From the NCBI RefSeq assembly GCF_002113885.1, contig NW_018480057.1, positions 301,208 to 365,207 of the forward strand: a DNA stretch of 64,000 nucleotides, given 5' to 3'. Below the pieces are notes generated by a model, which ran no database searches, was not told where the DNA came from, and was given only the letters and a program-made list of their open reading frames with translations. This DNA is from Mizuhopecten yessoensis. Its lineage: Eukaryota. Positions 1 through 64,000 of this stretch are shown piece after piece; position 1 is the first letter of the stretch, and every line of letters starts with the position of its first letter. The position numbers were made by a program, and so were the translations under genes.

Positions 1-3000
1 GACAATACTGCCCCATAATGAATTGGACTGTTGCTGTTTCAAAGTTCCTCTACAAAAGAAATATGTTCAATTTAATACATATTAACCTATGGGGAACAAC
101 AAATAAATATATTGTAAAAAACTTTATTTATGAACAATTGCCCTCTACTTGAGCTGCACATACAAATCAATACATAATAACAACCAATTGGATGCATATT
201 TACAAATACCTGGTAACCTAAAATGTATTTACAAAACCGTCAAGCAAAGAACTGACACTGCCACCTAGCAAGTAGTAAGTTAGAGTTGTTCCCCTCGACT
301 ATGCATGGAATCGTTATGAAGAAGTCATGAGAGGTTTATAGTGACTGGCAAATCCAGCAGCAATTTGGTCTGTTTGTATATCCAAGCCAACAATAGAATT
401 GACTATCATTTTTATTTTTAAAAACAAATATGTAACATTAAATCTAACGCAGAAAAGGGGTATGTGTTAGAGTTATACCAGATGTTTTGCTGTGGGTTTT
501 GCTTCCATTTTTTAACAATTTTCCGAATTCTTAATTTAGCTTATAATACACTGATCGTGTATTTTTCTGTACTGATGAGCTGTTTGAACCCTACCTGAGG
601 TCAAAGTTTTCTGGGTAATGCGTGGTCTCCGTCCTGGGGTAGCTGATGTAACCCTGAGTGTACAATCTCTCAGCAATCTGCATAGTATGCTGTGGCCCCA
701 TACCTGCCAACAGGAACAAGAATTTCTTAATAGTCAGATATTGATACATTTTTGTACTTTGGATAAATAATTTACATTTTTACTGTCATTCCTTTCTCAC
801 AATATTCTAATTCATTAATTTTACACCTGTAATAGTGTTTTATAGATAGGATGTAAAAACAAAATTGTTAAACCAACTGGCCTTTAATTTAAATGACATT
901 TTCTTAGAACTTAACACACATCAAACGCCTCTGATGTGGATGTTCATGTAAACTGATAATATTGGTTCTATGGTGCCATACAGGGGATATTGATTTTACG
1001 ATAAAGCACAGTGGAGACTGATTGTACAGACATACAAGTGGTAAATATTTCTGGGACTTCACAATGGGAAAATTGATTCAGTGATGATATACAACAGGAG
1101 TTTGATTATATAAGAAACAAGGGGGAATCAATTCTATAATGACATACAGGGGATATTGAATATTGCATGTCAACATAAAAAGTATGTTTGTTCTATAAGG
1201 CCCAAACTTTGGGTACTAACAGATCTGCAGGCAGTGATATAGTTAGTCTAAAAGCATTTCAAAGCAATCCATAGTTCCCCACCAGTAATGATTTCTTTAT
1301 TTACTGAGCTGTACACCTATTTCAGAATATAATCTGGTCGAGCTGGACATATGATGGATACAGACCTAGACCAGAACTGGCTGTACGTAACATCTCAACT
1401 GTGTTCAGGGCTATTGGACGACTCTTAAACTTCTCTTCTTGAACAACCTTCAGGACTCTGTCAAATAAATAATCAGATATATACCGGTATATGAAATATA
1501 AGATCCTATTTGTTACAGTTAAATATCTCCGGGGTTGTGAATCAGTTATGGGTATACACTACCTTACAACTGTGATCTGCACTTACATCTCCCTTAAAAT
1601 AGCATTATTAATGCTATCGAATAATTTGGACTTGCAGAAACGGTACCAATTCTTCCTAGTATACTTTTCAAATATGCTAGCAATTCACTTCATCTAAAAT
1701 TTAACCATTTATATGAAATTCTGTATGAAGCCCTAGTCAAACAGATGTAAATATTTGCAAAACCAGTTATATTTATGCAACCAAAATCGTTTTTCCCATG
1801 TGACTCTACTAGAAAGCAAAAACTTTCCAGTACTCTACCAACTGCGCTAAAAGGATTCCATCAAAATTAATAAGAGGCAAGTAGATAGTTTACCACTGTG
1901 ATATCTGGAATCCCTTCCTACATTGAGATATAAACCCTGTGTATTTTATCCCATGGAAAAGAAGATCAAAATGTTTTACTTCAGTTGAGCCACGGCCTTT
2001 CCAAAAATGAAATATACATTCAAATATTTTAATATGGCTGGAATGATGGAATCAAATTCAAAACACATTGTAATTCACATTCAATCCAAACACTTCCCCT
2101 ATCATACATATGTATTTCTTTCTTATCATTGATACTGTACCTTGCTGAATCTACACCTTTGATCATGTTGACAAACATTTGTGCCACCTCCTTGTCAAAT
2201 ATCCTTACTCTGTCCCAGTCAAGGTTGATAACTCTGCCACCAGGGTGAGCCACCTATCACACAAGAAAGTTACGAGGAATTTATTGCATACTAGTATCAC
2301 CAGTCCATTACACAATAAATTACATGGATGTGAAATTTCATTGAAATTATTGCATCATAGGCCAAAACCAATCATTGTTGTTTCTGCCTCGGCTCTCATA
2401 GAATAAGGAGAGGTAGGGCGGCGTAGCTTTATAGGTTACAAAATGGTTTCACATAGTTGATTTAGAACCAGTTTCATCCTCAAACAGTGCTTGTTTATAG
2501 TTAGCCAAAACATATTAGGATAGGCACTACAATGTAGTGTAGGTAAGGAACGTGAAAGTATTATTGTTTTTTTTAAAATTTGGCCTCACCTGTACATGTA
2601 TGACCCAATAAGGCTCTGGTTTGAAGGACTGGATCTTATCATGTCTATCCACACAGAACCCTAGTGTGGGAGTCTGACATGGTCCATATGATATCAGAGT
2701 ACTATCCAGGTCACCATACTTCCCCTACAATAGCATCACCACAAATATAATAATATGAATCTAAATATGAGGAAATTACTTACGCACTATACTATGACTT
2801 TACAATGAATGAATCACATATACAACAAACAAGTAATGTTGATAGAGCAACAAGTTACATATCATTACTGTATATGACATATGTCCATCTCAACAAGGTG
2901 TTGTTACTTCTCACTATAATACTGCAACACTGTTGAAGCCAGAGAATTCTAAACTGTACTTTTATTCTAAGATCTAATGATTTCATCTGAAAGAACAAAT

Positions 3001-6000
3001 CAAAATATGTAATTTTAAAGGGTTATTTTGTCTCTTAGGGCATATACACACATTTTATTTATGTTTTAATTTTGAGAATGCAGAATCTCCCTCATGGAAA
3101 TTTATACAGTAATCAATACCACCTAAATTCATGCTATATTTTTTTTCTGTTTTTTCTTTTTAATAAATAAGATGTTATACAAAATGTACTTGATTCCACA
3201 AAATCTACCTGGAAAAATTTAGTTTGGAACCTAGTGAAGGCACAACCAATTCTGAGGTCCATTTCTTGGCGGGCGTCCACTGACAATGACTCGTTTTTGT
3301 TGGGGCTCACTAGTTTGTTCATGGCTTCCTTGATGTCTCGGTCTGTGATGGCACTGAACTTTGACCTATACACTGTCTGTAATAAATGTACCAATACTGT
3401 TTAGCACTGTATTCTGTGATGGCAAAAAACATATTGCAAGTTCATTCCTGGAAGAAATTCACTGGTTTACTCAGATTTCCATGAAAATTATCAATAGATA
3501 ATACTCTAGTATAGACTACCTTTCTGTCATATATAAAAACAAGAAAGGTTTTGAGAACACTGATAATTCAAGGAGTTATATTTGCTTCTGTTCGGACGAG
3601 ATATAATATTACTATAAGGCAAACCTGAGATAAACAACACCAATAATATTATTTTAATACTTTGTTTAAATACTCATAGAAACACATTCTATCTTTTTCA
3701 CTTAAAGATTTTTTTTGCAGAGATGCTGCCTTTAACTTGTTACAGATGATTTTTATTTACGCAGGATACTCAATGACTGCTGGAGAATCTGTCCAAGACA
3801 CCTTTAAAACCAACACCTGTTCATGGTTACACTAACAGAGCTCGTAATATTTAAGTTTAACTGTGTATCATGTTTAATCCTTCAGGCCCCAAACATGCTT
3901 GGGTATTACACTGTGCAAGTTTTTAGACTTACTAACAAAACTTTTCACTATTTAATTTCCAGTTTATAAGAGTCTGGATTGATAAGGTACCACTGTACAA
4001 GTAGATGACAAGCCCCCAATATTATATCTGTGATTTAGAGTTAGGTTATCTCCCTTATGCATTACCTAAGAGTTTAGAATGACTGCAGTAATACCAAATA
4101 TTGTTTTTCTTTAAAATGTGACATTAATGAACTAATCATTAAATCCACAAAGTTCTAAATTATCAAAAAAATGACTTAATTGTCTATAAACAAGTAACAT
4201 TCTTAATTAATATCCAATCATTAAAGATATTTTACAATTTTCTTTGAGTGGAACAATTCGGAAAAGAGGTGGTGGGGTCACATATACATGTATCAACGAA
4301 ATTTTAATGGAAAAACAAATTGTGCCTGTACCTGTCCTGTTCCTCTGTTCATTGAGTTCTCAATACAGTCCAGCACCTCAAAGCAGATATTTTCACCCTC
4401 CTTGTCACAGTCTAGCCATAGCACCACATAATCAGCACCACGGGCCTGTTTACAAAGTTAGGTCACAATTGATTTTTTGAAGTGGGTGAAAAAATGAAAA
4501 AGAACTGCATTGAACAGTAAACAAAAACTTTTGTATTTTTAACGGCAAGCATTTTATCAATGACGTGTTAATAGAGAGTGAGGTTCTTTGAAATAACGTA
4601 ATTGCTAACCTTAATTTATGGTTGAAAATGTATCCAAATTTTGTTTGACTAGAGTAACAAAAGAAACTCTATGTGGAAGGAGAAAGACAGAGAGTGTACT
4701 TCATTTGGAAGCAAATTCCAGACAACTGCAAATTTTGTATCTGCAGATTCTCTCTTGAAATCCCATTCAAACTTAAACTCATTGTTCATTTATGAAATAC
4801 TGTGGTACCTCGTAAATGCATTTGTCAAATGAAAAGATAACAGGTATGCTGCACAAGTGCACATCATGTTAACTTTCTTATCATAAACCAATATTCAAGA
4901 AATATCAATATATGTTATTTATCTGGCTTACCCAGGCACCACCTCGAAGCTTTCATAAAAAATATACACACTTCCTATTAAATTAATTTCTAATTCATGA
5001 ACCTAACTAATACACCTCAAGCATTAGAAACATTAATTAATATTAATTATCACAGCAAACATTGTCCTGTTTCATTATAATTTACCATTAAAAGTAAAAT
5101 GTTTCACATTTTTATCATCTGACAAGTTTAAATGGGGTTATTTGCATAGTTCCCACACTGTACCTCTTTTGACAGAAATGCTGGCATCTTTAATTTTTCT
5201 GTTGCCTCTTTCTTGCTTGTTGGTGCACTAAACAGTTCCACCTAAAATAATAATAAGCAAGTTTAACATAATTTTCAAACACTATTTCATTGTTTCTTTC
5301 ATTTTATATAAAGAAATTGAGCCAATTGAAACTATTTAAATTCACTGCAAAAGGTACACTAATTTGTAAAAAAATTGATACTGATATGCTAATCAAGCAA
5401 ATTTTATTCCATTGTGTACGGGAGGGGGTCGAACAAGCAAATCCCAACTTCCTGCTTTACTTATTGATCTCTAGTGCACAGCTATAAACAAATGTGGGCT
5501 CACATCTAACTGGTAGCTAAAATATAAAAAAAAAGAACTGACACATCACTTCTCCTTCTACCATAGACTGACCACTGGGGCATGCAACTACTAATAATAT
5601 TGACTTGTTTTAGGCTTTCAGTCGCTGGGGACGTTATAACCTAATACTAGTATTAGGTTATACGTACCCAGTGGCTGAAAGCCTATAGTAGTTGCGTGCC
5701 CCTGTGGACTGACCTACTCCATCAAGTTGAAGATCAAAGATCATGTCAGGGTTCTGCATATGAAAGGAAAGGGAGATAGGAATAGATAAGGAGTGTATTC
5801 AATTAATATTTAAAGGATGAAAGGACAGCTTTGAAAGAGGGCAGTTTCTTTTTACAGTTTACAATCGAAGAGAGCAGTTTATTCCAGGCAGTGATGGTTC
5901 TGGGGAAGATGGTTCGTTGTCTTCAGTTTGTTTTGGAGTGGAGTGTTTGGTAGAAGAATGTATGAGAAAATCTTGTCTGTCGCGTTTGGGGTTTGAGGAC

Positions 6001-6885
6001 TTTTTGTAGGACTGCAACTGTGTTTGGTAAAAGACGAGCCGCTTCCTACCGACTTGGCTAGGGAGATTTTCTCTTTAGCTCATTCAGTAGAGCACAAGAC
6101 AAGTAGTCCAGATGTACCCGGTTCGACTCCTGGTGGAGACATTGAAAAAATACTTACCTCTGTTACATTGGCGCCCACAAAGAGACCCAGGTAACATTGA
6201 CAAATATACTCAGCGCTACTTTCACAAGAATCGCTATGACCCCTTGAAAACTTGGGACGAGTTCCTTGTATATATGTTACCTTGGTAAACACTAGCGCCT
6301 TCCTACCGTGTCGGCTAGGGAGATTATCTCTTTAGCTCATTCGGAAGGACGTAGGACTAGTAAGCCAGAGGTCCCAGGTTCGACTCCTAGCGGAGGCATT
6401 GAAAAAAATAATGCATCTGTGACATGTGCAATTTTGTACACCAAGAAGGAGTGCATCTCTATGCAGCCAATGTCTAGTAGCATGTTACTATAAGCATATG
6501 TCTTATTTAGTTACAATTACCGGGATTCTTAGTCCGAAAAACTGACTGTCTACTTTATAAGAAATTGATGGGCGGAGATATTTCGGACTGTGGGCTTCTC
6601 TGAATGGGATAGCGAGACATTAAATTCAGAGTCAAGAAATCTTACAGGGTCAACACGGTCCCAGTTATTGTATTTCCCCATGAAGTCCAAACCAAAAACA
6701 TGACCGCAAACAGATGTCATCTTGTAAAACACATTTTCTCGAGTCGGTGGGAAAACGCCTCTGTATTCGTGCACCGAGCAAGCTCCATTGGACCCTTTCC
6801 TACTGTTCATTTGGCCATTTGACAATATTTTGGCAATTGATTGAGCCAACGATGGCTTCTCAGCCACCATCAAAACCGTCTTCAT
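1..6885 (-). CDS. TOP3B: DNA topoisomerase III beta, 5' portion (9 exons; gene continues beyond left edge)
   Basis: Minus-strand exons with GT-AG borders and matching phases: 6885-6646, 5241-5164, 4445-4332, 3376-3209, 2724-2590, 2253-2141, 1457-1366, 703-595, 49-<1. Translation [22 protein letters not shown]...[15 protein letters not shown] (TOPRIM)...[19 protein letters not shown]...[12 protein letters not shown]...[26 protein letters not shown] closely matches the TOP3B sequence I recall; catalytic Tyr of GYISYPRT at 639-641. Confidence 0.97.
5573..5706. mobile_element. Hairpin MITE (134 bp) in TOP3B intron 1
   Basis: Near-complete inverted repeat (cactggggcatgcaactact...agtagttgcgtgcccctgtg) centred on aatactagtatt; flanked by direct repeat GACTGAC (5566-5572, 5707-5713). 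Confidence 0.8.
5720..6015 (-). mobile_element. 3' fragment of CR1/L2-type LINE
   Basis: Minus-strand translation of ~5880-5996 gives [38 protein letters not shown], resembling the conserved ORF2 C-terminus (FFPRTI..WN) of CR1/L2-group LINEs; contains a stop; boundaries approximate. Confidence 0.6.
6020..6424 (+). mobile_element. Miniature non-autonomous LTR element (TRIM-like) with tRNA-like LTRs
   Basis: Two ~150-bp direct repeats (~6020-6167 and 6275-6424) ending TGTTACA and TGTGACA. The first is followed by PBS-like TGGCGCCCA. Each contains an A-box-like tagctcattc and B-box ggttcgactcc. Confidence 0.7.
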
Positions 6886-7138
6886 GATTTCTATTTAAAT
6901 GCGGCGTGAATTTCTCGTTATTAAAAGAATTTGCATTAAATCCATCTGTCAGATATTGTCTGTGCTTCGTTGCATGGGCATCGCCATCTTGATTCTCGTA
7001 CCATCTCGCGGTTCATATTTCAGCGAGAGTTAATCATAAACATGGCGGGAGATACAACGTGAATGTAAACATTTGGGATGAAGAAGAAGAAAATGTCAAC
7101 ACTTTGAAACTTTCTTGAGTGTGTTACCATACTTGGAC
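6886..7138. promoter_or_regulatory. Bidirectional promoter/5'UTRs shared by TOP3B and MCM9
   Basis: Divergent start codons 253 bp apart; locally CpG-rich; outward-facing YY1-like motifs CGCCATCTT (6982-6990) and AACATGGCG (7039-7047); TCTCGCG at 7004-7010. Confidence 0.75.
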
Positions 7139-10100
7139 ATGGCAAACGTCGATTCGGATCGTGTTGATGATATCACACAGACAAAGCGTAAGTCATACAT
7201 GAATTAGTAATGTAACAATAATTGTACGTCTACTTTCATTTTCATTTTGTGCAGTGTATTGATGACCACTGGTGACTTCTACATCTATATATATACACCC
7301 TCTACTAGTTTAACTGGCATAACACAGTGTTGCACTGAACTCCATTGGCATATAAAGAAAAATCAATGTGTAGTAATGGCTACATATATATACTTACCTT
7401 GTGTCCCTAACTCCTGAGCATCTGTGAATCAATCATGCAAATTGCAATATAAAATGATCATATTTTAAATATCTTTATCTTAATATGTACATATGCATAC
7501 TTGTAACTTCTATTTTCTATATATGTAACTAGTTCCAGATATGCATTGTTTTATTGGTTAAATAAAAGCTCAATGAAATATAAACTTCATCTGTTTTACA
7601 ACAATTATGAAACAAGTTAATTTAGATTTGTCAACTTACTAAACCGTCTTGTTAGCCTGAATGGTAGTGTACAGGGGGTCTTTATGTTGGATAAAACTGG
7701 AGTGCCTGGAGAAAACCTTCAGTCAGGCAGATAACCCACATAGTGAGTGAGTACCTTTGAGTTCACATCTGTGAAAATTAGGACATCCGTGGGAAGGGCC
7801 TGTCCAGCGACAGTAGATCAACGTGATCGTATAGTAATTTTGGTTTTCCCCAAAACTACCAACAAACTGACCGGTGGCAATCCCCAAGAATCTCCTGCTG
7901 CGTCGATCCATCCTAGCTAGCCGTTAAAACGTGGCAAACAATATGTACATTAATAACGGTAATATATATATATATATAAGACAGAACAAAACTTACAATT
8001 GTAGAGAAAAGAAATAAATTTTACTAAACCTACATATTAGCCCCCACATTATATTTTGCATACCTGCCAAGTGACCTGATTTCGTCGGGTTACACCCGGG
8101 ATTTTAGCCCTTCACCCGCTTTTATAACTTCACCCGCCGGGTTACGATTTTGACCCGGATTTCGTCAATTTCACCCGTTTTCACCCGGAATCTTTTCGTA
8201 TATTAGAAGTTACCGAAGTCACTCGGAATTCTCTAGACTTTTCCATCCTCCTTCATAAGAAAGACGATCTATTTCCTGTTTCCGTTTCTCACCAACAGGT
8301 AAGTTGTGAGTTGTTTATATACGTACTAGAACTGTTTTTACAAATGTTTATATAAAGAACGTTGTTACTGAACTTGCCGACAAGTTATTAGTCAGGTTTT
8401 TAACGAATAATTGAGTTGTATTTACGTAGAATAGATCGTATTTTGAAGGTAACGTTATGTCTTCTTGAAGGAAGAAGTTTTTATCGGGACTTGCAGGTTC
8501 TACTACACGAATTGCCAAAAGAAAAGATAATTGTACACATATCAAATGTCATAGGAAAATGAGTTATAGTGTACAAAGTCCCGTGGTCGTGGACCAAACG
8601 CTGCATTCTGCACTCTAGTCAAAAACACGCACAGGCATTTGATGATTTGTTTCTGTCAATCAAAATGATCCTTACAATAAGAGTTCAAACCCTACTCGTA
8701 TAAAACTGATATTTTATATGAGAAGGGTGCAACTTCTTGTTGTCAGGACCATTTTCATTGACAGAAACAAAATGGTATTTTATATGAGCAGAATGTGACA
8801 TCTTATTGTCGGGACCATTTCAATTGACATAAAAAATGCCTGTGAAAACACAGTATCATATATATTATTATGAATTAATTTTATAAGTTGTGTTGTTGAC
8901 AAATCTTTTTATTTTTCAGCTTTGAATTTGGTATTGTGGATGAGGATCAGCTAGATCTGCTGGAAGAACAGTTCAATGAATGTAGAATGTAACTTTTACA
9001 TCATTAAAAAATTTAAGTTCTAATTTAATATCTATTTTTCTTATATTTGTTGCGAAAAAATCCGTCGCGCATTATGACCCTCTTTTTAATTTTCAAAAGA
9101 GGGTCATAACCCTCTTTCAGCATGTCCAGGGTTGGCAGGTATGATTTTGGTAAAATAAGGCCTGCAGATACTTTTAAATAGTCTACGATAATAACCACCC
9201 CATCCCGGTACACTGATATATGTTGAGTCAACAACTTTAAGCTTACCCTAATGTTCCCTAACTTGAGTGTACTGCTTTCAGTACATCGGTACTTGGTAGT
9301 GACTGTATCTTCCCACGACTCACCAATTTAATCTGGTCATCTCAAAAGCATTATACCAATGTAAACAAATAGACTAGCACTAGTGATAGCTGCTACTCGA
9401 GGGGAAGCATCTGCTGAACAAATAGCGCTGCCATACCTGTTTGGTTACTTTTAGGATGGTATATTTAATTAGGGAATACACAAAGACACAACAGTAAATA
9501 TAGAACAGTACTCAGGCTAATGACCCATTTTCCCACACTTGATTGTGAAGTCAAACCCAGGCTGTCGGTTAGTGAAAAAATAGTGCACTCTCTCTAATGC
9601 GCCGCCTGACCAGCCCAAGAGTTCAATAAAGGTATCCAATACGTTAATTATTAAACATTATTACAACACAAGTACTTTTATTATCATCTAATCACTGATA
9701 CACTATATAGCTAGCTGCAGTTGGTGAGATAAGTGGTTTATTTGCAGATGTACTACAGCAGTATGTCTTGGATAACCACAGGGAGGAATTGGTCCAGGTT
9801 TTATTGGAGGAAGATGAAGAAGATCACTACTGCATTTCTGTCCAGTAAGCATATCATTAGGATCGATTGTTTTGCGATATTTGAATGAATTTGACATCAC
9901 CATAAATAAAATACCATGATTTTTAGGAAAAAGAAATGTTAGCATCAAAATTCATGTCTGCATCAAATCTGACATGTAATTTTTTATAAATTATAATGTA
10001 CACTAATTTCAATTCATGAGAGTTCAAAGAAACCAAGCTCATTATTACTGATCAAAGCCAGGCTCTGTAATAATTATTGATCATGTCCTAATTAGCCACT

Positions 10101-13100
10101 GATATGTGTTATTATAGAAACTGAGGTAATTGCAAAGAAACTATTAGCTGCTTAATAATTTGTCAGTATTATACATTTTATTTATATTCATGCTGACTAA
10201 CACATATTTGCAGTATTAAATTTGCTTAAATAATGCATAACTAAATATAACAAAAAACAGGGATGTACATTTTATATTGATTATATTGGGCCTGGTGGCT
10301 TCTTTTATGATAAATATTCTTCCCCTGTCAAATTTTAATTGTTTTTCTCATGTTTAAAAATAAAATTATCTGTTACAAAAAAAATTAGGAAACAGGAATG
10401 TCCCTCTTGTTTAGATATGTAGGTGTAATAGGGAGTTTGAACTTGTAAATGATACGGTAAAATCACTGCAATAACAACACAACTTTCAGCGCATAGAAAA
10501 AATGAAATGCTTATATAATTACGATGTATCTAAATCTTTTGTACTCTTTCAGTGCTTTGTCCCTGTTTGAAAGTGACATGTCAATCTGCGACATGCTTCT
10601 TTCCCGGGCAGAGAAGCTGCTTCCTGTGTTTGATGCCGCCCTGGTGGAGGTCCAGACTAGCGTGATTGAGGACCATCCAGACAAAAATCAGATGGTAGGT
10701 TAGGAATTTTGTCCAGTTGTTGAGGCCTCATTCCAAAATGAAAATCTCATTGTATTTTCACAATTTCATTTTTTTTTTCCATTCAATTTTTGTTCATAAA
10801 AAAGTTTTGCATCCCTGCAAATGTAAATGATAGATTGGGAAAACATTCCTGATCTAAAGACATGAACATTTGAACAATGTTGAGTGTAACACAACACTAA
10901 TGCTACTCATACAAAATTTTAATTAATTTTCCTCTGACGTGTAAAATATAAAAATAATATAATAAATTCATTTTTAATATTGACTAACAACAAGAAGATG
11001 GCATAAAATCCGAACAAATTATTAATTTAATATTAATTACTATTGGCCAGCTGATTGCCAACACTAGAACATAAGCCTGTAGATAGCACACTGAAATGTC
11101 TGGGAATCCTTCACAATGTCTGCTGTATCTATATACGTGTTGATGCTCTAGAGTCTAAAGAGAAATATTCATGGAAGAGTGATGTCCTTACCTGTCTGTC
11201 CAGAACTGATCAGGACCAACTTGCCTCGAACCTCAGATGTTGGCAGTTTTCTCAGCATCAGTGGTAAGTATTTAAGCTACAACTTGCCATCCCCTTTGCA
11301 TCCCTGCGGAATATACTGTCAAGTGTATTTAAAAGTTTCTCTTAAAAGCTGATATATTTTTTTCTTTCAAAAGACAAAGTTTCACCAATTGAGTAACCAA
11401 TTGTGATAAGCGGATGGACCTATATATATATATATATACACACTGTACCACAAACACTTGACTTCAGACTTTGAGAAGGATCATATACTGATGTGAAGTA
11501 TCATTATGTAAAAATCAATTTCATCAAATTTATCAAGGACGTAATGGTTTGTAGTCCATATGTGTGGTAAGATATCATGGAATCAAGTTGAAGCCTTAGA
11601 GGTATTCTAACACAGGTACTGTGATCCGCACCACTGTGATGAAGATGCTGGAGTTTGAAAAGGAATACATCTGTACAAAGTGCCGATCTGTCATCTCTGT
11701 ACAGGTAGGTACAAAGTGCCGATCTGTCATCTCTGTACAGGTAGTAGGTACAAAGTGCCAATCTATCATCTTTGTACAATTTTTAGCTCACCTGCCCGAG
11801 GGCTAGTAAGCTTATGCCATGGTTCATTGTCCGTCTGTCAACTTTTCCTTTTAAAACGCTACTAGTCCTGAACAGCTTGGTGGATTTTGACTAAATTTGG
11901 CCTGGAGCATCCTTGGGCAAATGAGGCTCAATTTTGTATAAATAGAGGGTTGGGGGCAGAGGGGTTGGGCCCAATAAGGGAACTTGAAGTACATCTTTAA
12001 AATCCTTCTCATTTAATCTGATTGGAGGGATTTCAACGAAATTTTGTGTAGAGCACCCTTGGGCAAAGGGGACTCAATAATATATAAATGTAGGGTGTGA
12101 CCCCCAGGGGGCAGATCGGTTGGGCCAAATGGAGTGAACATAGTAATATATACAAAATCCTTCTTCTGTACCATTGAAGGTATTTAAAACACATTTTGTG
12201 TAGAGCATCCTTGGGCAAAGGAGACTATATTTGTATAAACAGAGGATGTGGCAGAAGGACAGGGCCTAATAAGGGAACTATAGGTAAACCTTTATAATCC
12301 TTCTCCTTTACTTTGATTGGATGGATTTCAACCAAATTTTGTGTATATCATCTTTGGATAAAGAGGACTCAATTTTGTGTAAATGCAGGGTTGCCTTTCA
12401 GGGGCTGAGGGGCAGGGCCCAATAGGGGAAATTGAGGTAAATGTTTAAAATCCACCCCATTTCATGAGGGCAGGAAAAAGGGACCCAATGAGAGATGGCT
12501 GTTGCTTAGAGACAGAGCCAATTTTTGAAAATAGTTGCGGTATTACATTTAATAAGAACATTTTCCCATGGTTGCTTTATTATCCAGGTGATTAATACAG
12601 GCCTTCTGGGCCTTTTATTTATTCAATTACATGTATCTCTTACTGTTGAATATAAAATATACTTTTGAAATTGTTAATCTAAGTGAAATTATGAGAACAA
12701 TTTTAGTTTGCGAAAATTTTCCATCACAGTGCCTTTCTACTCACATTTTTTTTATATGTAAATGAAGTTTTTTTTATATTTTTTTAATTTCAGGCAGATT
12801 TTGAGCAGTTTAATGCAGTTTCCAAACCCAGTAAATGTACCAATGAGATATGTAACTCCATCACTTTCTCTCCCCTCAGTGATGCAGGTAGGTGAATTTT
12901 CAGCAAATTACTACATCAGTTTAAGATGTAATGATTTATCATCCACACTATATGTACTTTGGAATAGATGTAAAATCATTTTCTTCAGTTGTGTTAAAAC
13001 ACATATTGCAATACATTTTACAGAATTACAGTTGTCTTAAATTTGGGCACCGATTATGATAAAAAATGCATAAGAGAAAAAGAAACTCAGAACTGATCTA

Positions 13101-16100
13101 TTGAACTGCCTATTCTACACTTCACTGATGTTGCTTTAACTTGATATCCAGAAAATATTTTAAATAATTTAAAAAAAAAAAAATCTCACAAGAGAAGAAG
13201 CTTCATGCCAGGAAAGTTCTTTAAGTTTATGAATTTATTTATTGCTATATTTTCTATATACTGCACACCTTAAAAAACAGCTTTGTAAATGGCACCTTTT
13301 AGCTTTATCATTGTCGCTATATATAAAACCATTAACTGAGGTTGCTTAGGTTAAAGATTTTGAAGAGTACTTATATACACCATCTTAAAGGTTAACCGTG
13401 ATACCTTTTTCTTTTTGAAATTTCGAGCCTTTTTATAAGTGTGATACACAGCAACTGAAGTGAAGAAACTGTCTCAGTTATGACTACCTTGATCAGGTAC
13501 ACAGCTATTGACGTGTAGAAACTGTCTAAGTTATTACTACCTTGATCAAGTACACAGCTATTGACCTGTAGAAACTGTCTAAGTAATGACTACCTTGATC
13601 AGGTACACAGCCACTGAAGTGTAGAAACTGTCTCAGTAATTAATACCTTGATCAGGTACACAGCCACTGAAGTGTATAAACTGTCTAAGTTATGACTACC
13701 TTGATCAAGTACACAGCTATTGACTTGTAGAAACTGTCTAAGTAATGACTGCCTTGATCAGGTACACAGCCACTGAAGTGTAGAAACTGTCTAAGTTATG
13801 ACTACCTTGATCAGGTACACAGCTATTGATGTGTAGAAACTGTCTCAGTAATGACGACCTTGATCAGGTACACAGCTAATGACGTGTAGAAACTGTCTAA
13901 GTTATGACTACCTTGATCAGGTACACAGCTATTGACGTGTAGAAACTGTCTAAGTAATGACTACCTTGATCAGGTACACAGCCACTGAAGTGTAGAAACT
14001 CGCTAAGAAATGACTACCTTGATCAGGTACACAGCCACTGAAGTGTAGAAACTGTCTAAGTTATGACTACCTTGATCAAGTACACAGCTATTGACGTGTA
14101 GAAACTGTCTAAGTAATGACTACCTTGATCAGGTACACAGCCACTGCAGTGTAGAAACTTTCTAAGTTATGACTACCTTGATCAGGTACACAGCTATTGA
14201 CGTGTAGAAACTGTCTCAGTAATGACGACCTTGATCAGGTACACAGCTATTGACGTGTAGAAACTGTCTAAGTTATGACTTCCTTGATCAGGTACACAGC
14301 TATTGACGTGTAGAAACTGTCTAAGTTATGGCTACCTTGATCAGGTACACAGCCACTGAAGTGTAGAAACTCGCTAAGAAATGACTACCTTGATCAGGTA
14401 CACAGCTATTGAAGTGTAGAAACTGTCTCAGTAATGACGACCTTGATCAGGTACACAGCTATTGACGTGTAGAAACTGTCTCACTAATGACGACCTTGAT
14501 CAGGTACACAGCTATTGACGTGTAGAAACTGTCTAAGTTATGACTACCTTGATCAGGTACACAGCTTTTGACGTGTAGAAACTGTCTCAGTAATGACGAC
14601 CTTGATCAGGTACACGTCAATAGCTGTGTAGAAACTGTCTAAGTTATGACTACCTTGAGCAGGTACACAGCCACTGAAGTGTAGAAACTCTCTAAGTAAT
14701 GACTACCTTGATCAGGTACACAGCCACTGAAGTGTAGAAACTCTCTAAGTAATGACTACCTTGATCAGGTACACAGCTATTGAAGTGTAGAAACTGTCTA
14801 AGTAATTACTACCTTGATCAGGTACACAGCTACTGAAGTGTAGAAACCGTCTAAGTAATGACTACCTTGATCAGGTACACAGCCACTGAAGTGAATAAAC
14901 TGTCTCAGTAATGACTACCTTGATCAGGATCACAGCCACTGAAGTGAAGAAACTGTCTCAGTAATGTCTTCCTTGATCAGGTACACAGCCACTGACGTGT
15001 AGAAACTTTCTAAATAATGACTACCTTGATCAGGTACACAGCTACTGAAGTGTAGAAACCGTCTAAGTAACGACTACCTTGATCAGGTACACAGCCACTG
15101 CAGTGTAGAAACTTTCTAAGTTATGACTACCTTGATCAGGTACACAGCTACTGAAGTGTAGAAACTGTCTAAGTAATGACTGCCTTGATCAGGTACACAG
15201 CCACTGACGTGTAGAAACTGTCTCAGTAAGGACTACCTTGATCAGGTACACAGCCACTTAAGTGTAGAGACTCTCTAAGAAATGACTACCTTGATCAGGT
15301 ACACAGCCATTGAAGTGTAGAAACTCTCTAAGTAATGACTACCTTGATCAGGTACGCAGCCACTGAAGTGTAGAAACTCTCTAAGAAATGACTACCTTGA
15401 TCAGGTACACAGCCATTGAAGTGTAGAAACTCTCTAAGTAATGACTACCTTGATCAGGTATACAGCTATTGACTTGTAGAAGCTGTCTAAGTAATGACTA
15501 CCTGGATCAGGTACACAGCCACTGAAGTGAAGAAACTGTCTCAGTAATGCCTTCCTTGATCAGGTACACAGCCACTGACGTGTAGAAACTGTCTAAGTAA
15601 TTACTACCTTGATCAGGTACACAGCCACTGAAGTGAAGAAACTGTCTCAGTAATGACTACCTTGATCAGGTTCACAGCCACTGAAGTGAAGAAACTGTCT
15701 CAGTAATGACTTCCTTGATCAGGTACACAGCCACTGACGTGTAGAAACTGTCTCAGTAATGACACTGTCTCAGTTATGACTACCTTGATCAGGTACACAG
15801 CTATTGAAGTGTAGAAACCGTCTAAATAATGACTACCTTGACCAGGTACACAGCCACTGAAGTGTAGAAACTGTCTCAGTAATGACTACCTTGATTAGGT
15901 ACACAGCCACTAAAGTGTAGAAACTGTCTCAGTAATGACTACCTTGATCAGGTACCCAGCTATTGAAGTGTAGAAACCGTCTAAATAATGACTACCTTGA
16001 CCAGGTACACAGCCACTGAAGTGTAGAAACTGTCTAAGTAATGACTACCTTGATTAGGTACACAGCTATTGAAGTGTAGAAAGCGTCTAAATAATGACTA

Positions 16101-19100
16101 CCTTGACCAGGTACACAGCCACTGAAGTGTAGAAACTCTCTAAGAAATGACTACCTTGATCAGGTACACAGCCACTGAAGTGTAGAAACTGTCTAAGTAA
16201 TGACTACCTTGATCAGGTACACAGCTATTGACATGTAGAAACTTTCTAAGTTATGACTACCTTGATCAGGTACACAGCTATTTATGTGTAGAAACTTTCT
16301 AAGTAATGACTACCTCGATCAGGTACACAGCCACTGACGTGTAGAAACTGTCTGAATAATTACTACCCTGATCAGGTACACAGCCACTGAAGTGTAGAAA
16401 CTGTCTAAATAATTACTACCTTGATCAGGTACACAGCCACTGACGTGGAGAAACTGTCTGAATAATTACTACCTTGATCAGGTACACAGCCACTGAAGTG
16501 TAGAAACTTTCTAAATAATGACTACCTTGATCAGGTACACAGCTATTGATGTGTAGAAACTTTCTAAGTAATGACTACCTTGATCAGGTACACAGCCACT
16601 GACGTGTAGAAACTGTCTAAATAATGACTACCTTGATCAGGTACACAGCCACTGAAGTGTAGAAACTGTCTAAATAATTACTACCTTGATCAGGTACACA
16701 GCCACTGAAATGTAGAAATTACCAGGAGGTTAAGGTACAGGAGCAGGTCCAGAAACTGGCGATGGGCACCATCCCCCGATCCATGTGGATTGCACTGGAG
16801 GACGACCTGGTGGACGTCTGTAAGGCAGGGGACGATGTCATCATCTGGTATGTTTAAAAATATGTCTGCAGTGTCTTGAATGCAAAAACCACCTGTTTAA
16901 CTGTTCATTCAGTGAAATATCTGACAGTAGTATTTGGCATGTGTTAATTACGTTTCCATTCACATTTGAACACAGAGGTCATGGAAAAAACAGAAACAAT
17001 TCCATTGTGTTGATGACCCTTCTGGTGGCAGGGACACTTCTTCAAAACTCTAAATTTGTTTTATATTCAACAAATGTTTTATGCCCCAACCCCTTCCATA
17101 AGTATGAGAGCATTCTCAGACCCGATACCATTTATTTGAAGTGTCTGACCCTTGTCCAAAGAACTGGTTATTTACAAAGAATACCTGATGTGCTGGGCTC
17201 TCAGAAAAAAAGAATTGTCTATACAAGATTTATAAAAGCTGGTTATGGTGTATTACTTGATCTATGACATTTGTTGAATAATATGTTTTTTTTATAAACT
17301 CTACATTGGGTACATTTCAAATTATATTGAAAATATTAATATTGAGGTTTGAATGGAAATTGTTTTTGCTGAGGCTGATATTGGACTGTATCTGACTTTC
17401 TCAGTGGAACAGTGCTAAGACGATGGAGATCTGTGTCTGTTGATGCCCGCTGTGAAATAGAGGTTGTGATGAAGGCAAACCATGTCTTAGTGACCAACAA
17501 ACAGAGGAACGCAGTGCTGGTCACGCAGGAGCTGGTGAGTCTAGATCACAGAATCTTGACCAGTGTGTTTGTTGTTGTTACGTAATTGATACACTTGGAG
17601 CACAGTACTGGTCACTCACAACAACTTTGTGGGTCACTCCAGATTGGTCACTCTCCACAGTACTAGTAAGTCACTTACGACTACAGTACTGATCACTGAG
17701 AACAGCTTTGCTGGTCACTTTGGACTGGCCACTCAACACAGTACTGGTCAGCCAGCACAGCAGTGTTGGTCACTCAGGGCAATGATATTGGTCAGGATAA
17801 AGCACTTATTACCCTTGACCACAGAACTGGTCATTCACAAAAAAATACTAGCCACTTTGAATAACAGTACTGGATAAAAAAAAGTAGATCTATGACATTT
17901 GTTGAAAATATATGAAAATGTTTTTTTTTCATAATCCCTACCATTTAGTACATTGGTTTTCAATTTTACAGAAGAATGAGATTGCCAGTTTTTGGGAGGA
18001 GCACAAAACTTGTCCACTGAAAGGTCGTAACAAGATTCTGGCCAGTCTGTGTCCTCAGGTGTATGGGTTGTATGTGGTCAAGCTGGCAGTGGCAGTGGTG
18101 TTGGCTGGAGGGGTACAGGTCAGTATAGATATTAATGGATGGTCAGCAATGTCCATTAAGGGTTATGCTACCTTATTAAAGACATGCACCTCCTTTACCA
18201 AAAGAGTTCAGCATTTAGGTTAACTTTGGTCAGATGTCCATCATGAAAGATAATACTAACTGATGATCTTTTGAAAATAGACAACATTAACACTCATATT
18301 TAATTTAACAAATTTAAAGAGAGAAAACTCAAATACAGAATCTCATATATATCATGTGGAAGGTTATCCTATAGCCTTAAATCTAACCCAAATCATCGGT
18401 ATAATGTTAAGTCATGTGGTAACATATAATTCTGTGCATGGAAATTTTCAACGCAAAATGTAGAGCATGGATGTGATAACTCTACAATGTACAAGTATTG
18501 ACTTAGAGGACATAAACATACCATGTTTCTACAGTAATTTCCAAGTGATTAAATAAGATGTTGCTCTAGTATTTTCACTGTCAATGTGTTGATATTTTCT
18601 AGACCTGTTGTTTTTGATATTTGTATATTTTACAGCGGATTGACGAGTCTGGAACTCGTGTGAGAGGAGAAATACACATGCTAATGGTAGGGGACCCAGG
18701 TAAGTGTATATGAATTGCAATTTATCAAGCAAGTCGTGAGATAATAAGGAAGGTGGCAAATGGAACAGGGGGCTTTATATTGAGGCTTTAGTGTAAACCA
18801 TAATCCAATAAAAAGTGCACAATACATTGCGATTCATAGGAAACAAAGACCTTCACTTCTGGGTCAAAAGTCAAATAAATGCAAAATTTAAAGCGAAATC
18901 TTATCTGGGTTGTAAATTTTAAACCATTTAAAAATATTTTTATGAGAATTGAATTATATCTGTATCACCCACAGAAGGTGTTCAATGTTCAGCTCTAGGT
19001 CAAAGGTTAAATAAGTGTAAAATTACGCATATTGTACTTTTGACCTAATACTAAAAGTTCTTTATCATTATAGACATTCCTCCTATTGTGATGAAGAATA

Positions 19101-22100
19101 AAGTTCTGTGCGAAAAGCCAATGTTTTGGTAGTATACTGATTTTAACACCTTGCTAATCATTGCTTTGGACTGCTTGGAATTATTAGTTGAAATTTTGTT
19201 ATCCAAGGTCTGTAATTAATATTTGACATATAAAGTATCTCTCGGTAGAATTTTAGAATCTATGGTGTTGGGGGTACTTAAAACTTTTTTTTCAAATGAT
19301 AGAAAATAACTTTATACAAGTATTTGGAATACAACTATCTAGAAAGAATTTGTGTTTCATGGGTTCTGGACCCCTATTTATAGAAAGATCATGACTAGCA
19401 AGGGCATTAAACATCCTAAACATAGTCTTGGTTTCTTTTCTTGAAAATGTTTTGTCCTGAATAAAAAGGTTACCTTGTTACATTCAGTAAGTATTGTGTT
19501 TTAATGTTTATGTTTTGTTGACTCAATAATAACAGGTACTGGAAAATCACAGTTCATGAAGTACGCAACAAAAATTACACCTCGGTCTGTACTGACAACA
19601 GGAATTGGGAGTACAAGTGCAGGTCTGACTGTCACAGCGGTCAAGGTAGAGTAACTGTACTGACGACAAGTATAGGGGAGTACTAGTGCAGGTATGACTG
19701 TCACAGCAGTCAAGGTAGAGTAACTGTACTTACCACAAGTATAGGGGAGTACTAGTGATCTCACTGTCACAGTGGTCAAGGTAGAGTAACTGTACTTACC
19801 ACAAGTATAGGGGTGTCCTAGTGATCTCTCTGTCACAGCAGTCAAGGTAGAGTAACTATGCTGACCACAAGTATAGGGGTGTCCTAGTGATCTCACTGTC
19901 ACAGCGGTCATGGTAGAGTAACTGTACTGACCACAAGTGTAGGGGTGGCCTAGTGCTCTCACTGTCACAGCGGTTAAGGTAGAGTAACTATACTGACTAC
20001 AAGTATAGGGAGTACTAGTGCAGGTCTCACTGTCATAGCAGTCAAGGTAGAGTAACTGTACTTACCACAAGTATAGGGGTGTCCTAGTGATCTCTCTGTC
20101 ACAGCAGTCAAGGTAGAGTAACTATGCTGACCACAAGTATAGGGGTGTCCTAGTGATCTCTCTGTCACAGCAGTCAAGGTAGAGTAACTGTACTGACCAC
20201 AAGTATAGGGGAGTACTAGTGCAGGTCTCACTGTCATAGCAGTCAAGGTAGAGTAACTGTACTGACCACAAGTATAGGGGAGTACTATTGCAGGTCTCAC
20301 TGTCATAGCAGTCAAGGTAGAGTAACTGTAATGACCACAAGTATAGGGGAGTACTAGTGCAGGTCTCACTGTCATAGCAGTCAAGGTAGAGTAACTGTAA
20401 TGACCACAAGTATAGGGGAGTACTAGTGCAGGTCTCACTGTCACAGCGGTCAAGGTAGAGTAACTGTACTGACCACAAGTATAGGAAGTACTAGTGCAGG
20501 TCTCACCGTCACAGCGGTCAAGGTAGAGTAACTGTACTGACTACAAGTATAGGGAGTACTAGTGCAGGTCTGACTGTCACAGCAGTCAAGGTAGAGTAAC
20601 TATACTGACCACAAGTATAGGGGAGTACTAGTGCAGGTCTGACTGTCATAGCAGTCAAGGTAGAGTAACTGTACTGACCACAAGTATAGGGGAGTATTAG
20701 TGCAGGTCTGACTGTCACAGCAGTCAAGGTAGAGTAACTTTACTGACCACAAGTATAGGGGAGTACTAGTGCAGGGCTCACTGTCACAGCGGTCAAGGTA
20801 GAGTAACCGTACTGACAATAAGTATAGGGAGTACTAGTGCAGGTCTCACTGTCAAAGTGGTCAAGGTAGTGTAACTGTACTGACCACAAGTATAGGGAGT
20901 TCTAGTGATCTCACTGTCACAGTGGTCAAGGTAGAGTAACTGTACTGACAATAAGTATAGGGAGTACTAGTGCAGGTCTCACTGTCAAAGTGGTCAAGGT
21001 AGTGTAACTGTACTGACCACAAGTATAGGGAGTTCTAGTGATCTCACTGTCACAGTGGTCAAGGTAGAGTAACAGTACTGACCACAAGTATAGGGAGTAC
21101 TAGTGATCTCACTGTCACAGTGGTCAAGGTAGAGTAACAGTACTGACCACAAGTATAGGGAGTACTAGTGCAGGTCTCACTGTCACAGTGGTCAAGGTAG
21201 TGTAACTGTACTGACCACAAGTATAGGGAGTGCTAGTGATCTCACTGTCACAGTGGTCAAGGTAGAGTAACAGTACTGACCACAAGTATAGGGGAGTACT
21301 AGTGCAGGTCTCACTGTCACAGCGGTCAAGGTAGAGTAACTATACTGACCACAAGTATAGGGAGTACTAGTGCAGGTCTCACTGTCACAGCGGTCAAGGT
21401 AGAGTAACTATACTGACCACAAGTATAGGGGTGTCCTAGTGATCTCACTGTCACAGTGGTCAAAGTAGAGTACCTGTACTGACCACAAGTATAGGGAGTA
21501 CTAGTGCAGGTCTCACTGTCACAGCGGTCAAAGTAGAGTAACTATACTGTCCACAAGTATAGGGGTGTCCTAGTGATCTCACTGTCACAGCAGTCAAGGT
21601 AGAGTACCTGTACTGACCACAAGTATAGGGAGTGCTAGTGCAGGTCTTGCTGTCACAGCAGTCACGGTAGTGTACCTGTGGTCAGTAACAGTATTGACCA
21701 TAGTTATAGGGTGTTATGGTGGTAAGTACTGTCACAGTGGTCAAGTTAGAATCGGTGTCCTAGTGATCTCACTGTCACAGCGGTCAAGGTAGAGTAACTG
21801 TACTGACCACAAGTATAGGGAGTGCTAGTGCAGGTCTTGCTGTCACAGCAGTCAAGGTAGTGTACCTGTGGTCAGTAACAGTATTGACCATAGTTATAGG
21901 GTGTTATGGTGGTAAGTACTGTCACAGTGGTCAAGTTAGAATCACAAAATTGACCAATGGTCAAGGTATAATGCATTGTTGAGATAAAATGTCATATTAG
22001 CTAGAGATTGTTTTACAGACCTAGATAGAACATTTATTTTGTTTATGAGGATTGTATCTTGTAAAGAATGAATAGCATTTTGGTCTGAATTTAATCAATT

Positions 22101-25100
22101 CTCGATTTAATAAACATAATCTAATACCTGTTGTTTATCATAATTGATTTATCTCAGTTCAAGAAAATCCCAATGCATATCACCCAGCGGCAGACAGATC
22201 AATCATTTGCAATCAACAATAAGTGCTTTATCATTTTTTGTCACCATCCTTGATACTCCAGGGGTTGAAGGCACAAAGATAGCAGTTTGATTGGTTTCAG
22301 GTAACAAAAACCTGACCAATCGCTAAGCTGATACCTGTCCTTTGAAGATTACAGAGGGGTGACATCCAACTTCAAAGCTAGTCAATTTTTACCGTTACAC
22401 AGCCGCGAGATTCGTTTGATGTACATCAAAGAATCGTACTAGTCTTCTTGTCTCATCTACAAGGTGGCGCACACCGAGCCTTCAATTTTGCTATGACATA
22501 CTGGAATATGGAGGATGTGATGAATCAAGAGGTTTTATTTAATTCTACTTGAGCAAAAGAGTTCCAACCTGTTCTCAGTGCATTTATTGCAGTCACTACA
22601 GTGACCTGTCTTTACGTTAGTTATCCTGGTTTATCCAAATCAGGAAAAAGAAATTTGATTTTTGAAAGTTTATTCATTTGTTTTCAATTTTCAAAGTGTT
22701 CATTTGTTTTTTACAGATTAAATTAATGATAATCAGTAATTTCACAAGTGTTTAAACAAAAGGAAAAAAATACTATATGATGTATGTTTATTGCAGGACG
22801 GTGGGGAGTGGCAGCTGGAGGCAGGAGCCTTGGTGCTGGCTGATGGCGGGCTTTGTTGTATTGATGAGTTTAACAGTATCAGGGAACACGACAAGGCTAG
22901 CATCCATGAGGCTATGGAACAACAGACCATCAGTGTAGCCAAGGTCAGGGTCATAGTCAATCTAACCTTTATCTGTGGTCAAGGTCAGGTTCAAAGTAAA
23001 TCTAACTTCTAACCTTTATCCATGATCAAGGTCAGGGTTATAGTCAATCTAATCTTTATCTGTGGTCAAGGTCAGGTTCAAAGTAAATATAACCTCTAAC
23101 CTTTATCCATGATCAAGGTCAGGGTCATAGTCAATTTAATCTTTATGTGTGACCAAGGTCAGGTTCAAAGTAAATCTAACCTCTATCTGGATCTGGGGTC
23201 AAGGTCTTATGTAACCTTTATATGTAGCCAATGTCAGCATCTCAGGCAATGTAATGGCAATGGAACATTTTGCCAGGGTCATTGTCAAGGTCGTTGACTT
23301 GAACTTTTAACCTCAAAGTCAGGGTCATAGGCAACACAATGTTTAGCCAGAGTCCATTCCAATTCTTTACTCGTACAAGTTTTTACAACTTATGGCATAA
23401 GGTCAGGGTCAAAGGCATAAGGTCAGGGTCAAAGGCATAAGGTCAGGGTCAAAGGCATTGTTACTTCTCACTTGACACAATGATTTTCATCCCTTTACTG
23501 AAGCCAACGGCACAGTCAGAGGCAAGTTTACATTTTCCTGAAGTCAGTGATAAGGCCTATATTATGTAAGCTTTAGTTTTCCTGATTTTACTGATATTGC
23601 AGCCTTTAACTTTATGTAAACCAAAGTCTGGTTCTTTGTGATAGTATCTTGTATCTTGAATGTTACATAAATTTACCAAAGACATTCTCAATTGCAGTAA
23701 ATGAAAGCCATTCATCATTAATGAACACGAACATTGAAATATCACATATTTCATATCATATATATATATATATCATGTATTTGGAATCTAATCTTTGCAG
23801 CATATATACTTGGGTATTGTTATGTGGCTTCACAGAGCCTGATCAAATAGTTACATAGACCTTCATTTAGTTATGTCGACATACAAGGTCCTGATAGTTT
23901 GTTAACTTGTCCGTTATGATAATCCTTGACAAAAGTCATATAATTTTACCACTTTATCTACGATTGTGGTTAGGGTCATTTATTTGACAGCCTTCCTGTC
24001 CTTTATGATAATCCTTGACAAAAGTCATATAATTTTACCACTTTATCTACGATCGTGGTCAGGGTCATTTATTTGACATCCTCCCACATTGTTGGAGTTG
24101 AATTTCATTCAGTTCACTTAATTTTTTTCTGTATGATAACTTTAATCGCAGGCCGGAATGGTGTGTAAACTGGACACCAGAACAACAATACTAGCGGCCA
24201 CCAACCCCAAGGGACATTACGACCCAAACGAGGTAACTACAGCTATCTGCTACTGATGTGTACTTAAAGAACTCTAATTCATATAATTCCTGTGATATGC
24301 TTAGTTTGAAACTTTTATTCCTTCAGTCTAAATAAAAAAGTAAAGTTTAATTATTCCCTGATCTGAACAGAGTTATGTCCCTTTGTTTATTTTTTGATAC
24401 TGAAGTTTTGTCTGAAGGCGTGGAACTATGGATTTCTTGCAATTTTTTTCTAATATGACTTTATAAGGCTTCTTTGTATTTTCCAAGTACACCTTAAAAA
24501 TAAAATGAGGTAAAACGGCATGGCAACTCCTTTTGTATACAATCTCAATAGCTGACTGTTCGGCGTATAGGATTGTTTGTGTGTAAAGTTAAACTTTGAT
24601 ATTACATATTTCCAAACTGATATATATCAGCCACACTCTTTTTCACACCAAGATCACAGAACAAGCAGAGGGAATATTTTGATATTTTTCACGAGTGTCT
24701 ATAATCAGTTTACCATTTTATTGTAAAACCTCATATTTCAGTTGTAAAAAAGTTACATTATTTTCCTAATTGAGAAAGCACCTGTCTTGTGTTGACAGTC
24801 ACTGTGTGTGAATGTAGCTCTAGCCAGTCCACTCCTGAGTCGATTTGACCTTGTCCTTGTCCTTCTGGACACTCAGAATGAGGACTGGGATAGGGTCGTG
24901 TCCAGCTTCATCCTTGAAAACAAAGACCCACTCGGTAAGTGGTTAAAGCAGAGGTATGCCATGTAACTGTCAGACCATGATAGATAAGATACTGGTAAGT
25001 TATTGGTTTTGATATACACAGACTCACTCAATCAATATTTATGGCGTCATCATCTGTGCAAACTTTAATCTTCCTTAAAGTTTCTACCCATACCTTCAGT

Positions 25101-28100
25101 ATCAAATACTTGTATAGTTTCATTTTCAGCCAAAATCTGAATTTTCAGATGGCTGCCAGTGGCCATCTTTGATCTTGTAAAAAAAAAAACATGGTACTGT
25201 GTGTTCTTTATATCAATTACCTTCTCAAGTTTTCTTTTGACCAAATCTGAAAGTCAGCATGGGGCAGGAGACACATCAGTTCATTGGAGTATTTGTCTTT
25301 TTGAATAAACAAAATAACAGCATCTATAAATGTTTATGTTGGGTTGCTGTGGAATGCAGTTGAATGTTAAAAATGTGGTTCAATAGTACTTAAATCTTAT
25401 TTTACTGAAAACAAGAGGGAAGATACCAGATTATTTTTCAAAAATGACAACAAGTCTGTAAGAACAGGGTCACAAACAGAGAAAACAGACTATTTCAGCC
25501 ACCCAATCATGTTTGTTATTTATTACAGAAAGTTCTAAAAGTGAGAGTGATCTCGGATGTCGGTAGTGTCAGGTTTTGTTGTATTTTATACCTTCAGGTG
25601 ATATAAACATGAAGCATTTATGGGGGATGGAGAAAATGCAGGCTTACCTGTCTCTGATCAAGTCTATAGACCCCCAGCTCACTGACGATTCTAGCAGGTA
25701 AGAAAACAGATTCATTTTATTGTATTGGAGAGAATGGATTAACTTTTTCCTTTGTGTTTTATATCAAAAGAGATGTAGGCGGTGAAGGAAGTTGTAATGA
25801 CTGGGAGTCAAAGTCATAATGAAAAGGTCTATTGGACCTTGACCTCAAGTACCAAAATACAGGTACATGTACATCGTCAGTGTTGGGGTATCAAAAAAGA
25901 ACCTGCTTAGAGTTAAATCCGGTTGTTTTTGATGTAGGGTGTTAAGGGAGTACTACCGAGCTCAGAGAGGAGCAGACGACAGGAACGCGGCCAGGACCAC
26001 CATGAGGCTCCTACAGAGTATGATCAGGCTGTCACAGGGTAGGTTCGTGAGTTGGTAAACTGGAATAAATACAGCAATATTTGCTCACACCTGTGGGGTG
26101 CAGATCAATATTTTGAGGAATACATGTTATTCAACAAAATCTGTGGTTGGTTTGAAGTTGTCAGGTATCAATTATATCAATCTGTTAAATCCTGAGGACA
26201 ATACATTTTAGAACAGATCTGCTAATGTTTAGTATGTCGCTGGTAGCAATGAGTTTTGGTTATATGTAGAAAAAAAGGAGATTAGAAAAACTCTCTAAGA
26301 ATTAATACATACTCCCTTTAACTACAATCAACATAAAAGTGTGAAAAAATTTAAGAGTATGAATATATATATAGCAGAGGTAGTGTTATCCACATGACAA
26401 CTTTTAGACAAAAAATATGTTTGTGGAAATTTGAAGACTTCTTTGATAATTTAAATGATTATTTTTAGCTCACCTAGCCCAAAGGGCCATGTGAGCTTAT
26501 GCGGTACTGTGGCATTCGTTCGTCATCTTTTTCTTTTGAACCACTTCTTCTGAAGAACTGGAGGACCTTGGGTCATGATACTTGGCCAGTGGGTACTTTG
26601 GATAGAGTGCTATAAAGTTTCCTCATTAAAATGACCTTGACCTAGTTTCAAGGTCACAGGAGTAAAATATGTTATAAACTTCCAACAACAATATCTTAAG
26701 AACGATTAGGTCTAGAGTGATGATACTTGGGTATGTTATGTAGGGGTCAAATGTCAACGTGGGTTAAAATTCAAATTTCAAATTTCAAACGACAATATCT
26801 GAAGAACCATTAAGAACTTCTGGGCCTCTTGTTCTACTTTAATTTCTCTTAAACAGTTTTTAAAAATCTGATAGGTAGATTAACATTCTTTGAATAAAAC
26901 TGGTATGCTAACTTCAGAGAATGCTGAAATAGAAAAAAAAAACAGCTATAGAAAAAAGTTCAATACAGAAATTAGAAGAAAATAATTCTTAATTGATATG
27001 GCAAATTTACATTCAGAGGTAAACCATGACTTTCTGTTTTGTAGCCCACGCTCGTCTGATGTTTCGAGATACAGTCTCAGTCCAGGACGCTGTGCTGGCT
27101 GTTACTCTTATGGAGTCCTCCATGCAGGTACTGAAATTGAGGGGACATTTATGTGTCCTTACTACAGCAGAAGCTAACCACTAGTCCAATTAATGTACTG
27201 AGAGGCATTTGTTGAACATTGGTCATTGTTACTCAAGGTCCTGTCTGCTTGTTTTTTGTGCTCATTTGCTAGGTTATGTTGACAGGATGCTGAGTTGCTT
27301 GGTGATGTTATGTTGACAAGTTGCTTAGTGGCTTATTGATGGGTGTATATGTTTGTATATATTCTGACATTGGTGCTTAGTTTCTACATAGTGTTTGTTT
27401 ATGTTCACAGGGGGCTGCGTTGCTAGGCGGGGTTAATGCCCTTCATACCTCCTTCCCTGAGGATGCAGAGGAAGAGTACAAACTACAAGGTAACCCACTA
27501 GGATAGAAGGTCATGTAAAAGTTGATTTTACCAGAGAGAATGCTACACTTATTTATAATCTTATATTGTAAGTCAAATATACACCTTTTCCAAGTACACA
27601 GTGAAATGGAGATCTTCGATACTCTAGGGGTTCAGCTCACTTTCGCTCTCTGCACCCCTGGAATAAGTCGTAGCAAAATTGAAGGCATGCAGCTAGCTAT
27701 TTGGTTGGTCTTTGGTAAAAATACAACTGACCAATCGCTAGACAGATACATATCCTTTTAAGATTACAGAGGAGTGACACCCGACTTCAAGCCAGTCAGT
27801 TTTACCGTTACTTAACCAACAGATTCTTTAGATGTACAACAAATGCACACTGAGCCTTTGATTATGCTATGACATATTCCATGATATTATTATTATTGAT
27901 GGACGAGAGCACTGCTGGGTCTATGTGTACAGCATTATAATATTTACAATCACTGTTCATTTCCTTGTGTGGTGAAGTGCAGTGAAGTACATAACTTTGA
28001 TTGTCTATTTCTGTGTTTAGTTAAGTATAGATTACCATTATTTTCCATTTCTGTGTTCCAGCTGAGATGGTGCTGAACAGACTTAATCTGCATGACCTAC

Positions 28101-30019
28101 TGGATCAGGAAATGGCACGAATTGAGCAGGAGAGACTCTCAGGTGGGACAGGGTCCCAGGGAGGTGGCAGTTCCCAGGGCCCAGGAAATGTTGGAACATC
28201 ACATTCGGGTCAAGGGTCAATATCACATACAGGAAATTCGGAAGTAGATCAGTCAAGGTCGCTAATAAGTGATATTTCAGTCTTACACCAAAGTCAACCA
28301 CTGAGAGAGACACACCAAAGTTTTAGAACTGAGCCAACCAGAGAAGTGAATGTTGAGGCTCGTAGTCACCAAGAGAAAGAACTACGTCAAAATGTCAGGA
28401 TCAAGCGAACTATGGATATGAGAGCTGACAGCCATGAAGTAAAGTTACCAATTGATAATTCAGCTCGATCAGACGTAGAAAGTGTTGTCATGGAAATAGG
28501 ATTACAGACCAAAAGTGGAGGAAACAGGAAATCTTCTTCTGATTCAGACGGCCATGACATCTCTCTCACAGATATGTTGAACACCAGTGTAGAAGATAGC
28601 CAATCCAGTATAGGTACTTTTGTTGCTCCCTCTGTAGGACAGACGCCAACATTATGGAGTCCTAGACCTCAAACATCCACACAGTTGTCCCAGTCAGCCC
28701 CGAGGGACCACAGTGAATGTCCTAATATTAGTTTGTCCAATATGTCTGATATCTCAGAGTCCCAGGACCAAAGTGCTCTGTCACAGAGAAAAGAAATAAT
28801 GCCTCGCCCATCTATAACACATGCAATTCAAAACCGTCTTCAGGAAGAGAAAAACCGGAAAATTGCTTCCAAGCCAAAAGCTGGAACATCCGAGTCAGAT
28901 GTTTTGGATATTTGTGACAAGGATCACCAAGCTAAACTTGTGTATGTGAAAGATACAGTTATGGAAAAGCCTAAAGCTGGATCAAAGAAACTGGTGTCAA
29001 AACTACGAAGTAAAATAGAAGCATCTAAAAGAGAGTTCACTTCATCAGACGCTTCATCAAAATCTGTTGAAAAACTTGACGAGAATGCCCCTAAACATTC
29101 AACAGGAAGTCATGGACCATCTTCAAAAGTACAGACATGCAAAGACACTTCTCTGGAACAAAAAAATAACAAGAAAATTTGGGACGCCAACTGTGACAGT
29201 AGTTATCATCGAGTGTCAGACAAAACCATGTCCAAGTTACAAAGATTTATGTTTGATTCATCTTCAGATTCATCGGCAGAGAAAGAGGTCGGAGATTCTG
29301 AAATAATTGTGGACGACAGCCTTCTATCAGAGGAGTCTGTAGTGGTTGATAACGGCGATAAAACTGGACATAAAAGGAAGCGCAGCGGCCAGGACAGTGG
29401 AATGTCTGAAAGCATGCTTTCAGGTCACCTCTGGACGGACAAACTTGAACAATCATTGCAAAGTGATATCTCAGACTCACAATCAAGTGATGCTGACGGA
29501 TCATTGGGATCATCAACAAACAAACTGAAAATTGTAGAAAGTTCTAACAAAAAAGTAAAGTTGTCTAAAGACAACTCTTGTGTGAAAACCAGTGAAAATT
29601 GCCCAGAGCAATATCCTAAAGATGTTAATTCAAATAGAGTGTGTAAGGAATTAAATATCAACAAATTCAAATTCACTCGTAAACCCATGTCATGCTTGTC
29701 TGTGCAAGCTCCCCATACTGACAGTAGTAAAGTTCAGATAGATAGATCATGTGACAGGAATAAAAGTGCAATGACCTCCCAAAAGTTGGGGTCATCACAA
29801 ACATCGATATCATCACAACCCTCCTCCAGCTTTCTCAAACCATTGCAAACAAAAAACAGTGCATCCAGTCCATCACAAACAGCCACCAGCATGCCCCAAT
29901 CAGCGCTAGCAAGTCCTGCCTGGCTTACCAGCCTGAACACAAAGAAGTCGTCCCCCATGTTTACTGTGCCCAGCTCTGAAGACAATGATTTGGACGATCT
30001 CGACCTGGAACTTGACTGA
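7139..30019 (+). CDS. MCM9: DNA helicase MCM9 (19 coding exons, ~1299 aa)
   Basis: Exons: 7139-7187, 9721(or 9715/9748)-9844, 10553-10694, 11152-11263, 11616-11704, 12794-12887, 16694-16847, 17405-17534, 17972-18118, 18636-18699, 19536-19645, 22797-22943, 24152-24232, 24799-24934, 25598-25697, 25938-26038, 27045-27127, 27411-27489, 28062-30019; all GT-AG and in phase. Motifs: LPVCPEL, C4 zinc finger, Walker A GDPGTGKSQ, Walker [21 protein letters not shown], Arg finger LLSRFDL, MCM9-type ALHTSFP, long S-rich C-terminal tail. Exon 1 and the exon-2 acceptor are the least certain parts. Confidence 0.96.
7650..7770 (-). mobile_element. Degenerate SINE core fragment
   Basis: aaaactggagtgcctggagaaaacc resembles the ggaaaccggagtacccggagaaaacc core common in invertebrate SINEs; boundaries approximate. 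Confidence 0.4.
8059..9143 (+). mobile_element. Non-autonomous hAT-like DNA transposon (1085 bp) in MCM9 intron 1
   Basis: Perfect 12-bp TIRs CATACCTGCCAA (8059-8070) / TTGGCAGGTATG (9132-9143); 6-bp TSD ATTTTG (8053-8058, 9144-9149); repeated subterminal (t)cacccg motifs at ~8090-8190; internal donor caggtaagt (~8296) and an acceptor plus short reading frame [23 protein letters not shown] (8921-8992). Confidence 0.85.
8630..8844. mobile_element. MITE nested in the hAT-like element
   Basis: Ends CACAGGCATTT / AAATGCCTGTG with extended imperfect inverted arms; 8-bp flanks aaaacacg / aaaacaca (7 of 8 identical). Confidence 0.7.
11673..11779 (+). repeat. 3 copies (36-39 bp) of MCM9 exon-5 3' end plus donor
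   Basis: gtacaaagtgccgatctgtcatctctgtacag|gtag at 11673 (exonic), 11709 (identical) and 11748 (diverged). Confidence 0.95.
11780..12617 (+). mobile_element. Helentron/HINE (DINE-1/pearl-like) non-autonomous element with internal tandem repeats
   Basis: Starts TTTTTAGCTCACCTG; ends CAGGTG...aggccttctgggcctt (subterminal inverted repeat plus 3' hairpin); internal diverged ~170-180-bp repeats. Confidence 0.75.
13444..16718 (+). repeat. 53-bp tandem array (~61 units) made of the MCM9 intron-6/exon-7 acceptor junction
   Basis: Unit ctgtctaagtaatgactaccttgatcag|gtacacagccactgaagtgtagaaa; period 53 (gatc at 13491, 13544 ... 16688). The last unit is the true acceptor (exon starts 16694, [12 protein letters not shown]). 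Confidence 0.97.
17511..17875 (+). repeat. Decayed repeats resembling MCM9 exon-8 3' end
   Basis: Exonic gcagtgctggtcacgcagg recurs in the intron as cagtactggtcac, cagtactgatcac, tgctggtcac, cagtgttggtcactcagg and cagaactggtcat. Confidence 0.6.
19587..21966 (+). repeat. 65-69-bp tandem array (~33-35 units) made of the MCM9 exon-11 3' end plus donor
   Basis: Unit ctgtactgaccacaagtatagg(g)gagtactagtgcaggtctcactgtcacagcggtcaag|gtagagtaa matches the last ~59 nt of exon 11 ([19 protein letters not shown]) plus the first 9 intronic nt. Confidence 0.97.
22246..22506. mobile_element. Interspersed repeat, copy A (MITE-like)
   Basis: Colinear with 27600-27880 (shared ctgaccaatcgcta, aagattacagag, ttttaccgttac, tgctatgacata). 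Confidence 0.7.
22940..23460 (+). repeat. Repeats seeded on the MCM9 exon-12 donor (CAAG|GTCAGG)
   Basis: caaggtcagg at 22940 (true), 22980, 23027, 23067, 23114 and 23154 (alternating 40/47-bp spacing, 87-bp dimer); 20-bp ggcataaggtcagggtcaaa x3 at ~23394-23453. Confidence 0.85.
23914..24085 (+). repeat. 89-bp tandem duplication
   Basis: ttatgataatccttgacaaaagtc...agggtcatttatttgaca at 23914 and 24003. Confidence 0.85.
26462..26833 (+). mobile_element. Second Helentron/HINE-like element
   Basis: Starts TTTTTAGCTCACCT, ends TGGGCCTCTTGTT; terminal structure like 11780-12617. Confidence 0.7.
27600..27880. mobile_element. Interspersed repeat, copy B (MITE-like)
   Basis: Similar to 22246-22506; internal inverted arms gtcgtagcaaaattgaaggc / gcctttgattatgctatgac. 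Confidence 0.7.
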
Positions 30020-30171
30020 AGATTTAAATCAGGCCCTGATTTCTGGAAAGAATAACACTTGAGAAGGTTTTCAATGATTTTTTGATAAAACATTTATTTA
30101 TTAATTGATTCACTTGAAAGTTCAAGCTAATTTGTATTTTCCCAGATTTTCAGTAGCTTCCAACCATTAAA

Positions 30172-30177
30172 AATAAA
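30172..30177 (+). promoter_or_regulatory. Candidate MCM9 polyadenylation signal
   Basis: First AATAAA ~150 nt after the stop codon. Confidence 0.45.
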
Positions 30178-30911
30178 CATTATGATTGCGACTAAAGAAA
30201 ATTTTAATTGTGAGTCAAATCTTAGGTTGTCACCTGAAAGTATAAGCCTTGTTAGTTCTAAAATACTTTTCATTATTTTTTTTATTTTTTTATGAATTGT
30301 GCAAAACAGAAGTGCATAAATGAAAGTTCCATGCAAAACTCTTGTTTCTGTCATACTGGTGCTGTTTCATATATTGGTGCTGTTTGTCTGTCAGCCGACT
30401 TGTTTTAGATAAAATTACCCATAAGAAGGATGTATGATTCTCTGTTATTTGATTCCCTGATCACTGCATGTAGGTCCTTCCCTGATGTCTCACTGCGTGC
30501 TGTACTCCTGTAAATATAACCACTAGAAACATCCCTGCGGCAGTCAAACCCGAACAAACTCCACACCAAACCAAGTGTAGGTTACATGTGGCGCTCATCA
30601 TTTTCTTCTTGTTTTTCATTTTTGTGTATTACTGCATCTCGACTTCCTTTCTAGATTTTATTGAAAATGTCATATTTGTCTACACCTAATTCACCGATGA
30701 CAAAATTTTCTTTGTTATTTTTGGGCAATATTTCTGTCGAGGCGATGATTTTGTTATTCCTGTCTCTATATTGCTGTATAGCGTCTTCAGCATTGTCTGC
30801 TCAGTTGCACTTGCATTTACAGTGACTTGCTAAAGCTGTCTTCCTATGCTGTATCGTTTCTGTTTGCCTATGTGGTTTCGTAGGAAGCGTCTGGCGCGTA
30901 TGACTGCCGTA

Positions 30912-32399
30912 CAGTATACAATGCAGGAATGATTTGTTTCAAGGCGAAATATTGTCACCGATTTTATTTTCTCTTTATGTGAATGATTGTGAGATGCATT
31001 ATTTAACTGATAACTGTCCTTCTATAGACCTCCAAACTATTAACTTATTTCTTCTAATATACGCAGATGATATGGTTTTGTTAGCTGAATCGGCAGAGGG
31101 ATTGCAAAAAATGTTAGACACACTATTACAATACACTAAGAAATGAAATCTAACTGTTAATGTTGAAAAAACTAAAGTTATAATTCATAGGAATGGTGGT
31201 TAGTTGAAGGAGGAAGAAAAATGGTTTTATGATGGTAATGTTTTAGAAAATGTTGACAGTTTTAGCTACCTTGGAATTCTAATGAAATTCAATGGTAATT
31301 TAGTATTACACAAGAGAAATTAGCAGAACAAGGTAGGAAAGCACTATATGCTGTATCCAATGTTTGTAAAAGGAAATATTTCAATATTGAAACCCAACTT
31401 AGCGTTTTTGATACTTTTGTGTGCAGTGTCCTAAACTATGGAGCTGAAATTTGGGGCTTTCACAAAGCTCCAGATATTGAGAAAGTGCATTTGAATTTTT
31501 GTAAACGAATTTTGGGGGTTAAGAAATGCACACCTAATGTAATGATTTATCAAGAATTAGGGAGGCTTACTTTACAAATGATCAGGAAATTTAGAATTTT
31601 CAAATATTGGCTTAAACTTAGAATTTCGGACAAATGCATTTTAAAGGTACGATGAGATGATTGAAAAGGGCAGCGACTGGACAAATAACATAAGAAATTA
31701 ATTATATAGGTTAGGTTTGGGATATTTATGGCTAACAGAAGGTAATGAAGTTCAAATTCTGAATATTATTAAATGTAGAATGCATGACATTTTTCAACAG
31801 GAGTGTCTAGATTTAATTAATTCATCTGCTAAGTGTTCTCTTTATAAATGGATTTGTGGTATTTTTTTGTCTTAAACAGTATTTAATTAAACCTATTGGA
31901 TTACAAAATATAAAACAAATTGCTAAAATTCGGTTGTCATCGCATACGTTGAATATTGAAATGGGTAGATTTCATGGTTTAGAGAGAAAAGATAGAATTT
32001 GTATATATTGTAACACTGGTGATATTGAAGACGAATATCATTTTATTATTAGATGTAGTCATTATACTGATTTAAGAAACCATTTCATTAAAAAGTATTA
32101 TCATAAAATACCTAGTATGGCATTTTTTTTTTTTAGATTTGATGACAACAAGAAATAATAAAGAACATTCTAATTTAGCCAAATATCTGAACCAATGTCA
32201 AAAAAGGAGATGCAATACTGTTTAAGATTAAAGGAATCACTCTCTACACTTTCTCTGTGATTTTATCGTATATGCATGGTCGGAAGATTGTATTCTATGT
32301 ACTCTTATTTATATATATATATGTACTGTATAATTTGCACTGTATATATGCACTGTACTGATAAACCGCAAGGTTTAAGGTAATAAAGAATGAATGAAT
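30912..32399 (+). mobile_element. 5'-truncated, inactivated non-LTR retrotransposon (RTE-X-like)
   Basis: RT motifs QGEILSPILFSLYVND and YADD; thumb LNYGAEIWG; C-terminal RLSSHTLNIEMGR...RICIYC...IEDEYHFIIRC (CCHC); broken by stops and frameshifts; 3' end has hairpin taaacc-gcaa-ggttta, AATAAA and a (GAAT)3 tail. Confidence 0.9.
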
Positions 32400-32501
32400 C
32401 AACCTGGATGGCGTCAGATATGGAGCTATCTCTCTCAGCCGATCGCGAGCACCGAATTCAAACGTTTTTTGTACGCTAACATTCCTATGCCCGTAGTAGC
32501 A

Positions 32502-32585
32502 CATCTTCGCTAGCCAAGTGTTCGCTTCGTATACACTCCACTTAAGTGGGGTATATATGAAGCGAACACTTGGCTAGCGAAGATG
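32502..32585. mobile_element. 84-bp palindromic MITE with 9-bp TSD
   Basis: catcttcgctagccaagtgttcgcttc...gaagcgaacacttggctagcgaagatg near-perfect hairpin; flanked by GTAGTAGCA (32493-32501, 32586-32594). Confidence 0.9.
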
Positions 32586-33305
32586 GTAGTAGCAACCTTC
32601 TCCTGACTCCAAGCTTACTTGTTGCCCGCCGAATTTTTCTCGTAACCGGTCCAGGCAAAGTTTTTATTTTAGATCTCAGGATGTATTTTTAGTGCTATAG
32701 AGGCAATTTTTAAATCTTTTATTACGATATTCATTACAAAATTCACACAATTACCAATGTTTCCATACAGGAATTACAAAAGTAATGCGTCAAAATGAGC
32801 GTCCTATCAAAGGGCCCCGAAGTATATGGAAAGCTTCACAGGGGAAGTAAAACAATCTCTGAGTGGAACTCCTGTTTGTGGTTATAGCTGATGTATCCGT
32901 ACCCTTTACCTTAACACAAATATGGTCATAGCAAAGCAATTTGAGGTATCGTATTATAATTGGTAAGCGACTCTGATACGGAGGTAACGATATTCATTTT
33001 AGTGAAATATTAGATATTATCTCTGGTTTCTACGCACGGAGAACGCCTGAAAGCCCACAGAAATGAGTTAAATATTCAGTCTATAGTCTTAATTTGAGTT
33101 AACATTAGAATACTACGTGATTAAACAAATCTTTGTGAATTTGTTTTTAAGAAGTTTAAATGACTTACAGCGACTCGGGGTAAAGTAGTACACCGATGAT
33201 TACTTGACTCAAACCTATGATAAGAGACGGAAGAAGATAATTAAACAACGTCCTGCTTCTGACACGTTATAAACTGTGTTACTTTGTACTGGTATCAAGT
33301 CCCGA

Positions 33306-36300
33306 TGTTCCATTGTTTAGGAGGACACCCCTAACCTAACAGTCGGTTTAAAGATAGAACCTTGGTTAAATGTTTGCTGCTGTTCCGTTGTTTTGGAGGG
33401 CGCCCCTAACCTAACAGTCGGTTTATAGATAGGACCTTGGTTAAATCTTAATGTTGCTGTTCCATTGTTTTGGAGGACACCCCTAACCTAACAGTCGGTT
33501 TATAGATAGGTCATTGGTTAAATGTTTACTGGTGCTGTTTTGGAGGGCACCCCTAACCTAACAGTCGGTTTATAGATAGAACCTTGGTTAAATTTTTACT
33601 GCTGCTGTTCCATTGTTTTGGAGGACATCCCTAACCTAACAGTCGGTTTATAGATAGAACCTTGGTTAAATTTTTACTGCTGCTGTTCCATTGTTTTGGA
33701 GGGCCCACTAACCTAACAGTCGGTTTATAGATAGAACCTTGGTTAAATTTTTACTGCTGCTGTTCCATTGTTTTGGAGGGCCCACTAACCTAACAGTCGG
33801 TTTATAGATAGGTCATTGGTTAAATGTTTTCTGGTGCTGTTTTGGAGGGCACCCCTAACCTAACAGTCGGTTTATAGATAGGTCATTGGTTAAATGATTA
33901 CTGGTGCTGTTTTGGAGGGCACCCCTAACCTAACAGTCGGTTTATAGATAGAACCTTGGTTAAATGTTTACTGCTGCTGTTCCATTGTTTTGGAGGACAT
34001 CCCCAACCTAACAGTCGGTTTATAGATAGAACCTTGGTTAAATGTTACTGCTGCTGATTCATTGTTTTGGAGGAAACCCCTAACCTAACAGTCGGTTTAC
34101 AGATAGAACCTTGGTTAAATCTTTACTGCTGCTGTTCCATTGTAAGGACACCCCTTACCTAACAGTCGGTTTACAGATAGAACCTTGGTTAAATGATTAC
34201 TGCTGCTGTTCCATTCTGTTGAAGGACACCCCTTGCCTAACAGTCGGTTTATTGATAGGACATTGGTTAAATGTTACTGCTGCTGATTCATTGTTTTGGA
34301 GGACACCCCGAACCTAACAGTCGGTTTATAGATAGAACCTTGGTTAAATGTTTACTGCTGCTGTTCCATTCTTTTGAAGGACACCCCTTACCTAACAGTC
34401 GGTTTATAGATAGGACATTGGTTAAATGTTACTGCTGCTGTTTCATTGTTTTGGAGGACACCCCTAAACTAACAATCGGTTTATAGATAGAACCTTGGTT
34501 AAATGTTTACCGCTGCTGTTCCATTGGTTTTGAGGACACCCCTAACCTAACAGTCGGTCTATAGATAGAACCTTGGTTAAATGTTTACTGCTGCTGTTCC
34601 CTTGTTTTGGAGGACACCCCTAACCTAATAGTCGGTTTATAGATAGAACCTTGGTTAAATGTTTACTGCTGCTGTTCCATTGGTTTTGAGGACACCCCTA
34701 ACCTTACAGTTGGTTTATAGATAGGACCTTGGTTAAATGTTTACTGCTGCTGTTTCATCGTTTTGGAGGACACCCCTAACCTCACAGTCGGTTTATAGAT
34801 AGGACATTGGTTAAATGTTTACTGCTGCTGTTTCATTGTTTTGGAGGGCACCCCTAACCTAACAGTCGGTGTAAAGATAGGACATTGGTTAAATGTTTAC
34901 TGCTGCTGATTCATCGTTTTGGAGGACACCCCTAACCTCACAGTCGGTTTATAGATAGGACATTGGCTAAATGTTTACTGCTGCTGTTTCATTGTTTTGG
35001 AGGACCCCCCTAACCTAACAGTCGGTTTATAGATAGAACTGCTGTTTCATCGTTTTGGAGGACACCCCTAACCTAACAGTCGGTTTAAAGATAGGACATT
35101 GGTTAAATGTTTACTGCTGCTGTTTCATTGTTTTGGAGGACACCCCTAAACTAACAATCGGTTTATAGATAGAACCTTGGTTAAATGTTTACTGCTGCTG
35201 TTTCATTGTTTTGGAGGACACCCCTAACCTAACAGTCGGTTTATAGATAGAACCTTGGTTAAATGTTTACTGCTGCTGTTCCATTGTTTTGGATGACACC
35301 CCTAACCTAACAGTCGGTTTACAGATAGAACCTTGGTTAAATGTTTACTGCTGCTGTTCTATTATTTTGGAGGACACCCCTAACCTAACAGTCGGTGTAA
35401 AGATAGGACATTGGTTAAATGTTTACTGCTGCTGTTTCATTGTTTTGGAGGAAACCCCTAACCTAACAGTCGGTTTATAGATAGAGCCTTGGTTAAATGT
35501 TTACTGCTGCTGTTCTATTATTTTGGAGGACACCCCTAACCTAACAGTCGGTTTGTAGATAGGACCTTGGTTAAATGTTTACTGCAGCTGTTTCATTGTT
35601 TTGGAGGACATCCCTAACCTAACAGTCGGTTTATAGATAGAGCCTTGGTTAAATGTTTACTGCTGCTGTTCTATTATTTTGGAGGACACCCCTAACCTAA
35701 CAGTCGGTGTAAAGATAGGACATTGGTTAAATGTTTACTGCTGCTGTTTCATTGTTTTGGAGGACACACCTAACCTAACAGTCGGTTTATAGATAGAATA
35801 TTGGTTATATGTTTACTGCTGCTGTTTCATTGTTTTGGAGGACCCCCCTAACCTAACAGTCGGTTTATAGATAGAGCCTTGGTTAAATGTTTACTGCTGC
35901 TGTTCTATTATTTTGGAGGACACCCCTAACCTAACAGTCGGTGTAAAGATAGGACATTGGTTAAATGTTTACTGCTGCTGTTACAGTCGGTTTATAGATA
36001 GGACCTTGGTTAAATCTTAATGTTGCTGTTCCATTGTTTTGGAGGACACCCCTTACCTAACAGTCGGTTTATAGATAGGACATTGGTTAAATGTTTACTG
36101 CTGCTGTTACAGTCGGTTTATAGATAGGACCTTGGTTACATGTTTACTGCTGCTGTTCCATTGTTTTGAGGGCACCCCTAACCTAACAGTCGGTTTATAG
36201 ATAGGCCCTTGGTTAAATGTTTACTGCTGCTGTTTCATTGTTTTGGAGGAAACCCCTAACCTAACAGTTGGTGTAAAGATAGGACATTGGTTAAATGTTT

Positions 36301-38305
36301 ACTGCTGCTGTTACAGTCGGTTTATAGATAGGACCTTGGTTAAATGTTTACTGCTGCTGTTTCATTGTTTTGGAGGACATCCCTAACCTAACAGTCGGTT
36401 TATAGATAGAATATTGGTTAAATGTTTACTGCTGCTGTTTCATTGTTTTGGAGGACACCCCTAACCTAACAGGCGGTTTATAGATAGAACCTTGGTTAAA
36501 TGTTTACTGCTGCTGTTCCATTATTTTGGAGGACACCCCTAACCTAACAGTCGGTTTATAGATAGAACCTTGGTTAAATGATTACTGCTGCTGTTCCGTT
36601 GTTTTGGAGGACACCCCTAACCTAACAGTCGGTTTATAGATAGAACCTTGGTTACATGTTTACTGCTGCTGTTCCATTGTTTTGGAAGGCACACTAACCT
36701 AACAGTCGGTTTATAGATAGAACCTTGGCTAAATGTTTACTGCTGCTGTTCCATTGTTTTTGAGGACACCCCTAACCTAACAGTCGGTTTATAGATAGAA
36801 CCTTGGCTAAATGTTTACTGCTGCTGTTCCATTGTTTTGGAAGGCACACTAACCTAACAGTCGGTTTATAGATAGAACCTTGGCTAAATGTTTACTGCTG
36901 CTGTTCCATTGTTTTGGAGGGCACTCCTAACCTAACAGTCGATTTATAGATAGAACCTTGGTTAAATATTTACTGCTGGTGTTCCATTGTTTTGGAGGAC
37001 ACCCCTAACCTAACAGTCGGTTTATAGATAGAACCTTGGTTAAATGTTTACTGCTGCTGTTCCATTGTTTTTGAGGACACCCCTAACCTAACAGTCGGTT
37101 TGTAGATAGAACCTTGGTTAAATGTTTACTGCCGCTGGTCCATTGTTTTGGAGGACACCCCTAACCTAACAGTCGGTTTATAGATAGGCCCTTGGTTAAA
37201 TGTTACTGCTGCGGTTTCATTGTTTTGGAGGTCACCCATAACCTAACAGTCGGCTTATAGATAGAACCTTGGTTAGAACCTTGGTTAAATCTTTACTGCT
37301 GGTGTTCCATTGTTTTGGGGGACACCCCTAACCTAATAGTCGGTTTATAGATAGAACATTGGTTAAATGTTTACTGCCGCTGGTACATTGTTTTGGAGGA
37401 CACCCCTTACCTAACAGTCGGTTTATAGATAGGACATTGGTTAAATGTTACTGCTACGGTTTCATTGTTTTGGAGGACACCCATAACCTAACAGTCGGTT
37501 TATAGATAGAACCTTGGTTAAATATTTACTGCTGCTGTTCCATTGTTTTGGAGGACACCCCTAGCCTAACAGTCGGTTTATAGATAGAACCTTGGTTAAA
37601 TATTTACTGCTGGTGTTCCATTGTTTTGGGGGACACCCCTAACCTAACAGTCGGTTTATAGATAGAACCTTGGTTAAATTTTTACTGCTGGTGTTCCATT
37701 GTTTTGGAGGACACCCCTAACCTAACAGTCCGTTTATAGATAGAACCTTGGTTAAATGTTTACTCCTGGTGTTCCATTGTTTTGGAGGACACCCCTAACC
37801 TAACAGTCGGTTTATAGATAGCACCTTGGTTAAATGTTTGCTGCTGCTGTTCCATTGTTTTGGAGGACACCCCTAACCTAATAGTCGGTTTATAGATAGA
37901 ACCTTGGTTAATTATTTACTGCTGCTGTTCCATTGTTTTGGAGGACACCCCTAACCTAACAGTCCGTTTATAGATAGAACCTTGGTTAAATGTTTACTGC
38001 TGGTGTTCCATTGTTTTGGAGGACCCCCCTAACCTAACAGTCGGTTTATAGATAGAACCTTGGTTAAATGATTTCTGCTGCTGTTCCATTGTTTTGGAGG
38101 ACACCCCTAACCTAATAGTCGGTTTATAGATAGAACCTTGGTTAAATGTTTACTGCTGGTGTTCCATTGTTTTGGAGGACACCCCTAACCTAACAGTCAG
38201 TTTATAGATAGAACCTTGATTTAATGTTTACTGCTGCTGTTCCATTGTTTTGGAGGGCACCCCTAACCTAACAGTCGATTTGTAGATAGGGACTAACAGT
38301 CGATT
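33306..38305. repeat. 78-bp satellite array (~65 units, 5 kb)
   Basis: Unit aatgtttactgctgctgttccattgttttggaggacacccctaacctaacagtcggtttatagatagaaccttggtta; period 78 (34502, 34580), with some shorter deletion variants. Confidence 0.97.
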
Positions 38306-40749
38306 GTTTCCGCTGTATACAGTTTCTTGATTTCTAGATCAAACAACAATAGATATTTAACACCAATCCATTTTTTATTATTGTACTTGTTTAGATGTAC
38401 GTGTGTTTGACTTTTTGTTTGTTTTCAGCTCCGTTGATAGGATCTTGAAATCATAGCATGCATGATTGGTCACTACATTGGTATTTCTTGTACAGTTGTA
38501 TTTAAAAACTGTTCTACGAATTCGATATTTCTTGTTATTTGCAATGAAACTTAGTTGCTACTATCTAGGCAAAATGCAGTTTGGAACGAACGTTTTTGGT
38601 GTATTGTTTTCAGTTCAGTTATTTAAATAAATGTATTTACATACACAATATATGCCTCTTTTCAATCACAATTGTGAAAATCAAAGTATTCATGAATATA
38701 TAAATATTTACAGTGTGTCAAAATAAATAATTTCTGAATTTGTATATGAAATATTGCAGTTAATATTGATATAACATATAAAGAAAAAATCGTAAATAAA
38801 ATTCATGTCATGAATGAATATTTTCCAAAGTCTGAACAGTTAGTTATATACAATTTTATGTTCATAGATTAGTTTTACATAAATGTAATGAATTTGCTAC
38901 CTGTACATATCTATATATCACTTTCACGTACTTTCAAACACGAGTGCAGCGATTTTGAGTCCTATCTTGACGATTATTCTGTTAAAGAGCCCCGAAGTGA
39001 TCAGTGGTGCTCAAGAGATAGCAATAAATACAACGAGTGTATCAGGATTTGAATCTCGGCCGTCCGCGTGAACGCCAAACTGTTAACTTCGAGAAAACAA
39101 CCTTCAAGAACCATTAAAAAAGAAAATGCTAAGTTCGTGCTTGTGTTAATAATGTTTTCCTTATTTTATGATCCCTTTACATCGCCACAGCAAACAAAAA
39201 TCTTTATATTTTCCATTTAACAAAAATATTGATCACCACTACCAAAATATTCTTTATATCATAGTTCCCCAAATATATTACTTTTTTATATTACTGATAT
39301 CACTATTGAAAATGCTGATTTTGTCACTTCTACACAAACGTCCTACACGAATCTTCCTAGTACTAATATTAACACCCGGCCTCCTCTGCCTCGGCCGGGT
39401 ATTAAATCGATCCCATGCCATCACACCGGGGCGATTTTAGAATTAATTGACAGCTCATTGGTCCACATCCATAAATAAGTTTGTAGTATGAACTATTTCT
39501 GTTGATATCCTGCACAACTTGAAGTTTAACTCTGCCTAAACTGTCGTTAAATTATCAAGTTAACGTAGCAAGTGTAATCGAAATCTGAATTGAACGCCAT
39601 GTTGGAAAGTTCGTCTCTCTTCCGATATAGGTCAGACGTTCAAATATGGGTGTCATGACCCAATATGGAAATTGTAGTAAACATGACGGCATCCGTAGTA
39701 ATACTATATTTGGCCATGCAGGCCATATATAGAAAGGATAATTGAGATAACATCACGCGTGATCTGTCATGGGGGTCGTTTCTATTTTTTTCCCCAAGAC
39801 GGACTTTGTTAGTTTCGTAAAAGTGTTTTTGCATGGGTAAGGATCCGTTTTTTCAACAATTATGCAATATTTTGATAACATTATACGCATATGAAGCGTG
39901 AATTATATGCAATCTTACAGATTAACACTTTTGATTTTGCTCCATCAGTTGGTATAGGACCGCTTCGTAGCTCTGACGACGCAATATATAAAAAAATCTC
40001 TCGTCGTCAGAAAGCTACGTTATCGCAGCTAGAATCTCCCCTACAACGGCTTATATCTTCGCACAGAGTACTGTTTATGTCCATATATTGGGCCTTGTAA
40101 TATATTAACAAACTTGATATCGTATGTATAGTATATGAACATACTTAAAGCTATATATACACACATGGTGTTTCGTCTGTCAATGGCCGGAAGTTTGAAG
40201 GGTGACGTGTACATGAATTGCAAGGGGAACGTTTGCTTGTCGTCTCAACCCCGCCACTTATATTGTACACGACAAGGCTGTTACTGTGTCAGTCGACCAG
40301 TTATCCGTTTTTAAGGTTATTTATTAAGGATCCCCTGTCAAACTGCATGTAAAACAAGATAATTCCACCGTAGTTGTTTTACATAAATACAGTTTCCTAT
40401 CCTAATTTGCTGTATTGGATATCACTGGGCCAGAAGCTACCGCTGGTCAGGTAGCCCTTATGTTTAGAGAAGCCGTATTGTGATCGAAGGATCAGGGTTC
40501 GAATCCAATTCTGGCCCCTTTGCATTTGTACTCTCATAACACCCTCGTTGATTGTAATAATGTCATGTTCTTTTACAAAGGTTCTGCAAGGTATTGGTTT
40601 CTCTTAGTTATGTTTTGTTTAAGCTATTGTTGTGTCGGTAAAACTATTTCCTATTCATGCCTACAGTTGCTGTCAGTGGGATAGGGATCACTAACATCAC
40701 TTAATGTTTGCGATCACATATTTATATTACTTCTTTGTACGTGTTTGAA

Positions 40750-41135
40750 TATAATTTCACGCAATATGTTAAATATGCGCTTTGACCCCAATTAACGCAA
40801 AATTTGAAAATTAAGATATGTTTTGATATACACCTTTTATATTATGTACAGTCGGCTGCATTCAAGTGTCCCAAAAAAATGACTAATTATGTAAAAACTT
40901 ATATATGACGTATCGACCTTCGTTTCTCAGGGGACAAACTTTTGATTATAATTTCGCACAATATGTTAGATATGCGCTTTGACCCCAACTAACGCAAAAT
41001 TTGAAAATTAAGGTATGTTTTGATATACACCTTTGATATCATGTACAGTCGGCTGCATTTAAGTGTCCCAAAAAATGACAAATTATGTAAAAACTTATGT
41101 ATCACGTATCGACCTTCGTTTCTCAGGGGACACAC
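40750..41135 (+). repeat. 197-bp tandem duplication upstream of receptor gene
   Basis: tttgacccca at 40781 and 40978, with colinear flanks. Confidence 0.9.
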
Positions 41136-41333
41136 TCTTTGATAGGTTGTGACTGACAGTAACACGATACACCTGATACTGTACCACAATTTAATACTCC
41201 AAATATCCTACAGAGGAAACTGGCACGTATGACTGACCCACTTGTACCAGGATGTGTTCCGGCACTGACTAAGCTTTTGTTTTACTAATATTAGGTCCGT
41301 GATGAGTTATGTTTCAGTTTCAGTGTCCCTACA

Positions 41334-44300
41334 ATGGACAGGATACTATTGAACCTCATTTGTTTTGTCTTGTTGACCAGCGTAATTTTACCTGGACTAT
41401 GCGGTAAGTACTTTATTTTATTGGGAAAATATACTGATCACTGTCGTGCCCTTAACAGTTTAGGCTGGTAAATTGATAATGGGTAATCGTTACATGGAAT
41501 TATTAATCAATTAATTACTTGATTATGCGGCAAGTTCTTTAGCTGTTCGTTAGACCCCGATGTTGGTCGTAACCATGTTAAGGGAAGATATTCTGGCACT
41601 GTAAATGAAATACTTGTTTTAAGATTTTGTAACGTTATTTATATTTGTATATAGATTTTTCCCTTCTTGCTGTACTTTCACATTAGTTTCGGAGCGTATT
41701 GGACAGGGATTGTTAATTCCTTGACCGTTCGTATCACTGATGTGTCCTCACTAGACGAAATGACTATACACGGTGCAGTAAAGTGTTCATTTTGCATTTC
41801 TGTATCTACATGTTTGGATGCTTTGTTATATTGAACACATGTGTTGTCTGGGAATAAACAACTGTATTCTGTATGAATAGCTGTCTTAACGTTACGCTGA
41901 ACACGACCATATTCCATTACTCTACATTTCTCATTTCGTGCAGAAAATTGTCAAGACACCGATAACTGCTTGGAATTTGAATCATCACGGAATAAATGCA
42001 AAGAATGCAAATGGCTGTATGCAGGGGATTGTTGTGAAAAACGTAAGTAGACATAATAGAAAACTGACAACTATATACACTTAACCTAGAAAATTGATAT
42101 TTAACCACTATGACATATACTGTAAGTTATAACAGTTAATAGCTCATATCAACTAACATCAGCAACACTTTTTATCGCTTCTGCTGTTTACTTATCATGT
42201 GTAGCAGGAAATGCCGTGATAAGGACATAAAACAACAAATAAATTAACTAAAATACAATTCACAGTGAACAACATGACACATGTCAGTGCGTCAAAACAC
42301 AGGGACGACCTCAATAATTCTAGATTCAAGACACAACTGACAACGTCAACAATATCAGATCGTCAACACACAGGACACACGGTCAACAATATCAGATCAT
42401 CAACACACAGGACACACGGTCAACAATATCAGATCGTCAACACACAGGACACACGGTCAACAATATCAGATCGTCAACACACAGGACACACGGTCAACAA
42501 TATCAGATCGTCAACACACAGGACACACGGTCAACAATATCAACGAACACAGTGTATTAAAATACACTATATCAAACCGTCAACACATAGAGAAAACGTC
42601 AATAATACAAAAGTGTCGAACACAAAGGATAGTATCAACGACAGCATTGCGAAAGACACCAATAACGTCACAAACTCAATACAGCGGAACAATAGGAACA
42701 ATACGACAACGTCAACACACAGGGACATCATAATAATAATAAATCGCCATTACTGATAATAATACAGTGCCTACACACAGGGACATCGTTAATTTAATAC
42801 ATCGCTAACACACATGGCAATCAACAATACTAAAACAGCGCCGATACACAAGGACATCATCAATAATAATACAGCACCAATACACAAGGACATCATCAAT
42901 AATAATACATCGCCATTACTACTAATAATACAGTGCCTACACACAGATACATCATCAATTTAATACATCGCTAATACACGTGGAATTCAACAATAATAAT
43001 ACAGCACCGATACACATGGAGATCATCAATAATAATACATCGCCATTACTAATAATAATACAGTGCCTACACACAGATACATCGTCAATTTAATACATCG
43101 CTAATACACGTGGAATTCAACAATAATAATACAGCACCGATACACATGGACATCATCAATAATAATACAGCACCGATACACATGGACAAACTTAATGATA
43201 CGACAGAGTCAACATGCGGGGCATCATCCATACTATTAAAACGCTTACACATAGGGACAGCATCAAAAACACCAAAGACACAATACACAAGGACATCATC
43301 AATAACACCATAAAAACAACACGCCGGGACAATATGAATAATACGACAGCGCCAACACACAGGGACAACATCAATACAATTCCAGCGCCATTATCAATGA
43401 TAATACAGTGCCTACACACAGGGACATCATGAATCATGCGTCAGCGCCAATACACAGGGTCACCATACTCAATATTACAGCGCCAACAGGGATAACATCA
43501 ATTAAACTACAGCAACAAAACACCAGGTCTACATCAATACCGCCTCAGCGTCGACACGCAGGGATAAAACCTATAACATTATAGCGTCAACTATATTGGA
43601 CATCAATAATATCACAGCGTTAACACCCAAGATCACATCAATGTTGCTACAGTTATCACACATAGACAACACGATCAATACTACAGCTTTTACACACACT
43701 TAAGTACACTGTGTAGTGCAATGATGTTCAAACACATACAGTTGTATTATAGAGGGCAAACACTTCCTGCACAATCTTTAGAAGCTCGGTCATGATGTTT
43801 ACATTTTTACCTAAAAAATGATAGACTTTTTTTCTAATTTCTCACAGATACAATCCTAGCTGCTGAAAATATACGAAATCAATTTCACGACGTAAAATTT
43901 AAATATCATTTACAATAGAAAAAACATGATTCGTAAACATTTTCGCAGTCATGATTGTGTTTTCTTAGATAAACATGGCTTTGTGTTAGGTAAAGTCATT
44001 GTACGTTCTATACAGATTCGTATTTTGTTTTAATAGATTGTCCAGAAGGAGCATTTGACCAGAACAACTGTTCAGAACGTTGCAAATGTAACGGTGATAA
44101 TTTCGAAAAAGGATGCGATATTACCAGTGGGGCCTGTCGGTGTAAGCCGGGCTGGTCATCCACAACATGCGACAGGCGTAAGTGATATGGAAATTAACTA
44201 ATCATGTATTCAATCTGAGCATGAACTCATATCAAAGTTATAGGGATGGCCATAATATGTTTATGATGACCATAATAGATGTAAGGACAAGTGGATAATA

Positions 44301-47300
44301 TCACTTGTGTTTCTGTCGTTGCCTCTTCTGTCTCTTCTGTAGTTCCTTTATGTAATTTATTTGGTATTTCGTTTCTTGTTCCTTTTGTAGTATCCTCTGT
44401 TATGTTTTGTTGGTCCATCCATTTTTTATTTCCAATTTGGTGGTGTTCTTTATTATGAAAGCTTTTTCTCTCGTACGTACGACTATACTGCCCTAGTCAC
44501 ACATTCACGGATCGTCTCGACGGATCCACTACGGATGGAAACTCACGGATGACCCCGGAATAGTCTCTATCCGTGGTCCGCTACGGATGCACCACGGTTT
44601 GGCTAAGATGTACTACGAATAATTTAAGTACGGATAATAACGGTTTATTACGGACTACAACGGATTAGTACGTTCTACTACGGATCAGTAAGGATGTACT
44701 ACGGTTGTCTGATCCGTGGTGAATTTTTTAACATGTTCAAATACTGTCACGGATATAAAAGTTTTACTACGATTGACCCAGGCCACAATACGTACAGCTA
44801 CGGACCACTACAGATTGCCAGGAATGATGCCTAATCCGGCGTCTGATCCGTAAATGTGGACCGGGACATAACATTTTTCAATCCTAAACATTGACACGAA
44901 TAACCGTTCGTACGTTATACCGTGGGCTGGGCTTTTGTATATTATTTTTGTTGGCTATATATTTTTATTTAGAAAAATGTTCTTGTTGTTTCTCTTGCTA
45001 TTTCTTTTGTTGATATTTTTTGTTATTCTGTTATTGTTCATATCTTTGTTCCAATTGTTTTACCATTTATTCTTTGCTATTCCTTTAAAAATATCTTTCG
45101 TAAGTCTTTTTGATATATTTTTTTGTAATTTTATCATCCCTCCGTTGTTCATTGTCTTGCTAATTTATTATTCGTGTTATTCCCGTTTATTTCCGACAAT
45201 TTTTTATGCATTTGAAATATGTATAACGTTATTAAATATTATGGAAACGATAAATATCAGAACAATAAATACGAGTTTTGCCGATTAAACAATTATAAGA
45301 AGCTGCCACAAAACTTACATTAAGTTGAACTGTTTTGACACCTTACTGTGTAATGAGAGTGATATAATTGTTGTGTCCCCCGGAGGCATGGGCTCTTGCT
45401 GATCCGTGGATCAAATTTCAATAAGAACTACATTTAGTTTGACGTAACATTGTACTATGACAAATCATTTTGATGTTGTCATATGTAATTTAAATAGCGG
45501 TTGCGTGCTGTCAAAGTGTTATCTCCGTGTATCATATGTATGTTTACCATATAACCTGCATATTACCTGTGTATCCAATGCCTCCCTGACAAGAAAAACG
45601 TTTAACCGACCAATAACACCCCCTCATCTCATCTCGAAGGTTTAATAAAAACTCCTAAGACTCGTTTCATAAAATCTCATATGAAATTAAAACTCATTTA
45701 AGATCCTATATATATGTTTATATTTGTTTTCTTTTACAGGCGACAGTACCATCACCTTAGATACAACTAGTGAGTATTTAACGCAACCAATCTTGTTCAA
45801 GTTACATTATTTACTATTCCTTTGCTCTCTTCCGTCCGGCGGTGGATTTTTACTGAACACTTGTTTCGAATTTCATCTGAAAATAAAGACAGCAGTACAT
45901 ACATAACAAAGACATGGCAATAGTGACATTTATCCTGAAACACAATATTATCGACTTGTTTGTTATTCAGTATTTCATGAAGTTTTGGAGGCTGCGATAT
46001 AATGAAAAGTAAAAACGGTGTTATGGTCGAACTCACATAGGCTATATGGCCTCCCGACTAATATCAAGCCGAAGGCATACATCTTCAATCATCTTCATCC
46101 CAAGAAATTTACATTGAAGTGAATATTACAAAAAACAACGAAAATGCACTTTGATTTGAATTTCTAAAGCCAGTATTTCAAATTTTTGGTAACATTTTAG
46201 TTTGCACTTATATTTATCAACCCAGCGGATGAGCTATTGGCATTTCCAGAATATAGTAGACAATATTATTAACACAACTACATTTAGCTACTATTATTAC
46301 AACTACATTTAGCAAGACGTCGCATTGAATTTGTGTGCTGTCAAATGCCATATAATAGCCAAATGCCATGCTGCCAGCGTGTTACCCCTTGTGCGTAGAA
46401 CCTGTTTACAATGTTAAACTTTGAATCTGTATCCATTTCGTAATTTTTGAGGTAGAAATGTTTAACTAGTCCACGCTATTTCCTATGTCGCCTGTAAATA
46501 AATATCTGTGGCACTAAAACATCCTTTTTCTTTTGAAGGCGACAGTACCGTTTTATTAAACACCACAGGTAAGTATTTGATTCTTGAAACTACGATCGTT
46601 ACTCTCTGTTTTCTCTCTTTTGCTTTGTTCATTTCTTCTTTGTTTAATTTTTCCTCTTTCTATGGTATGAACGTTTGTGACGTTTTTAGTATTTAGTATT
46701 TAGTATTTAGTATTTGCACATCAAAATATTTGTTGTTTTTGCAGTTTAGCCACTCTCATATGACGATCATTACTATTCTAATACCAATTATGCAAATGAT
46801 CTTTAAGACACGTTTTTTCTATCAAGTTAAAATCCCCAAATGGAAAAGTAAACAGTAAGAATAATGGTATTCAAAATTCGTAACGACGACTTTAAAAACA
46901 AAGGGAAAAAAGTATGGAAGCATTGCAAGCAAAATTCCTCTTCCCGGATTTGTTTCAATGACGTTCTGTGATAAGAGTATTATCTTATTTATCGAGGCCG
47001 TTATCTTTTCTACAGCTAAAGTATTGCTTATGAAACGGGAAGTTTGTTTCCAGCAGTTATCTTTCATTCGCCAGACGTCTTATAAATTAGACCATTCAAA
47101 ACGAGTTTTGTTTTAAACGTTATTTGATATAGTACTATTACCCTGGGTATATTTAATATATAGAAACAATAAATATTGTATTTCTAGGTTGTGTGGCTTG
47201 TCTGATGTACATGTACCCTGTTCTTCCTTACATTTTTTTTTTATCCGAACCGTGGTTATTTAAATATACAGGCATACGTTTTTAGGCTGCACTGATGCTC

Positions 47301-50300
47301 TATCATCGACCAGCCCTTCTCGCACGTAATAACGTACACGACTTATCAATAGAGAGTGACCGGTACCACTTTGATGAGCAACAAATGAGTGAACTAGGAA
47401 TCATTTAATCAAGTGTTATCGCAATCATCTACGTTGAAACGACTTTCTTGACAAGTTTGAATTACCTTTGATTTCTTTATGCTCTGCACTGTTAGACACA
47501 TTTCATGTTTTTAGATCAGGACTTTGGTAGCACCGACCTGAAGCTTTGCAAAATATGATTGCAGTTTTAGAATTATTTGATTTGTACTTAAGATCTTGGG
47601 AATGAAATGAATATGTGAACAAAACATTTTAAACTTAAGTTTTCGTTCAGGTTACATTAGACAGAGTGTCACGTGATCTATCATGATCACGTTTTGTTCT
47701 TCGTCGAGCGATTAAACTGTTTCCCTGTTTGCATTGCACACACTGTTGCTTTGTATACATGTTGTTAACGATTTAACGTCTTGACAGCAGAAAGTTGAAT
47801 AGAAGGCCGGGATGGATCTTGTGTTTAGTTATTGTTAAGTTGCCTCAACAAGATTAGTACAGATGAGAATCATGGCTTGGACTTGTTGACAAGTGTTAAA
47901 AACAACATGTACTCATCTGATGGCATAATCGTTCATTAAAACACGTATCTTTCAATTAGTATGATTACTTACATTTCACAGACATGACAAAGGATGTTAA
48001 CGGCACAGGGATCAGCGAGGGGAGAGAGGTACCATTGTCTTCAATTATCGCGTCTGTCATAGGTGTCGCTGTGATCATGGCTACATCATCAGTCTGCGTG
48101 GTATGCGCTGTCAGGCGAGCACACGGGAACCGGAGGTAAGTTCCTTCTTTCTTATATGCCAATATTCACACAGGTTATCTAACTGATTTCATTTCTTATA
48201 TATAGTGCCGTCTTGACCCCAACAAGAGGTTTCATTTGACAATTTGAACTTGAATAAAATCAAGATTGTAATGATCAAATTGTCAAAATTACTTTATCTA
48301 ATCCCAATTACTCAGAATTAAAGTAAATTATGTAGTGATAACACCAATCAAAATTGTGTTTATAGAGAAAGCAAAGAAAGGGAAGAGTCGCAATGTTGTT
48401 TTTGGGATTACAGATTATATGAATAAATTGTAATTTGAGGTCTGTGTATAGTCTTGCATACTTGGAGTTAATTAAATGTGATAACATAGGACCATATTCG
48501 ATAAAACATGAAAACGTATTGTTTAATCGAGTTTTTAGCTTTATTATAATCAATTTGATTTGCAGTTTCTTTGGTAACGGAACCGAGAGCAGTCAACGAG
48601 GTATACACTTTTTCTTTCCAATTCCTATAGAAACTACACAAAATGAAATACATATACAAAAAAACTCTTGTTGTTGTGTGTACATGTATCTGAATGCTTT
48701 CTTAAAACTTTGATTATATGATAATGTCACGTAATACGATGGTGTTATTTGATCAATATTTACAGTCTCATTGTGTGATGTGAAGGTCAATGTTTTTATA
48801 ATTATGCTCATTATTGTGCCTTGATGTTATATTGCCACTAACGTCGGTTTGTTCTTGGATACATGAACTAACTTGGAGTTTACCTTTATTTTAATGGCGG
48901 TTGTCGTCCATGAAGCTGAAGACGCTTACCCTTCTGGAACACCTGGTCTTATTCTCCTTAAACTGATGTAGGAAACTCCAGTTTGGTCGATTTTCAGTTC
49001 GAATTGCACTTGTATTTACAGTATTCTCTTATTTTGGTTTCTTAATAACATCACAAAATCTTAAAAAATGATCATGAAATCATGTAAATATTTGCAATAA
49101 GTTTAAACAGTTAAATAGTTTTATAAGTAAAAATGATAATGTTTTAATGATACGATTTTCCGCGTGTAAATAAACAAATGCGACAATATAAGTGTGATTC
49201 TTAATTTTGTAAATGAACAATTACGGCATAAGTGCTATTTGGAATAAAGATATGTTAATTTAATCACCTTTTTCATTGATCTATTAAATGTCGCACAATA
49301 AAATCCGGCTGTGGTTTTTGTGATACTCCATGCGAAACGTGTTTGCTGAGAGCATACAATAGTGTTCACATTTTGTAGTTAGGTTGCCATTGAGACGTGA
49401 ATCCCTCTGGTGTTTCTATTATTCAACGGTTTAGACGATTGATTCGGCTTTATGTTACATGGGGTGAAACTTCTACATTTTGGCCTCCTATCCATGCTGC
49501 TGATATTTATAAGATTGAAACACTTCCGGCAAACATCGTTCTGTACTATCGTTAATTACATAGCATTTATACAAAAGGCATTTGTATAATTTTTAAGACA
49601 TATGTTAGGCGTTGTATTTAGTTTGATGTCCGCATCGTTCTGCAGTTTGGGTGTATTTGTTTTCTCAATGTTAAAGTTTAGTAATATTTTCTTAATGAAA
49701 TTATTGCTGATCTATTCAGTATGACTTTACAGTTAATGTTTATTCTTATTAACAACATTGTCATCTTTATGTTCTCAATTTGGTTTCAGATCTTATATCG
49801 TCCACTCAAACAGCAAATACAAGTCGATCAGAATACAGCTATATAGATGTTCCCGACCCCGTCAGCACCGAATCACATGCGCAGAACAAGACAGGGTTGA
49901 GTGACCAGCAGGTGCATGGCGGGACCAGGCCTCGGTGGAACCGTTCAGTGCCGGGAGGAACGTTTGTCTACGACACGGTTACAGATGAGCTAATTTTGAT
50001 AGACAAATTAAAGAAAAGTCAAAAAATGAAAAGAAAACGAACAATGCGAATTACGGAAGACACGAGCGTTTCAAGTCAAAGACATAGCATTAATGACAAG
50101 TTGAATGATAAAAATAGAAAACGGAAAAGTTCCGGAGACTATAACGGTCGTTTAGGAACAAGGCATGGCGACCCTCATGAATATGACAGTTTTAATGAAT
50201 TGGCGAAAAGACAAAAGGCGGGGGTTAGCGACGACGCCGATTATAGTCATTTGGAAACATCGAGGTCAGGCGCCGGTGATTTATATAACACGTTTGAAGA

Positions 50301-50475
50301 CTTAGTAGAGGATAGACCGAACGAAAGAGTTAGCCCTGTGTTTGAATACGCACATTTAAGTTCGGTATTTGCGGGAAAAGCCGGCTCTTATTCGTATGTA
50401 GATGTTAAACCTAAGTGGTTGTCTGACACTGGAGATTTCGCGGGTAATTACCACCATATGAAATTACACATGTAG
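41334..50475 (+). CDS. Single-pass type I membrane protein with EGF/laminin-EGF-like repeats (MEGF10/SCARF-like), ~414 aa
   Basis: In-phase GT-AG exons: 41334-41403 (signal peptide MDRILLNLICFVLLTSVILPGLC), 41944-42042 (Cys-rich), 44037-44177 (CPEGAF...CSERCKC...CDITSGACRCKPGW...C), 45740-45769, 46539-46568, 47982-48135 (TM IIASVIGVAVIMATSSVCVVCAV-RR), 48566-48600, 49790-50475 (Tyr-rich tail). Further in-phase microexons may have been missed. Confidence 0.82.
42260..43700. repeat. Degenerate ~36-37-bp minisatellite with a homogenised core
   Basis: gtcaacaatatcagatcgtcaacacacaggacacacg x~5 at ~42345-42545, embedded in decayed acacagggacatcatcaataataatacagc-type units. Confidence 0.8.
44489..44868. 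mobile_element. Non-autonomous DNA transposon (PIF/Harbinger-like) rich in ACGG motifs
   Basis: Imperfect TIRs ccctagtcacacattcacggatc / gatccgtaaatgtggaccggg; many internal (t/c)acgga motifs; TSD not clear. Confidence 0.6.
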
Positions 50476-53349
50476 CATTGTGCTATATTTCATCGCATAT
50501 GGTGCCATTTGGACATCCTCAAAATTATGGATTCCGCTTTAGATACACATATCTTCTCTGCACTCCTGGGATATTCCATTTCAAAATCGAAGGCTCTTCA
50601 CGCGATACCTGGTGGATGATACAAGTCGATTAGTCTGACGAGCTTTTTTCGATTTTGTTATGACATACTCTAGAGTTGCGGTTGAGCAAATGAAAGAATC
50701 AAGGGCGGAAACCAAGGATTTCGATGATGATAGTCAGATTGTTCCAATGATTCACACCGTAAGCTTCCTTTTTGAGAGGCTTATTCTTGTGTACTGGTCA
50801 AACATAGATTTACTGATCGTGACGTCATTAAAATTCTGACATTGAAATCATTACGATAGGATTCATTGGCCAATGCTGCCTGTTAACTGGTTTATTTGAA
50901 TGAAATAGGTGACGAATAAGTATCAGCCATTTAAATGAATAAGGAGATACGGTTACATGTATAAGTATAAAGCCGAATGGTGTATATAGTTATTTACTCG
51001 TATTATTCTAAACATGACGCTGACAAAAGAGTTATAACGGGACTTATTCGATTTACCTGCAAAGCTCTTCAATTAAAGGATAATCGAATCTAATCAGAAC
51101 GCAGTGCAGGATTCCTCTCTAACTACAGGCAAACCAACAGATAATAGTTATTTGTACATACAGTAGCCCCCCCCCCCCACCCTTGATTTCGTCCATTAGA
51201 TAGCTACCACTGATCAGGTAATTCCCTACTGTTAAGCAATAGTAGATGATTAAAGGTCCAGGGTTCGTATCCTCGTATGGCCTTGTTATATTGTTTTCAC
51301 TCCCATCTCTGTTGTTGATTCTATTGTTTTTATCATGCATCTTTATTGATTATTTCATAATTTATTTCCGCAAGGCGTGATGTTCTTTTCAGAAGTAACG
51401 CCGGAAAAAATCATTTCCAGCCTGATTCCATCAAAGTTTATTATACTCTGTCTTGATTGTTTGACAAAAGTTGATAATTGATTTTTTTTGGGAAGGGAAT
51501 GGGTCTTAAAAGTTTGTTATTTTCTTAAAAGATCGTATCAAAATATCTTTTCGTCTTCACACTAATGAAAGACTTATACATATCCAAAACCGCAGTCACA
51601 TGTTTCTGTTGAAAATTTATTCGAAGTTCATTGACTCAGGGTTGGAAGTTCCGGATCATCAACATACAGAATTATATAGTATTTATTTCGCACATACGTA
51701 ATTTTAATGTATAGGTCAATGCATAGTTCATAGTACTATATCCCACACTGTTATACTATAACGTTAATAGACATGCAGATGATTATTGTTAAATCATATC
51801 AGATATATTTTGAATGTAAGTATATGAGGGGTTTTGTTCTTCAATTTTTATTATTATAGCCATTAAACATTGGGAAATGTAAACACTAACTGTTCCTTTT
51901 GTGTTTTGATGTGTTAACGCTGTGGTTTTAATTTTGTTTTGATGTCTTTTCGCTTTGGTTTATAATTGTTTTATCATATTGTTTTATCACATTGTTTTAT
52001 CACTGTTTTATCACATTGTTTTGGCTCTCGGCTTGGGTCGAGGACCCTTAGCAACACTGGATATCAGAACTCAGATTGTGTAGCAATGTTTCCGACAAAA
52101 CAAATGTGTGGAGAATTGGAACACAAACTTTTGAAAATTTCTTACTGGAATCTTACCCCATTTCACTGATCAAAACTGCTATATTAAATCTAGTTAATTG
52201 CAGCTGATAACCGGAGAGGGGATTAAATAAGGAGAGGTAAAACAGTTAACAAAACTGTAATGTAATTATAAAAACACCGCCGAACACTAGCAGATGACCC
52301 GTATTGATAACTCCTCTTAGAAGGATTGGTTATTAACTGTTTTAAGAATAATAACGACGTAAATAAATGCTTTATCTAGTCTAGAAAGCTTAATTGGTAA
52401 GCGAATGCTATGACTATTACTTACCGACGTTAACATCGAAAGGAACGAAAACAATATGCGGTCTAACGCCGGTCTCCTGGTCATAACGTCGTTATCAGTT
52501 TCATAGTTTCCATTCAGGTTACAAGTCCAGTTTCTTTTTTATTGCACTGCACTATATTTTTCTAATTTAACAAAAGTCCGTACAGATAAATTTGTGATAT
52601 GGTGTTGATCAAAGAAGTCATGAAATCTATATGTGTAATTTTTAATTTATTTGAAGTTTATTCATGAAACACTACAAACTTGTTAGAATAAAAATACTGT
52701 GCAGAATAACAACAGGAACCTACACATTGCGCCCAGAGCTTAGTGGCAATTGGTCTCTTGCTATTTCTTTATTGCTGTGTGATGTTTTATAGGTCTCGTT
52801 TCTAATGACAACACCATATCAACATACCTGCATCGGTCGGTCTTAGACAAAGAGACTGATTTGCTAAACACGTAAGACGTTATAATACACATGTTTAGAA
52901 TAAGGATGAGGTATGTAAAGTGTTAAGAAGTCAAATATTTTAACAGATGTTTTATAAAGATTAAATATCTCAAAACATATTTCTCTGATCCCTGTTTAAG
53001 TCAGTTACGCATGCTAATAATATAGAAAATTATTTTCTTGATCATTTAAAAATTGAGCAATTAAAATGACTCGGGATCAACACAGAACAGGAAGATCTGC
53101 ACCATTGTTCATATCTGGTACACACCGTACACACCAGATAATGCAATTCACGGCCTGAATATTAAAATCTGTATGATATGCTAAATACATTCTATTTGTC
53201 CAGGAAGGATATCTGCCCGAGTCGTATCTTGCTGTACTCGGTTTCTATAATAAACCATAACAACATCAATAACGGTTTCATTGTGGTGATGGTGCTTCTC
53301 GGTGTTTTTTTTATCCTTTCGCAATTGGTCTGCAAAAAAATATTGCATT

Positions 53350-53600
53350 ATGGGTGGATTGGTCGAGTGGTTAGAAACCCGACCTGCCACGCTGGCGGCT
53401 GGGGTTTGATCTCCGAAGTCGTCATACGCAGGGAATATTCAGAGAAAGTGTTTTTCTCCTACACACACAACTCCAACAACACAGGTGGAGTATAAAATAG
53501 TCTGGCGTGGATGTTGCGGTATTTGTGCTGTAGCATTCAATTGAGATGATAACGTTGGAAGCATGGTCCAACTACAAACAGAACATAATAAATCTCCAGC
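53350..53600 (+). mobile_element. Degenerate tRNA-headed SINE
   Basis: A-box-like tggtcgagtggttaga and B-box-like ggtttgatctcc followed by a non-tRNA body. Confidence 0.4.
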
Positions 53601-54368
53601 ACACACGCAGGCATACACACAAAGGGGAATATTAGCCAGATGGCATAGGACCAGTAGTTCGCGCCTGCGATTTCCTCAAAATTGTATTGATTAATGTATA
53701 TGCTTATTGTATAAATTGTATATCTATGTACTGTAAATCATTTTAGAGTGGCTTATTCTAGCGAGATAGGGCGCTATATCAAATGTTGTATATTATTATT
53801 AAGTATGTTGCTCAATTTTGTTGGGTTACCTGTGGTGACATAAAGGACAGTGCAACAGAATTTATGAATTTATACGAAGAACAAGAACTAGAGGCGGACT
53901 GTGGTTTCAGGTATTTTAAAATGAGTTTCTGCTGTTTCTTTATTTTTCTTAACTTTATATGTAATAACAATCATAGCTTTATGTGTTTTAAATGCAACTT
54001 AACATAAAATTGATAAGGGATGCTTAAAAAAAGTTTATTAAGCTAACTTAGGGATCCACCCTACATCACTGTGACTTTCATTTTAAAAGACTTCAACACT
54101 ACGAAACCTGTAAACTGCAGATTTTTATTCCTATATATATATTTACTGATTTTTTTTTTGATAGATTAAATGCAGATAAATTTGGAACGCAAACATATCT
54201 ATTTTTGAGGAAATCAGATAGTTCTATAAACACTTTCTGTTAAAAGGGCGATAATTTTAACACAGAATGCCTGTAAAATGCTTTTCAAAAACAGAAATAA
54301 AAAAAATAAAAAAACAAAAAACCAGAATACTGAAATGTCAACATTACTTACCTAGCATATGTGCTTAA

Positions 54369-54962
54369 GGTCATTGGAGTGTATTAATAAACGGAAACAG
54401 GAAGTACATCCCTTGTCGAAAATCCAATGTAGGGAGACAGTATCACAATTTCCGCAAATTCTAATGTTTAATATTAAACTGATGAATATTGTATGTTTAT
54501 TATTGACAAAACAGTGTGTTCTCTCAATATTAAAGTATTTCAAAGCAATCCAGGCTTTAATTCAGGTTTTTTTTTTATCAATGAGTCAATTTTTCTGTAC
54601 TTCAGGAAACCGGCTACCTATTTCACTACTGTGAAGTTTTTCAAGAACGATAACTCTTACCTGCATATCGTCTATAGAGAATTAATTTTACACAATTTCA
54701 GCATTTATTAAATTGATATACATTAATGCAATACTAATATATGTCAGTATCATTTTTATTGACATTATTTTGTAAAAATATTGTGTCTTTCATTTTTTTT
54801 TCAAAATTCACTCCATTTTACATAAATTTCCATTTAGAAACCTTAAAATTCTGACAACCTATATGTTTTTTTTTGTGGCAGAATATTTTCTTTACTTTAA
54901 AGCAATATAACTACAAAATTTGAAGAAATTCTACTGAGAAATGGTGACACAATCCTATTACC
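54369..54962. mobile_element. TTAA-flanked MITE (Kolobok-like)
   Basis: TTAA|GGTCATTGGAGTGT ... ACAATCCTATTACC|TTAA; imperfect TIR (11 of 14) with TTAA on both sides. Confidence 0.6.
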
Positions 54963-57241
54963 TTAATAGGTATTTACACCAAGTAACTAATGTTATATGA
55001 TATAACTGAGTCTAACATGGATGTTTAACTTTCAAGAATAAGTGTAACACCACTGGATAATGTTTCTACTCAATAAAGTAACTTACTAGTCCTAATAACA
55101 TTAATACTATCAATTATAACACACACACACAAATATGAAACAATGCAGTTATATTCAATCTTTAAATCTGTCAGTTTGATATAGCGATAAAAGGAAACAA
55201 AATATACTTGTCTATCACAATTTTATAACCGGACTTTTGTAAAATTTCATAATTTGGAAAACATTTTAAGATATAGTAAAATAATATTTATTTTTCATAC
55301 TGTTTCATTTCAGCTGTTTAAAAACTGGTCACAGTTCGCTTTATCCAATGTTCGCAGAATTTGATAGTCAATGTTAAGTGAAAATTAGCTCCATGCGAAA
55401 TATCAAACTTGACAAGTCTACATAATACGTCACTTCCGTGTGTATTAACTCCGCAATTCTCACGGTAACAAGGATACCACAAACGGTAGTGCAGCTCTTA
55501 TATAACCCTTAACCGACTAAAATCTCACGTACCGACACACCACTAAACTAAACCACGAGATAAAACAGACAATCCCATCACATATACAGGGTCGAAGTTT
55601 ATTTTTTTTGTTCAATTTCTGTTGTTTAATTTCTTTTTTTAGATTAGTTTAGTTAATCAATTCCAGTAATTTTACAGAAAATTATGATATCTTATGTTTA
55701 GGTCGGTATTGTACAGTAGATAAACTCCATGCTTTACAATCAATAGGTCTGGAAATCGATCCCTGTGGCGGAGATATTTTTTTATAAATAGAAAAATAAC
55801 TATTTCTTTTTATAACAGCTCTTTGCTAAATTGGCAAGCAACGCCAATTAGAAAAATGTCGAACAAAATAAAAGTCTTCTTCATTGGAGATAAAGTACAG
55901 GACGATGTACTAACTTAACATCTGAAATAGGACACATACTTACGCCGAATGGTTTAATTGTCGGTTCGTTCAGTTTAACAGCTAAGTGTATGCACGCTTA
56001 ACAGGTTGCATATCTGATTAAGGGTCAGAGCAATTTATGACTGAAGTCACGGAAAATTCACAAATAAACATTTCCACTGACTCTGCTTTAATAAACTTTT
56101 GTTTATATTTGATTTGCTATTGCTTGTTTTAATGTCGCAAATATCCATTTTGAAGACTTGGCACCGCCTCGTTAGTTAATACGCAGTTAGCGAAATCAAA
56201 CCAATTCATACACGTTCCTGGAAATACAGGAGGGGTGCCCTCTAATCCCTTAATTAAGTTAACATATATTCGAGCATCCCCAATAAGTAACGCGTGATTT
56301 TTGACGACACAAGGAGGGCCGTTCGTGGATATATATATATAGATATTGGTGAAGTGAACAATAACACTATTGATGACTCACATTAACTACGAACACCACC
56401 ATCATCATACATCCGAGAGTCCATACCACACTAGTGACATGAGAACCCATGGCCGGATGCTGTTCATTTTACGTACACATTCTTCCTATTACGGTTAATC
56501 GGCTATACACAGTGTATGATACTGCTGGACACTAGGCTAGATAAATATTCAAGGTAAAGTATTAATCTTCAACATAATGCCACAACACTGCACAAGATAT
56601 AATTGAAAATATTATCCCGAATTCCTTTGATTTTGATTATTTTCTACTTTTAAATTTAGATTAATAGATGGTTAATAGATTTTGTTTTGATGTTTTTCAT
56701 TGTATCAATTAATTCTTCATTAAAATGTAATAGTAGAGGACTAAATAAGTAACACATCATCGAATTAATTTGTTGATAAGATGTATTATTTGGAATTATT
56801 GCGTTATTGTAGACATATATTATGTTACGCTGGTGAATTCATTTTCGCCTCACACCCTTCTTACTTTTGTTATGTGTGACATCGTTAAAATCATTCTTGT
56901 TATACAGAGTTGTAATCACTACGCTTAGTTAATGCTGTAGAATGGATATTAGTTATAAGAATACAGAACATGACAATATCCTAAAATTATGTTGGTGAAA
57001 CAAAACAGTACATTTTTTTAACAGCTTCCATTCTACCAAAATGCTTCTTTGTTTACATTTACATTAATTTTTTGCTTTGTTGAAACCTGTGATATTTACT
57101 GTGATATATATATATATCTATAAATTATTTATTTAAATGTGACGTTTCTGGTATTACATATTGTTATGTATTTGGTACATTATTACACGGGCATTCTTAT
57201 TGCATTCAGGGTTGCAGAATCGGTGTTAATTAAACCAAGTG

Positions 57242-60200
57242 ATGTTTCTAATGCTGATTTTGCTGTTCCTGACGACTGTTGAGAGCGAGTTACATGGCGA
57301 CCATGTGTGTACGTATAATAACGGGTAAGAATTCCCAGTTATCGATAAATCATATTTTTCTGATATACCTGCTTATCATAACTTATCATTTCTTCGTTCT
57401 TTCAATCACAAAACGAAAATTAACACAAATATTCCGAGTGATATAGCATCAGTAAAGGCACTAACCGTCGGTATCCTTGTTGCACGTAAATCACAAGTAT
57501 TTGGATAGTTTTTATCACTTGTATTGTATCAATATCTTTATCATAGTAAAGTTGTGTGGATTATTTTACAATACCTCGTTACTGTCAGTTCTGCACCTGC
57601 CATCCTTTGTAGAGAGTGCTTACTCCTGGAGGTTTGTATCAAGAAAGAGTCACTGCCATTGTCTTGAGAATTCCTCATGTTTCAACATTGGTTTAGACAT
57701 ATTTTGATTTGCATCTTGTTGGCCCTAAGCATCACCAAAGAGTCCTAACAGGACGAGACAGTTGTGTAATTTATATTTGGGATACCATATCTTATATCAA
57801 ATTGTATAAGTGTGATTTCGTATGTGTGTTAAGTTAACCACCTACTTTACTTTAAAGTCCTATTCTCTCCTGTTTATATTTTTGAGACATGGTGTAGGAA
57901 TTAGTAGGAATTAAGCATAAAACCCAAACTTTGTCATTTACCAGTTCCGGTAAATAATACAACGAATACTTGTATACTTTTTTTATGAACTCTTACTATG
58001 TCAGTTATTTATTCTGTTCCAGAACACTACACTATAAAACCATCACGAAGATTACAAAGGTTGACACCAAGGTAGCACAATGTCACGCACGAAACAGTTT
58101 TGGCTGTATTAGATGGGAGTACTAGTAAGTATTCATTAATGTGTTCATTGTATTTTTGGTTACGCCTTCAGCACTGACAATTGTTTGTATTTTTGGTTAC
58201 GCCTCCAGCACTGACAATTGTTTTGTATTTTTGGTTCCGCCTTCAGCACTGACAATTGTTTGTATTTTTGGGTACGCCTTCAGCACTGACAATTGTTTTG
58301 TATTTATGGTTACGCCTTCAGCACTGACGATTGTTTGTATTTTTGGTTACGCCTTCAGCTCTGACAATTGTTTGTATTTTTGGTTACGCCTCCAGCACTG
58401 ACAATTGTTTTGTATTTTTGGTTCCGCCTTCAGCACTGACAATTGTTTTGTATCTTTGGTTACGCCTTCAGCACTGACAATTGTTGTGTTTGTTTGGTGA
58501 CGCCTTCAGCACTGACAATTGGTTTGTAGTCATGGTTACGCCTTCAGCACTGACAATTGTTGTGTTTGTTTGGTGACGCCTTCAGCACTGACAATTGGTT
58601 TGTAGTCATGGTTACGCCTTCAGCACTGACAATTGTTGTGTTTGTTTGGTGACGCCTTCAGCACTGACAATTGGTTTGTAGTCATGGTTACGCCTTCAGC
58701 ACTGACAATTGTTGTGTTTGTTTGGTGACGCCTTCAGCACTGACAATTGGTTTGTAGTCATGGTTACGCCTTCAGCACTGACAATTGTTTTTGTATTTAT
58801 GGTTACGCCTTCAGCACTGACAATTGTTTGGATTTTTGGTTACGCCTTCAGCACTGACAATTGTTTGCATTTTTGGTTACGCCTTCAACACTGACAATTG
58901 TTTTTATTTTTGGTTACGCCTTCAGCACTGACAATTGTTTTGGATTTTTGGTTACGCCTTCAGCACTGACAATTGTTTTTTTTTTTGGGTACGCCTTCAG
59001 CACTGACAATTGTTTTGTTTGTTTGGTGACGCCTTCAGCACTGACAATTGTTTTGTATCTTTGGTTACGCCTTCAGCACTGACAATTGTTGTGTTTGTTT
59101 GGTGACGCCTTCAGCACTGACAATTGGTTTGTAGTCATGGTTACGCCTTCAGCACTGACAATTGTTGTGTTTGTTTGGTGACGCCTTCAGCACTGACAAT
59201 TGGTTTGTAGTCATGGTTACGCCTTCAGCACTGACAATTGTTTGCATTTTTGGTTACGCCTTCAACACTGACAATTGTTTTTATTTTTGGTTACGCCTTC
59301 AGCACTGACGATTGTTTGTATTTTTGGTTACGCCTTCAGCCCTGACAATTGTTTTGTATTTTTGGTTACGCCTTGAGCACTGACTATTGTTTGTATTTTT
59401 GGTTACGCCTTCAGCTCTGACAATTTTTTTGTATTTTTGGTTCCGCCTTCAGCACTGACAATTGTTTGTATTTTTGGTTACGTCTTCAGCACTGACAATT
59501 GTTTTGTTTGTTTGGTGACGCCTTCAGCACTGGCAATTGTTTTGTATTTTTGGTTACGCCTTCAGCACTGTCAATTGTTTGTATTTTTGGTTACGCCTTC
59601 AGCACTGACAATTGTTTTGTTTGTTTGGTGACGCCTTCAGCACTGACAATTGTTTTGTATTTTTGGTTACGCCTTCAGCACTGACAATTGTTTTGTCAAA
59701 ACAGCTACATTCAATGTTATCTATTGTAAATATCAACCTGGCCGTTCTTAAATATTAAGATGATTTTATACTTATTATCTTTCAATTTAAACAACACAAT
59801 AGAAATAATTATGTAGAAACATACATCTAGTCATAGTCGATGCAGCCTCTGACTGGCTATTGTCACAAAAGTAAAATAGAGCTTAGATGTAGGATGTTAG
59901 TGCTAACAGGTTAAAAAAAACACCACCCAAACAACAATAAATAGATTAAAGTTACTGTAAACATTTGTGATATCTCCTCTGATACACTTCATTATTTCCT
60001 TCCATATCCTGAAAAAGGGTAGTTCATCTGTGATCTAAGACACATTTAACAAGACGATGACAGACACCTAAGGCTTGGAAACAAGACGATGGTCGTGTGT
60101 ATATGTTCTCTCCTAGGTAGAGACAGTTCAGAGATGTGGATTTAATTTTTCTGATTTCATGATGTCATGTTGGTTTAAGATATGTGTTTGTAGTATGCTT

Positions 60201-62808
60201 ATTGAATATAACAGATAAAAACACTAAATGAAAATGAGATTGCTTGAACAAATGTAAATACTGGCCTCATTCAAATATTATTATTCCCAAACAGTTTTCT
60301 TGGGAACTTATAAAGAGATTGATTCAAAAAGAAATGAAATGCTTTCAAACCCTATGTCATATTACCAGGATAACAGTAAGGACTAACAATTGTTCTTTGG
60401 CCGTTATATCGACCTTCTTAAATCATTCAAAACAGTTTGTAGATATTATTCTACATTATATTTTCAACAAATATGAATTAATTCTGTATCATCCATAAAT
60501 TAACTGACTTGATGTTTAAATTTCAGTACGAATATTTCATAAGTTCACTTACTTGCTGTTTGAATTTCACTAGCAAGATTTTGTTAGCTAATAATTGACG
60601 TGATGTTTTACTTTCCGTAGGAATATTTTGTAACTTCACTGACTTCTTTAAATTTCAGTATGAATGTTTCAACTCACGAAAACGTCAGTTACATGGTAAA
60701 CCGCCATGTTCAGGCTTGTTGCATAGGCTTCTATGAGATCAACGGGAAATGTGAAGGTATGCATACGTTGCAAAAAGATGTGTATATGTTGCCATGTATG
60801 TAAGGGTGATAAACATAGGGTGCAATGCGCATGTGGATATATATGTCAAAGACTCACTTGGAGGTATGCATCAATTTTAACGGTAGTAATATTGATGAAG
60901 TGCGTTTCAGCACCCAGTCATACAGCAAGCTTCCCCAAAAGTTGAATAGTCAAATAAAAAGCAGTAATACCGAAATATGAATTGAAATATGCCATTTATT
61001 GCAAAAAAGAGATAAAATAAAATCATGTATACAAAACATGTCACGTAGTTTATTCCAAAATCAACGTAAAATAAAAACATGTATACTAAACATAGCACAT
61101 ACTGACCTGAATACATATAGGCATTATGCCAAATAAAAACATTTTATTTGACTATTAAAGGAGGGGGGCAAAAACAGGATTACAGTTGTATGTCACCTGG
61201 CCTTACTAAATGCAGCCAACCCCCATCCGCAGCTTTATGACTGCATGTATTAAAATGAAAGAGAGTGATGTGTATATGTACACCATGCTACCTACACCTT
61301 GTATAGAATTATAATACAAAACATACAATTACTCGTCAAAGATATACTGAAATATACATATATGTACAGTACATGTTTCATATTTTTTTTTATAAATGTT
61401 GACATTATATTTTTGTCAATGCGACAGGTGAATGATAAAAATTATGAACTCGTTCATTTCATCCGAAGGATTATCAAATAGGATAAAACTACAGGCTAGT
61501 AGAGGATTTTGTATGAATTCAAAAATCCTTAAAGCGAAATATCCCTTTTCCACAACCATGGACATGAACATTTTCTTTTCTCATTCCAATCACCATAAGT
61601 AACATAGAATCCACGAGAAAACGACGCAGTTTCCGCATCGTGGCATCGGAATGTTCTTGATTTCATGACGTCATGTCATTGTTGAATTTGTAACGCCAGA
61701 CGCATGAAACAGAGTGTAGGATGGAATTTTCTCAAGCTCCGTTTTTCGCTAGACAGTTCTATCATATACATACAAGATTGAGAGAAAGAAATGAAGGTCA
61801 ATGGCACACATGAAAATATGATTTAAGCTCGGCTTTTCCTCACAATCGTACACTTTTCAGGTTATATTGTATAACCATTAAATTCCCTACAACACCAAAA
61901 AAGGTGACATCACATACTGAAACTACTTTTTAACCATCACGTTTGAGTGTGTCCTCAAAAAAGATAGATATTCAGTAATTATGCCTTAAAACATGTTGTC
62001 TATTTATGACCAAATGGGATGGGGCGCTATTTGCATGAACAGCTTCGAGGGTTCATGAAAAGTGCACATACCTTTATTCGATATTTACTGATAATCTCCC
62101 ACAAACGGTTCTATTCCGTGAATGTAAAGGTCAGAGACATATTTGAACGTATGCATATACAGGTAAACGAGACATATGAATATAAACATCTACAAGTCAA
62201 CGAAAGCAAATTTTATAATGCCATGAGAACGTGGTCAAGAAATATCAGCCTGAGATCAGTGTTTAATCCATAATGAGGAAATGTCTAATTCTGGACGAAA
62301 GGAATATGGTCTTAAGGATTCACATTAATGTCTTTTCGTAGCCTTTTCTATTAAAATAACAACTAGCGAAATATTGGTTATTTAGAGTGAACGTTATAAA
62401 AAATATATGTAGTTTTAAAGTAAGCAATCAAAGTACAAGTAAGTATCATGTTTACAGAAAAAAAGAGACACTGAGGTCAATCACGTATCGATACATGAAC
62501 GAAAACGACATAGTTATCAGATAAATAAATATTTCATTTAATATCATTTGATGCATGTTACACTAGAGTGACACATTGGTCAATGAGTTTTTAATTTATG
62601 TCTGTCTGTTATTATTTTGAAATCATTAATTCGAAACAAATATTGAAAATTTTAAAAGAAATCTTTTGTGAATTTTCAGCATGTGAGCAAGGCCACTACG
62701 GCTGGCGGTGTGAACGCGACTGCGGGTGTTCAGCAAATTCAACATGCGACTCAGAAACTGGGCAGTGTTCATGTCTGCCAGGCTTAATAGGTCAAAATTG
62801 TGATGAAG
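57242..62808 (+). CDS. EMI-domain + EGF-repeat protein (Draper/MEGF10/11-like), 5' portion
   Basis: In-phase exons: 57242-57324 (signal peptide MFLMLILLFLTTVES + GDHVC), 58023-58124, 60659-60756 (ACCIGFYEINGKCE, EMI C-terminus), 62680-62808 (CEQGHYGWRCERDCGC...CDSETGQCSCLPGLIGQNC). Probable non-coding upstream exon ends ~56552; 3' end unresolved. Confidence 0.82.
58147..59697. repeat. 39-40-bp minisatellite (~39 units)
   Basis: Unit ttggttacgccttcagcactgacaattgttt(t)gtatttt, beginning ~23 nt after the exon-2 donor. Confidence 0.95.
60500..60670 (+). repeat. ~44-bp decayed repeats of the EMI gene exon-3 acceptor
   Basis: actgacttgatgtttaaatttcag|tacgaatatttca (~60503) versus true actgacttctttaaatttcag|tatgaatgtttca (exon start 60659), with two more diverged copies between. 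Confidence 0.7.
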
Positions 62809-64000
62809 GTATTATAAATTTAACTCAGAAATCTTTCATACTATTTAGAAAAACAATAACATTTATGTTGCTATCTCGTATGATGATCACCCGATATCAA
62901 AAGATTGCAAATCGAGGAAAGCATGTTCATAGGTCCACCATTAAATGGTCAAGACATAAACGACATATTTAGGATATCGAATTCCTTTTCGTGATGTATA
63001 ATGTTAATATATTCATCATGTTTTATTAATAGAACGAAAATGAATTGAAGAGAGCTTGCAATTGGCTAATGCCAAATAAAACACCGTCTTAACTTGCTCC
63101 GAATTACATAGTATACTGTAAATGTTTATATTAAGCGGTATTCTAATTTCAGCGGGGTTATTTTTGTCCCTTTAAATGTTGCACTTGATTTCGCTAATTG
63201 AAGTCTGTGTTTATTATGTTATATTGCATCTATTGTTAGTGCGCCAATTTAACAATGCATTAATCATTTAAAATTCGTTTATACGCTAAAATCTGAGTCC
63301 GCTAAAATAAGTAATTTTACAGTATAACAAAACTATTTGGGCGTGTTATTACTCGCCATACAATTCTGACTTTTGTGATGAATATCTGTTGTAAACTTAT
63401 CTTTATAGGAGATTATACGAGTAAATCACCTTGTACCATGTCACCGCTATAAACCATTGATGGGCCTCTTGTGTAACGTCTAGCGGGCTTGTCTACCTGT
63501 AGCACGGCTATATCTAAACAACTCCCCCAATTGTAATGCCCGTATTGCCAATCCGGTGATGAAGAGATAAAATATAACGATACACATACGGGTTGTAAAT
63601 ACATTTCAATTATCCATTATATTTTATTTTTCCCTTGTGTGTCCGTATTTCATTATGATCGTACTATTTTGTGAGAGTGTAAAACGGAGGCAATGTTCAA
63701 TAGTCCCTTTATGTCATCTGATCCTGCTTTTGAATTCCCTTTTTGACGATAATCGCAAATATTCCTGAAAGTTTTTCACGTCTAATTTATCAATTTTCAG
63801 TTGCACCTGTTAAAGTAAAAGATAAGTTAACATAACGTTTTCACATATCCAGCGGTGTTGTGTTGTAAGAATATTAAAGAACGATATTCGCAAGCTTTTA
63901 ATACATATATATATATATATAACTTAAAACCTTTTGAATACATGACTAAAACGAAATAATTATCATATATGAAATTTTTGCTCCTTTAACATGGATTATC

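What the first reader, a model, noticed from the sequence alone, without database searches (positions are those of the whole stretch)
11673..27440. Splice-junction-seeded tandem repeats: a recurrent process amplifying exon-intron boundaries into introns
Seen: at about 6 of 36 MCM9 splice sites, the flanking intron is made of tandem copies of the junction or adjacent exon end. These are the exon-5 donor (x3), exon-7 acceptor (x~61), exon-8 end (decayed), exon-11 donor (x~33), exon-12 donor (x6+) and exon-18 acceptor (x2, decayed); the EMI gene exon-3 acceptor shows the same. The units are unrelated to one another (36, 53, ~67, 40/47 and 44 bp). Each array extends into the intron, the functional site is the exon-proximal copy, and copies range from identical to nearly erased. 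Inference: a general, ongoing mechanism duplicates DNA at splice junctions (e.g. transcription/R-loop- or repair-associated slippage, with exon-ward expansion removed by selection), and the spliceosome must ignore dozens of near-perfect decoy sites. This would be a route to satellite birth, intron growth and new exon/intron formation. I do not know of it being described as a system, but I cannot search the literature.
Basis: partly seen in the sequence, partly recalled or inferred. Interest (0 to 1): 0.9.

Follow-up and report, generated by a model that had tools for sequence, protein, structure and literature searches.

The report
Exon-edge minisatellites ("mirages") in scallop MCM9
Several introns of a scallop DNA-repair gene are filled with head-to-tail copies of the gene's own splice junctions, a kind of repeat already named "mirages" in amphioxus; the same gene in eleven other marine invertebrates shows such repeats two to four times more often than random local duplication predicts, for a reason not yet settled.

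Summary
The window is Yesso scallop (Mizuhopecten yessoensis) TOP3B-MCM9 plus two EGF-repeat genes. Four MCM9 arrays span a splice junction (E5 donor 36 bp x3, E7 acceptor 53 x61, E11 donor 65-69 x~34, E12 donor 40/47 x6+). The E18 acceptor has decayed copies, as does one EGF-gene acceptor; E8 is only a weak exon-end echo. The E5 duplicate leaves its signature in reads of two animals. The structure is known: amphioxus "mirages" (PMC3087553, PMC3902484), mechanism called unclear there. This scan has noted it in many other windows of this genome. Added here: 10 of 11 other genomes carry junction-spanning arrays in MCM9/TOP3B, mostly with different units; 13 of 46 arrays versus 3.0 expected (4.3x), falling to 2.2x against the flanking 100 nt. 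Breakpoints fall anywhere around the junction with 0-7 nt microhomology, so there is no sign of splicing-primed or cDNA origin. Intron interiors turn over fast while exon-anchored arrays persist across species. Best reading: ordinary small tandem duplication, filtered by selection and preserved by the exon anchor; a modest formation bias at exon edges is not excluded. Nearly all decoys give premature stops. No intron was gained.

The parts
7139..30019 (+). MCM9 gene, 19 exons (7139-7187, 9748-9844, 10553-10694, 11152-11263, 11616-11704, 12794-12887, 16694-16847, 17405-17534, 17972-18118, 18636-18699, 19536-19645, 22797-22943, 24152-24232, 24799-24934, 25598-25697, 25938-26038, 27045-27127, 27411-27489, 28062-30019)
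   Evidence: P0157 maps exon by exon with GT-AG introns; Pfam MCM on exon 12; RNA contigs join exons 2 and 3 at these sites
11673..11778 (+). Exon-5 donor mirage: 36-bp unit x3; true donor after 11704, one intact decoy after 11740 (in frame, would add 12 aa, no stop); a high-copy dispersed repeat starts right behind it
13445..16718 (+). Exon-7 acceptor mirage: 53-bp unit x61; true acceptor before 16694; 57 decoy acceptors, 35 with an identical 15-mer, every one giving a premature stop; absent from Ylistrum and Argopecten
17501..17860 (+). Exon-8 end and a degenerate ~20-22-nt intron repeat resembling it; no copied splice site; weak
19587..21943 (+). Exon-11 donor mirage: 65-69-bp unit x~34; true donor after 19645; 32 decoy donors, 24 with an identical 9-mer, all behind an in-frame TAA two codons into the intron; same unit register in Ylistrum
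22940..23458 (+). Exon-12 donor mirage: 40/47-bp units x6+ with decayed descendants (incl. 20-bp x3 at 23394-23458); true donor after 22943; 9 decoys, all premature stops; homologous decayed repeats in Ylistrum and Argopecten
27273..27341 (+). Two decayed 34-bp copies of the exon-18 acceptor; one decoy AG 125 nt upstream of the true site (27411), frameshift and stop
60494..60671 (+). Exon-3 acceptor mirage of the second EGF-repeat (EMI/MEGF-like) gene: ~44 bp x4, decayed; true acceptor before 60659

Best explanation
These are mirage minisatellites made by ordinary local duplication and kept by the exon. Step 1 (inferred): small tandem duplications of about 25-110 bp arise throughout genes of minisatellite-rich invertebrate genomes, by fill-in and end-joining at staggered breaks or by slippage at a few nt of microhomology. 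Step 2 (pattern shown, cause inferred): those wholly inside constrained exons are purged; those spanning a junction are tolerated because the exon-side copy rebuilds the exact junction and the extra copy falls into the intron. Step 3 (inferred, from known minisatellite behaviour): unequal exchange and slippage expand some to tens of copies. Step 4 (partly shown): intron interiors are deleted and replaced quickly, but a seed whose first copy is the exon edge cannot be deleted or drift far, so anchored arrays last and re-expand; this gives much of the 2-4x excess. Step 5 (inferred): the spliceosome picks the exon-side site by exon definition, since decoys lack the rest of the exon and a nearby partner site; occasional decoy use mostly yields premature stops cleared by nonsense-mediated decay. 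The arrays have no function of their own.
For: Exon share of the unit is spread evenly from 0.05 to 1.0, mean 0.51, in 20 junction arrays: no fixed breakpoint. Young duplicates show 0-2 nt excess match; sister-species comparison suggests 6-7 nt microhomology for scallop E5 and Mytilus intron 2. Small duplications with this anatomy are a common mutation class (PMC8355091). Only 20% of M. californianus intron DNA aligns to M. galloprovincialis, while most 100-nt intron edges are 50-90% covered. Arrays shared between sister taxa are nearly all junction-derived (scallop introns 11 and 12, Mytilus introns 2 and 6); the Ylistrum exon-11 array has the same register. The excess falls from 4.3x to 2.2x when only the flanking 100 nt are the control. 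The loosely constrained last exon holds 4 arrays in 18 kb, all in frame: 0.22/kb, about 0.6/kb after frame correction, versus 0.16/kb in introns and 0.91/kb at junctions. 99 of 100 counted decoys give a premature stop. Amphioxus mirages do not disturb splicing.
Against: Young duplicates (2-3 copies, >=90% identical) are themselves enriched: 7 of 8 versus 2.65 within 100 nt of a junction outside M. yessoensis (P=0.002). Survivorship should act least on these, and a half-constrained first copy would lengthen detectability only about 1.2x (my estimate). One interior minisatellite seed is also shared between scallops (TOP3B intron 7). Counts are small, come from two housekeeping genes, and splice-site choice at decoys was not measured.
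Confidence: 0.58

Rival explanations
1. Formation bias at exon edges: breaks or nicks that seed duplications are 2-3x more frequent within about 50 bp of a junction or in exon DNA (nucleosome edge, gene-body methylation repair, polymerase pausing or R-loops during co-transcriptional splicing). Survivorship adds to it. This is the weak form of the first reader's idea.
For: Residual 2.2-2.7x excess against flanking intron; young duplicates 2.6-3.5x against flanking intron and 6x against whole introns; in both Saccostrea species the only 25-109-bp intronic array in MCM9 is a young junction duplicate, at different junctions; present in bivalves, a gastropod and a hemichordate.
Against: No fixed breakpoint; no AG|GT preference (donors 8/13 versus 130/211, acceptors 1/7 versus 30/217); last-exon density is of similar order once frame is allowed for; nothing here touches chromatin or R-loops; other scan notes on this genome report no excess.
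Confidence: 0.28
2. A splicing- or RNA-templated mechanism copies the junction (spliced cDNA, cleaved 5' exon used as primer, lariat-guided repair). This is the strong form of the first reader's idea.
For: Only the excess itself; donors outnumber acceptors 13 to 7 (not significant).
Against: Units contain intron sequence and not the next exon, so spliced RNA is not the template; a splicing intermediate would fix one breakpoint at the splice site, but offsets range from 4 to 99 nt.
Confidence: 0.04
3. The arrays are selected: decoys tune MCM9 output through unproductive splicing and decay, or the AG|GT units of the 53-mer act as recursive-splicing points.
For: Exon-11 and exon-12 arrays persist across scallop lineages; nearly all decoys lead to stops; each 53-bp unit reads AG|GT.
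Against: Different species carry arrays at different junctions and lose them freely (Argopecten lacks E11; M. galloprovincialis keeps only a remnant at intron 2); stops are expected by chance and by purifying selection; the donor half of the 53-mer (GTACAC) is far from consensus; a 3.8-kb intron needs no ratchet.
Confidence: 0.06
4. The excess is an artefact of assembly or of my null model (repeat-rich genomes with short introns, transposon-swollen introns, detection bias).
For: The source assembly dates from short-read times; copy numbers of the long arrays are unverified; with long transposon-type units included the excess weakens (16 of 106 versus 8.8, P=0.011).
Against: E5 duplicate signature in reads of two animals; 56 of 60 distinct 53-mers; homologous arrays in other species' assemblies; excess holds without the entropy filter, at five score/period settings, in introns under 600 nt (8 versus 2.9) and in five later-fetched genomes alone (4 versus 1.0, P=0.015).
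Confidence: 0.04

Closest known systems
Amphioxus 'mirage' minisatellites (Adh3, globins BflGb6/9, TnC, PGBD5; Ebner et al. 2010 PMC3087553; Pavelitz et al. 2013 PMC3902484; named by Canestro et al. 2002, which I could not read)
   Same: Tandem copies spanning an exon-intron boundary, at donors and acceptors, unrelated units of 10-160 bp, many keeping AG/GT, normal splicing retained, proposed as a route to intron gain, origin called unclear.
   Different: Here in molluscs and a hemichordate; arrays reach 61 copies and 3.3 kb; an excess over random is measured; persistence across species is shown. Length polymorphism and somatic instability were not tested here.
Human internal tandem repeats at exon-intron boundaries (De Grassi and Ciccarelli 2009, PMC2812944); F7 intron 7 and IFI6 minisatellites (named in other scan notes, not checked); CBS 31-bp VNTR (from memory)
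   Same: Minisatellite units overlapping splice sites that can offer alternative sites.
   Different: Human cases are sporadic or in recent paralogs; here about 4% of junctions (17 of 422 outside the scallop) of two single-copy housekeeping genes carry one.
Intron gain by tandem genomic duplication of AGGT-containing exon segments (reviewed in PMC3443670)
   Same: Local tandem duplication with the extra copies spliced out.
   Different: That makes a new intron inside an exon; here old introns grow and no new position appears.
Small tandem duplications from staggered breaks with fill-in and end-joining (PMC8355091)
   Same: Size under about 100 bp, little microhomology.
   Different: Shown in mammalian cells; no link to splice junctions; only inferred as the seed here.

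Membership tests
Amphioxus-type mirage minisatellite | Head-to-tail minisatellite whose unit spans an exon-intron boundary of the host gene | tested here: met
   E5, E7, E11, E12 and EGF-gene exon 3; E18 copies detached from the site; E8 not met
Amphioxus-type mirage minisatellite | Both 5' and 3' boundaries are duplicated; units unrelated, about 10-160 bp | tested here: met
   13 donor and 7 acceptor arrays, units 26-151 bp, in 10 species
Amphioxus-type mirage minisatellite | Many copies keep GT/AG signals that could act as cryptic sites | tested here: met
   57, 32, 9, 1 and 1 decoys
Amphioxus-type mirage minisatellite | Regular splicing is not disturbed | tested here: inconclusive
   Annotated protein P0157 uses the exon-side sites; a 1864-nt RNA contig runs on 1467 nt past exon 3 without breaking at exon 5, but contigs drop rare forms and those joints were not displayed
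Amphioxus-type mirage minisatellite | Length instability between alleles and in somatic cells | not testable with these tools
   Only short-read contigs were offered and the reads tool refuses long repeats; between species copy number varies (36-mer x26 versus x6 in Mytilus)
Intron gain by tandem genomic duplication | A new intron position appears inside an ancestral exon | tested here: not met
   Same 18 intron positions in three scallops, two mussels, S. echinata and abalone
Intron gain by tandem genomic duplication | Duplication centred on an AG|GT proto-splice site | tested here: not met
   AG|GT no commoner at junctions with arrays than without
Recursive (ratchet) splice sites | Acceptor directly followed by a strong donor and used stepwise in a very long intron | not testable with these tools
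   53-mer reads AG|GTACAC, weak donor, 3.8-kb intron; needs nascent RNA
Transposon-borne satellite | Unit is part of a dispersed element, unrelated to the host gene | tested here: not met
   Units match the host's own coding exon ends; the E12 core 8-mer is common in bivalve repeats but its donor context is conserved in three scallops

The most novel reading that the evidence does not exclude
Small tandem duplications form 2-3 times more often at exon edges than in the adjoining intron across molluscs and other marine invertebrates, through a chromatin- or transcription-linked lesion; mirages would then be a general, mutation-driven class that supplies a sizeable share of intronic minisatellites and of intron growth, and a natural large-scale test of splice-site choice among identical competing sites.
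Probability: 0.28. Interest if true: 0.7.

Novelty: new member of a known kind. Interest (0 to 1): 0.38.

Why it matters
The structure is known but its origin was left open in amphioxus, and I found no paper reporting it in molluscs or measuring an excess (nine searches of an incomplete library). Finding it at about 4% of junctions in 11 of 12 genomes turns anecdotes into a countable mutation class whose cause (formation bias versus survivorship) can be tested with existing population data. Arrays with dozens of identical donors or acceptors are also natural versions of duplicated-splice-site experiments, and they mislead read mapping and gene prediction. If only survivorship is at work, it is a tidy but modest result on how intron turnover shapes minisatellites.

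Tried and rejected
A sliding-anchor test with intron-interior controls gave only about 2x (15 versus 7.8 in scallops, P=0.014; 7 versus 5.6 in other bivalves, not significant), because controls included edges of the arrays themselves and transposon repeats; I replaced it by an array-based null and report both. cDNA or splicing-intermediate origin: rejected, units hold intron and have no fixed breakpoint. AG|GT preference: none. Intron gain: none. Candidate exon 8920-8981: not in P0157; the start is at 7139. Ylistrum 31-mer in intron 17 as a homologue of the E18 copies: not significant. The 78-bp (33306-38289) and 38-bp (58148-59696) arrays do not span an annotated junction. Rfam: no hit. A search for further scallop MCM9 proteins gave only three. 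Canestro 2002 and a PNAS paper on introns from tandem arrays were not held. One search's window-wide statistic had a wrong exon anchor and is superseded. As the operators asked, window proteins were searched exon by exon by reference; the joined-model search was left out; exons were joined only inside local scripts to check the reading frame, and full-length searches used database proteins P0010 and P0157. The window has no N.
Full report
Identity and gene model. An exon-7 search and follow-up look-ups identified MCM9. The Mizuhopecten yessoensis protein P0157 matches the window's exons at about 99-100%, and the window is identical over 18.7 kb to scaffold NEDP02076730.1 of GCA_002113885.2. 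MCM9 has 19 exons with GT-AG introns. TOP3B lies head to head on the minus strand and two EGF-repeat genes follow. About 22% of the window is tandem repeat.

The observation. Four MCM9 arrays span a junction and extend only into the intron: E5 donor (36 bp x3), E7 acceptor (53 bp x61), E11 donor (65-69 bp x~34) and E12 donor (40/47 bp x6+). Two decayed copies of the E18 acceptor lie 70-140 nt upstream of it. The second EGF gene has four decayed copies of its exon-3 acceptor. E8 has only a 17/19-nt echo of the exon end in a degenerate intron repeat, without a copied splice site. In the window 5 of 14 intronic arrays span a junction against 1.45 expected (P=0.009, post hoc). DNA contigs from the source run and from an independent animal both stop at 11702, the end of the last unique 31-mer before the E5 duplicate, so that duplicate exists in reads of two animals. 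The 53-mers are 56 distinct of 60, unlike an assembler's over-expansion. Copy numbers of the long arrays remain unverified.

Decoys. Intact decoys number 57 (E7; 35 identical over 15 nt), 32 (E11; 24 identical over 9 nt), 9 (E12), 1 (E18) and 1 (E5). All give a premature stop except the E5 decoy, which would add 12 residues in frame. The annotated protein uses the exon-side sites. RNA contigs join exons 2 and 3 as modelled, and one runs 1467 nt past exon 3 without a break; rare decoy use cannot be seen in contigs. That exon definition and nonsense-mediated decay explain the tolerance is inference from established splicing biology.

Other genomes. I fetched MCM9 from Ylistrum, Argopecten, two Mytilus, two Saccostrea, Pinctada, Mya, Haliotis, Lingula and Ptychodera, with TOP3B in the scallops. 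All but Lingula, whose introns are short and hold no arrays, have at least one junction-spanning array: 17 at 422 junctions, mostly with different units at different junctions. Null: drop each unit uniformly on the gene with arrays collapsed, excluding wholly exonic positions. Leaving out M. yessoensis and M. galloprovincialis (shared event), 13 of 46 arrays of period 25-109 span a junction against 3.0 expected (4.3x, P about 3e-6). Against only the flanking 250, 150 or 100 nt the ratio is 2.7, 2.4 and 2.2 (P<=0.0006). It holds without filters and in short introns; with long transposon-type units it weakens to 16 of 106 versus 8.8 (P=0.011). A cruder anchor test gave about 2x in scallops and nothing significant in other bivalves. 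Two housekeeping genes are a small sample, and MCM9 was chosen because of the scallop.

How they form. The exon share of the unit runs evenly from 0.05 to 1.0, units hold intron rather than next-exon sequence, and AG|GT junctions are not favoured. This argues against cDNA or a splicing intermediate as template or primer. Young duplicates show 0-2 nt excess match; comparison with sister species suggests 6-7 nt of microhomology at scallop E5 and Mytilus intron 2. This fits ordinary small tandem duplication by end-joining at staggered breaks or by slippage (PMC8355091); the enzymology is inferred.

Why junctions. Survivorship has direct support. Between two Mytilus species only 20% of M. californianus intron DNA aligns, while most intron edges are largely kept. 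Arrays shared by sister taxa are nearly all junction-derived: scallop introns 11 and 12, Mytilus introns 2 and 6; the Ylistrum exon-11 array has the same register as the window's, with decayed copies next to the exon and a homogenised block further in. The three scallops are unresolved in my tree, so I do not order these events. The loosely constrained last exon holds four arrays, all in frame (two probably one Mytilus event), about 0.6/kb after frame correction against 0.16/kb in introns and 0.91/kb at junctions: exon-anchored DNA in general looks richer than intron interior. Against pure survivorship, young duplicates are enriched too (7 of 8 versus 2.65 within 100 nt), which leaves room for a real formation bias at exon edges. 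I cannot separate the two with these data.

What is known. Notes of other agents in this scan pointed to amphioxus mirages, and I checked the papers. Ebner et al. 2010 describe minisatellite-like duplications of intron-exon boundaries at both 5' and 3' ends in globin genes and cite Adh3; units 10-160 bp; splicing undisturbed; mechanism unclear; intron gain proposed. Pavelitz et al. 2013 add PGBD5 and TnC. Human boundary repeats are covered in PMC2812944 and intron gain by duplication in PMC3443670. The scallop arrays meet the structural definition of mirages; instability and undisturbed splicing were not fully testable. No new intron position was found. The scan has many first-reader notes of the same pattern elsewhere in this genome, and follow-ups disagree on the excess (none versus 2-3x); my cross-species count favours 2-4x.

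Limits set by the operators. Window proteins were searched exon by exon; the joined-model search was left out. The reads call avoided the long arrays. No N stretches were involved.

Verdict. Most likely neutral duplication plus selection and exon anchoring (0.58); a modest mutational bias at exon edges is the live alternative (0.28). Interest 0.38.

Noticed in passing
window 33306-38289: 5-kb array of a 78-bp unit (x64) between genes; each unit has a branch-point-like stretch and an AG on the plus strand, and a possible unannotated exon starts near 38428. No junction link shown.
   Followed up: partly
window 58148-59696: 38-bp x41 array starting 23 nt after the exon-2 donor of the second EGF gene; adjacent to, but not spanning, the junction.
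   Followed up: partly
window 11779-12620: High-copy dispersed repeat (very high contig depth) inserted directly behind the third E5 copy; similar starts at 26465 and elsewhere; looks like a bivalve non-autonomous element (from memory).
   Followed up: no
window 8920-8981 and 8280-8299: Exon-like stretch in MCM9 intron 1 with an open frame that fits onto exon 2, and an upstream donor-like site; not in P0157; overlaps a dispersed repeat; possible alternative 5' end.
   Followed up: partly
window 254-6900 region / L005, L006, L011, L012: TOP3B and MCM9 are head to head about 250 nt apart in three scallops; the same neighbours occur in abalone and Lingula: an old bidirectional pair of genome-maintenance genes.
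   Followed up: no
L009 intron 2 (acceptor near 5745): M. galloprovincialis keeps about 16 nt of exon-derived sequence just 12 nt upstream of the acceptor, a remnant of the 56-bp array seen in M. californianus.
   Followed up: yes
L010 38197-46606: Mya arenaria has an 8.4-kb repeat block beginning with copies of the exon-12 donor.
   Followed up: partly
window 703-1365 and L005 4217-5709: TOP3B intron 7 holds a decayed repeat in M. yessoensis homologous to a 28-bp x53 array in Ylistrum, not junction-derived: interior seeds can persist too.
   Followed up: yes
window 16680-16693: The exon-7 acceptor lacks a clear pyrimidine tract, and its last 14 intron nt are identical in Ylistrum.
   Followed up: partly
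window 31040-32230: Decayed reverse-transcriptase-like (LINE) fragment, judged by eye from the sequence.
   Followed up: no
window 45740-45769 and 46539-46568: Two similar 30-nt micro-exons in the first EGF gene, probably a whole-exon duplication.
   Followed up: no
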